Under the pieces are notes generated by a model. The model searched no databases. It was not told where the DNA came from and worked only from the letters and a program-made list of their open reading frames with translations. This document shows, piece after piece, positions 1-64,000 of a stretch of DNA of 64,000 nucleotides (position 1 is the first letter of the stretch; each line of letters opens with the position of its first letter). Both the position numbers and the translations under genes were made by a program. This DNA is from an uncultured Chloroflexia bacterium (lineage in GTDB: Bacteria > Chloroflexota > Limnocylindria > Limnocylindrales > CSP1-4): the NCBI GenBank assembly GCA_963736895.1, contig CAVTQU010000010.1, forward strand, positions 131,111 to 195,110, read 5' to 3'.

Positions 1-109
1 TCCGAATGTCGTCTGAGGTAAACATCGGTTGCCTGTCGTCGGTCAAATGTTCACGGCTGGATACCAGTCGGACCCTCTCGAGGCCCAAGGAGCGCCTGGC
101 TGCCGTCCA

Positions 110-131
110 GTTGTATCTGGCTGGATACAAC
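110..131 (-). terminator. stem-loop downstream of parB (GTTGTATC-N6-GATACAAC); possible terminator, no U-tract
   Basis: Perfect 8-bp inverted repeat with a 6-nt loop, 24 nt past the parB stop codon. One arm is part of a GGCTGGATAC motif that recurs at ~55-64. Confidence 0.25.
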
Positions 132-154
132 CCGGACCAGATGCGGAGTGCGAG

Positions 155-1168
155 CTAGTGCTCGAACGACTTTCCGCTGCGCACGACGTTGATCGCGTTC
201 TCGAGCCGCAGCTTCGCGATGGTCAGGTACTTCGCCAGGTTCTGGCGGTCGACCTCCTTGATCTCGCCCATGACCGCCGCCGAAGCAAGCACGTCGGCGA
301 GCTGATCAAGAGCGTCGGCCAGTGTGGCCTTGGCGTCGATGAGCGCGTCATCGCCGATGGCCACATCTGACCGCCGTGTCGGAGCCAGCTCCAGCTCCTC
401 GACGTCCACGCCGTCGACGACTTCCTCGACGTCCGGCCCTGAGGCCGACGGCTCGCGGACCACAACTGGCTTGCCGTCGATCTTCTCGCGCAGCTTGACG
501 AGGCTGAGCTCGCCCGACGCGACCTGCTCGGCCAGCCGGCGGCGCTTCTTGGGATCCTCGACCTTCAGCAGCTCGTAGGCGTGAGACAGCGTGTCTTTGC
601 GCAAAGACACGAGCTGCTTGATCTCGGTCGGTGCGCCGGCGAGGCGCAGCCGGTTCTCGATGTAGCCCTTGTCCTTGCCCAGCTTCTGGGCGAGCCGCCG
701 GACGCTGTAGCCATGCTCGTGCGTCATGCGGTCGTAGATCATCGCCTCCTCGAGCGGAGAGAGATCCTCGCGCTGGAGGTTCTCGATGATGCCGATCTCG
801 AGGGCGGTCTCGTCGTCGAGCTGCTCGATCAGCGCCGGGATCTCTCCCAGCCCGGCCGCACGCGCGGCGCGCCAGCGACGCTCGCCGGCGACCAGCTGGT
901 AGCGCTGGAAGTCCTCGGTCGGTCGAACGAGGATCGGCTGCAGCACGCCGTGCTCGGTGATCGAGGCGGCGAGCTCGGCCAGGGCGTCCTCGTCGAACGT
1001 CATCCGTGGCTGATCGGGATTGGGCTCGATTCGATCGAGCGGAATATTCCTGATGCCGGGAGGGCTGCTGTTGCCCTCGGGCGAAAGGAGGCTCAGGACG
1101 GCCGGGGAGAGCTCACGCTCCTCGGCGAGTCGTCGCGCGGCGGTGCCGCGGAAATCCGGTCTAGCCAA
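155..1168 (-). CDS. parB: chromosome partitioning protein ParB/Spo0J
   Basis: Intact 337-aa ORF with the ParB box [15 protein letters not shown] and an [15 protein letters not shown] region. Its start overlaps the parA stop by 8 nt. It carries the palindrome at 590-611 internally. Confidence 0.93.
590..611. promoter_or_regulatory. 22-bp perfect palindrome CGTGTCTTTGCGCAAAGACACG inside parB; candidate divergent parS
   Basis: Perfect dyad symmetry read directly. The 18-bp core TGTCTTTGCGCAAAGACA is repeated exactly at 3624-3641. Location inside parB mirrors the known parS within B. subtilis spo0J. Confidence 0.45.
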
Positions 1169-1931
1169 GCTCGATCACCTCCCGCGCGAGCCCACGGTAA
1201 GCACGCGCCGCATCCGAGTTGCCGGCGTAGGACGTCACCGGTCTGCCGACCAGCGGCGCCTCGCCGAGTCGCACTGTCTGCTTGATCATGTTTTCGAAGA
1301 TGTGGTGGTCGCCCATGTCGCGCAGCTCCTGGAGCATGTCGCGACCGAGGATCGTGCGGCCGTCATAGAACGTCGGCAGAAGGCCAAGCACGCGCAGCCG
1401 CGGGTTGAGACCCTTGGTGCGGATCTGCGTGATGACGTTCATCAGCGCCGAGAAGCCCTTCAGCGCGTAGTACTGCGTCTGAACGGGGATGATCACGCCG
1501 TCCGCCGCGACGAGCGCATTGAGTGTCAGCAGCCCGAGAGTCGGTGGGCAGTCGATCAGGACGTAGTCGTATTCCTGGACAGCCGAACCTTCGAGCGCTT
1601 CCTTCAGCGCCTGCTCGCGACCGATTGCGCTGAACAGGACGTTCTCGGTGGCCGACAGGTCAATGGTCGACGGGGCGACGTCTACGCCGGCGGTCTGCGT
1701 CGGCAGGATGATCTCGTCGAGCTTGACGGCGGGGTCGACGAGGGCTTCGGCCATCGAGTTCTCGACGTTCCGGAGGTTGATTCCAAGGCCGACGGTCAGG
1801 TTGGCCTGCGGGTCCATGTCGACGCAGAGGACGCGGAATCCCTGCTCTGCCAGTGAGCCCGCGAGATTGATCGCGGTAGTCGTCTTGCCGACGCCGCCCT
1901 TCTGGTTTGCGATTGCGATGACTTTGGGCAA
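1161..1931 (-). CDS. parA: chromosome partitioning ATPase ParA/Soj
   Basis: Deviant Walker A KVIAIANQKGGVGKTTT. The ORF is open to GTG 1982. I prefer TTG 1931 because GAGGAGG lies 8 nt upstream and it gives the typical MPKVIAIANQKGG N-terminus. Confidence 0.92.
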   Translation of the reverse strand: MPKVIAIANQKGGVGKTTTAINLAGSLAEQGFRVLCVDMDPQANLTVGLGINLRNVENSMAEALVDPAVKLDEIILPTQTAGVDVAPSTIDLSATENVLFSAIGREQALKEALEGSAVQEYDYVLIDCPPTLGLLTLNALVAADGVIIPVQTQYYALKGFSALMNVITQIRTKGLNPRLRVLGLLPTFYDGRTILGRDMLQELRDMGDHHIFENMIKQTVRLGEAPLVGRPVTSYAGNSDAARAYRGLAREVIELG

Positions 1932-1991
1932 CGGGACGACCTCCTCTTCGCCCGTCAATCTAGCAAGAAAGCGGCTCCGCACACAGTCTGG

Positions 1992-2035
1992 TTATCCACA
2001 GGATCGCGAAGTTGTTCACCGAATTCTGTGGACAT
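1992..2035. promoter_or_regulatory. cluster of DnaA-box-like 9-mers in the parA/carboxyltransferase divergent intergenic region
   Basis: Perfect consensus TTATCCACA at 1992-2000. TTGTTCACC at 2012-2020 matches 7/9. TGTGGACAT at 2027-2035 (reverse complement ATGTCCACA) matches 7/9 in inverted orientation. Confidence 0.4.
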
Positions 2036-2069
2036 CTCTTCATCTGCGTCCCGTTGCTAGGATGCGCGC

Positions 2070-3621
2070 GTGTCCAACAAGGAAGATGTCGAGCGACTGC
2101 TGTCACTCCGCGAACAATCGCGTCTCGGCGGGGGAGAGGAACGAATCAAGCAACAGCACGATCGCGGAAAGCTGACGGCGCGCGAACGTCTGGAGCTGTT
2201 GCTCGACGCGGATTCATTCGTCGAGTTCGACGCGTTCGTCACGCATCGTGCGACTGACTTCGGCCTGGACCGTGAGCGCTACCTGGGCGACGGCGTCGTC
2301 ACCGGTCACGGCACTATCGACGGCCGACTCGTATTCGTCTTCAGCCAGGACTTCACGGTTTTCGGCGGATCGCTCTCCGAGGCGCACGCCGAGAAGATCT
2401 GCAAGGTGATGGATCTCGCGGTCGAGACCGGCGCGCCCATCATCGGCCTGAATGATTCGGGCGGCGCGCGAATCCAGGAAGGCGTCGTGTCGCTCGGTGG
2501 CTACGCCGACATCTTCCTGCGCAACACGCTTGCGTCCGGAGTGGTGCCGCAGATCTCGCTCGTTCTTGGGCCGTGCGCCGGCGGCGCCGTCTACTCGCCG
2601 GCAATCACCGACTTCACGATCATGGTCGAAGGGACGAGCTACATGTTCGTGACCGGGCCAGAGGTGGTGAAAACCGTGACGCACGAGGATGTCGATCGCG
2701 AGCACCTCGGCGGCGCATCGGTTCACACCGCGATCAGCGGCGTGGCTCATCTCGCGGCGCGCGACGAGGCAGAGGCGATGTCGCTGGCTCGCCGGATTCT
2801 TGGGCATCTGCCGCAGAACAACTTGTCGAAGCCGGCACGCCGCGAGACGTCCGACCCGACGTGACCGGCAGGACGCCGCGCTCAACGATGTCATCCCGGA
2901 CGAGCCGACACAGCCCTACGACATGCACGAGGTGCTGACGCGCGTCGTGGACGACGGGGAGTTCCTCGAGATCCAGCCTGCGTGGGCGGCCAACATCATC
3001 GTCGGCTTCGCACATGTCGGCGGCCGCAGCGTGGGCATCGTGGCGCATCAGCCCGCCGTGTTGGCAGGAGCGCTCGACATCGACGCATCCGACAAGGCGG
3101 CACGCTTCGTCCGGACCTGCGACGCGTTCAACGTCCCGTTGCTGACCTTCGTCGATGTGCCGGGGTTCCTGCCTGGCGTGGCGCAGGAGCACGGCGGAAT
3201 CATTCGCCACGGCGCGAAGCTGCTCTACGCCTATGCCGAGGCGACCGTGCCCAAGGTCACCGTGATCACGCGCAAGGCATACGGCGGCGCGTACGACGTC
3301 ATGAGCAGCAAGCACATCCGCGGCGACATCAACCTGGCCTGGCCGTCGGCGCGCATCGCGGTCATGGGCGTCGAGGGCGCGGTGAACATCATCTTCCGCG
3401 ACGAGCTGGCGGCTGCCGACGACGCCGAGGCGGAACGCGCGCGACTGGCCCGGGAATACGAGGAGCGGTTCGCCAACCCGTACATCGCCGCGGGCCGTGG
3501 CTACATCGACGACGTCATCCTGCCGGCCGAGACCCGGCCGCGTGTCATCGCGGCCCTGGAGATGCTCGACGGCAAGCGGCAGTCGAACCTTCCGCGGAAG
3601 CACGGCAACATCCCGCTCTAG
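2070..3621 (+). CDS. pccB: propionyl-/methylmalonyl-CoA carboxyltransferase (acyl-CoA carboxylase beta subunit), one frame disruption
   Basis: ORF pieces 2070..2864 and 2689..3621 join as ...ARRETSDP(T)/[24 protein letters not shown]... if one extra base near 2862 is skipped. Typical PccB N-terminus [15 protein letters not shown]. Both carboxyltransferase halves are present. Confidence 0.9.
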
Positions 3622-3622
3622 G

Positions 3623-5202
3623 GTGTCTTTGCGCAAAGACAGGGTCGGGGCACCGTTCGAGCGACTCCTTGTCGCCAACCGCGGCGAGATCGCGGTGCGC
3701 ATCATCCGGGCCTGTCGGGAGCTGGGCGTCGAGTCGGTCGCCGTCTACAGCGACGCAGACACCGATGCGGTCCACCGCCGGCTGGCCGATGTTGCCGTAT
3801 CGATCGGACCTGCGCCGGCGGCCGACAGCTACCTCCGGGTCGATCGCATCATCGACGCCGCGAAATCGACCGGCGCCCAGGCGATCCATCCGGGGTACGG
3901 GTTTCTGTCCGAGCAGCCGGCACTCGCCGAGGCGTGCCTCGCGGCGGGGATCACGTTCGTCGGTCCGGCCATCGAGACGCTGGCCCAGCTCGGCGACAAG
4001 CTGGCCGCGCGGCGGCGCGCGTCGGAGGCCGGAGTGCCGGTGGTGCCGGGCACGTTCGAACCAATCGACACGTCCGGCGCGGACGGCGCGGCGCGGGTCC
4101 TCGCCGAGGCGAACCGCATCGGCTGGCCGCTGCTGGTCAAGGCCGCGGCCGGCGGCGGCGGCCGTGGCATGCGCCGCGTCGACGATCCCAACGAGCTGAA
4201 CGATGCCATCGCGTCGGCGTCGCGCGAGGCCGCCGCCGCCTTCAGCGACGGATCCGTCTACCTGGAGCGCTACGTCGAACGAGCCCGCCACGTCGAGGTC
4301 CAGCTGCTCGGCGACGACCACGGCAACGTCGTGGCGCTAGGCGAACGCGACTGCTCCGTCCAGCGCCGTCACCAGAAGCTGGTCGAGGAGGCGCCTGCTC
4401 CCGGGACTGACCACGGAGCAGCGCGGACACCTGCATGAGCTGGGCGTGAAGGTCGCGCGCACCGTCGGACTGCGCAACGCCGCGACGGCCGAGTTCCTCC
4501 TCACCCCTGACGGCGACTTCTGGTTCCTCGAGGTCAACGCCCGGCTGCAGGTGGAGCACGGCGTCACGGAGCTCGTCGCCGACATCGACCTCGTCCGGGA
4601 GCAGCTCTGGATCGCCGCGGGCTACCGATCTCGACAGACACGTCCTGGATGCTGCCGCCGCCGCGGCCAATCCCCAGGCGCCACGCGATCGAGGTCCGGC
4701 TCAGCGCCGAGCATCCGGCACTGCACTTCGCTCCAGCGCCGGGCCGGATCACGCACTGGCGCACGCCGGCGGGCCCGGGTGTCCGACTCGACAGCGGCGT
4801 GGAGGAGGGGAGTGTCGTCAGCGAGCACTACGACCCGCTCGTCGCCAAGCTCATGGTCGTCGCCGGACGATCGCCCCGCTGCACTGGCCCGACTGCGACG
4901 CGCTCTCGACGAGCTGGAGGTGGGCGGCATCCAGACGACGCTGCCGTTCGACCGCTGGCTGCTCGACCAGGCCGACTTCGCCGAGGCGACTGGCTTGTCG
5001 ACCGACCTGGTCGATCGACTCTGGCAGCCAATCGAGCTGGTGTCTGTCGCCGCTCTGCGAGCGGCTGAGCTCGCGGCGAAGGCATCGATCGCCGACACGT
5101 CCGGTGGGCAGGCTGGCGACCGTGCAGCGCGCCCAGAACGGACGTGCCGAAGACGAGTGGTGGCGCGCCGGCATCACGGAAGCAACGGAGCGCCTGCCGT
5201 GA
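3623..5202 (+). CDS. accC: biotin carboxylase (acyl-CoA carboxylase alpha, BC domain), about 4 frame disruptions
   Basis: Motifs [52 protein letters not shown] and GIQTTLPF. The frame changes near 4404 (extra A after CCCGGG), 4621 (missing base), 4865 (extra G) and probably ~5105. TGA 5200-5202 overlaps GTG 5199 of the next ORF. The alternative reading is one fused BC-BCCP polypeptide at 3623..5682. Confidence 0.8.
3624..3641. promoter_or_regulatory. second copy of the 18-bp palindrome TGTCTTTGCGCAAAGACA
   Basis: Exact repeat of the parB-internal core. It lies 2 nt after the pccB stop and overlaps the GTG 3623 start of the biotin carboxylase gene. Confidence 0.45.
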
Positions 5203-5682
5203 GCGTCGGCAAGAGGACACGAGTCACGATCGAGGCTGTGCCGCTCGTGATCCAGCCGGACGAGGCGCAGATCGCGGAATTTGCGCCGGCGCGGCGAGGC
5301 GAGCTGGTTACACCGCTGCCAGCCAACGGCAGAGGACCGCGCCGAGGGCGTTGCCCGGTACGAGGTCGTCGTCGACGGCTGGCTGTTCGAGGCAGCCACC
5401 GAGCCAGCCGGTCGAGCCGAGCTACGTGATCGCGTCGCCAAGCAGGCGGCCGAGCACAAAACCACGTCCCGGCTGACGCTGCGCGCCCAGATCCCGGGCC
5501 GCGTGGTTCGTCTCTGGGTCGCCGAGGGGGAGAAGGTCGAGCGCGGGCAGCGACTGCTGGCGATCGAGGCCATGAAGATGGAGAACGAGATCCGCGCCCC
5601 GCAGGCCGGCATCGTGGAGGGTGTCAGGGTGGAGGTCGGCGCCCGTGTCGAGCGCGAGGACGAGCTGCTCAGCCTGGGCTAG
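5199..5682 (+). CDS. biotin carboxyl carrier / biotinyl-domain protein, one frame disruption
   Basis: C-terminal biotinyl domain ...GQRLLAIEAMKMENEIRAPQAGIVEGV... with the AMKM biotinylation motif. GTGA overlap with the upstream stop. The frame changes near 5330 (PLPANG / EDRAEGVARYEVVVDGW). Confidence 0.65.
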
Positions 5683-5717
5683 GGGCAGGAAGCGTCGCGC
5701 TTAGACTCAGCCGACTG

Positions 5718-7314
<1,597 letters not shown>

Positions 7315-7315
<1 letters not shown>

Positions 7316-7788
7316 TGGCAATAGAACAACCGTTCGATTTACCGCTCAGCGTGCCCGGCCGCGTGCACCACGTCGCGGTCGTTGTTCGCGACATCGAGCA
7401 GGCACTGTCGTTCTACCGTGATCGCCTGCGGCTGCCGGTGGATCTCGTGCTCCCGATCGAATCGGACGGTGTCACCATCGCCTTCCTGAGCGTGGGTGAA
7501 TCGAAGATCGAGCTGGTCCAGCCGACGGATATGACGACCGGCGTCGCCCGGTTTCTCGAGTCGCGCGGCGAGGGCTTCCATCACGTCTGTCTGGAGGTGG
7601 CAGACATCGCTGCGGAGCTCGACAGGCTCGCCGGGGAGGGCGTGGAGCTGATCGATACCAGGCCGCGGCCGGGCGCTGAGGGTCCTGTCGCGTTCATCCA
7701 CCCGCGCAGCTGCAACGGGGTGCTGGTGGAGCTGATCGAGGCGGCGGGCGGACCCGCCTGGGTCTCCCTGGGGCTGACCTCGCCCTAG
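7315..7788 (+). CDS. mce: methylmalonyl-CoA epimerase (VOC/glyoxalase fold)
   Basis: ATG 7315 overlaps the mutase TGA (TGATG). [38 protein letters not shown]...GFHHVCLEV...[16 protein letters not shown] is typical of the epimerase family. Its context next to the mutase supports the call. Confidence 0.85.
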
Positions 7789-7799
7789 CGGCGCTCGCT

Positions 7800-7825
7800 C
7801 TGCCGATCCTGGCGGCGCTCGGCAG
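7800..7825. terminator. hairpin between convergent genes (CTGCCGA-N12-TCGGCAG)
   Basis: 7-bp perfect stem in the 37-nt gap between the epimerase stop (7788) and the stop of the minus-strand membrane protein (7826). No U-tract. Confidence 0.25.
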
Positions 7826-8766
7826 CTAGGCCTTGTCCCACTCGAACATCATCAGGTTTTCGTTGTCCGCCGCGACGCGAACCGGGATGTTGGCGCCGAT
7901 CCTGACCTTGTGCATGGCCGTGAGCGGCACCATCGCTGCCGACTCGGCCAGCTGCTTGGGCGACTTGCCGGGCATCTTGAGCGTCACCTGCATCGTGTAG
8001 AGGCGCTCGTCGCCAACGATCTGCCCCGTGTCGGTCAGCTTGTCGATACGCGCCGAGCCCTGCGATGCCCGACTGCCGAAGGTACGCCCGCAGCTGCTCG
8101 ACCGAGAGGTTGCCCTGCTGGCGGTGGCGAAGGGTGACGCAGCAGCGGCACCGCTCGCCGCGAGCGCGGCCTGGACCTGGCTGAGGCTCTCGTCGTAGAC
8201 GGAGCCGCTACCCGTTCCGCTCTGCAGCGGCGCAGCGCCGGCCATGGGCTGCGCGGCGGTCATGGGCATCGCCCATCGGGGAGCCGATGGCACCGCTGCT
8301 CTGCCAGTCAACGGCGATGCGGTTCAGGTCAGTGGGATCGACACGCACCGATAGCGGAGCTCCCGACGTCAGCCGGCCGAGCAGGATGAGCGGCACGAAC
8401 GACTTGTGCTTGGCCGCGTAGGGCGTCTGACCGGCGATCGTCACGAGCAGGCTGCAGTTCGACCTGCGGCTGCTCGTTGAGGTACATGCCGGTCTGTGTC
8501 GGCCCATGACCTGGGCCGTCGCCGGAATGCCCGTGGCGAGCAGCTGATCCACTGCGCCGGCGCGCCGTCCAACGATGATCCCGATGACGATGAGCACGAT
8601 GCCCACGATCGCCAGGAGGCCACCGGTACCGAGCATCGCGGGCCCGGCAAACGGGATGCTCCCCAGGGTGACCGCCATCACCGCCGCCGACGACGAGCAG
8701 GATGACTCCGGTGATGATCAGCCACAGGCGCGAGTAGTTGCCCATCGTGGAACCAGAGAACGACAC
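7826..8766 (-). CDS. hypothetical membrane protein with two N-terminal TM helices and an internally duplicated ~100-aa domain; about 6 frame disruptions
   Basis: GTG 8766 is preceded by AAGGAGGA 5 nt upstream. Pieces 8329..8766, 8208..8681 and 7826..8311, plus short unlisted frames, join as MSFSGSTMGNYSRLWLIITGVILLVVGG / VMAVTLGSIPFAGPAMLGTGGLLAIVGIVLIVIGIIVG...GIPATAQVMG / PTQTGMYLNEQPQVELQ / LLVTIAGQTPYAAKHKSF...RVDPTDLNRIAVDW ... LSVEQLRAYLRQSGIAG / SARIDKLTDTGQIVGDERLYTMQVTLKMPGKSPK...VRVAADNENLMMFEWDKA. Confidence 0.55.
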
Positions 8767-8792
8767 CTGATCCTCCTTGCCCCTCTACCCCC

Positions 8793-9683
8793 TCAGTCCG
8801 GCCGAACCCCCGCCGATCTCAAGATGCCTGGAATCTGGCTCGGCGCTTCTGCGACGCTCACGCCTGCCGCTTCCAGCGCGGACACCTTGCTCTGCGCAGT
8901 GCCGCGGTTGCCGCTGATGATCGCTCCCGCGTGGCCCATCCGTCTGCCCGGTGGCGCAGTGCGCCCGGCGATGAACGCGGCCATCGGAATGCCCGACATG
9001 TTGTCGGCGATCCAGTCGGCTGCTCGCTCCTCGGCGTCGCCGCCGATCTCGCCGATCAGGACGACCGCCTCGGTCTCAGGGTCGTCGCGGAAGAGCGTCA
9101 GGATGTCGACGAAGTTCGAGCCGTTGATCGGGTCACCGCCGATGCCGACGCACGTCGACTGGCCGATGCCCGCCTCCGTGAGCGCCTCGACCACCTCGTA
9201 GGTCAGCGTGCCCGATCGGCTCACCACGCCCACGTGCCCCGGGCGATGGATGTTGCCCGGGATGATGCCCACCTTGGCCTTGCCCACGGACGTCGCGCCC
9301 GGGCAGTTGGGCCCAACGAGTCGCGCGCCGGCCTGATCGACGGCCGCGACGACGCGCAGCATGTCGAGTGCGGGGATGTGCTCGGTGATGCAGAAGATCG
9401 TCGCGATCCCCGCGTCGACGGCCTCGAGGATCGCGTCCGGCGCGCCCGCCGGCAGGGACGTAGATGACTGTCGTGTTGGCGCCGGTTTGCGCCACGGCGT
9501 CACGGCAGGTGTCGAAGACCGGCACGGGCTTGTTCAGCGCCATCTGGCCGCCTCTTGCCCGGCGTCATGCCGGCACACGATGTTGGTGCCGTAGTCCTGC
9601 ATCTGCTGGGCGTGGAAGCCGCCCTCGCGTCCGGTGATGCCCTGGACGAGCAGTCGAGTGTCCGACCCGACGAGGATGCTCAT
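8793..9683 (-). CDS. sucD: succinyl-CoA synthetase alpha subunit, three frame disruptions
   Basis: [36 protein letters not shown] / AGMTPGK(G)G / [32 protein letters not shown] / ...[22 protein letters not shown]...GHAGAIISG. Removing one T and one A near 9545-9575 restores the conserved TPGKGG. ATGA overlap with sucC. Confidence 0.9.
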
Positions 9684-10870
9684 GCGCTCACTGGGGCAGC
9701 TGCGGCCATCGCCACGACCTTCTCGACCGCCTCGTCGAGCGTGGCGGCGGTGTGAAGATCGGGGTCGCCGGCCTCCTCCAGGATGCGCGCTGCTTCCTCC
9801 GCGTTCGTGCCCACGATCCGAACGACCATCGGCACGTGCCGCTCCTGCTCGCGGCGCGCCTCGACCAGGCCGTGTGCGACCTCGTCGCCGCGCGCGATGC
9901 CGCCGAAGATGTTGACGAGGATCGCGCGGACATCGGGGTCGGCGAGGATCAGTCCCATCGCGGCCGCGACCTTGTCGGCCTTGGCTCCGCCGCCGATATC
10001 CAGGAAGTTGGCGGGCTGGCCACCGGCGCGCTTGATCAGGTCCATGGTCGACATGGCCAGCCCCGCGCCGTTGACCATGCAGCCAATGGTGCCGTCGAGG
10101 CGTATGAACGAGATGCCCTGTTCGCGCGCCGCGACGTCGACCGGGATCCTCTTCGTCCAGGTCGCGCAGCAGCTCAAGGTCGGGATGGCGACCGAGTGCC
10201 GAGTCGTCGATCGTGATCTTCGCGTCGAGGCACTGGAGCGACTCGCGTGGCCCGTCCGCGCCGGACTCGCGGACGATGGCGAGCGGGTTGATCTCCACGA
10301 GGTCGGCATCGTTGTCGATCATCGTCTGGAAGATCCCCTTGGCAATCGTCACGAAGTCGCGCAGGTGCTCGCCGCCGAGGCCCAGCTGGAAGGCCATCTG
10401 GCGAGCCTGGTAGTCGAGCAGTCCCAGGTGGGGTGCGCGTGGACCTGCTTGATCGCGTCCGGATCCTTAGCTGCGACCTCTTCGATCTCTACGCCGCCCT
10501 CGGCCGAGCCCATCAGCAGGACGCGCCGGCTGCTGCGATCGAGCACGACGGACAGGTAGTACTCGCGAGCGATGTCCGCGGCCGGGCCAACGAGCACTCG
10601 ACGAACCGTCGTGCCCTTGATGTCCATGCCCAGGATCTGCGACGCGACCTGCTCCGCCTCTTCGGCGGACCGAGCCAGCTTCACACCGCCGGCCTTGCCG
10701 CGGCCGCCGACCAGGACCTGTGCCTTGATTACGACCTTGCCCGATCCGGCCGCGAGGAATGCCTCCGCTGCGCGACGTGCCTCGGCCGGCGTTTCGGCCA
10801 CCTCGTACGGGGGAACGGGCAGCTTCTCGGCCAGCAGGAGGCGCTTGGCGTGGTACTCCTGCAACTTCAT
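9680..10870 (-). CDS. sucC: succinyl-CoA synthetase beta subunit, two frame disruptions
   Basis: [31 protein letters not shown]...[20 protein letters not shown] is the ATP-grasp N-terminus. Pieces 10349..10870, 9534..10397 and 9680..10309 join near ~10415 and ~10140. The C-terminal part has [16 protein letters not shown] and [13 protein letters not shown]. Confidence 0.9.
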
Positions 10871-11064
10871 GCCGAGACAAGCCCTCCCTGGTTCTCATTG
10901 AATGGCGCGGAAATGGGCGCTGGGGAGGCCGATTGTAGACGCGTCTTCGAGGCACCCTGCGCGCTTGCTGTGGGCATCGCACGGCGCGGTCACTTTGGCC
11001 GCGCATGCGTACACTTGGATTCCCGCATTGCAGGCGCGTTGACCTGCGCGAGGAGGCCTGAACC

Positions 11065-12087
11065 TTGACCTACACAGTCACTCTCATCCCCGGCGACGGC
11101 ATCGGACCCGAGCTTGCCGATGCCACCGTCACCGTCATGGATGCGACCGGGCTCGACTTTGAGTGGAAGCGCATGGACGCTGGCGAGTCACAGATCGCCG
11201 TCCACGGGACGCCGCTCCCCGAGTCGGTCCTGGACTCGATCCGCGAGACCGGCGTCGCCCTCAAGGGCCCGATCACCACCCCCGTCGGCGAAGGCTTCCG
11301 ATCGGTCAACGTCACCCTCCGCCAGGCGCTCGACCTGTACGCGAATCTCCGGCCTGCACAGTCGATCAAGGGCGTCGAATCGCGCTACGAGAACGTGGAC
11401 CTGGTCATGGTTCGAGAGAACACCGAAGACCTGTACGCGGGCATCGAGCACAAGGTTGGCAAGGACGCGGCTGAGAGCATCAAGATCATCACGCGCTTTG
11501 CGTCAGAGCGGATCGCCCGCTACGCCTTCGATTACGCCGTGGCCAACGGACGTCACAAGGTGACCGCCATCCACAAGGCGAACATCATGAAGCTCTCCGA
11601 CGGCCTGTTCCTCGAGTCGTGCCGGACGGTCGCGGCCGAGTACGACGGCAGGATCGAGTTCGAGGACCGGATCGTCGACAACATGTGCATGCAGCTGGTC
11701 CAGAAACCAGAGCTGTACGACGTGCTGGTCGCGCCAAACCTTTACGGCGACATCATCAGCGACCTGTGCGCCGGCCTCGTTGGCGGCCTCGGCGTTGCTC
11801 CGGGCGCGAACATCGGCGAGAACGCAGCGGTTTTCGAGCCCGTTCACGGCTCGGCGCCCAAATACGCGGGCAAGGACGTGGCCAACCCAACGGCGCTGAT
11901 CCTGTCCGCGGCGCTGATGCTTCGCCACCTCGGCGAGACCGAAGCGGCGGAGCGCGTCGAAGCCGCGGTCCGCGGGGTCATCGGCGAGGGTCGTACGCTG
12001 CCGCCCGACCTTGGCGGCACCGCCGGCACGCGAGCCTTCGCGGCGGCCGTGGCAGATCGCGTTGCCTCACCCGTGGCAGCGCGCTGA
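11065..12087 (+). CDS. icd: isocitrate dehydrogenase, NAD-dependent IDH3-like (isocitrate/isopropylmalate dehydrogenase family)
   Basis: Intact 340 aa with [51 protein letters not shown] and [23 protein letters not shown] start with GAGGAGG 8 nt upstream. The TCA-gene neighbourhood supports icd rather than leuB. Confidence 0.8.
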
Positions 12088-12148
12088 ACCAGCGACTTAA
12101 CAGCGAACGGCGCGATGTGGTCCGCAACAAAGAAATGATCGTGAGCGC

Positions 12149-12550
12149 GTGAGCCGCATCCCGACGCTGTTCCGCTACCGCGGCCGCGAGGGCATGATCG
12201 CCTGGGCGTTTCACCGCATCAGCGGCATCGGCATCTTCGCTTTCGTGGTGCTCCACGTCGTCGACATCTACCTGGTCGGAGGCAATCCCGAGCTGTACGA
12301 CGACGTGCTGTCGTTCTACGCCAGCGTGCCCGGCCGGCTGCTCGAGGTGGTGCTCGGCGCTGCGCTGCTCTACCACGCGCTCAACGGGCTGCGGATCATC
12401 ATCATCGACCTCTGGCCGCGGATGACCGTCTATCACCGGCAGCTGTGGTGGGGGACGTGGATCATCTTCATCGGCGTCGGCGTCCCCGGCGCGCTGATCA
12501 TTCTTCGACCGGTCTGGTTGCCCTTCCTGCAGCAGCTGGGGCTCGCCTGA
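12149..12550 (+). CDS. sdhC: succinate dehydrogenase cytochrome b subunit
   Basis: 133-aa, 3-TM protein with a conserved His (VVLHVVD). It lies immediately upstream of sdhD/A/B, and its TGA overlaps the sdhD ATG. Confidence 0.8.
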   Translation: MSRIPTLFRYRGREGMIAWAFHRISGIGIFAFVVLHVVDIYLVGGNPELYDDVLSFYASVPGRLLEVVLGAALLYHALNGLRIIIIDLWPRMTVYHRQLWWGTWIIFIGVGVPGALIILRPVWLPFLQQLGLA

Positions 12551-13029
12551 TGGCCGCCGAGACGACCGCCACAGAGCCGACCCCGATCGATACGCCACCG
12601 ACAGACGCTGCCTCCGGCACGCCGCCACCGATCGAGGTTTCGCCGGTATCCAAGGCGCGTCGTCGGCCGACCGGCAGCCGTCGCGAGCTCTACGCCTGGT
12701 ACCTGATGCGCGTCACCGGCGTGGCCTTGTTCGTGCTGGCGCTGGCGCACTTCAGCATCCTGCACTTCATCTGGGACCCGGCGCAGCAGACGGCCGACTT
12801 CATCGCCAACGAACGGTGGAACCAGATCTTCTGGCGCGGCTTCGACTGGCTGCTGCTGATGACCGTGCTGTTCCACGGCTTCCTCGGTGTGCGGACGGTC
12901 GTGCTGGACTACATCCGCAGCCAGAAGTGGCGCGAGTTCACGCTGGTCCTGCTGTACGTGCTCGGCTTCGTGCTGTTCGTCATCGGGACCCAGGTCATCC
13001 TGACCCTGCCCACCCCCGGCGCGTCCTGA
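12550..13029 (+). CDS. sdhD: succinate dehydrogenase hydrophobic membrane anchor subunit
   Basis: ATG 12550 (TGATG overlap). The TM-rich C-terminal two thirds read [22 protein letters not shown]...[21 protein letters not shown]. Position between sdhC and sdhA supports the call. Confidence 0.7.
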
Positions 13030-13033
13030 AGCG

Positions 13034-14788
13034 GTGACGCCCAAGCCCACCGTCCACGACTACTCCGCGGTGATCGTCGGTGCCGGCGGCGCCGGTCTGT
13101 GGGCGGCGCTCGAGCTCGCGCGCAACAACGTCAAGACGGCCGTCCTCACCAAGCTCTATCCGACGCGCTCCCACACCGGGGCCGCACAGGGCGGCATCTG
13201 CGCGGCGCTGGGCAACCAGGAAGAAGACCACCCCGAGTGGCACATGTACGACACGGTCAAGGGCGGTGACTACCTGGTCGACCAGGACGCGGCCGAGATC
13301 CTGGCCAACGAGGCGATCGACACCGTCATCGAGCTCGAGCACATGGGCCTGCCGTTCAATCGGACGCCCGACGGGAAGATCGACCAGCGCCGTTTCGGCG
13401 GACACACGCGCAACTTCGGCGAGGGCCCCGTCCGGCGGTCCTGCTTCGCCGCCGACCGAACCGGCCACATGATCCTGCAGACGCTGTACCAGCAATGCAT
13501 CAAGCACGGCGTCGAGTTCTTCGACGAATACCACGTCGTCGACCTGCTGCTCGACGGCTGGCCGACGCCCACGACGCGCGGCGTGGTTGCGTACCGCATC
13601 GCCGACGGCGAGCTGCATCTCTTCCGCGCTCCGGCGGTGATGTTCGCCACAGGCGGGTTCGGCCGCATGTTCCGCGTCACCTCCAACGCCTTCTCGCTGA
13701 CCGGCGACGGAGTCGCGCTGTGCTACCGGCGCGGCGTGCCGCTGGAGGACATGGAGTTCTACCAATTCCACCCGACGGGCATCGTCGGCATCGGCATCCT
13801 GCTGTCAGAAGCGGCGCGCGGCGAGGGCGGCATTCTGCGCAACGACTCCGGCGAGCGGTTCATGGAGCGCTACGCGCCGACGCTGCTCGATCTCGCGCCG
13901 CGCGACATGGTCAGCCGCGCCATCTACATGGAGATACGCGAGGGCCGCGGCATCGGCGGCAAGGACTACGTGCACATGGACCTGACCCATCTGGGCAAGA
14001 AGGTCATCGACGAGAAGCTGCCCGACATCACCGAGTTCGCCCGCGTCTATCAGGGCATCGAGCCGATCACCCAGCCGGTGCCGATCCAGCCCACAGCGCA
14101 CTACGCGATGGGCGGCATCCCAACGACCGTCGAGTCACGCGTCATCGGCGACGAGAAGAACACGGTCGTGCCCGGCCTGTACGCGGCAGGGGAGTGCGCG
14201 TGCGTGTCGGTGCATGGCGCAAATCGGCTGGGCACCAACTCGCTGATCGACATCCTGGTGTTCGGTCGCCGCGCTGGTCGGGCGATCGAGCAGGACCTCG
14301 CCGCGGGGCTGGCGATGCCGGATCTCCCGGCCGATGCCGCGGAGCCGGTGCGCGCCGAGATCGAAGGCATGCGCACGCGTCCACGTGGCGAGAACGCTCA
14401 CAAGATCCGGCTCGAGCTGGCCGATCTGATGATGGACAAGTGCGGCGTCTTCCGGACCGAGGAGACGCTGCGCGAGCTCACGCAGGACGTCCGCGGACTG
14501 CGCGATCGTTACGCCAACGTCGCGGTGGGTGACCAGGGACGTGTCTTCAACACCGACCTTCTCGAGGCACGCGAGGTGGGCTACCTGCTCGACTGTGCCG
14601 AGACGACCGTGGCCGCGGCTCTTGCCCGCACGGAGTCACGCGGCGGCCATTCCCGTGAGGACTATCCCGAGCGCAACGACACCGATTGGCTCAAGCACTC
14701 CCTGGCGTTCAAGGCGGAGGGTGGGCCGCAGCTGCGCTACAAGCCGGTCACGATCACGCGCTTCGAACCCAAACCCCGGACATACTGA
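13034..14788 (+). CDS. sdhA: succinate dehydrogenase flavoprotein subunit
   Basis: Intact 584 aa with the FAD-binding N-terminus [14 protein letters not shown], the covalent-FAD His region [10 protein letters not shown], and HYAMGGIPT and [11 protein letters not shown] motifs. Confidence 0.96.
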
Positions 14789-14793
14789 GCACA

Positions 14794-15492
14794 ATGCAGA
14801 TCGACCTGCGCATCCTGCGCTACGACCCCGAACGCGACAAGAAGCCGCACTGGGACCGCTACAACGTCGAGTCCGAGCCCATGGACCGCGTCCTCGACCT
14901 GCTCCATCGCGTCAAGTGGGAGCACGACGGCCGGCTGACCTTCCGACGTTCGTGCGCCCACGGCGTCTGCGGCTCGGACGCGATGCTGATCAACGGCCGC
15001 AACCGGCTGGCGTGCAAGATCCGCGTCGACCAGCTGGGCAAGAAGATCTCGGTCGCGCCGCTGCCCGGCCTGCCGGTCATCAAGGACCTCGTCGTCGACA
15101 TGGAGGACTTCTTCGCCAAGTACCGCAGCGTCAAGCCCTTCCTGCAGGCGGACGACGCGCCGCCGGAGCGGGAGCGTCACCAGTCGGCCGAGCAGCGGGA
15201 GCGCTACGACGACACCACCAAGTGCATCCTGTGCGCTGCGTGCACCTCGTCGTGCCCGTCGTTCTGGGCTCAGCCGTCGTACGTGGGGCCGGCCGCGATC
15301 GTGAACGCGCACCGCTTCATCTTCGACTCGCGCGACGATCACGCCGAGGAGCGGCTCGAGATCCTGGCCGACAAGGACGGCGTGTGGCGTTGCCGGACGA
15401 TCTTCAACTGTGTCGATGCGTGCCCGCGCGGCATCAACATCACCCAGGCGATCCTCGAAGTATCGAGCGCCATCGCGGACGGGCACAGCTGA
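14794..15492 (+). CDS. sdhB: succinate dehydrogenase iron-sulfur subunit
   Basis: MQIDLRILRYDPERD... with Cys clusters CAHGVCGSDAMLINGRNRLAC, CILCAACTSSCP and CRTIFNCVDACP. Confidence 0.95.
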   Translation: MQIDLRILRYDPERDKKPHWDRYNVESEPMDRVLDLLHRVKWEHDGRLTFRRSCAHGVCGSDAMLINGRNRLACKIRVDQLGKKISVAPLPGLPVIKDLVVDMEDFFAKYRSVKPFLQADDAPPERERHQSAEQRERYDDTTKCILCAACTSSCPSFWAQPSYVGPAAIVNAHRFIFDSRDDHAEERLEILADKDGVWRCRTIFNCVDACPRGINITQAILEVSSAIADGHS

Positions 15493-15952
15493 TCGACCGC
15501 GTCCTGATTCGCGCGGACGGCGCGTCGCGAAGCAACCCCGGCCCCGCTGCCGCCGGGCGCGGTGATCATCGACGCTTCTCTGCCCGGCGCGCGCCAGGCC
15601 CGACGCCCCGCCAGTCGCCCGAATTTCACGGCCTCTGGGCATCCAGACCAACAACTACGCCGAGTACATGGGCGTCATCCTGGCGCTCGAGAAGGCGCTC
15701 GCCCTTGGGGCGCGGGAGGTCGAGCTCGTGCTCGACTCCAAGCTCATCGTCGAGCAGCTTTCGGGGCGCTGGAAGGTCAAGCATCCGGCCATTCGGCCGC
15801 TCGCCGCGCGGGCGATGGAACTGCTGCGCCAGTTCGACCGCTGGTCGCTCCGCCACGAGCGCCGCGAGAACAACGTCCAGGCGGACGCGATGGCCAATCT
15901 CGCACTGGACGACCCGGCGGGAGCGCTGATCGCGGAAGCTGAAGGAGCCTGA
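15489..15952 (+). CDS. rnhA: RNase H-like protein (RNase HI / Rv2228c N-domain type), two frame disruptions, non-canonical CTG start inferred
   Basis: (L)IDRVLIRADGASRSNPGPAAAG / AVIIDASLPGAR...FTASG / IQTNNYAEYMGVILALEKALALGAREVELVLDSKLIVEQLSGRWKVKH... with breaks near 15550 and 15640. There is no in-frame ATG/GTG/TTG near the conserved N-terminus. CTG 15489 overlaps the sdhB TGA (CTGA). Confidence 0.7.
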
Positions 15953-15987
15953 CGGTCGAACGGGTGTTCTAATCGGGTAGAATGGGG

Positions 15988-16346
15988 GAGCCAGCGAGAT
16001 GGTCGGACGGTCGCGTATCCCGTCGGCGCAAGCCGTTACTGATACGAGGAAAGTCCGAGCTCCGCGACGCAGGGTAGCGGGTAACTCCCGTCCGCCGAGA
16101 GGCGAGGACCAGTGCCACAGAGACGAGCCGGCAGACGGTGCAAGCCGTTGGGCCGGGTGAAACGGGCAAACTCTACCTGGAGCAAGGCCAAATAGGAGAG
16201 CAGTCGGGCTTCGGCTCGACGGGAGTGCGTCGCTTCGCTCTCGGGTCGGCCGCTTGAGGCGGCGGGCAACCGCCGTCGTAGATGGATGACCGTCCCCGAT
16301 CGCAAGGTCGGGACAGAACTCGGCTTACAGACCGTCTCGCTGGCTT
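15988..16346 (+). ncRNA. rnpB: RNase P RNA, bacterial type A
   Basis: Conserved GAGGAAAGTCCGAGCTCC (about 16045-16062) and ACAGAACTCGGCTTACAG (16313-16330). P1 pairing is CCAGCGAGATGGTC (15991-) with GACCGTCTCGCTGG (-16343). A -10-like TAGAAT at 15978-15983 sits about 7 nt upstream of the inferred 5' end. Confidence 0.9.
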
Positions 16347-16365
16347 TTCTGTGCCTGGCGCGCTC

Positions 16366-16581
16366 TTAGCTGAGCAGAACTATCGCCAAGCCGATTGCGA
16401 TGATCACCACGAAGCCAACGATGATCGCGAGAAGGACTGTGCGGCCGATTGAGCCGTCGGTGCGATCGCCGCGGTCCGAACCCCGACCCGCAGCGTCCTG
16501 GGCATTCAAGTCGTCAGCAACGTCGTTGGACAGTTGCTCGCCCAGCCGACCGTACTGGTTGCCGTGGAAGGTCATTGCCAA
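16366..16581 (-). CDS. hypothetical small tail-anchored membrane protein (71 aa)
   Basis: The ORF has an acidic/Gly-rich N-terminal part and a single C-terminal TM, TVLLAIIVGFVVIIAIGLAIVLLS. Third-position GC is moderately high by eye. No recognisable family. Confidence 0.4.
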   Translation of the reverse strand: MAMTFHGNQYGRLGEQLSNDVADDLNAQDAAGRGSDRGDRTDGSIGRTVLLAIIVGFVVIIAIGLAIVLLS

Positions 16582-17009
16582 CGAGTATGCGCCTGGAGCG
16601 CTACTGAATCAGTCGGAGTCGGGCCGGAAGATCCCCTGGTACGTGCACGACTCGCACACCGGTCGAGCCGAGTCGATGTCGCCCAACGACACGGCCTTGC
16701 GCCGGTCGGGGAACGTGCACGCCACCTCGTACATCGGCAGGGCGCGCGCGTCCGACGACCATCTCTATCCGACGGAAGGTGCAACGGCGCAGCGGAGCCT
16801 GCGGTGCCCGGGGCATTGCGGGCGCGGCAAAAGGGCGAGGCATGACGGCCATGGGCGGGACTTTATGCGTGCGGTGCAGTGCGGTAAGGCAACCAGCAGT
16901 ACTAGCCGACTTTGATCTTGTGGCGGCCAACTCCGGCTGTCGGCGATCTGACTACCATCCAGCGCGATGTCCACGCTCACCGGAAACCGCCGCTTCGGAC
17001 TGCGTCGAC

Positions 17010-17706
17010 GTGGCGATCTACGCCGTCGGCGTCGCCGGGCTGGCGATGTGCCTGACGCTCATCTTCCTGTCGATGCGCGCGGTGATGGACATCGGCGGGT
17101 TCTGCGCCGAGGGCGGTCCCTACGTCATCGAGACCCACTGCCCGGACGGGGTGCCGCTGCTTGCTGGTCGGCGGGATCTTCGGACTCTTCGGTTTCGGTG
17201 GCCTGATGGTCTGGAAAGGCGTCGTGCTGGGCGACCCATATCCATGGCTCGTGGCACTGGCCTGGCCGGTGCTGTTTCTGAGCCTGGGTTGGAACTTTCT
17301 CCAATACGCGCTGTCGGCGCCGGCAGAGGAGGGGATCGTCTGGGGCTGGCTCATCCCCGGCGTCCTGTTCGTGATCATGGGCGGCGCGCCACTCCTGGCC
17401 GCCTTGCCGTGGGGCCACACCGGTCGTGCCGGCGCGGCCCGATCTCGACTCGCCAGCTCGGTCGCGCCGCGATCGGCCCAACTGGATTACGAGCGGACCG
17501 ATCTCGCCACGATGATGACCAAGGTGCTGGGCGAGCGGACCGGAGGATCACACGCCCGCACACTCCACCAGCACGACACGACTCACACGCAGACTCGCTT
17601 GGTGTCCGAGCTCGAGCGACTGGCCGCGCTCCACCGAGCCGGCGACCTTTCCTACGATGAGTTCGAGCGTGCAAAGAAGGCCCTGATCGCGGAGGCGGGT
17701 GGCTGA
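17010..17706 (+). CDS. membrane protein with C-terminal SHOCT domain, one frame disruption; start uncertain
   Basis: Pieces 16779..17660 and 17161..17706 join near 17160 (HCPDGVPL / LLVGGIFGLFGFGGLMVWKG). There are several TM helices. The C-terminus LERLAALHRAGDLSYDEFERAKKALI matches the SHOCT motif. GTG 17010 is the nearest in-frame start before the first TM. Confidence 0.55.
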
Positions 17707-17822
17707 TGAGCTCGTTCGGGCAACCGTCTTACGCACCGCCACGCTGGATCGCCGTCGTGGTGGTGGCCGCGGCCGTGCTTGGGGTGCTCCTCGCGTTGTG
17801 GCTGTTCGGGGCAATCACCTAG
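17706..17822 (+). CDS. hypothetical 38-aa single-TM peptide
   Basis: MSSFGQPSYAPPRWIAVVVVAAAVLGVLLALWLFGAIT. Its ATG overlaps the upstream TGA (TGATG), which suggests translational coupling. It is too short for the ORF track. Confidence 0.3.
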   Translation: MSSFGQPSYAPPRWIAVVVVAAAVLGVLLALWLFGAIT

Positions 17823-18282
17823 CCGCGACCGCGCCCGAGCGCCCGCTGTATCTGCGGGGATACCACTCGACGTAATCGCCTCGTTTCTGACCCGAATTGC
17901 GTCCTGGCGGTTCACGACCGGAAACATTCAGCGCATCGAGTGGGTCGCCGTGTCTCTGCGGAGTGACATCCATAGGCTGACAGCTCACCAGTTGTTCACG
18001 GCCAGATGACATTGAGCCCAGGACGGCCTGTCGCCGCGGGACCCAGCCTCAGGGCGGCGTCGTGCCCAAACGCCAATGGGTGCAACGCTAAGTCGAGTCC
18101 GAGCGCCTTCGTCAACCGGGAGCGCCGCGTCGGGCTGAGCGTGGCTACCCGTCAGTTCGCCAGCGATGCGTGCTCAGTGGCGCCGAGTTCGTCGGGACAT
18201 TTGCGTAAACCGACGTCCGGTGGTCGTCTGACGGGACAAATCGGTGATCGCCGCGGGTGGGTCCACATGTGCGAAATGGGGC

Positions 18283-18310
18283 TTGACGGCCCTGAATTGC
18301 CGTCTATGAT
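18283..18310 (+). promoter_or_regulatory. candidate sigma70-type promoter of the dcw operon (Pmra)
   Basis: -35 TTGACG at 18283-18288, a 16-nt spacer, and -10 TATGAT at 18305-18310, in an otherwise GC-rich 630-nt non-coding region upstream of mraZ. Confidence 0.5.
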
Positions 18311-18316
18311 GCCGCG

Positions 18317-18356
18317 AAGTGGTCCAAAGTGGATCGAAGTGGGGAGATAGGGTGGA
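18317..18356 (+). promoter_or_regulatory. MraZ operator-like direct repeats (AAGTGG x3 at exact 10-bp spacing plus a fourth GGTGGA)
   Basis: AAGTGGT (18317), AAGTGGA (18327) and AAGTGGG (18337), then GGTGGA (18351). The array starts 7 nt after the -10 and about 95 nt upstream of the mraZ start. It matches the known GTGG[G/T]-type MraZ repeat arrangement. Confidence 0.6.
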
Positions 18357-18449
18357 AGCGTATCCCGTCCGGCAGGTGATCAAGGCCTCCGGTGGTGAAC
18401 GCGACCGCCGTCGTTCAGTCGGGGCAGTAACTGGACCAGAGGTAGCGGC

Positions 18450-18878
18450 TTGTTCACCGGCGAGTACCGCCACGCAATCGACGCCAAGGGGCGGGTGGCC
18501 GTCCCTGCGCGGTTTCGGGCCGAGCTCGCAGCTGGGGCATTCGTGAGCCGCTGGATCGACACCTGCCTGGCCATCTTCCCGAAGCAGGAGTGGGACAGGT
18601 TCGCCGACAGCGTGGCGCAACTTCCCGTCTCCGACGCTGGAGCCCGCGTTTTTTCGCGGTTCGTGTTCTCGGGGGCGTTCGAGTTTCTCCTCGACGCCCA
18701 GGGTCGGCTGGTTCTACCGCCGGCCCTGCGCGATTTCGCGCACCTCACGAACGAAGCGGTGGTGGTTGGCTCGCGCAATCACATCGAGCTGTGGGAGCCC
18801 GAAATCTGGGCCACCTACAGCGAGGAGATGAACTCTCCCGATGCGCTTGCCGCGCACATCACCAACCTCGGCATCTAG
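18450..18878 (+). CDS. mraZ: transcriptional regulator MraZ
   Basis: Intact 142 aa. TTG start gives the canonical MFTGEYRHAIDAKGRVAVPARFR. Two SpoVT/AbrB-like halves, with the second reading LDAQGRLVLPPALR. Confidence 0.93.
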   Translation: MFTGEYRHAIDAKGRVAVPARFRAELAAGAFVSRWIDTCLAIFPKQEWDRFADSVAQLPVSDAGARVFSRFVFSGAFEFLLDAQGRLVLPPALRDFAHLTNEAVVVGSRNHIELWEPEIWATYSEEMNSPDALAAHITNLGI

Positions 18879-18886
18879 CGCACTAA

Positions 18887-19877
18887 ATGAGCCTCCAGGG
18901 CTTGCGTGGGCCGTCGCCGGCGGCAGTTGATATGGAGGAAGGGCACTTGCCTGTGATGGTGCAGGAGGTATTGGAGTCTCTTGCACCCGCTCCGGGCAGC
19001 CTCCAGATAGATGCAACCGTCGGTGGCGGAGGGCACTCCGTGCGAGTCCTGGAGGCCGCCAATCCGGACGGCCGATTGCTCGGCCTGGACGCGGATGCGG
19101 CAGCCATTGCAAGGACGGCCAATCGACTGAAGGGGTATGGCGACCGAGTGACGCTCCGCCAGACGAACTTCGAGCACCTCGCCGACGCGGCGGCCGAAGC
19201 GGGATTCGTTCCGGCCGATGGGGTGCTGTTCGACCTGGGACTCAGCTCGTACCAGCTGGCGGACGAAGAACGCGCGTTCAGCTTTCGAGCCGAGGGTCCG
19301 CTGGACATGCGCTTCGACACCTCGCGCGGCGTTCCGGCGAGCCAGCTGATCGCGGAGATGGACGAGCAGCAGCTGACGACGCTGTTCCGGCAGTACGGCG
19401 AGGAGCCGCACGCGCGCCGCATCGCTCGAGCGATCGTGGCCGCGCGCACGCAGGAACCAATCGAGACGGGCACGCAGCTGGCCGACATCGTGAGCCGCGG
19501 CCGCTCCGGCGCCGCCACGCGGCCGACGTCGGGTGCATCCGGCGACGCGCGTCTTCCAGGCGCTGCGCATCGCGGTCAACGAGGAACTAGAAACTCTCCC
19601 AAGAGCGCTTGAGGCGGCCGTCGACGTGCTGGGCGACGGCGGCCGCCTCGCGGTCATCAGCTATCACTCGCTGGAGGACCGCATCGTGAAGCGCTTCATC
19701 GCCGCGGAGCGCCGCGGCTGCACGTGTCCGCCGGAGTTTCCGGTGTGCGTCTGCGGCCGATCGCCGCGCCTCGCGTTGATTGGCCCGCAGCCGCGGCGCC
19801 CAACGGCCGAGGAGATCGAGCGCAACCCGCGATCCCGTAGCGCACTGCTGCGCGCGGCACGAAAGCTGGCCGCATGA
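18887..19877 (+). CDS. rsmH: 16S rRNA (cytosine1402-N4)-methyltransferase RsmH, one frame disruption
   Basis: [41 protein letters not shown] and [13 protein letters not shown], then a break near 19510, then [21 protein letters not shown]...[15 protein letters not shown]. Alternative start ATG 18932. Confidence 0.9.
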
Positions 19878-20071
19878 GCCGCCGCAACAGCTCGTCGCGC
19901 CGGCGCAACTACGGCCGCCGCCAGCACGAGGTCCGCGAACGCCGGCCGTCACCGTTGACGCGCGGTGACTGGCATGTCGACGGCACGCCCGAGGACTGGT
20001 CGGCTTCCGAGATGAACGATGAGCGGCCGCCTGGCGGCTCGGCCGACGCGCTTGGCGGTGCGCAGCAATGA
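19874..20071 (+). CDS. hypothetical 65-aa Arg-rich protein between rsmH and ftsL (or a detached FtsL N-terminus)
   Basis: ATGA overlaps at both ends, with the rsmH stop and with the ftsL start. Third-position GC is very high by eye, like neighbouring genes. [24 protein letters not shown]... has no recognisable family. Confidence 0.45.
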
Positions 20072-20478
20072 CGGCACTCCAGGGTGCGCGGCCAATCGGG
20101 GTCGGCGGCCTTCGCGTCAACCCGCGCGTCAGCACGCACGGCGGCGCACGCCCAGCGGCTGCCGCTCCCGCAACGACTCGCCGCCGCGTTTCCGCGCCGG
20201 TCCGCTCACGCCGCCGTGCGCAACCGGTGGGAGCGCTGATCGCGGTCGTTCTCGTCGGCCTGCTGATCGGACTGATCTACGTGGCCCAGACGATTCACCT
20301 GGCCGCGACCAACTACGCGATCGACGGCCTCATCGCCGAACGAGACGATCTCTCGCGGCAGGTACAGACGCTCGAGACCAGCGTGCTGCACTGGGGGACC
20401 GAGGCAACGGTTCTCGACCACGCTCAGCGTCTCGGGCTGGATCAGCTCGAAACCAGGATCAGATTGCCAGCGCGCTGA
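20068..20478 (+). CDS. ftsL: cell division protein FtsL-like (septum formation initiator)
   Basis: 136 aa: basic N-terminus, one TM (ALIAVVLVGLLIGLIYVA), then a coiled-coil-like segment. Canonical position between rsmH and ftsI. Confidence 0.7.
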   Translation: MTALQGARPIGVGGLRVNPRVSTHGGARPAAAAPATTRRRVSAPVRSRRRAQPVGALIAVVLVGLLIGLIYVAQTIHLAATNYAIDGLIAERDDLSRQVQTLETSVLHWGTEATVLDHAQRLGLDQLETRIRLPAR

Positions 20479-20481
20479 CCG

Positions 20482-22332
20482 ATGCTCGGTCGGACTGACA
20501 GCCGCGCACGGCTGCTACTGCTGCTCTGCTTCCTGGGTCTGTTTGCCGGTGCCCTGACGCTGCGCCTTGCCTACTGGCAGATCGGCCAGGGCGATGAGCT
20601 CCGGACGCTCGCCGACCAGCAGCTGGCCAATCCGGCCGAAGCGCAGACGAGACGCGGCGAGATCGTCGACAGCCGCGGATCGGTTCTCGCCACCACGGCC
20701 TATCGAGACCGACTGGCCGCGTATCCCGACCTGATGAACAGCGAGGATCGCCCCAAGATCGCGCGACGGCTGGGCGAGATCCTGGGCATGAACGGTCAGC
20801 AGGTCGACGACCTGATCTCGACCTTCGATGCGGCACCGCAGTACACGGTCGTCGCCCGACGACTCACCGTCGACCAGAGCGACCAGGTGCGCGAAGGGCT
20901 GCGCGGCGGCGAGCTCGCGGCGCTCGAGCTCGATCCCCAACCGGTTCGCTTCTACCCCAACAGCGGCGGCTATCCCGACACGACGCTCGCCAGCCAGCTC
21001 CTGGGTTTCGTCACGGACGACGGCCAGGGCCGCTACGGCATCGAGCAGTTCGGGCAGGATCTGCTCGCCGGCACGGACGCTGCTACCGCAGATCTCGGGG
21101 CGGACCTCGGAGCCGACGCTCCGGCAGACTGCCGCAGTCGGGCGAACAGGTCCAGCTGACCATCGATGCCAGCCTGCAGCTGCGACTCGAGAAGGAGCTC
21201 TACGCCGCGTGGGTCGCCGACCAGGCGCCGCGTGTCACGGGGCTCGTCATGGATCCGTACACGGGCGCGATCCTGGCCTGGGCCTCCGTGCCCGGCTACG
21301 ACGCCAACGATTACGTCGATACGGCCGAGAACTGCGCCCGAGCTGTTTGCCGATCCCATCGTCAGCCAGGTGTACGAGCCGGGATCGGTGATGAAGATGT
21401 TCACGGCCGCGGCGGCGCTCGAAGAGGGCGTCGTCAACCTGAACACTCCCGTGGCCGACGGTCGCGTCCTGCGAATCGGCCCCGACGAGGTACGCAACGG
21501 CGACCTCGACAGCATCGGCACCGTGCCGTTCCAGGACATCATCGCCAGGTCGCGTAACGTCGGAGTCGGGAAAGGTCGCGCTGAATCTCGCAAACACCAC
21601 GGACGCCGGGCGCAGTCGTCCTTTATGACATGTGGCAGAGGCTGGGCATTGGTCGCCCGACCGGAATCGAGCTGGGAAACGAATCGACGGGCATCGTCGC
21701 CGACCCACTGGCGACGCCGTGGCAGACGATCGACCTCGTCAACCGCGCCTTCGGACAGGGCGTTGCGGTGACGCCACTTCAGCTGGCGCGCGGCTTCAGC
21801 GCGATGATCAACGGCGGCAACCTGGTCACGCCGCACCTCGTCGAGTCGCTGGGCGGAGAAGCCGTCTCGTCGCAGGAACCGCAGCAGGTCATGGAAACGG
21901 GTCTGTCCGAACAAGCTCCAGCAGCTGATGATCCACGTCGTCGAGGCCGGCCCGCATTACGCTGCCGAGACGCTGATCCCGAACTATGTCGTGGGCGGCA
22001 AGACCGGCACGGCACAGATCTGGGACCAGCAGGCCGGTGCGTGGATGATCGACACCTACAACCACACGTTCATCGGTTTCGTTGGCTCCGAGAAGCCGGA
22101 GGCGGTCATCCTGGTACGCATCCACGACACCGAGCCGCACGTCAAGCGCAGCTGGGGAATGACCCTGGAGATGTCCTCGAACGAGCTCTTCCGACGGGTC
22201 GCCATGGACGCCATCACGACCATGGACATTCCGCCACTTGCGCCGGATTCGCCACTCCAGGAAGCGCCGGAGGAGATCCAGCCGTATCCCGCCGACCAGC
22301 CAGCCGCCGGCGGCACGATCGACTGGCCCTGA
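20482..22332 (+). CDS. ftsI: peptidoglycan D,D-transpeptidase FtsI (class B PBP), about 5 frame disruptions
   Basis: N-terminal TM plus dimerisation domain (20482..21159). The reading continues through frames near 21120, 21335, 21575, 21608 and 21915. All catalytic motifs are retained: SVMK (SxxK), SRN (SxN) and KTGT. The C-terminal piece is 21928..22332. Confidence 0.88.
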
Positions 22333-22359
22333 CGGGCTCTCGCAGTAGGATGTGCGGCC

Positions 22360-23741
22360 TTGGCTGATCGGGTAGGTGGCGCCGGCGCGAGCGTCGCTTT
22401 CGATGCAGCGTCCCTGGCGAGTGCCGTCAACGGTGCGATCGTGCGCGAGGGGCGTGCGTCGATTCGCGGCGGAGCTGTTGATTCCCGTCGTGTAGAGCCG
22501 GGCAATGCGTTCTTCGCGCTCCCCGGCGAGCGAACCGACGGCCATCGGTTCCTGGCCGATGCCGCCCAGCGAGGCGCGGCCGCGCTGGTGGTGTCGCAGG
22601 ATGTCGCCGACGACGACCTTGGCGACGCAGCGGTGATCAAGGTTGCCGACACGACTGTCGCGCTACAGCAGGCCGCCGCCGAATGGCGCAACCGGTTCGA
22701 TCTCCTGGTCGTCGGCGTGACCGGTTCACTCGCGAAGACATCGACCAAGGAGCAGATCGCCGAGGTTCTCTCCGAACGCTGGACGGTGCTGCGCAACGAG
22801 GCCAACGAGAACAACGAGATCGGCCTGCCGCTGACGATGCTGCGCATCGGGCCGGAACATGAGGTCGCGGTCCTCGAGATGGGCATGTACGAGCCCGGCG
22901 ACATTGCACTGCTCGCGGCACTGGCACGGCCGTCGATCGGCGTCGTGACTGCGGTTCGCGGCACGCATCTTTCGCGGGCGGGAAGCATCGACGAGATCGA
23001 ACGCGGCAAGCGCGAGCTGGTTGAGGCACTTCCCAGCGGCGGCACGGCCATCCTGAACGCCGACGATCCGCGCGTCGCCCGGATGGCCGACCACGTTGCT
23101 CCCGGCGTGGACGTCGTCACCTACGGCTTTGACGAACGAGCAGACGTCCGCGCCGAGCACGTCACGTCGCTCGGCTATGACGGGATGCGTGTTCGAGCTC
23201 CGCGCCGACAACGATGCGATCGACGTGACGATGCCCGCGCTGGGTCGGCACAGCGTCCACAACGGCCTCGCCGCGGCGGCCGTTGGCCTGGCGGCAGGGA
23301 TGGAGCTCCCGGCGATCGCGCGTGGACTTGCTCGACCGTGGAGCGCGCCGCATCGCACGCACGATCATCGACCTCGGGCCGATCAAGGTTCTCGACGACA
23401 GCTACAACGCCAGCCCGGACTCGATGATCGCCGCGCTCGACCTGCTGGCCAGCCTGCCCGGCCGCCACGTCGCCATCCTGGGCGAGATGCTGGAGCTCGG
23501 CGACTCGTCGGCAGATGCCCATAGTCGGGTGCTCGATCATGCCGGCAATACGGCCGACGTCATCCTCGCCGTGGGTCCGTATCGCGGCGGTCGGTCAAAG
23601 GACGCGGTGCTCGCCGACGTGGAACACATCGTGCGGCCGGGCGATGTCGTCCTGATCAAAGGCTCGCGCGGCGCGGCCATGGAGGAGTTCCTTCCGGCCC
23701 TGGAAGCCGCCGCGGACCGTATGAAGGCGCCGGTTAGATGA
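22360..23741 (+). CDS. murF: UDP-N-acetylmuramoyl-tripeptide--D-alanyl-D-alanine ligase MurF, two frame disruptions
   Basis: VGVTGSLAKTSTKE (P-loop variant), the NENNEIGLPLT MurF signature, and DDSYNASPDSMIAALDLL. Breaks near 23185 and ~23345. ATGA overlap with mraY. Confidence 0.87.
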
Positions 23742-24733
23742 ACGTCGCCGCGCCGCTCGTCCAGGCCATCCTGCTGGCCTTCGCGCTGGTCGTGATCCTG
23801 ATGCCGCCGTTCATCCTGCTGCTGCGTCGTCTCGGCTTCGGCAAGCGCATCAGGACCGAAGGCCCGGGCTCGCACATGGTCAAGGAAGGCACGCCCGCGA
23901 TGGGTGGCATCCTGATGATCGCCGTCGTCGTCACCTCGGCATTGCTGTTCCACCTCATCGCCGGCGGCACATTCCTGGGGCCGCAAACGATCGCGCCGAT
24001 CCTCACCTTGCTGGTGGTCGGCTTTCTGGGCGCCGCTGACGACTACCTCAACGCCACGACCGGCGAAGGCATCCGCATCCGCCAGAAGCTGCTCTGGCAG
24101 GTCGTGGTCGCCGGTGCGATCGCGTTCCAGATCCAGAGCACCTACCCAACGGCCCTGATCCTGTCTGTGCCGTTCGTGGGCGACGTCCCGATCGCCGCTT
24201 GGGCGTACGTTCTGTTTGCAGCGTTCGCCATCGTCGCCACCACCAACGGCGTCAACTTCACCGACGGACTCGACGGCCTTGCTGGAGGCACGCTGATCTT
24301 CGCCTTCGTGGCCTACCTGATCATCGCCCTGCTCGCCGGGCAGCAGAACCTGGCCATCCTGTGCGCGCTGCTCATCGGTGCCCTCCTTGGCTTCCTCTGG
24401 TTCAACGTGCACCCGGCGCAGGTGTTCATGGGTGATTCGGGCAGCCTCGCCATGGGCGCGACACTGGCCGTCATCGGCCTGATCACAGGGCAGATCCTGC
24501 TGTTGCCGTTGATCGGCATCATCTTCGTGCTGGAAGTTGGCTCGGACGTCATCCAGATCGCCAGCTTCAAGCTCACCGGCAACCGCGTCTTCCGGATGGC
24601 GCCGCTGCATCACCACTTCGAATTAGCCGGGTGGGATGAAGAGAAGATCACCATGCGGTTCTGGATCGTTGGCGTGCTGGCCGCCCTGCTTGGCGTCACG
24701 TTCTTCTTCTCGACCTATACGGCGACACCGTGA
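23738..24733 (+). CDS. mraY: phospho-N-acetylmuramoyl-pentapeptide transferase MraY
   Basis: Intact 331-aa polytopic protein with [24 protein letters not shown] and APLHHHFEL motifs. Confidence 0.96.
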
Positions 24734-26244
24734 GCGCGATGGCGTCCATCCCGACCGTCATCGATCTGGACCACCTGACGCTCGACTCGTTCCGTGATCA
24801 GCCCGTTGCCGTCCTCGGCCTGGCGCGCAGTGGTGTGGCTCTGACTCGCTTCCTGTCCGATCGCGGCGCGCGAGTCACCGTCTACGACACTCGACGGTCG
24901 GCCGACCTCCAGCAACAGATCGACCAGCTTGAGGGTCGCCCGGTTCGGCTGCTCCTGGGACCGGACGTGGAACCCGGAGCGGCACTCGCCGACCAGGCGC
25001 TGATCGCAACCTCGCCGTCGATCAACAGCCGCTACCCGACGACCGAACCGCGGATGCGTGCGGCGCTTGCGGACCTGGAAGCGGCGGGCCGGGTGCCTAT
25101 CGTCAGTGAGGTCGACCTGTTCCTGCGCCTCTGTCCGGCGACGACCATTGGCGTTACCGGTACCAAGGGCAAGACCACCACCAGCTCGCTCATCGCGGCG
25201 GTGCTGGCCCAGGGTGGCGCGCCGTCGATGCTGGGTGGAAATATCGGATTGCCGTTGGTCGAGCGACTGCCCGACCTGACGCCCGAACATCGCGTCGTGG
25301 TCGAGCTGTCCGAGCTGCAGCTGCCAACGCTCTCTCATGGCACGGACGTGGCCGTCTACACGCACGTGACCAGCGACCACCTGGATCGCCACGGGACAGT
25401 CGAGGCATATCAAGCCGCGAAGCGAAGGCTCGCTGAGTTGACCGCAGCCGATGGCCGGCTCGTGCTCAACGCCGAAGACCCCGTGTCGTCAGCGTTTGCG
25501 ACGGCCAGTGCCGCTACGGCCGTGTACTACCGGCGCGGCGAGCCCGAGGTCGGCGGTGTCGGGGTGAGCGACGGCTGGATCGTTGCGGACGGCGTCGAGC
25601 GACTGGGCTCGGTTGGCGGAGGCACCGCGGCCACTGGGCCGGCCGGCCGCATCATGCCGCTGGGCGAGGTCCTGATCCCCGGCGCGCACAACACCAGCAA
25701 CGTCCTTGCAGCGGTCACGGTCGGCTTGCTGTTCGGGATCGCGCCCGACGCGATTCGTCTCGCCGTGGCCGGCTTCACCGGCGTGGAGCACCGCCTCGAG
25801 GGCGTGGCCACCATTGGCGCGATCACGTTCGTCAACGACTCGCAGGGCACGCAACCGGACGCGGTCATCGCCGCGCTCCACAGCTTCGAGCCGCCGATCG
25901 TGCTGATTGCCGGCGGTCGCACCAAGAACGTGCCGCTCGACGAGCTGGCCCGAGTGGTTGGAGAACGTGCGGCCGCGGCCGTGCTCATCGGTGAAACGGC
26001 GGAAGAGATGTCAACGCTGTTCGCGCGCGCCGGATTGGCCCACATCGAACGTGCCGCGAGCATGGACGAGGCAGTCGCTCTTGCCCACGAGATCGCGAGC
26101 GAACTGAGCGCTCAAACCGGGCGGCCGGCGACAGTCCTGCTCAGTCCTGCCGCCACGAGCTTCGACATGTTCGTCGACTACGCGGCGCGGGGAGACGCGT
26201 TCAAGGAGTCGGTCAGGCGCATCGCGCAGGGGAGTGGCCAATGA
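24730..26244 (+). CDS. murD: UDP-N-acetylmuramoylalanine--D-glutamate ligase MurD
   Basis: Intact. GTGA overlap with mraY. VLGLARSG Rossmann region, GVTGTKGKTTT P-loop, FVNDSQGTQPDA. Confidence 0.93.
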   Translation: MSAMASIPTVIDLDHLTLDSFRDQPVAVLGLARSGVALTRFLSDRGARVTVYDTRRSADLQQQIDQLEGRPVRLLLGPDVEPGAALADQALIATSPSINSRYPTTEPRMRAALADLEAAGRVPIVSEVDLFLRLCPATTIGVTGTKGKTTTSSLIAAVLAQGGAPSMLGGNIGLPLVERLPDLTPEHRVVVELSELQLPTLSHGTDVAVYTHVTSDHLDRHGTVEAYQAAKRRLAELTAADGRLVLNAEDPVSSAFATASAATAVYYRRGEPEVGGVGVSDGWIVADGVERLGSVGGGTAATGPAGRIMPLGEVLIPGAHNTSNVLAAVTVGLLFGIAPDAIRLAVAGFTGVEHRLEGVATIGAITFVNDSQGTQPDAVIAALHSFEPPIVLIAGGRTKNVPLDELARVVGERAAAAVLIGETAEEMSTLFARAGLAHIERAASMDEAVALAHEIASELSAQTGRPATVLLSPAATSFDMFVDYAARGDAFKESVRRIAQGSGQ

Positions 26245-27533
26245 CCGCGGCAAGAGCAACGCAGACCGCCACGCGCGCCACGCAGCCTCCTGCCGTCAAA
26301 CAGTTCCGCGGCCCGCAGCGGGTGCGTCACGAGCCTGACTACCTGCTCCTCCTGAGCATCGTCGGGCTGGCTTCCGTCGGCCTGTTGATGGTCTATTCCA
26401 GCTCGGGCATCAACTCGCTTCTGCAGCACGACGATCCGTTCGCCGTGGTTGGCCCGCAGGCGTTCTGGGCCGCGGCGGGGGCGCTGGTGATGGTGATCTT
26501 CATGCGTCTCGACTATCGGTATCTCCGCCTGATCTCGATCCCGGCGTTCCTCATCTCATTGCTGCTCCTGGCCATCGTCCTGTTGCCGGCCATCGGACCG
26601 CTGCACCCGATCGAGGTGGGCGGGTCCACCCGATGGCTACAGCTAGGCCCGCTGCCAGCGATGCACCCCGCCGAGTTCGCCAAGCTGGCTCTCGTCGTGT
26701 ACCTGGCCCACTGGCTGACCCGGAAGGGCACTCAGACGCGCTCGCTGTTCGACGGCCTGGTTCCGTTCATGCTCATCGTTGGACCGGTGCTGCTGCTGGT
26801 TCTCTTCGAGCCTGACCTCGGCACCATGGGCGTGCTGACACTGGCCGCATTCACGATGTTCTTCGTCGCCGGTGGCAGCCTGTGGCAGCTGGGACTGCTC
26901 ATTCCGCTGGGAGTCGGGGCCGTGGCCTGGGTCGTCACTCACAGCAGCTACCAGATGGCCCGCGTCCAGGCTTTCATGGATCCCTGGGCCGACCCGCAGG
27001 GGATCGGCTTCCACACCGTGCAGGGGCTGCTGGCGATCGGTACCGGCGGGGTCCTGGGCATCGGCCTGGGAGAGAGCCGCCAACCCGGTGCGCTTCACCT
27101 GCCGGCCGCCCAGAACGACTTCGTCTTCGCCGTCGTCGCCCAGGAGCTCGGCTTCCTCGGCGCCATCGCGGTGATCGGCTGTTACCTGTTGTTCGCGTAC
27201 CGCGGCATCAAGATCGCCCTCGCCGCGCCAGACACATTTGGCGCGCTGCTGGCCACGGGAATCACTGCCTGGCTTACCCTGCAGGCGTTCATCAACATTG
27301 GTGTCGTGGTCGTACTGCTGCCGATCACGGGCATCACGTTGCCCTTTGTATCGGCTGGTGGTTCGTCACTCCTCGTGTCGTTCGCTGCCATCGGTATCCT
27401 GCTTTCGATCTCGCGCGAGACGATTTCCCGAGGAACCTGGAACGATGCGGATTCTGATCGCCGCAGGTGGAACCGGCGGCCACGTCTATCCCGCGCTGGC
27501 CGTCGCGCGCTCCCTGCGCGAACGGGCGCCTGA
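26241..27533 (+). CDS. ftsW: SEDS-family peptidoglycan polymerase FtsW
   Basis: Intact 430-aa multi-TM protein with QPAEFAKLALVVYLA-like (HPAEFAKLALVVYLAHW), NDFVFAVVAQELGF and LPFVSAGGSSLL motifs. ATGA overlap with murD. The Arg-rich tail overlaps murG by 89 nt. Confidence 0.9.
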   Translation: MTAARATQTATRATQPPAVKQFRGPQRVRHEPDYLLLLSIVGLASVGLLMVYSSSGINSLLQHDDPFAVVGPQAFWAAAGALVMVIFMRLDYRYLRLISIPAFLISLLLLAIVLLPAIGPLHPIEVGGSTRWLQLGPLPAMHPAEFAKLALVVYLAHWLTRKGTQTRSLFDGLVPFMLIVGPVLLLVLFEPDLGTMGVLTLAAFTMFFVAGGSLWQLGLLIPLGVGAVAWVVTHSSYQMARVQAFMDPWADPQGIGFHTVQGLLAIGTGGVLGIGLGESRQPGALHLPAAQNDFVFAVVAQELGFLGAIAVIGCYLLFAYRGIKIALAAPDTFGALLATGITAWLTLQAFINIGVVVVLLPITGITLPFVSAGGSSLLVSFAAIGILLSISRETISRGTWNDADSDRRRWNRRPRLSRAGRRALPARTGA

Positions 27534-28593
27534 CGCCGAGTTCCGCTGGCTGGGTGGGCGTCGCGGTCTCGAAGCATCCATCGTCCCGGACGAGGGCTAT
27601 GAGTACTCCAGCATGCTGCTGCGTTCGTTGCGCACGGTCGATGTCTCCGCTAACACCATCCTCGACCCACTCCGACTGGCAGCCTCGGTGCCCCAGGCGA
27701 CGGCAATCCTGGCCCGCTGGCGACCCAACGTGATCTTCACCACGGGCGGCTACGTGGCGATCCCAGTCGTTACGGCCGGGGCAGCGCTGCGCGTGCCCAG
27801 CCTCATGTGGGAAGGCAATCTCGTGCCCGGCCGCAGCGTGCGGACGACGGCGCGTCTGACGCGCGCATTGGCTGTCAGCTTTGCCGAGACGTGCAAGGCA
27901 TTGCCCGGACGCTGCTACGTGACTGGCACGCCCATCCGCTCTTTCGCCGGCCGTGACAGCGCGACGGCGCGAGAAGCGCTGGGCCTCGACGCGGACACGC
28001 CCGTTCTTTTCGTCTTCGGTGGTTCGCAGGCGGTACGGCGGCTCAACCGTGCCGTCGCGGACGCGCTGCCGACCCTGGTGGAGAACGCATACGTGCTGCA
28101 TATGACGGGCGAGGCCGGGTACGCCGACGCGCTCAAGCGACGCGAAGCGCTCCCCGCCGAACGCCGCGCGCGGTACAAGCCGTATGCGTTCCTGCGTGCC
28201 GAGATGACCGACGCGCTGCTCGCGGCGGATTTGCTCGTTGGCCGTGCCGGATCCTCGACGCTCGCCGAGGCCAGCGCGCTCGGCCTGCCCATGGTGGTTG
28301 TTCCGTATCCCCACGCGTCATCGCACCAGATGGCCAATGCGCGCGCGCTGGCCGACGCCGGCGCGGCACGCATCATTCCTGACGACGAGCTTGACGCCGC
28401 GGCCCTGATCGAGGCCGCGAAGCTGCTCGAGGATCGGCCCGCGCTGGACGCGATGTGCGCCGCGGCTCGTGGCTTCGGCCGACCTGGCGCGGCCGATGCC
28501 GTCGCCGAGATCGTCCTCGCCCTTGCCGAGCGCCACGCATTGCCGAGCGCGGCCGCGATCGAACGCCTGTCGCGGGCAGGAGCAAAAAGTTGA
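27445..28593 (+). CDS. murG: UDP-N-acetylglucosamine--N-acetylmuramyl-(pentapeptide) pyrophosphoryl-undecaprenol GlcNAc transferase MurG
   Basis: Canonical N-terminus MRILIAAGGTGGHVYPALAVA at ATG 27445 within ORF 27238..28593. C-terminal RAGSSTLAEASALGLPMVVVPYP...HQMANA. Confidence 0.93.
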   Translation: MRILIAAGGTGGHVYPALAVARSLRERAPDAEFRWLGGRRGLEASIVPDEGYEYSSMLLRSLRTVDVSANTILDPLRLAASVPQATAILARWRPNVIFTTGGYVAIPVVTAGAALRVPSLMWEGNLVPGRSVRTTARLTRALAVSFAETCKALPGRCYVTGTPIRSFAGRDSATAREALGLDADTPVLFVFGGSQAVRRLNRAVADALPTLVENAYVLHMTGEAGYADALKRREALPAERRARYKPYAFLRAEMTDALLAADLLVGRAGSSTLAEASALGLPMVVVPYPHASSHQMANARALADAGAARIIPDDELDAAALIEAAKLLEDRPALDAMCAAARGFGRPGAADAVAEIVLALAERHALPSAAAIERLSRAGAKS

Positions 28594-28601
28594 GCAGCGT
28601 T

Positions 28602-29576
28602 ATGGCAGCTCCCTTCGAGCCGCTCACCGAGGAGGACCTGTCACGACTGGGCACGGACATCCAGCGGCGCATCGGCGTCAAGACGTCCCGCCACGAGCCG
28701 CTGTCGCGCTTCACGACCATGCGCGTCGGCGGCGCGGCCGACCTGTTCGCCGAGATCCACAACCTTTTCGAGCTGCGGGCGATCATCCGTTTCGCCCGCT
28801 CCCGTGGCCTGCCGCACTTCATCCTGGGCCGCGGCTCGGATCTCGTTATCAGCGACGCCGGCATCCGCGGCCTGGTCATCCAGAACCGCGCCCAGCAGGT
28901 CCGCTTCGAGGGCAATCGCCTGACCGCCGACTCGGGCCTCGCGATGGCCAAGGCGGCAACGCTGTGCAAAGGGGAGGGCCTGTCCGGGCTGGAGTTCGGC
29001 CTGGCCATCCCGGGCACGGTCGGCGGGGCGGTGTGGGCCAACGCCGGCGCCCACGAGTCAGACATCAAGGCGGTAATCGCACAGGCCTCCGTCCTGCGCG
29101 CAGATGGGACCGAAGAGGCGCTCGATGTCGATGGCCTCGGCCTGGCGTACCGCGACAGCAAGCTCAAGCACGCGGCCCAGGAGCTGCCCGACATCGTGAC
29201 CTGGGCGTCGTTCGACCTCGAGCCCGCCGACCCTGAGCTGATCGGCACGAGGCTCGACGAGATTCGCAAGTGGCGGCAGGCACATCAGCCGCTGGGCATG
29301 CCCTCGGCCGGTAGCGTCTTCCGCAACCCCGATGGATCCTCGGCCGGTGCCCTCATCGATGGACTGGGCCTGAAGGGCATGCGGGTCGGCGGCGCGTCAG
29401 TCAGCGAGAAGCACGCCAATTTCATCGTCAACGACCAGGACGGCACGGCATCGGATGTCCGCAACCTGGGCGAGCAGGTTCGCGATCGGGTCCGTAGCGA
29501 AACCGGAGTCGAGCTCGTCTTCGAGATCGTGTTCGCCGGCGACTGGAGCGCGTGGCAGGCGCAAGCGGAAGCATGA
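28602..29576 (+). CDS. murB: UDP-N-acetylenolpyruvoylglucosamine reductase MurB
   Basis: ATG 28602 within ORF 28455..29576. FAD-binding TTMRVGGAADLF, GRGSDLVISD, and SAGSVFRNP...AGALID. Confidence 0.93.
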   Translation: MAAPFEPLTEEDLSRLGTDIQRRIGVKTSRHEPLSRFTTMRVGGAADLFAEIHNLFELRAIIRFARSRGLPHFILGRGSDLVISDAGIRGLVIQNRAQQVRFEGNRLTADSGLAMAKAATLCKGEGLSGLEFGLAIPGTVGGAVWANAGAHESDIKAVIAQASVLRADGTEEALDVDGLGLAYRDSKLKHAAQELPDIVTWASFDLEPADPELIGTRLDEIRKWRQAHQPLGMPSAGSVFRNPDGSSAGALIDGLGLKGMRVGGASVSEKHANFIVNDQDGTASDVRNLGEQVRDRVRSETGVELVFEIVFAGDWSAWQAQAEA

Positions 29577-30697
29577 ACAGCACCCGGATCGCGGTCGTGC
29601 TGGGTGGTCCGTCGGCCGAGCACGACGTGTCGCTCGTCTCGGGCCGTGCGATCGCTGCCGCACTCTCCGAGCGCGGCCACACCATCGACGGCTGGCTGGT
29701 TGATCTGGATGGGCGCTGGTGGCAGCTGCCGGCGGCTGCCATGGATCGCGGGCTGGCACGGACTGCATACGACGATCCGAGGGCGCTCGAGGCACGTGGG
29801 CCACTTTCGGCCGGCCAGGCCATGGACCAGATGCGTGCCACCGAGCCCGTGCCGGTCGTCTTCATCGCACTCCACGGCCCGTTTGGCGAGGACGGCACGG
29901 TCCAGGCGTTGTGCGAGGCGGCTGGGCTGACATACACCGGGGCGGGTGTCGCGGCATCTGCCATCGGGATGGACAAGGTCATCTTCAAGCGCCTCACCAA
30001 GGGATTGGGCATGCCCGTCGTGCCGTGGATCGAGCTCTCGGCCGTGGAGTGGCAGGACGATCCCGCCGCAGCCCAGCGGCGCATCGCTGATTTCGCCACG
30101 TCCATGCCCGACGCGCGCGTGGTCGTGAAGCCGACCCGACTCGGATCGTCGGTGGGCATCTCGATCGTCCACAAGCCAGGCGATCCCGAGTACACAGGCG
30201 GCGCCGTCACCGATGCGCTGCGCTACGGCGACTCCGTCCTGGTCGAGGCATACCTGGATCATGCCCGTGAGCTGGAGATGAGCGTTCTCGGCAACTCGGA
30301 GCACGATCTTGAGAGCTACGGACCGGGGGAGATTTTCCCGGGTCACGAGTTCTACGACTACACCGCCAAATACAGCGACGGCGTCTCGCGCACCACCGAG
30401 CGCGCCGACGTTGACGGCGACATGCGCTCCAGGATCCATGACATCGCGCGCCGGGCATACCTGGCAATCGGAGCCGCCGGGTTCGCGCGCGTGGATTTCA
30501 TGCTCGATAAGGACGGCGCGCTGTACCTCAACGAGATCAACACAATTCCCGGCTTCACTCCGATCAGCCTCTTTCCAGTGATGTGCCGCGAGGGTGGCTA
30601 CGACTTCGGCGCGATCTCGGAGAAGATCGTTGAGCTCGCGCTGGCACGGGCCGCGGCGCAACCTGCACTGCGGCTGACCCGCGCCGACCTGCCTTAG
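29573..30697 (+). CDS. ddl: D-alanine--D-alanine ligase
   Basis: ATGA overlap with murB. RIAVVLGGPSAEHDVSLVSG, ALHGPFGEDGTVQ and LNEINTIPGFT (ATP-grasp). Confidence 0.95.
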   Translation: MNSTRIAVVLGGPSAEHDVSLVSGRAIAAALSERGHTIDGWLVDLDGRWWQLPAAAMDRGLARTAYDDPRALEARGPLSAGQAMDQMRATEPVPVVFIALHGPFGEDGTVQALCEAAGLTYTGAGVAASAIGMDKVIFKRLTKGLGMPVVPWIELSAVEWQDDPAAAQRRIADFATSMPDARVVVKPTRLGSSVGISIVHKPGDPEYTGGAVTDALRYGDSVLVEAYLDHARELEMSVLGNSEHDLESYGPGEIFPGHEFYDYTAKYSDGVSRTTERADVDGDMRSRIHDIARRAYLAIGAAGFARVDFMLDKDGALYLNEINTIPGFTPISLFPVMCREGGYDFGAISEKIVELALARAAAQPALRLTRADLP

Positions 30698-31570
30698 GTG
30701 CGACTGGTCACGCGACAACCGGTAGCCGGGGGACGGACTCGACGGGCATCGTCCCGTAACCGTGGCGTGTTTGCGCTGGTGACCCGCTGGCGCGTGGCGG
30801 GTCTGGTCCTGGCGCTCTCGACGGCGGCGTTGTTCGCGGCGCTGGTGACGAGCCACCAATTCGACCTAACGCAGATCCAGGTGAGCGACCTCGTTTACAC
30901 GCAGCAGGCCGACATCGACGCAGCAGTTGGGCTGCCCGCTGGCGCCACGCCCAACATCTTCCGCATCGACACCACGCGAATGGCACGCGCTCTCGTCACG
31001 TTGCCCGCGGTCGCCAGTGCCAACGTCTACGTGACGCTTCCGGATCGGCTGGTCGTTGATGTCACCGAGCGGACGCCCACCTTCGTCCTTGCCACGCCCA
31101 CTGCCGCGTACGTCCTTGACGTGGACGGATTCGTCCTCGACGAGGTGCCCGTCGCCGATGCATCCAGCCTCGGACTGCCGGTGATCACGGACCTGCGCGA
31201 CCAGTTCGCGCCGGTCCTGGACGTCGGCGGACGGCTCGACGAGGTGTCGCTGGATGCCGACCTGCGACTGGCGGCGATCACTCCGGCCACGATCGGCACG
31301 AGCTATAGCGGGTTAACAGTGACGGCGGACGACACCAACGGCTACGTCCTCACCGCAGAACCCGGTGGTTGGCGCGCGATTTTCGGCCACTACACGCCCA
31401 ACCTGCGGCCAATCGACATCTTCGACACCCAGGTTCAGTGCCTGCGCGCCCGAGTGGGGGCCGGCGAGTCGGACATCGCGGTCATCTACCTGGCGCCGCT
31501 CGACGACAAGTGCGGGACATTCCTGCCGCGCAGCACTCCATCGGAGACCCTGTCTCCGGCTCCCAATTGA
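30698..31570 (+). CDS. ftsQ: cell division protein FtsQ/DivIB (POTRA domain)
   Basis: GTG immediately after the ddl stop. One TM (VAGLVLALSTAALFAALV) is followed by a POTRA-like region (IQVSDLVYTQQADIDAAV...). Canonical position before ftsA. Confidence 0.8.
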   Translation: MRLVTRQPVAGGRTRRASSRNRGVFALVTRWRVAGLVLALSTAALFAALVTSHQFDLTQIQVSDLVYTQQADIDAAVGLPAGATPNIFRIDTTRMARALVTLPAVASANVYVTLPDRLVVDVTERTPTFVLATPTAAYVLDVDGFVLDEVPVADASSLGLPVITDLRDQFAPVLDVGGRLDEVSLDADLRLAAITPATIGTSYSGLTVTADDTNGYVLTAEPGGWRAIFGHYTPNLRPIDIFDTQVQCLRARVGAGESDIAVIYLAPLDDKCGTFLPRSTPSETLSPAPN

Positions 31571-31590
31571 TTCGGTCCCGCTAGGCGAGA

Positions 31591-32835
31591 ATGACACCAA
31601 TGGAACGTGAAGCAGTACTCGTCGCCCTCGACGTAGGGACGAGCAAGGTCGTGGCGCTCATCGGCGAGGTGACGCGCGAGACGGGCGTCACCGTCATCGG
31701 CAAGGGCTCGGTTGGATCCTCCGGTCTGAAGAAGGGCGTCGTGATCAACATCGACCAAACGGTCGGGTCGATCAAGGCCGCCCGTGAGGCCGCGGAGCGC
31801 CTGTCCGGCTATCGGATCGAATCGGCGATCGTGGCCGTCGGTGGAAACCACGTCGAATCGCAGAACTCCCGTGGAGCGGTCGCCGTCAGCGGGGCGCGAC
31901 GCGAGGTCAGCCGCGAGGACATCGAGCGCGCGACCGAGGTCGCCAGGGCGGTCAGCATCCCATCCAACCGCGAGGTGCTCCATGTGCTGCCGCGCGGCTT
32001 CGTTGTCGACGGCCAGGAGGGCGTCAAGGATCCGCTGGGCATGAGCGCGGTGCGGCTCGAGGTGGAGACGCACATCGTCCACGCCGGCGCGACGGCGGTC
32101 CAGAACCTGACCAAGTGCGTGCAGCGCGCGGAGATCCGCATCGACGAGCTCGTCTCGTCCGCGCTCGCTTCGGGCGACGCGGTCCTGACCGAGACGGAGC
32201 GCGAGCTGGGCGTGGCCGTCGCTGATTTCGGAGCTGGCACGATCGACCTCGCGCTGTACATGGACGGCTCGCCCTTCCACACGGCCGTTCTGCCGCTCGG
32301 TGGAAACAACGTCACCAATGACGTGGCCATCGGCCTGAAGACGAGCCTGACCGCCGCCGAGGAGCTGAAGATCAAGCACGGCACGGCGGATCCGTCATTG
32401 ATCGTGGAGGACGAGGACGTCGAGGTCGAGGGGATCGGCGAGGGCGACGCCACCACGGCCTCGCGGCGCGAGCTCTCCGAGATCATCGAGGCACGCATGC
32501 GCGAGGTCTTCGAGAAGATCGGCGAGGAGATCGAGCGTGCCGGCTACAAGGGCATGCTGCCCGCCGGCCTGGTCATGACCGGTGGCGCGGCCGAGCTGGC
32601 GGGCACCGCCCGATTGGGCAGGGAAGTGCTCCAGGCGCCGGTGCGAATTGCCGGCCCAACCGGCGTCGACGGCCTGACCGACCATCTCCTGACTCCGGCG
32701 TTCAGCACTTCGCTCGGACTGTTGATGTGGGGTGCCAGATCGGTGCAGGGCTACGAGCCGGCGCACTACGAGTCAGGCCCAACGCCGGGAATGATAAATC
32801 GCATGCGCGACTGGGCACGGGGACTGTTGCCGTAA
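31591..32835 (+). CDS. ftsA: cell division protein FtsA
   Basis: Intact 414-aa actin-fold protein: VALDVGTSKVVALIGE, DFGAGTIDLAL, GVVMTGGAAEL-like (GLVMTGGAAELAG). Confidence 0.95.
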   Translation: MTPMEREAVLVALDVGTSKVVALIGEVTRETGVTVIGKGSVGSSGLKKGVVINIDQTVGSIKAAREAAERLSGYRIESAIVAVGGNHVESQNSRGAVAVSGARREVSREDIERATEVARAVSIPSNREVLHVLPRGFVVDGQEGVKDPLGMSAVRLEVETHIVHAGATAVQNLTKCVQRAEIRIDELVSSALASGDAVLTETERELGVAVADFGAGTIDLALYMDGSPFHTAVLPLGGNNVTNDVAIGLKTSLTAAEELKIKHGTADPSLIVEDEDVEVEGIGEGDATTASRRELSEIIEARMREVFEKIGEEIERAGYKGMLPAGLVMTGGAAELAGTARLGREVLQAPVRIAGPTGVDGLTDHLLTPAFSTSLGLLMWGARSVQGYEPAHYESGPTPGMINRMRDWARGLLP

Positions 32836-32839
32836 GACC

Positions 32840-34133
32840 GTGTCGCAACACGTAACCGTGTCGACTTCACAGCCGGCTGTGGCCCAGCACAACCCGCTGA
32901 CGCTTACGTTTGTCGACCCCGCAGTCGAACGCGAATACCAGCTCGCCGGAAGGATGAGCGCGGCGGACCGTCGATCCAGCTACCTCGGCTCGGCCGTTCT
33001 CTTTGCCATTGCCGGTCTGATCGTGCCGCTCGTCACATCCATTCCACCCACAGTGGCATACGTGCTGGCGGGCTTCGAAGTGGTCCTGAACCTGGTTGCC
33101 TACGTGGTTGTCGGGCGGCTCAACACGCGGGCGACGCAGGGCCGCGTGAGCGTCGTCTTGAACCTGCTCGCTGGCGTAGTCGTCCTGACCCTGGCGGGCG
33201 CTTCCGGGCAATTCGACCTGTACGCAGCCCCCGGCGTGATGGCCGTGATCCTGGTTGGGCTGGTCTCGGCGCGTCTTCGGTTCACTCATTCGGTGATCGT
33301 TGCGGTTGGGCACGTCGCCATATTTCTGGCATTCGCCCAGCGCTTTGCCACGGACCAGGTGCTGTTGCAGCTGTTCTTCGTGGTCACAGCCGCCACGGTC
33401 GGCGCCATCGGAACTTACGTGCTCGAGAACCAGAGCCGGCAACTGTTCGCCCAAAGCCAGCTGATCGCCTCGCTACACGCCCAGGTCGACCGACTCTTCC
33501 ACCAGTACCTGTCACCTGCGGTGGCGGAAACCTTGCTTACGGCACCGGAGCGGAGCGAGCTTGGCGGCGAGCTCGCCGAGGTCTCCGTGCTGTTCGCTGA
33601 TCTGCAGGGATTCACGTCGTTCTCGGAGCGGACCGATCCAGAAGCGGTCGTCCGACTGCTGAACGAGTACTTCGACAGCGCGGTCCCGCCGATCCTGCGG
33701 GAAGGCGGCACGATCACGCAGTTCGCCGGCGATGCGCTCATGGCGATCTTTAACGCCCCGCATCGCCAACCCGATCACGCGCGACGAGCCGGGACGGCGG
33801 CGCTTGCAATTCAGGCGGCCATAGAGCCGATCGCCGCTCTCGCCTCTGACCGCCCACATTTTCGCGTCGGCATTGCGACCGGTCCGGCGCTCGTTGGCAA
33901 CGTCGGCAGCACCGATGTGCGCAACTTCACAGCCATCGGCGACACGACGAATCTCGCTGCCCGACTGCAGACGTTCGCGGAACCAGGTCAGGTGGTGATC
34001 AGCGACAGGACGCTCGAGCTCCTCGGGCCCGGCCGACGTGGAGCCGCTTGGCGCACCGGCGCTCAAGGGCAAAAGCCTACCGGTGAAGGTCTACCACCTG
34101 CGCGCGCTTCGTGACGTTCCGGTCGCGGCATGA
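32840..34133 (+). CDS. membrane-anchored class III nucleotide (adenylate/guanylate) cyclase, 6 TM + CHD, one frame disruption
   Basis: GTG 4 nt after the ftsA stop. About six TM helices, then VSVLFADLQGFTSF...FAGDALMAIFNAP...IGDTTNLAARLQ...PGQVVIS. Skipping one base near 34034 gives the C-terminus ...LLGPGDVEPLGAPALKGKSLPVKVYHLRALRDVPVAA, whose TGA overlaps the yjbQ ATG. Confidence 0.85.
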
Positions 34134-34534
34134 AGCACGCCCAGATCACCTTCAGCACCGGTCGCAAACGCGGGCTCTTCGACATCACCCGTGAGTGCGC
34201 CAACTTCGTCAACGGCGAGGGCGACGGCCTGCTCAATGTCTTCGTGCCGCACGCCACGGCGGGCGTTGTGATCATGGAGCTGGGCGCCGGGTCAGACGAG
34301 GATCTGATGACTCGACTCGACGAGCTTTTGCCACGCGACGATCGGTGGCGGCACGCCCACGGATCGGCCGGCCATGGCGCGGATCACGTCCTGCCGCTGC
34401 TCGTTCCGCCGTCGGTTGTGGTGCCCGTTGTCAACGGCCAGCTGGGCCTCGGGACGTGGCAGTCGATCGCCCTGCTGGATCCCAACCAGGACAACGACAT
34501 GCGGACCGTGACCCTCACTTTCCTACCCGGCTGA
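34130..34534 (+). CDS. yjbQ: YjbQ/UPF0047 family protein (secondary thiamine-phosphate synthase-like)
   Basis: Intact 134 aa. ...DITRECANFV...GLLNVFVPHATAGVVIMELGAGSDEDL...HAHGSAGHGADHVLPLLV...LGLGTWQSIALLD is typical of the family. ATGA-coupled to the cyclase. Confidence 0.85.
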   Translation: MKHAQITFSTGRKRGLFDITRECANFVNGEGDGLLNVFVPHATAGVVIMELGAGSDEDLMTRLDELLPRDDRWRHAHGSAGHGADHVLPLLVPPSVVVPVVNGQLGLGTWQSIALLDPNQDNDMRTVTLTFLPG

Positions 34535-34661
34535 GGCATCGCCGTGACGAAAAAACGACGCGGCATGCCCAGTTACGTGCCCTAGTCTGTCGCGCAGTCG
34601 ACGGCGACTTGCGTGTGGGGCCGCAAGTGTCCGCCGGCGAACGGTGCGAGGGGTAAGGATC

Positions 34662-37600
34662 ATGACTGCCACGGCGCCGACTGGGTCGGTGACGCTGATG
34701 TTCACCGATATCGAAGGCTCGACGAAACTGCTCGAACGCCTTCGCGATGGCTATGCGCTGGTGTTGGAGCAGCAACGTGATCTGCTGCGCGCGGCCTTCG
34801 AGAGCCATGAGGGCTTCGAGGTCGACACGCAGGGCGATTCGTTCCTCGTGGCCTTCTCTTCAGCTGTCGCGGCACTCCTCTGCGCGACAGAGATCCAACG
34901 GTCGATCGCCGCCCACGAGTGGCCACTCGGCGCCGACTTACGCGTTCGGATAGGCATCCACGCCGGCCGTCCCGTGCTGGCTTCGACAGGCTACGTGGGC
35001 GTTGATGTCCACCGCGGAGCTCAAATCGGCGCGGCGGCGCACGGTGGCCAGGTTCTCCTCTCTCGGGCCACACGAGATCAGCTCGACCCATCGCAGGACG
35101 AGCGCTTCAGCTTCGACGACCTGGGTATGCACAGGTTCAAGGGCCTAACGGAGCCCACGGCGGTCCTCGGTCTGCGCATCGAAGGTCTGACCACGGATTT
35201 CCCGCCGATCAGGGCATCCGCACCTGAAGACGAACCCCCAGCGCCGGGCGATCCGCCGTACAAAGGCCTCCTCCGCTTCGAAGCCGAGGACTCAGGCCTC
35301 TATTTCGGCCGCGAGGCGCTCGTCGCCCAGGTGGCGGCGGCCGTCCGCTCGCAGCCGTTCATCGCCGTCGTCGGCGCATCGGGAAGCGGCAAGTCGTCGC
35401 TCCTTCGCGCCGGTGTCATCCCCGTTGTCTCGGACGCCGGTTCGTTCGCGAACGTGACCGTCATGACGCCGACGGCCGACCCGTTGGAAGCTGGTGCCGA
35501 AGCCCTCGAGGGCTCGGGACTGCTCGTGGTCGACCAATTCGAAGAGCTGTTCACCCTCTGCCACGACGACCGTCTTCGGCACGACTTCGTGGCACGGTTG
35601 ATGAATGCAGCGCAGGGCGGCCTGCACGTGTTGATCACTCTTCGCGCCGATTTCTACGTCGCGGTATCTCAATTTCCCGAGCTGCGTCAGGCGGTCGCTG
35701 ACAACCAGTTCTACATCGGTCCAATGGAACGAGACGATCTGCGCCGGGCAATCGAGGAACCGGCACGCCGTGGGGGTTGGGAGATCGCGCCCGGCCTGGT
35801 TGATCTGCTCTTGCGGGACATTGGCAACGAACCAGGCGCACTTCCGCTCCTGTCACACGCGTTGCTCGAGACGTGGCATCGCCGGCGTGGCAGTCGGATG
35901 ACTCTCAAGGGCTACTTCGAGTCAGGGGAGGTAAGCGGCGCTATCGCCCGAACCGCCGACCGGCTCTACGCCGAGCTGCCAGACGCCGAACGACATGTCG
36001 CGCGCAACATCCTCCTTCGATTGACTGAGCTCGGCGAGGGGGCGCAGGACACTCGCCGGCGGGCGGCGCTGGTCGAGCTCGTGCCATCCGGTGGAGCTCA
36101 GGGCACCAACGATGTGCTGCGCAGGTTGATCGATGCGCGATTGGTAACAGTCGACGACGGGACCGCCGAGGTTGCCCACGAGGCGCTCATCCGCGAGTGG
36201 CCCCTGCTCCGTGGATGGCTCGAGGACGACCGCGAGGGCTTGCGTGTCCAGCGTCAACTGACCGACGCGGCGGGCGAGTGGCACGCGCTGGCGCACGAGT
36301 CCAGCCTCCTGTTTCGCGGCGCGCGGCTAGCCACCGCCCGCGAGTGGTCGGCGGCACATCCTGGCACTCTCACCGATAGCGAATCGGAATTTCTGGCTGC
36401 GTCGATAGATGCTGAGGAGAGCGATGCGCGCGAGCGGGCCGAACAGCAGCAGCGGGAGCTCGAGGCCGCACAACGCGCCGCCGAAGCCGAGCGCCGTCGA
36501 GCTGAGGATCAGGCGGCCGCAGCTCGACGTCTGCGTCGACGCGCCTACATCCTGGTTGGAGCCGTTGTCATCGCCGCCGGGCTCGGCGTCGCCGCGGTTG
36601 CCTTCGCCCTCCGAGCCAATGAGCAGACCGATATCGCCCGTGACCAGACAACAATCGCGCAGGAGCAGCAGGCTGAAGCTGAAGCGCAGCGAGCCACGGC
36701 CGACGAGCAGAGAACGCTGGCGGAACAACGCCAGCGTGACGCCGAGGAGCAGCGCAGCACCGCGACTTCGCGCCAGCTCGCCGTGCAGGCTGCTGCGAAC
36801 TTGCCCGACCTTGACCTGTCCCTGCTGCTGAGCATGGAAGCTCTCCGCCACAGCAATTCGTTAGAGGCACGTCAGAGCCTCTTGAACGGGCTTCTCTCTG
36901 AGCCGCAGCTCCAGGCCTTGGCGCGAATCCCTGGCCGCGCCGAAAGAACATGGTTCTGGGGTGAGGGGAAATCGTGTCGCGACTATCAGCGCCGATGGTC
37001 AGGTACGCACGTGGAGCATCATCGACGGCGGCCGACTGGAGCCAGGCGCTGAGTTCTCGACCAGCGACCACGTGAGTGTCGAGCCAAGTCCTGACGGCTC
37101 ACGGCTTGCGACTCTGCTGGACGACGAGCTGAAGGTCTGGTCGATCGAGTCCGGCGAGATGATCGATCGGTTTGTCGTTTGTGGCGACGGGGGCCATGCG
37201 GCGGGCGTCGCCTGGAGTCCCGATGGCAGTCGGCTTGCCGCTTCGTGTGGTGCGGTGAACCCGGTCGTTGAGAGGGATCCGGAGGCATCACCCTGATCGA
37301 CCTGGTGAGCCCACGAGTCGACTGTATTTGGGGCAGGTTATGCGCGCGACCTGGTTTTCTCGCCCGACGGGCGCCTCGTCGCGGTGCTGACTACGACGCA
37401 GAGTTCCAGCGCGGCCATAGGCAGACTCGTCGACGGGGAGGTGCACGACTCCGGCGCCACTTCGATCATGTTCGACACCGTCGAGGGCGGCACCGCCGTC
37501 CAGATCTGGAACGTCTCCGATTCAAGCCTCGTGTCCGAGCTGCCGCCGGGCAACGGGCGAAGCATTTGTCGCGTTCAGTCCTGACAGCAGGAAGGTCGCG

Positions 37601-38893
37601 TTCGCGTACATCGATGCATCGGATCGATCCGCGTCTCGACGTGTGGGGCGTTGATGGGCCTGATCGTCTCATCTCCGTCGCAATGGACCGGATCTCTAAT
37701 GGCCCCCCGATCTTTGGATCGGATGGCCGGACGATCGCCGTCACTACCGACGAGGGCGGCCGACTCCTGGACGCTGAAACGGGCGACCTGTCGAATCCGT
37801 TGGTCGGCTGTTCGGAATTGCGAAGCCCGCAATTCAGCCCCGACGGCACGCGGCTGGTCGGCGTCTGCCGCGACATCCCCACGGAGCCAACGGTGTTCGT
37901 CTACGACATCTACGGAGGCTTGGCACGCAAGCTTGCTGCTCACGATGTGACCCTGGCGGACATGGCATTTGGATCCGATGGTCGCTTTGCTTCGATCGCC
38001 CAATCCGAGAACGGCGCTACGTCGACCGTGGCCCTGTGGCAGCTCGACCTGCCGAAATCGACTCTCGCAGACGTCTGCCACGTTGACCGGCCAAGACTCC
38101 GTCGTTGGCTTGTCGGGGGACGGCAGGACGACCCTCGAGTATTCAACCTCGGGCGAAGTTTTCTTGCGTGATGCAGTCGACGGCGGCTTATCTCGGGAGA
38201 TCAGGTGTCCGATCACGTCCGAAGGGGCGTCGGGGTCCCAGTTGGTTCAGGCGGCCGGTTCATACATCGCCTGTGTCGGCGGTAGCGGAGAGGACATCGA
38301 GGTACATGACTGGGACGACGGCCGCCTGCTCGTCACATTGAAACCCGACGCTCAGGAAGCGGGGGCAGTCCGAACCATGCAGCTCTCACCCGATGGCCGG
38401 ACTCTCTTCGCGTCTTTCTTCCCAACCGACGCAGATGAAGCATCCACTGCCGTCTGGTCATCGGCCTGGAGCACGGAGGATGGCACGGAGCGCCTTCGAC
38501 TCCAGGACGGCGCGGAGGCCGTTGCCTTCAGTGCGGATGGATCACGAATCGCGATCGGTATCGACGAGGAGATCGCGGTTTTCGAAACCGAGTCCATGGT
38601 CTAGGCTCGCCACGCTGGCAGGTCATGACGCGCAGGTCGGGGCACTCGCGTTCGATTTGGCCGGGGACGCCCTGGCTTCCGGAGATGCCAACGGCGTGAT
38701 CCTCCTGTGGAGCACGACCACCTGGCAGCAGTCCGGCGCGCCGCTCGCGCTGGCTCGGCGGTCCGAAACTTGGCCTCATTTGGCTCCATGTTTGGTTCAT
38801 CCGGCGCCGGTTCCGTGGCGTAACTGGCCGCAGGCATGTGACCTTCCAGCCTCGTCGGCGTTGGGTTCGTCCGGAGCTGGCTCGGTGGCGTAA
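34662..38893 (+). CDS. multidomain signalling protein: class III cyclase-like domain + STAND-type P-loop NTPase + single TM + WD40/beta-propeller repeats; at least 8 frame disruptions, 3' end uncertain
   Basis: ATG 34662 with GGTAAGGA upstream; the ORF is open from 34644.
- CHD: VTLMFTDIEGST...TQGDSFLVAF.
- NTPase: PYKGLLRFEAEDSGLYFGRE, Walker A VVGASGSGKSSLLRAG, Walker B LLVVDQFEELF, and HEALIREWPLLRGWLEDDREGLRVQRQL.
- TM: YILVGAVVIAAGLGVAAVAFAL, at 36541-36612.
- Repeats: VAWSPDGSRLAAS, LVFSPDGRLVAV, FVAFSPDSRKVAF, QFSPDGTRLVGV, MQLSPDGRTLFAS, VAFSADGSRIAIG and LAGHDAQVGALAFDLAGDALASGDANGVILLWS.
- These lie in pieces 36961..37296, 37384..37584, 37305..38171, 37969..38604 and 38393..38893. 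Confidence 0.75.
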
Positions 38894-38904
38894 AACCGTG
38901 GCAT
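38790..38904. repeat. 70-bp-period tandem duplication at the 3' end of the WD40 gene, upstream of ftsZ
   Basis: The two copies start at 38790 and 38860. The first 34 nt of each match at 28 of 34 positions. All 6 mismatches fall on positions that are synonymous in the minus-strand frame, which encodes YATEPAPDEPN in both copies. Confidence 0.8.
38797..38904 (-). CDS. candidate small ORF (35 aa as written) with strong SD; first of two tandem MPxxxYATEPAPDEPN units
   Basis: GGAGGGAG lies 5 nt upstream of ATG 38904, giving MPRFYATEPAPDEPNADEAGRSH... A second unit starts at ATG 38837 with GGAAGG 4 nt upstream, giving MPAASYATEPAPDEPNMEPNEAKF... The second ATG is +1 out of frame with the first. 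True extent is unresolved. Confidence 0.3.
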   Translation of the reverse strand: MPRFYATEPAPDEPNADEAGRSHACGQLRHGTGAG

Positions 38905-39229
38905 ATCAACTCCCTCCTTTTCGCGATCGCTCGACGGCGAGCGTGGACAGATCGTCGAGAGTAACCGCGGCCGCCCGACATCGGCCAGAGGACGAGTTCC
39001 GTGTCATCCCACCGACACGGGTGCCGACTGTTGACGAGCCCCAGGACTGTCCACATTTTCTCCACATTCGAGCCCGAAAGGGCAACCGAAACGGTCCTCG
39101 CCGGGACCAAAGTGCCCGCCTCGGCCTGAGGGTGCCGGTCTATACTCGGCCGCATCCGAATCGGTGCCCGGCGGCAGCGCCCTAGCCGGCCCGGTAGGGT
39201 GTATTTAGGCGGTTTGTTGGAGGGTTGTG

Positions 39230-40454
39230 ATGCCGTTGCGGTCGGACTCGGAGAACTTCGCACTTATCCGGGTCATCGGGGTAGGCGGCGGCGGAAGTAA
39301 CGCCGTCAACCGGATGATTCGAGCGGAGTTGATGGGAGTCGAGTTCATTGCCGTCAACACCGACGCGCAGGCTCTGCTGCAGTCAGACGCACCGCACAAG
39401 ATCCGCATCGGCGACAAGATCACGCGCGGCCTGGGCGCCGGCGGAGATCCCGGCATCGGCCAGCGTGCGGCCGAGGAGGACGCCGAGAAGATCTTCGAGG
39501 CGCTCAAGGACTCGGACATGGTCTTCATCACGGCGGGCATGGGCGGCGGCACCGGATCCGGCGCCGCGCCGGTCATCGCGGAGGTGGCGCGTGACCTGGG
39601 CGCACTGACCATCGGCGTCGTCACCAAGCCGTTCTCCTTCGAGGGCGCCAAGCGCCGCCTCAACGCGGAGAAGGCCACCGAGGCGCTGCGCGACAAGGTC
39701 GACACGCTGATCACGATCCCCAACGACCGGCTCAGGGACGTCGTCCAGAAGGAAACGATCGATCGTCGACGCGTTTCGCGTCGTCGACGACGTGCTGCGC
39801 CAGGGTGTCCAGGGCATCAGCGACCTCATCACGGTCCCGGGCCTTATCAATCTCGACTTTGCCGACGTGCGAACGGTCATGAAGGACGCTGGCTCTGCCC
39901 TGATGGGTATCGGCCGCGCCAGTGGCGAGGGCCGCGCGACCAAAGCCGCCCAGGAGGCGATTGCCAGCCCGCTGCTCGAGGTCAACATCAGCGGCGCGCA
40001 GGGTGTGTTGTTCAACGTCACCGGCGGGGCAAGTCTCAGCCTGTTCGAGGTCGACGAGGCCGCGGAGATCATCCGCGCCACGGCTGACCCGGAGGCGAAC
40101 ATCATCTTCGGCACGGTCATCGACGAGCGGATGGAAGACGACATCTCGATCACGGTGATCGCCACCGGGTTCGACTCGTCCCGCAAGCGTGACGTCGTCC
40201 GGACACAGACGCAGATGCCCGCCGAGGTGGCCAGCGAGCTGCGTGTCGCGCGCGAGCGCGAGGCCGTCCGCGAGATGGAGCTCGAGGAGAGCCCGTACAC
40301 GGCGATCCCCGTGACTCCGGAGAGTGACGGACTGCCCACTGCGGCCGTCGTCGCGCCACGCACCGATCAGCGGGCCCAGCCGATGCCGGCGCGCGGTCCA
40401 CAGGCCGAGCTGGAAGACCTGGACATCCCGGCGTTCCTGCGCCGGCACCGCTGA
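39230..40454 (+). CDS. ftsZ: cell division GTPase FtsZ, one frame disruption
   Basis: GGAGGG lies 5 nt upstream of ATG 39230; GTG 39227 is also in frame. [17 protein letters not shown], the tubulin signature [13 protein letters not shown], and NDRL. There is a break at 39757-39765, within GATCGATCG; removing one ATCG unit restores ...[27 protein letters not shown]. The C-terminal peptide is [10 protein letters not shown]. Confidence 0.93.
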
Positions 40455-41167
40455 CCACCAGCGCCGATAGCGAGGCTCTGCGCAGAGCCCATCAACAGGT
40501 CCTCGACCGGATAGTTTCGGCCGCGAACCGCGTCGGTCGCGACCCGTCGGAGATAAGCCTCGTCTGTGTTTCCAAGTCGGTTTCGGCTGCCCGGTTGCAG
40601 GCCGCGGTTGCAGCCGGCATGACAACGTTTGGTGAGAACCGCATCCAGGAGGCCGAGTCGAAGGCGCCCGACGTGCCGGGTGCGAGCTGGCGGCTGGTAG
40701 GTCACCTGCAGGGCAACAAGGCCGCCCGGGCAAGCCGACTCTTCGACTCGATCAATTCCGTCGACTCCCTTGCATTAGCCCGCCGGCTGAGCGAGCTGGG
40801 GCATGACCAACGCGACGGCCGGCCAATACCGGTCCTTCTCCAGGTCAACGTCGACAGCGATCCTGCCAAGGAGGGCTTCGATCCAGCCGTTCTTGAATCA
40901 ACTCTGCCGGAGCTTCTGGCTCTCCCGGGCCTGGACGTCCAGGGCTTGATGACTGTGGGCCGGATGGTCGATCGGGCGGCGGAAGCTCGACCAACCTTCG
41001 TCAGCCTGCGCCGGCTGAGCGAGCGACTGCGGCGCGTGGAGTCGGGCCTGGGATTCCAGCTTTCGATGGGCATGAGCGACGACTTCGAGGTGGCGGTGGA
41101 GGAGGGAGCGACGATGGTTCGGGTGGGCCGGGCCATCTTCGGTGAGCGCGCCGGCCCTACGACCTAG
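40451..41167 (+). CDS. yggS: PLP-binding homeostasis protein YggS/YlmE; CTG start inferred
   Basis: ...[33 protein letters not shown]...[12 protein letters not shown]...[28 protein letters not shown]. Family homology extends about 48 codons upstream of the first canonical start (TTG 40595), and there is no in-frame ATG/GTG/TTG in that stretch. CTG 40451 overlaps the ftsZ TGA. Confidence 0.82.
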
Positions 41168-41188
41168 TCGACCTATACTCGGGCCACG

Positions 41189-41446
41189 GTGGACGTCTCA
41201 GCATTTCTGCGCGTCTTTGTTGAGCTGCTCGTCACGGTCCTGTTTCTGGTCGTTACCGGCCGCGTCCTGATCAGCTGGATCAATCCCCAATTCGAGGGCC
41301 CAGTGGCGCGATTCCTCTTCGAAACGACCGAGCCGCTTCTCTCGCCGATCCGACGTGTCCTGCCGAAGACGGGCGCAATGGACCTTTCGCCGCTGGTCCT
41401 CAGCCTGGGGCTGCTGATCCTGATGCGCGTCCTACTCGTCCGGTAG
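41189..41446 (+). CDS. yggT: YggT/YlmG family membrane protein
   Basis: 85 aa with two TM helices and the conserved ...EPLLSPIRRVLP..G.DLSPLV motif. Standard ftsZ-ylmE-ylmG neighbourhood. Confidence 0.8.
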   Translation: MDVSAFLRVFVELLVTVLFLVVTGRVLISWINPQFEGPVARFLFETTEPLLSPIRRVLPKTGAMDLSPLVLSLGLLILMRVLLVR

Positions 41447-41476
41447 GGGATAATCCTCAGGTCCTGGCGACATCTT

Positions 41477-41552
41477 GGGCGATTGGCTCAGTGGTTAGAG
41501 CACTCGGTTCACATCCGAGGGGTCACTGGTTCGAATCCAGTATCGCCCACCA
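41477..41552 (+). tRNA. tRNA-Val (anticodon CAC), CCA encoded
   Basis: Manual cloverleaf. Acceptor GGGCGAT/ATCGCCC, D arm GCTC/GAGC, anticodon stem CTCGG/CCGAG with loop TTCACAT, T arm ACTGG/CCAGT with TTCGAAT, and 3' ACCA. A T5 run follows. Confidence 0.95.
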
Positions 41553-41576
41553 TTTTTCCTGACCTCCTCGACCTTC

Positions 41577-41623
41577 TTGACACGGATCGATCAATGGCTA
41601 CACTTAACCATTATGTTAAGTGT
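41577..41623 (+). promoter_or_regulatory. candidate arsR promoter (leaderless) with overlapping inverted-repeat operator
   Basis: -35 TTGACA at 41577-41582, a 16-nt spacer, and -10 TACACT at 41599-41604. The ATG at 41613 is 9 nt after the -10. The inverted repeat ACACTTAAC (41600-41608) N6 GTTAAGTGT (41615-41623) spans the -10, the transcription start and the start codon. Confidence 0.5.
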
Positions 41624-41975
41624 CGTGCCACAGCGGACGAGCGAAGAACTGGATCTGCTGTTTGGTGCGCTGGCTGACGCCACGCGCCGGGGCATCGTCG
41701 AGCGACTCGCAGTCGGGGAGGCGACGGTGACGGAGCTCGCAGCTCCGTATTCCATCAGTCTCCCGGCGATCTCCCGCCACCTCAAGGTGCTCGAGCGTGC
41801 GTCGCTCATCACCCGAAGCCATGAAGGCAGGTGGCGCAACGCGCGTCTCTCTCCGACGTCGCTGGCCGGCGCTGCGACATGGCTCTTGCAGCAGGAGAGG
41901 CTCTGGGCCGAGAGGTTCGACCGGCTCGACGACCACCTCGCTCGACTCACCGAAACCGAGAAAGGAACGCCATGA
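41613..41975 (+). CDS. ArsR/SmtB-family transcriptional regulator
   Basis: LFGALADATRRGIVERLAVGEATVTELAAPYSISLPAISRHLKVLERASLI is a winged HTH. The ORF is open from TTG 41577, but that TTG is part of the -35 hexamer. ATGA overlap with the next gene. Confidence 0.85.
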   Translation: MLSVVPQRTSEELDLLFGALADATRRGIVERLAVGEATVTELAAPYSISLPAISRHLKVLERASLITRSHEGRWRNARLSPTSLAGAATWLLQQERLWAERFDRLDDHLARLTETEKGTP

Positions 41976-42457
41976 CCACGACGACAACTCCTGAACTCGT
42001 CCTGACTCGCATCGTCAATGCGCCACGCGCGCTCGTTTACCAGGCGTTCACAGATCCTGATCAGTTCGCGTCGTGGTGGGGCCCCATCGGCAATTCACTG
42101 CCCCGCGACGAGGTCGAGTTCGACGTGCGCCCCGGCGGCTATCAGAAATGGTCGGAGGTCTTTCCAGCGCAACCGGACAATTGGACCCGCGGACGCATCG
42201 ACCTTACGGACGTCGTCGACGGCGAGCTGCTCGATGGCGTCATGAGCATCACTGGCCAGCTGCCGGGAGGCTTCAAGCCGTTCGAGACCAGGATGCGCAT
42301 CGAGTTCCACGACGAGGCCGACGGACGGACGCGCCTCGAGATCAGCCAGTGGCTCCCGGAGCACCTGGTGGCCCCAACTCAGAACGGCTGGCGCGAGGCG
42401 TTCTCCAAGCTGGACGCCACGTTGGTCAAACCAGAACCGTCAACGACCCGGGCTTGA
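41972..42457 (+). CDS. SRPBCC-superfamily protein (Aha1/activator of Hsp90 ATPase homolog 1-like domain)
   Basis: LVLTRIVNAPRALVYQAFTDPDQFASWWGP...GWREAFSKLDATL. This is the classic gene pair with an ArsR regulator. Confidence 0.82.
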   Translation: MTTTTTPELVLTRIVNAPRALVYQAFTDPDQFASWWGPIGNSLPRDEVEFDVRPGGYQKWSEVFPAQPDNWTRGRIDLTDVVDGELLDGVMSITGQLPGGFKPFETRMRIEFHDEADGRTRLEISQWLPEHLVAPTQNGWREAFSKLDATLVKPEPSTTRA

Positions 42458-43346
42458 CGGTGGCCGTGAAAGCGCCACTGGTCACAGGAAGGATGTCGCC
42501 GTCCACCTGGATTGGCTCGGCCGGTTCCGTCTTCACGGAGATGACTCTTCCTCGTTGACGCAGTGACGCGCCGCCGATGCCCGGTTCAGGGCGCAGCAAC
42601 AAATCGAGGGCCGAGCTGGCCGTCGTGCGTAATCCGCCCGGAAAGTTGCCGCTCCTGATCGCGACTACGTCTAACAAGCCGTCCGTTGGATCGAGCGGCG
42701 ACCGCGGTCCAATGAGGCCGGGCACGAGCTGACCGCTGTTTGCCACCAGCACGGCGACGGTTTGCAGATGGAAAGTCCGCCCGTCAACGACGATTTCAGT
42801 GTCCGAGCTGGGCAGCGATGCAAGCATCAGCAGCGCCGTGGAGAAATAGGCCAGCACGCCGAATCGGGCCTTCAAGTTGGGGCTCGTCGCCGACATGACG
42901 CGGGCGTCGAGACCGGCTCCCGCGGCAACGGCGAACGTCTCACGCGCGGCGTCGGCCACCAGGACGCCGGTGTCGATGGTCAGTGGCTCCGCTTTGGCCA
43001 GTCGCTCAGCGGCCGCGAACGGATCGCGCGGAATCCCCAGGGTGGCGGCCAGCAGGTTGCCCGTCCCCAGGGGGATGATTGCCAGCGGCAACGACGTTCT
43101 CGCAAGGCTGTGCACGGCCAGGCGGACGGTGCCGTCACCGCCGGCGACCACCGCGAGGTCATAGCCGGCCACCGGCGCGGCTTTCAGAAGGGCCGCTGCC
43201 TCCTCGGCGCTGTCCGCCGAGCCGACGTCCACGGTGAGGCCACGCTTCTTCAGCGCATCCTCGATGGCGGCGACGAGGCGATCACGTTTGGCGCCGTGGC
43301 CGCCACCACGTGCCGCTGGCGATAGGTAGACGAGTGCTCGGCCCAT
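42426..43346 (-). CDS. diacylglycerol kinase catalytic-domain lipid kinase (YegS/BmrU/LCB5 family)
   Basis: ATG 43346 within ORF 42426..43487. AVVAGGDGTVRLAV, LPLAIIPLGTGNLLA, and a C-terminal beta-sandwich region. Confidence 0.82.
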   Translation of the reverse strand: MGRALVYLSPAARGGGHGAKRDRLVAAIEDALKKRGLTVDVGSADSAEEAAALLKAAPVAGYDLAVVAGGDGTVRLAVHSLARTSLPLAIIPLGTGNLLAATLGIPRDPFAAAERLAKAEPLTIDTGVLVADAARETFAVAAGAGLDARVMSATSPNLKARFGVLAYFSTALLMLASLPSSDTEIVVDGRTFHLQTVAVLVANSGQLVPGLIGPRSPLDPTDGLLDVVAIRSGNFPGGLRTTASSALDLLLRPEPGIGGASLRQRGRVISVKTEPAEPIQVDGDILPVTSGAFTATVKPGSLTVLV

Positions 43347-43406
43347 GGACGGGACAGTCGCGGCGCGGCTGTCGCGCGTCAAGGCCGCACGCCCGCGATC
43401 ATCTGG

Positions 43407-44742
43407 GTGATGCGCATCGCGTCGCGGCAGTACTCGCGTTGCTTCATGATCGTCGGCCCAGGCTCGCCCGCGCGTGCTGCCGATCAAGCGAACAACGACG
43501 TGAACAGCCTCGGTCTCACTGCGCGTTTACGACGTCGATGCCAACTTCGGCTGGGACGATCGCCGCGTCTCGGTGGATACGACCGCGACGCGTTGCGAAT
43601 GCAACGCGCTGGACGGTCGACACCGTCGCCTTCAACCTCGCGCCATTGCGTACCGGCCACGCGGACGTGACGGACGTCTCGGTGGATGGAGTCACGGTCG
43701 AGCCGGTCATCGACGACCAGACCATCCTGGTGCCACTAGCTACGCCACTCAGCCCAGGTTCGAGCACGGTCATTGGCATCGACTACACGGCCCGCCTCAA
43801 CGCGAGCTCGTCGGTCGATGGTGACGACTGGGAGTTCGCGCGAATCGGCGACGTTCTCACTGCGTATCGCTGGATCCCCTGGCTGACGCGCACGACGCCG
43901 TTCAACCGGCCGAACGTCGGCGACCCATTCGTGACTGCGTCCTCGCCGAGCGTCAGCGTGACGATCACGACCGATCGTGACGTCACGTTCGCGACCAGTG
44001 GGCAGCCGGACGTCTCCGAGCGGCCTGACGCAGAACGTTCTCCGCCAGCGACGTGCGTGACTTCAACCTTGCCGCGAGCCCGTCGTACCGGACGGCAAGC
44101 ACGAACGTGGCCGGCACCGAGGTCACGTTCTTCTACAAAGGCCTGCCACCCACCACCGTGCTCGACACCGCGGCCCGTGCGATCCGCTCGTACTCCTCGA
44201 AGATCGGGTCCTACCCGCACGAATCGCTGACCATCGCCGAGATCGGGCCATGGTCGCCGTTCGAATCGCCCGGCCATTTCTGGCTGCCATCCAACGCCTC
44301 GTCGCGACTATTGCCGTGGATGGTGGCCCACGAGGTCGCGCATCAGTGGTTCTACTCGGCCGTGGGCAACGACCAGGCTCGCGAGCCCTTCGCCGACGAG
44401 GCAGTCGCAGATTTCATCTCGCGGGACCTGATCTCGCGTTTCGTGCCCTCGCAGTGCCCGACCGGCCGCCTGGACCACTCGATCTACGACATCGGCGACT
44501 GCTACGCGTGGGTGGTCTACGTCCAGGGCGATGCCTGGTTACGGGCGCTGCGGGACCGAATCGGGAGTGGGCGTTTCTATGGAGCCCTGGCCGAGTACTA
44601 CCGCACACACCGCAACGGGATGGGCGGCATCCACGACCTGCTGACGAGCCTGGTTGCGGCCGGCGGTCGAGCGGCGGTCGACTACGAGCGCTTTCCGTAC
44701 ACCTACCCGGCGCGGGTCGTCTCGATGCCCTTCGGGCCGTTC

Positions 44743-44751
<9 letters not shown>
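43407..44751 (+). CDS. M1-family (gluzincin) metallopeptidase, at least 3 frame disruptions; start uncertain
   Basis: Zinc site MVAHEVAHQWFYSAVGNDQAREPFADEAVADF (HExxH + E). Upstream pieces read YDVDANFGWDDRRVSVDTTAT / NATRWTVDTVAFNLAPLRTGHADVTDVSVDG...TSGQPDVSERPD / (G)RTFSASDVRDFNLAASPSY, with breaks near 43520, 43590 and 44030. Confidence 0.7.
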
Positions 44752-47418
<2,667 letters not shown>

Positions 47419-47539
47419 CGGGCGTCAGGCCTCCTCGCCCCCGCAAACACTGGCGGGGCTGAGCGGCACCTGACGGGAGTGCCCGCCGCGGGTCGCGTTA
47501 AATCGACCAGCGAAGTATACGCCGCCCCGACCAGCCTCC

Positions 47540-48553
47540 ATGGTCCGAGCCGAGTCTCCACAATGGGCCGATGCACGACCTGCAGGGCGCGCCGGGCCGG
47601 AGCCCGAGCAACACGACGCGACGACGGACGCCCGACATGACCACCCACACGAGCATGGCCACTCCGACGACGGCCGTCCGCGCCTGGCGTTCGTAGGCGC
47701 GGGTCGGGTAGGCAGCGTTCTTGGCACGGCGTTTGCGCGCGCAGGCTGGCACGTCGCGGCCGTGGCCTCGAGGGACGAATCGAAGCGCAGTCGATTTGCC
47801 GGCCTCGTCCCCGGCGCGCGCGCCTTCGCGGAACCGCAGGCAGTGCTCGACGACGCGGACCTCATCTTCCTGACCGTTCCCGACGATGCCGTGCGAGCGG
47901 TCGCGGCCGAGCTCCACCTCTACAGCGGCCAGGCACTCGTCCACACCAGTGGGGCACTGCCGGCGTCCGTTCTGGCGCCGGCCATGGCCGCGGGCACCAA
48001 CGCGGGCAGCTTCCATCCGCTGGTTGCATTTGCCGACCACGACCAGGCACTCGCCGATCTGACGGGGGCGACCATTGCTGTCGAGGGGGACGAGGCCCTC
48101 CTGCCCATCCTCGCAGAGCTCGCCGAGTCAATTGGGGCGCACCCGGTGACTCTCCCGGAAGGCGGCAAGACCGCCTATCACGCCGCGGCCATGATGGCGG
48201 CCGGTGGCCTTGTCGGTCTCCTCGATGCCATCGCGTCGGTGGGCAAGCTGGCCGGGCTCGACGAGCGAACCGCGATCGCCGTCTACGCGCCCCTGGCGCG
48301 GCAGGCGCTGGCCAACGCCGAGCGGCTGGGCATCGACGGCGCACTGACGGGCCCGCTGCTGCGCGGCGACGTGGGCACCGTACGTACCCACCTGCTGGTT
48401 CTCGAGGAACAGGCGCCGGATGCCGTGCCGTTGTACGTCGAGGTTGCGCGTCGTGAGCTGGCCATCGCCCGTCGTCGCGAAGAGCTCGGTGACGAGCAGG
48501 CGGCACAGATCGCCGCGCTCCTGGACGGCGCGTCGTCCCAGCCGACCGAGTAG
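47540..48553 (+). CDS. Rossmann-fold NAD(P)-binding protein with DUF2520-like C-terminal domain (ProC/ketopantoate-reductase-like); start uncertain
   Basis: RLAFVGAGRVGSVLGTAFARAGWHV, LIFLTVPDDAV, HTSGA, and a helical C-terminal domain. The first ~45 codons (His/Asp-rich HDHPHEHGHSDD) may be a spurious 5' extension. An out-of-frame ATG at 47636 is an alternative if one indel is assumed. Confidence 0.65.
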   Translation: MVRAESPQWADARPAGRAGPEPEQHDATTDARHDHPHEHGHSDDGRPRLAFVGAGRVGSVLGTAFARAGWHVAAVASRDESKRSRFAGLVPGARAFAEPQAVLDDADLIFLTVPDDAVRAVAAELHLYSGQALVHTSGALPASVLAPAMAAGTNAGSFHPLVAFADHDQALADLTGATIAVEGDEALLPILAELAESIGAHPVTLPEGGKTAYHAAAMMAAGGLVGLLDAIASVGKLAGLDERTAIAVYAPLARQALANAERLGIDGALTGPLLRGDVGTVRTHLLVLEEQAPDAVPLYVEVARRELAIARRREELGDEQAAQIAALLDGASSQPTE

Positions 48554-48903
48554 CCCGATCATCCCCGTTGCGGCAGCCCCGCGAGCCGCTACCATTCGAT
48601 GAAGATGCGCAACAGTCAGGCCGTCATCCGGGGCGACCGCCCGACCACCCGTTTCGCCGCGCCGATCGGACAGCCGCGCGCGCGACACCTTGGTCTGCGC
48701 CACACGACGCCCACCCGCCTGGCACAGGCCCCCGCCGACACGCTTGCCGCGACCCCCATGGTCGCCATCCGGTCTGCCGCGCGCGGCCATCTCGGAATGG
48801 CGCGGGCGATCTCGAAGCAGCCTTTCCACCGAACCAATTCGATGACCTGGTCATCCGCTCCGTACACCCTTCCGCACCGGGCACGCCCGCGCAGCGCTGC
48901 TCC

Positions 48904-49386
48904 GTGGCGCGGCTGACCAAGCAGGGGCGTCAGGACCGCAGCCGCCGGGGGGCTCGCACCGCCCGAGCAACGTCATGTGGCGGAGTCGTCCTCCGCGAGA
49001 CCGAGTCCGGACCGGAGATCTGCCTTGGCCGGCGCCGCCGCGTGCGGGACGGCTCCAGCTGGACTCTTCCGAAAGGGACGCCTTCTGACGCTGAGACAGT
49101 CGAGGAGACTGCCCTGCGCGAGGTCCAGGAGGAAACCGGGCTCGAGGTGAAGATCTCGGCTCCTGTTGGCGCAATCGAGTACTTCTTCACGCAGCAGGGG
49201 ACGCGCATCCACAAGACCGTCCATTTCTTCCTCATGGAAGCGACGGGCGGCGGCCTGGACAAGCATGATCACGAGTTCGACGAGGTGCGCTGGGTGCCAA
49301 TAGAAGAAGCCCGGGAGCTGCTCAGCTACCCAACAGAGCGACAAGTCGTGGAGACCGCCCTATCGGTAGCTGGCGTCGAAGCATGA
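48904..49386 (+). CDS. NUDIX hydrolase; start uncertain
   Basis: Nudix box GTPSDAETVEETALREVQEETGL, preceded by SCGGVVLRE...WTLPKG. The ORF is open from 48568, but upstream residues look non-genic. GTG 48904 is the nearest in-frame start. ATGA overlap with gcvT. Confidence 0.75.
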   Translation: MARLTKQGRQDRSRRGARTARATSCGGVVLRETESGPEICLGRRRRVRDGSSWTLPKGTPSDAETVEETALREVQEETGLEVKISAPVGAIEYFFTQQGTRIHKTVHFFLMEATGGGLDKHDHEFDEVRWVPIEEARELLSYPTERQVVETALSVAGVEA

Positions 49387-50528
49387 CAACCAATTCGACG
49401 ACCGCGGGGGCGCAGGCCGACGGAAGCGAGCTGCTCCGAACGGCGCTGGTAGAGCGGCACCGCGCGCTGGGTGGGCGACTGATCGACTTCGCCGGCTGGG
49501 AGATGCCCGTCCAGTACTCGAGCATCCTCGACGAGCACCGCGCGGTACGAGAGCGCGTCGGGCTGTTCGACCTTTCGCACATGGGCGAGGTGTGGGTCAG
49601 CGGTCCCGGTGCCGCCACTGGGCTTGGTGCCGCGTTGGTTAGCGACCCATCGCGTCTAGCGGAGGGCCGTGCCCACTACAGCATGATCTGCGCCGACGAC
49701 GGCGGGATCATCGACGACCTCATCGTCTACCGCGTCGCCGACGAGCGCTTCATGGTCGTACCCAACGCTTCGAACCGCGTGGCCGTGGTGGATGCACTTG
49801 CTGAGCGTCTGAAGGGCCACGATGCGGCGATGGATGACGCTTCCCTGCGGACGAGCCTTGTAGCAGTGCAGGGCCCGCGCGCCGCTGAGTTGCTGGCACC
49901 GCTGACCGACGTCGAGCTGGCATCGCTCAAGTACTACGCGATCGCCGAGGGGCATGCTGTCGGCGAGCCCGCGTTCATCGCGCGGACCGGCTACACCGGG
50001 GAAGACGGTTTCGAGCTGTTCGTGGAGTGGGACGCCGCGCTGCCGATATGGGATCGTCTCCTGTCGGAAGGGGAGCGCCTGGGAATCATGGCCTGCGGGC
50101 TCGGTTCGCGAGACACGCTCCGGCTGGAAGCCGGCATGCCGCTGTACGGGAATGAGCTCGATCGAGACACCACTCCCTTCGATGCCGGTCTCGGCCGCGT
50201 GGTCAAGTTCGACAAGGCCGGTGACTTCGTGGGCCGCGCGGCTCTCGAGCGAGTCGCCGAGGCCGGCCCACGCAAGCAGCTCGTGGGCATGATCGTGAAG
50301 GGCCGCGGTATCGCGCGCCACGGCTACCCGCTACACATGCCCGGCGACGAGGCCGACGCCGGTGTTGTCACCAGTGGCGCGCCATCACCGACGCTGGGTA
50401 CGCCGATCGCCATGGGCTACCTGCCGCCGGCTGACACCGAGGTCGGTACCATGGTGGAAGTCGCGATTCGCGGCTCCCGTGTCGACGCGGAGATCGTCCC
50501 GCTACCCTTCTACAAGCGCGCCGCGTAG
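49383..50528 (+). CDS. gcvT: glycine cleavage system aminomethyltransferase (T protein)
   Basis: Intact 381 aa. FAGWEMPVQYSSILDEHRAVRERVGLFDLSHMG, ARTGYTGEDGFE, and RDTLRLEAGMPLYGNEL. Confidence 0.95.
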   Translation: MTTNSTTAGAQADGSELLRTALVERHRALGGRLIDFAGWEMPVQYSSILDEHRAVRERVGLFDLSHMGEVWVSGPGAATGLGAALVSDPSRLAEGRAHYSMICADDGGIIDDLIVYRVADERFMVVPNASNRVAVVDALAERLKGHDAAMDDASLRTSLVAVQGPRAAELLAPLTDVELASLKYYAIAEGHAVGEPAFIARTGYTGEDGFELFVEWDAALPIWDRLLSEGERLGIMACGLGSRDTLRLEAGMPLYGNELDRDTTPFDAGLGRVVKFDKAGDFVGRAALERVAEAGPRKQLVGMIVKGRGIARHGYPLHMPGDEADAGVVTSGAPSPTLGTPIAMGYLPPADTEVGTMVEVAIRGSRVDAEIVPLPFYKRAA

Positions 50529-50555
50529 TCGCAAGCGGCCAGAGGAGAACGCAGC

Positions 50556-50951
50556 GTGCAGGTGCCCGAGGACCTTCGCTACACGCCCGATCACGAGTGG
50601 CTCCGCATCGAGGGCGATGAGGCGGTCGTGGGCATCACTGAGTACGCCGCGTCCGAATTGGGCGACGTCGTCTTCGTGGAGCTTCCGGCGGCCGGGATGG
50701 CGCTCGAGTCGGCGCAATCGTTCGGCGTGATCGAGTCGGTCAAGACGGCGTCCGACCTGTACAGCCCCGCTGCTGGCGAGGTGCTCGAGGTCAACTCGCA
50801 GCTGGCCAACAAGCCGGAGCTGGTCAACGACGATCCGTACGGTGAGGGCTGGATGATCAAGCTGCGGCTCTCGGACCCCGCCGCGGCCACGGCGCCCAGC
50901 GAGAGGCTGTTGGATGCCGCCGCGTATCGCTCGCTGACCGAGGCCGGCTGA
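50556..50951 (+). CDS. gcvH: glycine cleavage system H protein
   Basis: 131 aa. YTPDHEWLR, and the lipoyl-lysine motif VIESVKTASDLYSP. Confidence 0.93.
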   Translation: MQVPEDLRYTPDHEWLRIEGDEAVVGITEYAASELGDVVFVELPAAGMALESAQSFGVIESVKTASDLYSPAAGEVLEVNSQLANKPELVNDDPYGEGWMIKLRLSDPAAATAPSERLLDAAAYRSLTEAG

Positions 50952-50984
50952 GCCGTCGCCCGGATCCAAGGATCGACTGATCGC

Positions 50985-52334
50985 GTGACCTACGGCCCGC
51001 ACACCGCCGCTGACCGCCAGCAGATGCTGGGCGCGCTGGGCATCGATTCGATCGACGCGCTCTTCTCCGACATTCCGGCCGGAGTTCGCGCCGACGGCCT
51101 GGACCTGCCGGCGCCGCTCGACGAGCTGACCCTGGCCCGCCGGATGGAGGTGCTCGCCTCGCGCAACCGCGTGGGCCTTGCCAGCTTCCTGGGCGCGGGC
51201 GCGTACCGCCACCACATCCCACCGACGGTTGACCAGATCCTCAGCCGCGGCGAGTTCTACACGTCCTACACGCCGTACCAGCCGGAGATCAGCCAGGGCA
51301 CGCTGCAAACCATCTACGAGTACCAGTCGCTCATCTCGCAGCTGACCGGACTCGACGTCGTCTCCGCGTCGCACTACGACGGCGGTGCCGCGACCGCCGA
51401 GGCCGCGCTGATGACCGTCCGCCAGACGAAGCGCGAACGTGTGCTGGTCAGCCGCGCCATCCATCGCCATTTCCTCGACACCACTGCCACCTATTTCGAA
51501 GGCGGCGGGCTCAGCCTCGAGGAGCTGCCCACCCTTGAAGATGGAACGACCGACCTCGCGGCCCTCGAGCGCGAGCTTGGGGACAGTGAGCGACCCGTCG
51601 CCGGTGTGCTCATCGGCCAGCCCAACGCCTTCGGGATCCTCGAACCGATGGCCGAGGCGTCGCGCCTTACCCACGCGGCAGGCGCCCTGTTCGTGGCTGT
51701 GGTCGAGCCGGTCTCGCTGGCGGTTCTTGCCCCGCCGTCCGAATACGACGCCGACATTGCGGTCGGTGAAGGGCAGCCGTTGGGCATCAGCCTCCAGTAC
51801 GGCGGCCCGTACCTGGGCCTGCTGGCGGCGAAATCGGACCTTGTCCGCCAGATCCCCGGCCGGCTGGTCGGTCGAACGACGGATCTCGACGGCCGTCGCG
51901 CGTACGTCATGACGCTGCGTGCCCGTGAGCAGGACATTCGGCGCGACAAGGCCGCGAGCAACATCTGCACCAACCAGGCGCTGTGCGCGCTGGCCGCGAC
52001 GGTCTACGTGGCGACTCTTGGTCCACATGGGCTGCACGACGTGGCCGCATTGGGCGCAGCGCGCGCCGCGGAGCTCGAGACGGCCCTGGCCAACAGCGGG
52101 GCACCACGCGTCCACAGCGGTGACTATTTGAATGAGTTCGCGGTGCAGGTCCCAGACGCGCCACAGGTCCACGCCGCGCTCCTGGAACGGGACATCCTGG
52201 CCGGTCTCCCGCTGGCCGACTGGTACCCCGACGACCCGACGCTACGCGACGCGCTGCTGGTCTGCGCGACCGAGATGACGACCAGCGAGGACATCGAGCG
52301 TTTTGCATCGGCACTGCGCGAGGTGGTGGCGTGA
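50985..52334 (+). CDS. gcvPA: glycine dehydrogenase (decarboxylating) subunit 1
   Basis: Intact 449 aa. FLGAGAYRHHIP...TSYTPYQPEISQGTLQ...NICTNQAL. GTGA overlap with subunit 2. Confidence 0.95.
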   Translation: MTYGPHTAADRQQMLGALGIDSIDALFSDIPAGVRADGLDLPAPLDELTLARRMEVLASRNRVGLASFLGAGAYRHHIPPTVDQILSRGEFYTSYTPYQPEISQGTLQTIYEYQSLISQLTGLDVVSASHYDGGAATAEAALMTVRQTKRERVLVSRAIHRHFLDTTATYFEGGGLSLEELPTLEDGTTDLAALERELGDSERPVAGVLIGQPNAFGILEPMAEASRLTHAAGALFVAVVEPVSLAVLAPPSEYDADIAVGEGQPLGISLQYGGPYLGLLAAKSDLVRQIPGRLVGRTTDLDGRRAYVMTLRAREQDIRRDKAASNICTNQALCALAATVYVATLGPHGLHDVAALGAARAAELETALANSGAPRVHSGDYLNEFAVQVPDAPQVHAALLERDILAGLPLADWYPDDPTLRDALLVCATEMTTSEDIERFASALREVVA

Positions 52335-53914
52335 CCACGCTCGACGAGCAGCTCGCGCCGGCCGGCGACACGCCCGCCGACGACCTGCGCTCGGAGCTGG
52401 GGCCGCGGTTGGCCGTTGGTCCGTCGCTGCAACCCACGCTGGCCGAGCTTTCCCGTCCCGGCCGAGGCAGCACCAAGGTGCCGCATCCGCCGGCCGACGC
52501 GCTCGATCGCCTTCCCGCTGCTGCGCGACGCTCCGAGCCGCTCGGTCTGCCCGAGCTCAATGAGCCCGAGGTGATCCGGCATTTCGTGAACCTGTCGCAG
52601 CTCAACTTCGCTGTCGACACGGGCTTCTACCCGCTCGGCTCGTGCACCATGAAGTTCAATCCCAAGATCAACGAGTGGGCGGCGCGCCTGTCCGGGTTTG
52701 CCGCGCTGCACCCACTGGCGCCCGATGCTGTCGCCCAGGGCACCCTCGAGCTCATGTGGGAGCTGGAGCAGTGGCTGGTCGAGATCAGCGGGATGCGCGC
52801 GGCCACGCTCCAGCCGGCGGCCGGGGCGCACGGTGAGCTGACGGGCATCCTGATGATCCGTGCCTACCACCTGTCGCGCGGCGACACCGAGCGCGTCGAG
52901 GTCATCGTTCCCGACTCGTCGCACGGAACCAACCCCGCGACCGCATCAATGGCCGGCTTCAAGACTGTGACGGTCAAGTCCGACGCGCGGGGCCACATCG
53001 ATCTGCAGGCGCTGCGCGCGGCCGTGGGGCCGCGCACCGCGGCACTCATGCTGACCAACCCATCGACGCTCGGCCTATTCGAGACCCAGATCCAGGAGGT
53101 CCTCGACGCCGTCCACGGAGCCGGTGCGCTTGCCTACATGGACGGCGCAAACATGAACGCGATCCTGGGCAAGTTCAAGCCTGGCCAGGCCGGCTTCGAT
53201 GTCATGCACTTCAACACGCACAAGACGTTCTCCACGCCGCACGGCGGTGGCGGCCCGGGCGCCGGGCCGGTCGCGGTCAACGACAAGCTCGTCCCGTTCC
53301 TGCCCTGGCCGCGCGTCCTGCAGGAAGGGGAGGGCGAGAGCGCCCAATTCAGGCTGGAGCGGATGGGGGAGCGGCCGTCGTCGATCGGGCGTGTGCGGTC
53401 CTACCAGGGCAGCGTCGGTGTCCTCGTTCGTGCCTACGCGTACCTGTTGGCGCACGGCGGCAGCGGCCTCGAACAGGTCAGCGAGGACGCAGTCCTGGCC
53501 GCGAACTACCTGAAGCACCGCGTGTCCGGCGCGTACGAGATGCCGTTCGACGAGGTGTGCAAGCACGAGTTCGTCGCGTCGGCGCAGCCGCTACGCGCCG
53601 AGACAGGTGTCCGCATGCTGGACATCGCCAAGCGTCTCATCGACTACGGATATCACCCGCCCACGATCTATTTCCCGTTGACCGTGGAGGAGGGCATGCT
53701 GGTCGAGCCGACGGAGACCGAATCGCTCGAGACGCTCGACGCGTTCGCCGACGTGCTGATCACGATCGCGGAGGAGGCTCGCCGCGATCCCGAGATCGTG
53801 AAGTCCGCTCCTCACGCATCGCCCGTGCGGCGCCTGGACGAGGCCACGGCCGCCCGTCACCCCGATCTGCACTGGCGGCCGATGACCGGCGCGGAGCCCG
53901 TCTGTCCTCAATAG
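52331..53914 (+). CDS. gcvPB: glycine dehydrogenase (decarboxylating) subunit 2
   Basis: Intact 527 aa. YPLGSCTMKFNP, the PLP-lysine region HFNTHKTFSTPHGGGGPG, and YHPPTIYFP. Confidence 0.95.
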   Translation: MTTLDEQLAPAGDTPADDLRSELGPRLAVGPSLQPTLAELSRPGRGSTKVPHPPADALDRLPAAARRSEPLGLPELNEPEVIRHFVNLSQLNFAVDTGFYPLGSCTMKFNPKINEWAARLSGFAALHPLAPDAVAQGTLELMWELEQWLVEISGMRAATLQPAAGAHGELTGILMIRAYHLSRGDTERVEVIVPDSSHGTNPATASMAGFKTVTVKSDARGHIDLQALRAAVGPRTAALMLTNPSTLGLFETQIQEVLDAVHGAGALAYMDGANMNAILGKFKPGQAGFDVMHFNTHKTFSTPHGGGGPGAGPVAVNDKLVPFLPWPRVLQEGEGESAQFRLERMGERPSSIGRVRSYQGSVGVLVRAYAYLLAHGGSGLEQVSEDAVLAANYLKHRVSGAYEMPFDEVCKHEFVASAQPLRAETGVRMLDIAKRLIDYGYHPPTIYFPLTVEEGMLVEPTETESLETLDAFADVLITIAEEARRDPEIVKSAPHASPVRRLDEATAARHPDLHWRPMTGAEPVCPQ

Positions 53915-53969
53915 GCACTCGAAGCCGCGCTGGACTCGCCCTCGCTTCCTTAAGAAGCCGCAACTCTGG

Positions 53970-54000
53970 TTGACACTGGCTTTCGGGCCGCACCTATAAT
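53970..54000 (+). promoter_or_regulatory. candidate promoter of ABC transporter operon 1
   Basis: Perfect consensus hexamers TTGACA (53970-53975) and TATAAT (53995-54000) with a long 19-nt spacer. They lie about 125 nt upstream of ATG 54125, which has GAGGAGGAA upstream. Confidence 0.4.
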
Positions 54001-54124
54001 CGCCGCGCCCCAAGGCGTGGGAGACGATCGCGCACGCTCGCGCGACGCGGCGCCAAACGGGTAAAGAGCGATCTAAGGGCGCCGCTATGGCGGCCCAGAT
54101 ACGCACAGAGGAGGAACGACGCCG

Positions 54125-56206
54125 ATGAGTCTACGGACTCGGCGAAGCGCGGCATTGCTCGCTTCGCTCATGCTCCTGGCGGTCGCGTGTACCGGGGCAA
54201 CCCCGACACAGGCACCCGCTCAGAGCCAGCCAGCGGCAAGCCAGCCCGCGGCAAGTCAGCCCGCGGCCAGTCAGCCAGCGGCAAGCCAGCCCGCGGCCAG
54301 TGAGCCCGGAGCCAGCGAGCCTGCAGCCAGCGAGCCCGCAGCCAGCGAGCCCGCAGCCAGCCAGCCAACAGGCGGCGAGGGTGGGGTACTCCGCATCTAT
54401 TGCTGCGCCACTGACCCGCGGTCCCTGCACCCGCAGGCCGCTTCAGGTACCGACGAGATTTCAATCATCGGCGGCATCCAGCGCGGTCTCCTGTACTACA
54501 ACCAGGACCTGACGCTGCGGCCCGAGCTTGCGACGGACATGCCGACCATCTCTGATGACGGCCTGGAATACACGTTCACGCTCGGCGATCACAACTACAG
54601 TGATGGCACGCCGATTGTGGCTGATGACTACGTTCGTGCCGTCCGGCAGCTGGCCGACCCGCGCAACGCCTTCGACTACGGTTATGAGGCATGCTGGATC
54701 GCAGGCGTCGACGACATCCTGGGCGCCGACTTCGGTTGCTCAACCGATGCACCTGCGATGGCTCTGCCGGCAGACCCGGCTCAGTACTTCACGGGCACGC
54801 CCGAAGACCAGGCGATCGACGCCGCCCTCGAGACCATCGGTGTCGAGGCGGTCGACGACCACACGGTCAAGTACACGCTGAAGACGCCTACCAGCTTCTT
54901 CACGAACCTGATTGCCATGTGGCTGTTCACCCCTGTACCCGAGAGCCAGACCACCTGGGCTGAGGCCGCGGACATCAAGTCGTCCGGTCCCTTCATGATC
55001 CAGAGCTGGACCCACAACTCCGGGATGGTGCTCGTGCCGAATTCCGAGTGGACCGGTGCGACGAAGCCATCGCTTAGCAGCATCGAGATCGGCATCGGTG
55101 GCGATCCCGCCGCAGCCGTCGCTGCTTGGGAGCGCGGTGACCTCGACCAGGTTGTCATTCCGTCGAGCGACGTTCGACGCGTTCTCGACACCCCTGAGTA
55201 CGCCGACATGATCAATCGCGGCACCACGCTGTCGATTGAGTACTACGACTTCGCCAACTGCGTCGCCAAGGATGCGGATGGCAACGTCCTGTGCCCGCCG
55301 AACGCGGCTGTTGGTAACGACGCTCGAGTTCCGGGTGGAAGCCCCTCGCAGAACGCGAACTTCCGTCGGGCACTCACCGAGGCCGTCGATCGGGCGGAGA
55401 TGATCCAGGTCGGCTTCGCCGGTCTCGGCACCGTCTCCTACAGCCCGACGATGCCCGGTATCCCCGGCTTCCCAACTATCACCGACGCCAACAACCCGTA
55501 TCCGTTCGACGTCACGACGGCTCTCGCCACGATGTCGACGGCTCTTGATGAGCTCGGGATCGGCCAGCCGGATCCGGCTGACGCCGACGCCAACGGGATC
55601 CCCGACGCCGTCGATGCGTTGATAGTCGCTTCGGATCCGCCGGCGCCAACCGACTGCGATCAGACCTGCGCGACCACCAAGGCTCGCGTCCAGCTGCTCG
55701 CCCCATTGAAGTTCGGTTACAACTGCGATGCCGGCCACGATCAGCGCGTGCTGTACCTGGCCAACGTCTGGCGCACGAACCTTGGGTTCACGGGCCAGCA
55801 GATGGACATCCGCTGCACCGACTTCGGTACATTCCGTACCGAGCGACGTGCCGGCAATGTCTACGACATCGCCCGCAACGGTTGGGGCGCGGACTTCCCG
55901 CATCCTGACAACCAGAACCGCGACCTGTTCGCCTGCGGCGCTGGTAACAACAACTCCAAGTACTGCAACCCCGACTACGACGCGCTCCTCAACCAGGGCG
56001 CAGCGGCAGCTGACTACGCAGCGGCAGAGCCCTTCTACCATCAGGCAGAAGAGCTTCTTGCCAAGGACGCGCCGGTCATCTTCCTGCGCTACGGTGAGGG
56101 CGTTCGACTGATCCGCCCGTGGGTCACTGGTCTCCAGCCCACGTCTTCGGATCACACGAATGTTGGTGACGTCTTCTACGAGACGATCAGCATCGCGCCT
56201 CACTAA
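54125..56206 (+). CDS. ABC transporter substrate-binding lipoprotein, family 5 (peptide/nickel/opine type)
   Basis: Intact 693 aa. Signal peptide with lipobox LLAVAC, a PAASQ/PAASE low-complexity linker, then an SBP_bac_5-like body. The operon continues with two permeases and two ATPases. Confidence 0.9.
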   Translation: MSLRTRRSAALLASLMLLAVACTGATPTQAPAQSQPAASQPAASQPAASQPAASQPAASEPGASEPAASEPAASEPAASQPTGGEGGVLRIYCCATDPRSLHPQAASGTDEISIIGGIQRGLLYYNQDLTLRPELATDMPTISDDGLEYTFTLGDHNYSDGTPIVADDYVRAVRQLADPRNAFDYGYEACWIAGVDDILGADFGCSTDAPAMALPADPAQYFTGTPEDQAIDAALETIGVEAVDDHTVKYTLKTPTSFFTNLIAMWLFTPVPESQTTWAEAADIKSSGPFMIQSWTHNSGMVLVPNSEWTGATKPSLSSIEIGIGGDPAAAVAAWERGDLDQVVIPSSDVRRVLDTPEYADMINRGTTLSIEYYDFANCVAKDADGNVLCPPNAAVGNDARVPGGSPSQNANFRRALTEAVDRAEMIQVGFAGLGTVSYSPTMPGIPGFPTITDANNPYPFDVTTALATMSTALDELGIGQPDPADADANGIPDAVDALIVASDPPAPTDCDQTCATTKARVQLLAPLKFGYNCDAGHDQRVLYLANVWRTNLGFTGQQMDIRCTDFGTFRTERRAGNVYDIARNGWGADFPHPDNQNRDLFACGAGNNNSKYCNPDYDALLNQGAAAADYAAAEPFYHQAEELLAKDAPVIFLRYGEGVRLIRPWVTGLQPTSSDHTNVGDVFYETISIAPH
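54227..54361 (+). repeat. 9 tandem 15-bp in-frame repeats encoding (QPAAS)5(EP[G/A]AS)4
   Basis: Units start at 54227, 54242, 54257, 54272, 54287, 54302, 54317, 54332 and 54347. They encode the linker after the lipoprotein Cys. Confidence 0.9.
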
Positions 56207-56218
56207 GGGTCAATCCGC

Positions 56219-56328
56219 TCACGAAGTAACCTTCGTGATAGGGAAGACGTAACGAATTTGTGGGCCAGCCGTATGGCTGGCCCACAGGTCCATATGGCAC
56301 AATCAGCGCCTCTCGGGGAAGAGGCGTT
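56219..56328 (+). other. three stable stem-loops in the SBP-permease spacer (possible mRNA stabiliser or partial terminator)
   Basis: TCACGAAG-taac-CTTCGTGA (56219-56238). TGTGGGCCAGCC-gtat-GGCTGGCCCACA (56259-56286, 12 bp). CGCCTCT-cgggga-AGAGGCG (56307-56326). None is followed by a U-tract. Confidence 0.4.
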
Positions 56329-56354
56329 CCGAACTAGCTAGCGAGACTTGCGAA

Positions 56355-57272
56355 ATGGCCGGCTACATCGTTCGGCGAGTTCTGTGGCTCATCCCAGTTC
56401 TGATCGCCGTATCACTCATCACCTTCACGCTCATGCACCTGGTCCCGGGAGGGCCGTGGTCGGGCGAGAAGCAGGTGTATGGCGGTGTGACAAAGGCGAT
56501 TGAAGCCAAGTACCACCTCAACGAGCCAATCTGGCAGCAGTACGGCCGTTGGGTCTACGACTTCGTCCGCGGTGACTTCGGTCCATCGTTCAAGTACGCG
56601 GACCGGAGCATCAACCAGATCATTTCCGAAGGCTTGCCCGCCACATTGCAGCTGGGCATCATGGCCTTCGTCCTTGCCCTTGCCGTCGGCCTGCCACTGG
56701 GCATCATTGCCGCGCTCGGGCACAACCGCTGGCCTGACTACATTGCGACCGGCGTTTCGATGATCGGCATCGCCACTCCAAGCTTCGTGCTGGCGATCCT
56801 GCTGATCGTCGTGTTCAGCGTGTGGTTAAAGGCGTTGCCGCCGTTAGGCTGGAAGGGACCCGATACCTGGGTGCTGCCGGTCCTCGCGCTGGCCGGCTAC
56901 CAGATCGCGCAGATTGCCCGGTACACGCGCGCCTCGATGCTCGAGGTGACACGCAAGGACTACATCAGAACGGCCCATTCAAAGGGGCTGCGCGAGCGCG
57001 CGGTGGTGGTGCGCCACATGATCCGCAATGCGCTCATCCCGGTGATCACCATCCTGGGGCCCATCCTGGCCTTCCTGGTCACGGGCTCGTTCATCATCGA
57101 GCAGTTCTTCGGCATCCCGGGCATCGGCCGCTATTACGTCCAGGGCATCGTGCAGCGCGACTACAGCCTGATCATGGCCATGACCGTGATCTACGCCTTC
57201 GCCGTGGCCGCACTGAACGTCGTGGTCGACGTCCTGTACGGCTACATCGACCCGCGCATCCGCTACAGCTGA
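56355..57272 (+). CDS. ABC transporter permease (OppB/DppB-like)
   Basis: Intact 305 aa with six TM helices and the binding-protein-dependent transport EAA-like loop (YIRTAHSKGLRERAVVVRH). The C-terminus is DPRIRYS. Confidence 0.92.
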   Translation: MAGYIVRRVLWLIPVLIAVSLITFTLMHLVPGGPWSGEKQVYGGVTKAIEAKYHLNEPIWQQYGRWVYDFVRGDFGPSFKYADRSINQIISEGLPATLQLGIMAFVLALAVGLPLGIIAALGHNRWPDYIATGVSMIGIATPSFVLAILLIVVFSVWLKALPPLGWKGPDTWVLPVLALAGYQIAQIARYTRASMLEVTRKDYIRTAHSKGLRERAVVVRHMIRNALIPVITILGPILAFLVTGSFIIEQFFGIPGIGRYYVQGIVQRDYSLIMAMTVIYAFAVAALNVVVDVLYGYIDPRIRYS

Positions 57273-57285
57273 GGTCGCAAGAGAT

Positions 57286-58233
57286 ATGGCCGTCAGGACA
57301 GAGGTTGCCAAGCCCGGCGCAGTAGACCAGCGTCGCAGCTCCGGAATTTGGCGGGACGCATTCGGCAGACTTGCGAAGAACCGCCTGGCCGTCGTTGGCC
57401 TCGGGTTCGTGATCTTCCTCGCGTTTCTCGGCATTCTCGGCCCGCGTTTCGCGCCGTGGCCGTATGACGCGCAGGACACTACCGCACTCATCGCCAACAA
57501 CTTCCTGCCGCTGACCCCATTCCAGGTGCCGACGCACATCCTGGGCACCGACCAGCTGGGCCAGGACATGCTCTCTCGCCTGATGGACGGCGCGCAGATC
57601 AGCCTGAGCGTCGCTCTCGTCGTCCAGATCGTGGTGCTGTTCATCGGTCTGCCGATCGGCGCCATTGCCGGCTGGTTCGGCGGCCGGACCGACACCTACC
57701 TGATGCGCTTCACCGACGTCATGTATGCCTTCCCAGACCTGCTGCTCATCATCCTGATGTCAGTGGCGTTCCGCGACACCTGGTTCGGCCGCCTGTATAG
57801 CGGCCTGTTCCTTGTGTTCGTGGCCATTGGGTTGACATCGTGGGTCACTGTCTCCCGCCTCGTGCGCGGCCAGATGCTGTCGCTCAAGGAGATGGAGTTC
57901 GTCGAGGCCGCCAAGGCGCTCGGCGTAAAAGACCGGAATATCGTGACCAAGCACTTGATGCCCAACTCGATCGGCCCCATCATCGTCGCCGTGACGCTGG
58001 GCATCCCGGGAGCCATCCTCGCCGAAGCCACGCTGGCCTACCTGGGAGTCGGAGTCCAGCCGCCGCGCGCATCGTGGGGCAGCCTTATCGCGGCGGGCCA
58101 ACCGCTCATCCGGACGGCGCCGCACCTGGTCTACCTGCCGGGCATCATGATCGCCCTGGCGCTGATCAGCTTCACGTTCCTCGGCGACGGCCTGCGTGAC
58201 GCGCTCGATCCCAAGCTCAAGGGAAAGCAATAG
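57286..58233 (+). CDS. ABC transporter permease (OppC/DppC-like)
   Basis: Intact 315 aa. [23 protein letters not shown] is the EAA loop, and the C-terminus is [13 protein letters not shown]. Confidence 0.92.
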
Positions 58234-58234
58234 G

Positions 58235-59333
58235 TTGGGACCAACCACCGACAACGCTTCCGTGGCAGCTGAAGCCCCGGTCGACATAACCCTTTCCGAC
58301 CAACTGGCATCCGAGGCAGCCGAGCGCGAGGTCAAGCGCGCCAAGGCCGAGAGCCTCCTCGAGGTTCGCAACCTGTCCACGCACTTCTTCACGCCTGATG
58401 GCGTGGTTCACGCCGTCGATGACGTGAGCTTCGAGCTCGGCTACGGCGAGACGCTGGGCCTGGTCGGGGAGTCGGGCTGCGGCAAGTCGGTGACGGCTCT
58501 GTCGTTGACCCGCCTCGTGCCGGATCCGCCCGGCAAGATCGTGGCTGGCGAGATCCTGTTCGAGGGCGTCGACCTGTTGAAGCTCGACAAGGACGAGATG
58601 CGCCGGCTGCGCGGCAAGGACATCGGCTTCATCTTCCAGGACCCGCTCAGCAGCCTCAACCCGACCCTCACCATCGGCTACCAGATTTCCGAGTCGATCC
58701 GCCAGCACATGGGCCTGCCCACAAAGGCGGCGAAGGATCGCGTTGTCGAGCTGCTGTCGAAGGTCGGCATTCCGCGGCCGCGCGACCGCCTGAACGACTA
58801 TCCGTTCCAGTTCTCGGGCGGCATGCGGCAGCGCGCCATGATCGCCATCGCCCTTGCCTGTGACCCCAAGTTGCTGCTCGCCGACGAGCCGACCACCGCT
58901 CTCGACGTCACAATCCAGGCCCAGATTCTTCGAGCTGATTCGTAAACTGTCGGAGGAGTTCAAGACGGCCGTGCTGATGATCACCCACGACCTGGGGATC
59001 GCTGCCGGCATGTGCGACCGCATCAACGTGATGTACGCCGGCCGCATCGTCGAGACTGGGGGCGTCGACATCATGTTCGACAACCCGCGCATGCCCTACA
59101 CGTGGGGTCTGCTGGACTCGCTGCCGCGCATGGATGACAAGCGCGGTGACAAGCTGAGAACTATTGAAGGACTGCCGCCGATGCTCATCAGGCTTCCTGA
59201 TGCGTGCCGTTTCAACCCGCGCTGCCCATACGCGCGAGACATCTGCCTCAACAAGGAGCCCGACCTGACGCTTCGCGATGAGAGCCACTGGGCGCGTTGC
59301 CACGGCACCGACACCAACGGTTGGATCCCATGA
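58235..59333 (+). CDS. ABC transporter ATP-binding protein (OppD/DppD-like), one frame disruption
   Basis: TTG 58235 lies 2 nt after the permease stop. Walker A GESGCGKS, signature FSGGMRQR, Walker [13 protein letters not shown]. An extra C near 58930 precedes [22 protein letters not shown], which leads into the oligopeptide C-terminal domain. Confidence 0.88.
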
Positions 59334-60629
59334 CCGCACCCACGCTCAGCGAGCCGGCGGCGGCTCAATCGCAGTATGCCGGCCAAAAGGGAAATCTAGT
59401 CGACGTTCAGAACCTGAAGGTCTACTTCCCGATCAGGGCCGGCATGTTCCAGCGCACCATCGGCTCGGTAAAGGCCGTCGACGACATCTCGTTCGAGGTC
59501 AGGCGCGGCGAGACGCTCGGTCTCGTCGGCGAGTCCGGCTGGGCAAGAGCACAACCGGACGTGCCGTGATTAGGCTGCGCGAGCCAACCGCGGGAACTGT
59601 CCTCTTCGATGGCCAGGATCTGGCCAAGGTCGACAAGGACAAGCTGCGCAAGCTTCGTCGACAGATGCAGATCATCTTCCAGGACCCGTACTCGTCCCTC
59701 GACCCACGGATGACGGTCAACTCGATCATCAGTGAGCCCATCGAGACCCACAACCTCAAGAAGGGCAAGGAGAAGCGCGAGCGCGTCGCCGAGCTGCTCG
59801 AGATGGTCGGCCTCGATCCGCGGTTCGTGAACCGCTACCCGCATGAGTTCAGTGGTGGCCAGCGCCAGCGCATCGGCGTCGCACGAGCGCTCGCGGTCGA
59901 ACCGAGTTCATCGTCTGCGACGAGCCGATCAGCGCGCTCGACGTCTCTATCCAGGCGCAGGTGCTGAACCTGCTGACCGAGCTCAAAAATCGCCTCAACC
60001 TGACATACCTGTTCATCGCCCACGACCTGTCCGTTGTGAAGCACGTCAGCGACCGCGTCGCCGTGATGTACCTGGGCAAGATCGTCGAGCTGGCGCCGCC
60101 CGAGGCTCTCTACACGGGTCCTGCCCATCCGTACACGCGGGCGCTGCTCTCGGCCGTGCCGGTGCCGGATCCTGTAGCCGAGCGGCGCCGCAAGCGCGTC
60201 ATCCTGCGGGGCGATGTTCCGTCGCCGGTCAATCCCCCCTCAGGCTGCCGCTTCCACACCCGTTGCTGGCTCTACGAACGACTGGGCAAGCCGGAGAACT
60301 GCCGCACCGACGATCCCGAGCTGCGCGTGCTGCAGGGCGACCACCGCGCAGCCTGCCACTACGCCGAAGAGGCGCTGAAGACGGACGTGGGCATTGCCCA
60401 CGTGGACCCGAACCAGGTTCGCCGCGGCACGCCTGCGTCGGCCCTGCAGTTCGCCAAGAAGCCTGAGGCGGCGCACCTGATGGCGCCGATCACCGCGGGT
60501 GAGGCAGACCTCGCGCCGGCTGTAGACGAGACGGCGACGGTCGAGGAGACGGCTCCGGTCGACGAGACGACGCCGACTGATGGCGGAACCTCATCGGGCA
60601 ACGGCACGGGACCGAACACTCCCGCCTGA
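59330..60629 (+). CDS. ABC transporter ATP-binding protein (OppF/DppF-like), two frame disruptions
   Basis: ATGA overlap with the previous gene. GLVGESG(C)GKSTTGRAV, with one base missing near 59547. [19 protein letters not shown] / [13 protein letters not shown], with a break near 59905. C-terminal [11 protein letters not shown], then a Thr/Glu/Pro-rich tail. Confidence 0.88.
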
Positions 60630-60654
60630 GCGCGACCAGGGCTGGAAGGTCGAG

Positions 60655-61739
60655 CTAGGAGACCTGCACCTTCGGCGTGGAGTCGAGGACCTCGCGACTC
60701 TTGTCCGCGTAATGGCACGCAACGATGTGCTCGGAGTTGCCGGCGTAGGCGTTGAACGGTGGATCGCCCGTCACGCAGTTCTCAGGATTCCCGAGCTTCT
60801 CGAAGAGCCAGCATCGAGTATGAAAGCGGCACCCTGACGGGATGTTGACCGGGCTGGAACGTCTCCACGGAGGATGATGCGCTGGCGTCGCGCGTCAGGA
60901 TCGGGTACGGGGATCGCGGACATGAGAGCCTGCGTGTACGGGTGCCTCGGGTCGGCGTAGACGGCTTCGCGCGGCGCCTGCTCAACGACACGGCCGAGGT
61001 ACATGACGGCGACGCGGTCGCTGATGTGCTCGACTACGGCCATGTTGTGGGCGATGAACAGCAACGTCAGTCCAAGTTCGCGCTGAAGGTCGCGAAGCAG
61101 GTTGAGGACCTGGGCCTGGGTCGGAGACGTCGAGGGCGCTGACGGGCTCGTCACACACCACGAGGTCAGGCTCAGGATGAGCGCCCGCGCGATGCCGATC
61201 CTCTGTCGCTGGCCGCCGCTGAACTCGTGCGGGTAACGTGCCGACTGGTCGGAGCCAGATCCACAAGGTCCATCATCCGCTTGACCTTGGCCTTGCGCTC
61301 CGCCGTCGTGCCCACGTTATGGATGCGCAAACCGTCGCCGATGCTCTCGCCGATCGGGGAGCGCGGATCGAGTGACGCAAACGGATCTGGAAGATGATCT
61401 GGATACGTCGCCTGAAATCCTTCATCTTGCCAGCCGGGAGTTTGGTGATATCGGTCCCATCGAAAATGATCTTGCCCGCCGTGGGTTCGATCAACCTGAG
61501 CAGGAGCCGACCTACGGTCGTCTTGCCGCAGCCGACTCGCCCACCAGGCCGAGGGCCTCACCGCGACGGATGGTCAGGTCCACACCGTCAACCGCTTTCA
61601 CCTCCGCGACCGTTCGCTGGAGGATGCCGCCCTTGACCGGGAAGCGCTTCTCGAGGCCCTGAATCTCCACCAGCGGCTGCTCGTACACGGGCGCCGTCTC
61701 GATCTCGCGTACGGCCTGGCTGATGCTGGCCACGCTCAT
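60655..61739 (-). CDS. ABC transporter ATP-binding protein (OppF-like, second system), at least 6 frame disruptions
   Basis: [14 protein letters not shown]...GLVGES / [26 protein letters not shown]...IIFQ / [11 protein letters not shown]... / [22 protein letters not shown] / [16 protein letters not shown] / [13 protein letters not shown]...ILRGDVP / [16 protein letters not shown]... Confidence 0.8.
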
Positions 61740-62898
61740 GACGGGCCTGGCCCGTCCGTGCTCGGCGGAGTGGCCAGAGGCGGAGTCCAGCCCGGCGTCT
61801 GGTCGGACGTGTGGTACAGCCAGCAACGCACCGTATGCGCCGAGCCGGTTGGCCGGAGCTCAGGGTAAATCTCGGTGGCCGGCGTCACGTCGTGCTCCTC
61901 GCGCGCGTGGCAGCGCGGGGCAAAGCGACAGGCCTGTGGGAGATCGATCAGGTTGGGCACCATGCCCGGGATGGTCGAGAGCTCATCGACCGGCTGGCCC
62001 AGCACAGGCACGGAGCCGATGAGGCCCTTCGTGTATGGATGCTTGGGATCCCGAAAGAGAGTTCGTGTGTCGCTCTCTTCGATGATCTCACCGGCGTACA
62101 TCACGGCGACTCGGTCGCACATCCTCCGCGACGACCGAGGTCGTGGGTGATGAGGATGATTGCGGTTCCGGTGTCGCGCTGCAGACGGCGCATCGAGCAG
62201 GATCTGCGCCTGGATCGTGACGTCAAGGGCGGTGGTCGGCTCGTCGGCGATCAGGAGCTCCGGCTCGCAGGCGAGTGCCATGGCGATCATGACCGCGCTG
62301 AGCCATCCCGCCGGACATCTCGTGCGGATACGAATCGAGCCGCCGTTTCGGGTCGGGTATGCCGACCATTCGCAACATCTCCAGCGAACGTTCCATCGCT
62401 GCCTTCTTGTTCATGCCGCGGTGCGCCTCCAGCACCTCGCTGATCTGAACCCCCACCTTGACGACGGGGTTCAGCGAACACGTCGGCTGCTGAAAGATCA
62501 TGGAGATGCGATTGCCGCGATTCGTGCGCATTTTCTTGTCGTCGGCCTTGAGCGAGATCCTGGCCGTCGAAGACGACCTCGCCCAAATCGATCGTGCCGG
62601 GTGGGGCGATGAGGCCCATGATCGACAGCGACGTCACGCTCTTGCCGCATCCAGACTCGCCTACCAGGCCAAGGACCTCACCGCGCTTGATGGAGAAGTC
62701 GATGCCGGTGACCGCCTGGACCAATCCCTCGCGCAGCTTGAAGGACGTGCGCAAGTTCCGGACCTTCAGGAGCGTCTCGCCCACGACGCCACGTGGGCGC
62801 GCGGCGGCCTCCGGGACGAGCTCCTCGATGACCGTCTCGTTGAGCGATGGGACAACTTCGCTCGGCGTGTCGCTGAGAACAGGTTGAGCCTGTGTCAT
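61736..62898 (-). CDS. ABC transporter ATP-binding protein (OppD-like, second system), about 4-5 frame disruptions
   Basis: [10 protein letters not shown]...[20 protein letters not shown]...FDGQDL / ...[17 protein letters not shown]...[13 protein letters not shown] / [31 protein letters not shown] / ...[12 protein letters not shown] / [15 protein letters not shown]...[12 protein letters not shown] overlap with the downstream ATPase. Confidence 0.8.
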
Positions 62899-62914
62899 GT
62901 GATCTCGCTGAAGC

Positions 62915-63873
62915 TCAACGTGACAAGCGAGGGTCTAGGGCGTCGCGGAGGCCGTCTTCCAGGAGGTTGAAGCCGAGGACCGTGAGCGTCAGGGCGATGC
63001 CCGGCGCGAGGATCAGCCACGGTGAGTTGAACAACTGGTTTCGCTCGAGGCCGATCATCGTTCCCCATTCAGCGGTGGGTGGCTGCGCGGCCAGTCCCAG
63101 GAAGGAAAGAGCGGCCACTTCCAGCACGGCTGTGCCCACGCCAAGCGTTCCCTGCACGATCAGGGGGGTGATCGAGTTAGGGACGATCCGTCTGCGGAGA
63201 ATGGAGAAAGAGCTGTCGCCGAGAGCCCGGGCGGCAGTCACGTAGTCCTGCTCGCGTACCGAAAGCACCGATGCGCGCATCACGCGCGCGTATATGGGGA
63301 TCGACACGATGGCTACCGCGAGCATGGCTTTCTCGAGCCTTCCAAAGAACCGTACCTCCTCCAGCGCGGTGACGATCACAGGCCGAGGACAGCGCGCGGG
63401 AATGCGAGCAGGATGTCCATGATGCGCATGAACACCGAATCAGACCTGCCACCGGCGAAGCCTGCAACGGCGCCAATTGCCGTGCCGATCAGGATCGCGC
63501 CGAACACGGTGACGAAGCCAACGAACAGTGATACTCGTGAGCCGTAGATCACGCGGCTGAACTGGTCGCGCACGTTGCCGTCGAGGCCGAAAATGTGTTG
63601 CGGCTGGTCGGCAGGGCAACCCAGCAGATCGATGGCCCTGCGCGAGCCTTGGCTCCTGCTTCGATGCCGATCATCGCCAGGTTGGGTGGGTGGGTGGCGA
63701 TGACGTCGGCGAAAACCGCGACGAAGGCCCAGGAAGCCCAGCAAGAGGAGACCTATGCGTGCCGATCGTTCGGCGAGGATGCGGCGCCAAACGTTACGCC
63801 GACGGACGACTCGGGTTTCGTCCGCGACGTCAGGAAGTGGCTTGCCGGTCGCGTCGATTGCGGGGGCGGTCAT
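62915..63873 (-). CDS. ABC transporter permease (OppC-like, second system), about 3 frame disruptions
   Basis: Pieces 63376..63873 and 62915..63379, plus a short unlisted frame. RIGLLLLGFL..., HIFGLDGNVRDQFSRVIYGSRVSLFVGF..., the EAA loop YVTAARALGDSSFSILRRRIVPN, and the C-terminus [14 protein letters not shown]. Confidence 0.8.
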
Positions 63874-64000
63874 TGCAGCCTCACCCGGGGATCAGGAAGC
63901 CGTAGCTGATGTCCGTGATCAGGTTCACGACGACATAGATTATGGCGACGATCAGCCACATGGATCACGATGTAGTCACGCGCGGTCAGCGCCTCGAACA
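63870..64000 (-). CDS. ABC transporter permease (OppB-like, second system), 3' end only, runs off the window; at least one frame disruption
   Basis: The reverse strand reads ...IVAIIYVVVNLITDISYGFLDPRVRLQ, with its stop overlapping the next ATG (ATGA). This is the typical permease C-terminus. Confidence 0.6.
   Translation of the reverse strand, partial: FEALTARDYIVIHVADRRHNLCRREPDHGHQLRLPDPRVRLQ

Follow-up and report, generated by a model that had tools for sequence, protein, structure and literature searches.

Cyclase and nSTAND1 genes between ftsA and ftsZ of a Limnocylindria bacterium: a probable accessory signalling island in a permissive slot of the dcw cluster

The canonical dcw cluster ends in ftsQ-ftsA-ftsZ, with ftsA and ftsZ adjacent. 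In the 64,000-nucleotide stretch analysed here (the window), from an uncultured soil Chloroflexota bacterium of the class Limnocylindria, the ftsA stop codon and the ftsZ ATG are instead 6,394 nt apart. Does the DNA between them act on division, or is it cargo? A sequence-only reading had described an insert with two nucleotide-cyclase signalling genes and had proposed a checkpoint based on cyclic nucleotides (cNMPs), or an abortive switch, that acts on division. Pfam identities and measured coordinates confirm that the insert is real. The gap holds, in order, a class III cyclase with six transmembrane (TM) helices (CYC1), yjbQ/UPF0047 and a gene encoding a cyclase-like domain, nSTAND1, a TM helix and a beta-propeller. 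Profile-HMM searches matched all of the domain identities concerned (FtsA, Guanylate_cyc, UPF0047, nSTAND1, and Tubulin with FtsZ_C). The features are as follows, L081 being a related genome.

31591 to 32835, plus strand: ftsA, left border of the gap (Pfam FtsA and SHS2_FTSA).
32840 to 34133 (ORF 32840-34114), plus strand: CYC1, 6-TM class III nucleotide cyclase (Pfam Guanylate_cyc, E 2.5e-23); TM region ~32993-33409, catalytic domain ~33575-34133, +1 frameshift near 34025.
34130 to 34534, plus strand: yjbQ/UPF0047 (Pfam UPF0047, E 1.9e-26).
34662 to 38893 (Pfam ORF 34644-37052), plus strand: receptor-like STAND gene (Guanylate_cyc E 2e-10, nSTAND1 E 6.6e-116); cyclase-like domain ~34677-35144, nSTAND1 NTPase ~35256-36299, coiled coil and single TM helix ~36549-36605, WD40-type beta-propeller ~36960-38773.
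38748 to 38904, minus strand: small acidic Pro-rich repeat gene (MPRFYATEPAPDEPNADEA..EGHMPAASYATEPAPDEPNMEPNEAKF...), found by tblastn to L081 orf73, orf105 and orf98.
39002 to 39017, unstranded: operator-like palindrome TGTCATCCCACCGACA (TGTCR-N6-CGACA), between the small gene and the ftsZ leader.
39023 to 39229, plus strand: lineage-conserved ftsZ leader/promoter region (blastn conservation in L001-L006 and L081); TTGACG box 39031-39036, TATACT box 39141-39146, GGAGGG before the ATG.
39230 to 40454 (Pfam ORFs from 39227), plus strand: ftsZ, right border of the gap (Pfam Tubulin and FtsZ_C, in two ORFs).

Overall gene order is that of a canonical cluster (mraW-ftsI-murE...murD-ftsW-murG-murB-ddl-ftsQ-ftsA...ftsZ), and FtsA is 88-91% identical to FtsA of Limnocylindrales MAGs. 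As had been read from the letters, mobility genes are missing beside the insert: no integrase or transposase ORF was found and flanking repeats are at chance level. The nearest tRNA lies at 41477, past yggT. The codon style, previously called native, is near-native, with GC3 slightly below that of the dcw genes (0.71-0.77 vs 0.80-0.89), and island GC is 0.63-0.66 against 0.66-0.70 in the flanks. The closest homologues of the insert are all from Limnocylindria or other Chloroflexota. The insert looks native by these measures, and the marks of a mobile element or genomic island (integrase or transposase, flanking repeats or a tRNA target, foreign composition) were not found.

Hydropathy recovered six hydrophobic segments in CYC1, in agreement with the earlier count. 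In Rv1625c/Cya of M. tuberculosis (PDB 7yz9, 7yzi), as in CYC1, six TM helices precede a single catalytic domain. A start 4 nt past the ftsA stop fits a GTG at 32840, but the public gene call P0121 begins 13 codons downstream, so that the start is uncertain; CYC1 in any case begins no more than 43 nt past ftsA. The ATGA overlap with yjbQ is present only once the +1 frameshift is repaired, and the repaired C-terminus (...ADVEPLGAPALKGKSLPVKVYHLRALRDVPVAA*) agrees with orthologues. Because the spacing is tight, the genes overlap and no promoter or terminator match was found around CYC1, the only reasonable expectation from sequence is that it is co-transcribed with ftsQ/ftsA/yjbQ. The co-transcription with ftsQ/ftsA suggested for the STAND gene finds less backing, as that gene is preceded by an upstream region of its own and ftsZ by its conserved leader. 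CYC1 was inserted in the ancestral 13-nt ftsA-yjbQ spacer, from which its final ~14 nt derive. It is found at the ftsA-ftsZ site in this genome only, whereas its orthologues (70-76% identity) adjoin hflX, the usual locus of the family.

The closest solved structures to CYC1 are Cya2 (2w01) and CyaB (3r5g), with E 1e-29 to 1e-33. Aligned to these, CYC1 has the same intact metal Asp pair, transition-state Asn and Arg (FADLQGFT, AGDALM, GDTTNLAARL), the residues looked for in a class III cyclase (PF00211). The specificity pair is Gln/Thr, which is canonical neither for adenine (Lys/Asp-Thr) nor for guanine (Glu/Cys). Where 6-TM class III adenylyl cyclases have an adenine-binding Lys, nearly the whole CYC1 family has Gln (111/120 homologues).

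The domain order read for the STAND gene was confirmed by Pfam, with one TM helix after nSTAND1 by hydropathy, and its ATG at 34662 does lie 127 nt past the yjbQ stop, with a GAGGGG/AAGGA ribosome-binding site. Residues 205-552 match nSTAND1 (PF20703) over profile positions 1-377 of 379 (E 6.6e-116), and the Walker A (GASGSGKS) and Walker B (VVDQFEE) motifs are invariant across the 14 closest homologues. More than 7,800 homologues were found, the closest of which (P0002) is 72% identical. The first 2.3 kb of the gene are intact, and WD40/PD40 pieces continue in other frames to ~38770 (Pfam). The ~1400 aa claimed for the protein are reached by repair, at the cost of about seven frame changes, all in the last 1.9 kb (~36960, ~37275, ~37308, ~37560, ~37625, ~38070 and ~38595, from the frame path against L081 STAND2), and the last ~100 residues of the family are still missing. 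Homology stops at ~38773, from where the open frame continues, antisense to the small gene, until it meets a stop at 38893.

By sequence the N-terminal domain is a member of the class III cyclase fold. Both Asp are kept relative to Ma1120 (4wp3), but a family census showed Lys replaced by Asp in 112/112 sequences and Asn by Asp in 108/112, and the full catalytic set of PF00211 (Asp, Asp, Lys, Asn, Arg) is absent. The Arg is kept in 111/112, the sole exception being the window, with Gln (codon CAG, adjoining GATC). Given the two family-wide replacements and the loss of Arg here, the domain may not be a cyclase at all. In at least 93 of 115 homologues RRLRRR lies N-terminal to the single TM helix, and by the positive-inside rule the beta-propeller that follows is predicted to be a sensor outside the cell.

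Proteins of the same cyclase-nSTAND1-WD40 type (PF00211 + PF20703 + WD40) occur in Chloroflexota and Actinomycetota, and no experimental study of any of them was found in the searched literature. The window gene shares their domain order, size class (~1350-1400 aa), Walker motifs, single TM helix after the NTPase, and Asp in place of both the purine-binding Lys and the transition-state Asn. It differs from them in its place inside the dcw cluster, its missing C-terminal ~100 residues and the Gln at an otherwise invariant Arg. A more distant comparison is offered by the mycobacterial cyclase-ATPase-TPR-LuxR proteins Rv0386, Rv1358 and Rv2488c, in which a class III cyclase at the N-terminus is joined to a STAND-type NTPase and C-terminal repeats; the substrate-specifying residues of Rv0386 are non-canonical (Gln/Asn). 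These proteins are cytosolic, with an AAA_16/MalT-like ATPase and an HTH output at the end. The window protein likewise joins cyclase, STAND-type NTPase and repeats with non-canonical specificity residues, but it has nSTAND1, a TM helix and a predicted extracytoplasmic propeller, and lacks a DNA-binding domain. The mycobacterial proteins are covered by a published survey (PMC2447327); the nSTAND1 clade owes its name to Kaur, Burroughs, Iyer and Aravind 2021 (PMC8195603).

A comparison of the same interval in related genomes goes largely against a dedicated checkpoint, for the lineage routinely has other genes between ftsA and ftsZ: yjbQ in most loci and, in several subclades, unrelated cargo. 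yjbQ lies between them in 48/77 Limnocylindria loci and in 8 metagenome contigs, so that the class mostly departs from the canonical arrangement, in some members with further cargo. Across the 77 loci the ftsA-ftsZ gap has a median of 733 nt where yjbQ is present and of 182 nt where it is absent; in seven loci the gap is longer than 1.2 kb. Other cargo, by Pfam or ORF reading, includes an ECF sigma factor plus a large ORF (L009 and L025), a HIT protein (L056) and a 1-Cys peroxiredoxin (L002, L168, L174, L081). On this synteny, yjbQ is an ancestral resident of the gap in Limnocylindria, and the sequence comparisons show the gap to be a lineage-specific slot for varied extra genes. The STAND gene occurs at the site in the window and in one other genome (L081) only, and is missing from four other species whose FtsA is equally close to that of the window (88-91%). 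Remote members of its family were near dcw genes in 0/80 loci, and none was near ftsA, ftsZ or yjbQ. L081 is the apparent sister genome of the window, being placed next to it, with a short joining branch, in a neighbour-joining tree of FtsQ+FtsA+YjbQ+FtsZ. Between the two the STAND gene has been held at the site over ~16% divergence of the division proteins. With the gene at the site in two genomes only, readings of it as inherited or as the occupant of a permissive slot are both thinly sampled.

At the same site L081 carries a 12.9 kb island with two STAND genes, a Crp-like regulator and a peroxiredoxin (prx). The crp, prx and second STAND genes are absent from the window, and neither a Crp gene nor a cNMP_binding protein was found in its island or elsewhere in it. 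As far as the TM helix the window STAND gene resembles L081 STAND1 (74%), and beyond it STAND2. The L081 Crp-like protein contains FGEL...PRSAT, the hallmark of a cNMP phosphate-binding cassette (cf. CRP E72/R82/S83). The small gene of the window is convergent with the STAND gene and frameshifted, and has lost its 3′ end along with the STAND 3′ end. Its ATG (38904-38902) has a strong SD, AAGGAGGGAG, 5 nt upstream, and differences between its paralogues are enriched at third codon positions. Just four database relatives were found, one of them likewise convergent with a WD40 gene.

The palindrome has a single exact copy in the window. L081 has four exact sites, all intergenic in its island (0.08 expected), which precede STAND1, STAND2/crp and prx. 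A CRP-family regulon would pair 5-6-5 palindromic operators before its target genes with a cNMP-binding HTH regulator; L081 has candidates for both in the enriched sites and the Crp-like gene, and the window has one site and no regulator. Among 81 ftsZ loci the palindrome is near ftsZ in the window and L081 only, at -226 and -224. It lies 12 nt upstream of the conserved TTGACG box but outside the ftsZ leader, a stretch of ~200 nt with invariant blocks in alignment. The 320 nt previously assigned to ftsZ as its own upstream region do keep this leader, but they also contain the minus-strand small gene and the palindrome. Every copy lies 86-101 nt upstream of a minus-strand start (orf184, orf73, orf105, orf98 and the window small gene), and the palindrome may therefore serve minus-strand promoters only. 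In L168 it is upstream of prx, with no relation to ftsZ.

Taken together, these data favour, with a probability of about 0.6, an accessory signalling island that is specific to the lineage and occupies a permissive slot of the Limnocylindria dcw cluster, and not a dedicated division device. yjbQ would have come between ftsA and ftsZ in Limnocylindria and, because ftsZ retained its own conserved promoter and leader, DNA could be inserted on either side of yjbQ without silencing it. Different subclades would have fixed different cargo. In that of the window and L081, the slot between yjbQ and ftsZ would have gained a stress/signalling module of receptor-like cyclase-nSTAND1 proteins, small acidic repeat genes and a common putative operator (TGTCR-N6-CGACA), in L081 also with a Crp-type regulator and peroxiredoxin. 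The window module appears to have been cut down to one STAND and one small gene, a ~0.4 kb deletion apparently clipping both 3′ ends, and a promoterless copy of the cyclase usually found by hflX would have landed in the ftsA-yjbQ spacer. CYC1 would be transcribed by read-through from ftsQ/ftsA and would make a cyclic nucleotide, its metal, Asn and Arg residues being intact and its base specificity (Gln/Thr) non-canonical. Class III cyclases work as dimers and STAND NTPases oligomerise upon activation. Intact family members may bind ligand at the extracytoplasmic beta-propeller; the signal would pass the TM helix, the nSTAND1 NTPase would oligomerise, and the N-terminal cyclase-like domains would be paired into the dimers that class III cyclases need. 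A Crp-type factor would read the nucleotide product and act on the island operators. Any effect on division would then be a by-product of position.

It is improbable, and by a small margin the least likely of three alternatives, that the island serves division-coupled control, with CYC1 and the receptor STAND setting the cNMP level and a Crp-type factor binding the palindrome by the ftsZ promoter, so that envelope or stress signals modulate ftsZ transcription and division. The packing of CYC1 in the ftsA-yjbQ transcription unit and the palindrome beside the TTGACG box could be selected coupling rather than accident, and since an island-specific palindrome adjoins the ftsZ promoter region there is a small chance of regulatory coupling of island to ftsZ. 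The recurrence of the palindrome before L081 signalling genes, the predicted cNMP cassette of the L081 Crp-like protein and the retention of the STAND gene as the division proteins diverged also fit. Against it stand the position of the palindrome outside the leader, its possible minus-strand role and its L168 copy, together with a truncated STAND gene that close species lack, a CYC1 unique to this genome and the missing crp. The checkpoint or abortive switch first proposed, as a dedicated device, is not supported, with the gap a slot for varied genes in related genomes, CYC1 here only, STAND in two genomes and no remote relatives near dcw genes. Doubtful too, and ranked between the other alternatives, is a conflict or programmed-death system in which detection of an invader or non-self cue by the nSTAND1 protein sets off a nucleotide signal, with arrest or death of the cell as the outcome. 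Such roles have been proposed before for modules of STAND proteins and cNMP cyclases in multicellular bacteria. Predicted counter-invader systems are the setting in which nSTAND1 was defined (PMC8195603), and among their effector or signal domains cNMP cyclase domains, some inactive, are listed (PMC7159879). The presence/absence variation, the copy number (1 vs 2) and the sensor-domain swap between paralogues agree with this, as do generic matches of CYC1 to Pycsar cyclase models. The STAND gene has the three-part plan of Avs and bNACHT, with output at the N-terminus, the NTPase in the middle and repeats at the C-terminus, and CYC1 shares the PycC cyclase fold. However, CYC1 is nearer to ordinary cyclases than to PycC models (E 4e-25), and the STAND proteins had only P-loop-level matches to PADLOC models (mad3/mad8, E about 1e-4). 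The sensor is predicted outside the cell, unlike those of cytosolic anti-phage STANDs, which with the PADLOC result also counts against an abortive switch. CYC1 adjoins ftsA and yjbQ, and no toxin or cNMP-activated effector, such as the TM or TIR effectors of Pycsar, was found adjacent. Nearby, a cNMP reader is predicted in L081 only, where it is a transcription factor, and the neighbours are housekeeping and stress genes rather than a defence island.

The remaining alternative, unlikely but by a small margin the foremost of the three, is that the STAND and small genes are pseudogenes left from a larger L081-like island, with no current function. The clustered STAND frameshifts, the loss of both 3′ ends, the Gln found in the window alone among 112 sequences and the missing L081 genes are all as expected of decay, but the first part of the STAND gene is unbroken and the Gln codon abuts GATC. 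Moreover, frameshifts in the window also split ftsZ, ftsI (three pieces), murE, mraW, biotin carboxylase and an ABC ATPase, murB and STAND homologues are likewise split in sister long-read MAGs, and several window frameshifts fall in homopolymers or at GATC. Most are therefore probably consensus or assembly errors. That in ftsZ is a +1 frameshift at ~39760 in a GATCGATC context, where tblastn passes from frame 2 to frame 3.

The domains named for the ftsA-ftsZ interval in the sequence-only reading were searched with Pfam profiles, and every gene identity was confirmed. ftsA and ftsZ are indeed parted by a cyclase gene (CYC1), yjbQ and a gene for a STAND NTPase (the STAND gene), over a distance of 6,394 nt.

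Genes in and around the interval
30698-31570, ftsQ (Pfam)
31591-32835, ftsA (Pfam)
32840-34114, CYC1, membrane protein with a class III cyclase domain (Pfam)
34130-34534, yjbQ/UPF0047 (Pfam)
34644-37052, STAND gene, cyclase-like domain and full-length nSTAND1 NTPase (Pfam, E 6.6e-116)
39227-40454, ftsZ (Pfam), with yggS and yggT downstream
41477-41549, tRNA immediately following yggT, beyond the dcw cluster; the sole Rfam match in 30000-42000

WD40/PD40 fragments follow the nSTAND1 part of the STAND gene in other frames. By hydropathy, CYC1 has six TM segments and the STAND protein a single TM helix behind nSTAND1, as had been proposed. The start of the STAND gene 127 nt past the yjbQ stop also held (ATG at 34662, with a good ribosome-binding site). 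The reported ATGA overlap of CYC1 and yjbQ is recovered on correction of a +1 frameshift near 34025, which gives a tail (ADVEPLGAPALKGKSLPVKVYHL...) that agrees with the orthologues. Judged by spacing alone, CYC1 and yjbQ are probably co-transcribed with ftsQ and ftsA. Insertion by a mobile element was rejected: as originally noted, there is no integrase or transposase, and neither insert has a target-site duplication or flanking repeats above chance level. The codon style, described as native, is near that of the dcw genes, with GC3 slightly lower in the inserted genes. The feature is therefore real and its position unusual, and its constituent genes come from known, widespread families.

Window FtsA shares 88-91% identity with FtsA of Limnocylindrales MAGs. 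Synteny was scanned in 80 species-representative loci around close FtsA relatives; together with L081, an apparent sister genome, 77 loci contained both ftsA and ftsZ. yjbQ lies between the two genes in 48 of these (median gap 733 nt) and is missing from the gap in 29 (median gap 182 nt). Neither CYC1 nor the STAND gene was found in any of the 80 representatives, and several of the compared loci carry other cargo.

Other cargo in the two slots
L009 2226-4224, ftsA-yjbQ slot, ECF sigma factor and large unannotated ORF
L025 11276-14147, ftsA-yjbQ slot, ECF sigma factor and large unannotated ORF
L056 11234-11725, ftsA-yjbQ slot, HIT protein
L002 11750-12409, yjbQ-ftsZ slot, 1-Cys peroxiredoxin
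L168 873-1529, metagenome contig, yjbQ-ftsZ slot, 1-Cys peroxiredoxin
L174 584-1315, metagenome contig, yjbQ-ftsZ slot, 1-Cys peroxiredoxin

Gene order thus indicates that two slots, ftsA/yjbQ and yjbQ/ftsZ, took up DNA repeatedly in Limnocylindria. An adjacency that is strongly conserved elsewhere is broken in a whole Chloroflexota class, with yjbQ as the stable resident. The sequence-only reading had suggested a checkpoint on division, to be doubted if unrelated cargo routinely parted ftsA and ftsZ without conservation of these genes, and this is largely the pattern observed. Literature searches found no link between YjbQ and division. As to ftsZ, its own upstream region, noted previously, is upheld: about 200 nt 5' of the gene show conserved DNA sequence among relatives, whether or not they carry cargo.

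The ftsZ leader and the palindrome
39002-39017, palindrome TGTCR-N6-CGACA, single copy in the window, with the conserved TTGACG box 12 nt and the ftsZ ATG 226 nt downstream
39023-39229, ftsZ leader, conserved lineage-wide, with invariant blocks TTGACG (39031-39036), CTGTCCACA and TATACT (39141-39146)

A promoter consensus scan of 31400-39400 gave no matches and did not flag the invariant TTGACG and TATACT blocks, and terminator-like matches over the same range were at background level. From its conservation, ftsZ evidently has its own promoter region, which would explain why insertions into the interval are tolerated.

The STAND family is large, with more than 7,800 scored homologues, mostly from Chloroflexota, typically of 1350-1400 aa and usually annotated as "WD40 repeat protein/class 3 adenylate cyclase". 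L081, with an FtsA 90.5% identical to that of the window, encodes the closest homologue (P0002, 72%). There too the STAND genes (STAND1 and STAND2) lie between yjbQ and ftsZ, within a 12.9 kb island.

Gene order of the L081 island
yjbQ - orf184(-) - STAND1 - orf73(-) - peroxiredoxin - crp-like(-) - orf105(-) - STAND2 - orf98(-) - ftsZ

In a neighbour-joining tree of FtsQ, FtsA, YjbQ and FtsZ, the window and L081 were grouped on a short joining branch, and the adjacent genomes (L001-L004) lack the island. Remoter STAND relatives are located elsewhere than the ftsA-ftsZ gap: among the matches listed, none of 80 remote family loci had ftsA, ftsZ or yjbQ nearby, and one MAG combines a compact ftsA-yjbQ-ftsZ arrangement with a 60% STAND orthologue on a separate contig. 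Searches for more island-bearing genomes with the STAND N-terminal query recovered two short contigs from genome_contigs, whose flanks lacked ftsA and yjbQ, and no match from metagenome_contigs; an alignment-based query returned only remote relatives among the matches listed.

Up to the TM helix the window STAND protein is closer to STAND1 (74%) than to STAND2 (69%). Past the helix, the first segment is 80% identical to STAND2 vs 35% to STAND1, with identity to STAND2 thereafter at 36-57%. This switch at the helix suggests that sensor domains have been exchanged among paralogues. Recent recombination between STAND1 and STAND2 in an L081-like ancestor would fit the chimeric pattern; however, a C-terminal identity to STAND2 of just 36-57% argues against recency, and a recent event is not supported.

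Parts of the STAND gene
34677-35144, cyclase-like domain (homologues P0001-P0120), in which Asp replaces both the purine-binding Lys and the transition-state Asn
36549-36605, TM helix preceded by RRLRRR, placed after nSTAND1 in at least 93 of 115 homologues

The N-terminal domain is nearest to Ma1120, an active mycobacterial cyclase. Across the family, Asp occupies the Lys position in 112/112 sequences and the Asn position in 108/112, and the metal Asp residues and Arg are kept; as read from the alignment, the site is conserved and non-canonical rather than randomly decayed. By the positive-inside rule, the beta-propeller is predicted to be extracytoplasmic and the protein receptor-like, which would be unusual among STAND/NLR-like proteins. 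The literature yielded no account of a function for this cyclase-nSTAND1-beta-propeller architecture or of such genes within a dcw cluster, and searches on nSTAND1 with a cyclase and on cell division in Limnocylindria turned up nothing on this arrangement; the original reading likewise knew of no described cNMP switch acting on division. A large unstudied family is thereby brought to attention.

CYC1 has a different history. Its orthologues (70-76% identity) sit in a conserved context of hflX, small ORF, cyclase and methyltransferase. The insert in the window is nearly exactly ORF-sized, the same spot in L081 is a 13-nt ftsA-yjbQ spacer, and the final ~14 nt of CYC1 come from that old spacer. 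The protein aligns best with the catalytic domains of Cya2 and CyaB and retains both metal Asp residues, Asn and Arg, with Gln in place of the purine-binding Lys in 111/120 family members. On these residues CYC1 is probably active, and the Gln site does not assign its product.

CYC1 and ftsZ each have one frameshift, and the STAND gene has about seven. A codon-usage frame scan revealed same-strand frame switches throughout the window, and by Pfam ftsI falls into three parts, mraW and murE are cut short, and biotin carboxylase and ABC ATPase genes are split.

Frameshifted housekeeping genes
3497-5429, biotin carboxylase (accC-like)
18887-19612, mraW
20482-22367, ftsI
22360-23427, murE
39760 (site), ftsZ
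59278-60629, ABC ATPase

Sister long-read MAGs are likewise affected: L081 has a split murB, and STAND homologues are broken into two or three genes. Several window sites lie in G-runs or GATC/GATCGATC contexts, and the frameshifts look like long-read consensus error, possibly tied to a methylated motif. Genes that are essential and single-copy cannot have died in such numbers, so frameshifts are no evidence of decay, and a pseudogene argued from their density was set aside as the main reading; such errors in long-read MAGs can look like pseudogenes. However, two features are not accounted for by assembly frameshifts. The STAND gene ceases to match its relatives at ~38773 (..QQSGAPL), and full-length homologues continue for at least 41 residues, typically 70-120, to a conserved R.LT..EC..YL...C, of which there is no trace within the window. 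Moreover, the window STAND protein alone among 112 sequences has Gln for the conserved catalytic Arg. The unexplained 3' truncation and this substitution would suit a decaying remnant, which we nonetheless consider unlikely, given that frameshifts hit housekeeping genes across the window and in sister genomes.

The best explanation, at a probability of about 0.6, is an accessory signalling and stress module that occupies a permissive slot in the dcw cluster of Limnocylindria. The module would have been inherited within a small subclade and reduced in the window genome, a promoterless CYC1 copy having recently dropped into the ftsA-yjbQ spacer. From the domain order and what is generally known of class III cyclases and STAND NTPases, an outside ligand might drive oligomerisation of the STAND NTPase and so pair the cyclase-like domains; their nucleotide signal would then be sensed by a Crp-type factor. 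An alternative, that the genes act as a conflict or death switch, is rather improbable. nSTAND1 has been named in the literature (PMC8195603), and cNMP cyclase domains, some inactive, are listed among predicted conflict-system modules (PMC7159879). However, the STAND proteins matched no PADLOC model, and CYC1 gave generic PycC matches only, with no effector alongside in the window, unlike Pycsar; membership of Avs/bNACHT or Pycsar was rejected. The conserved non-canonical site and predicted outside sensor fit signal transduction better than cytosolic anti-phage sensing.

Real coupling of the module to ftsZ would run through the palindrome, whose 5-6-5 geometry suggests a candidate CRP-family operator. 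L081 has four exact sites, where the rate in other loci (10 matches over 3.15 Mb) predicts 0.08; all four are intergenic inside the island, one of them 224 nt before ftsZ, and the positions given for that genome are 9923, 14410, 14455, 16512 and 21417. The Crp-like protein of the island contains an FGEL...PRSAT cassette, which we take to be typical of cNMP binders, and no close relative was found with it as query. Five upstream regions of STAND genes shared no conserved block as a common promoter motif, and the palindrome surfaced in their alignment. Among 81 ftsZ loci, only those of the window and L081, the two island-bearing genomes, have it, at the edge of the ftsZ leader. However, a perfect copy in L168 (701-716) sits before the peroxiredoxin gene, and every copy precedes the start of a minus-strand gene by 86-101 nt, so that the palindrome may serve those promoters rather than ftsZ. 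Such coupling thus appears distinctly improbable. Most doubtful of all is a subclade cNMP regulon built into the dcw cluster, in which an outside-sensing STAND protein and a CYC1 driven from the division operon would send a non-canonical signal to a Crp-type factor at the palindrome, tuning ftsZ by envelope or stress sensing. Only if the operator beside ftsZ proved functional would this be a new way in which second messengers act on bacterial division; as an accessory module, the significance is modest.

Among these minus-strand genes is a small one that converges on the STAND gene and has orf73, orf105 and orf98 of L081 as homologues. Neither it nor the palindrome figured in the sequence-only reading.

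Small acidic repeat genes
Window 38748-38904, minus strand, ATG at 38904-38902 with a strong ribosome-binding site, AAGGAGGGAG, five bases upstream
L081 14088-14309, 16100-16417 and 21034-21330, homologues convergent with STAND genes

The window product has acidic, proline-rich repeats (..EPAPDEP..), a family without a Pfam match, and differences among the L081 paralogues are concentrated at third codon positions. The 3' end of the window gene is also lost, and one ~0.4 kb deletion seems to have clipped both convergent genes. Of just four database relatives found, one likewise converges on the 3' end of a WD40 gene. On a soil Chloroflexota contig (L248), a protein with Pkinase, Guanylate_cyc and PD40/Tricorn_N domains (3333-6506) is encoded 3.5 kb from a member of the small-gene family.
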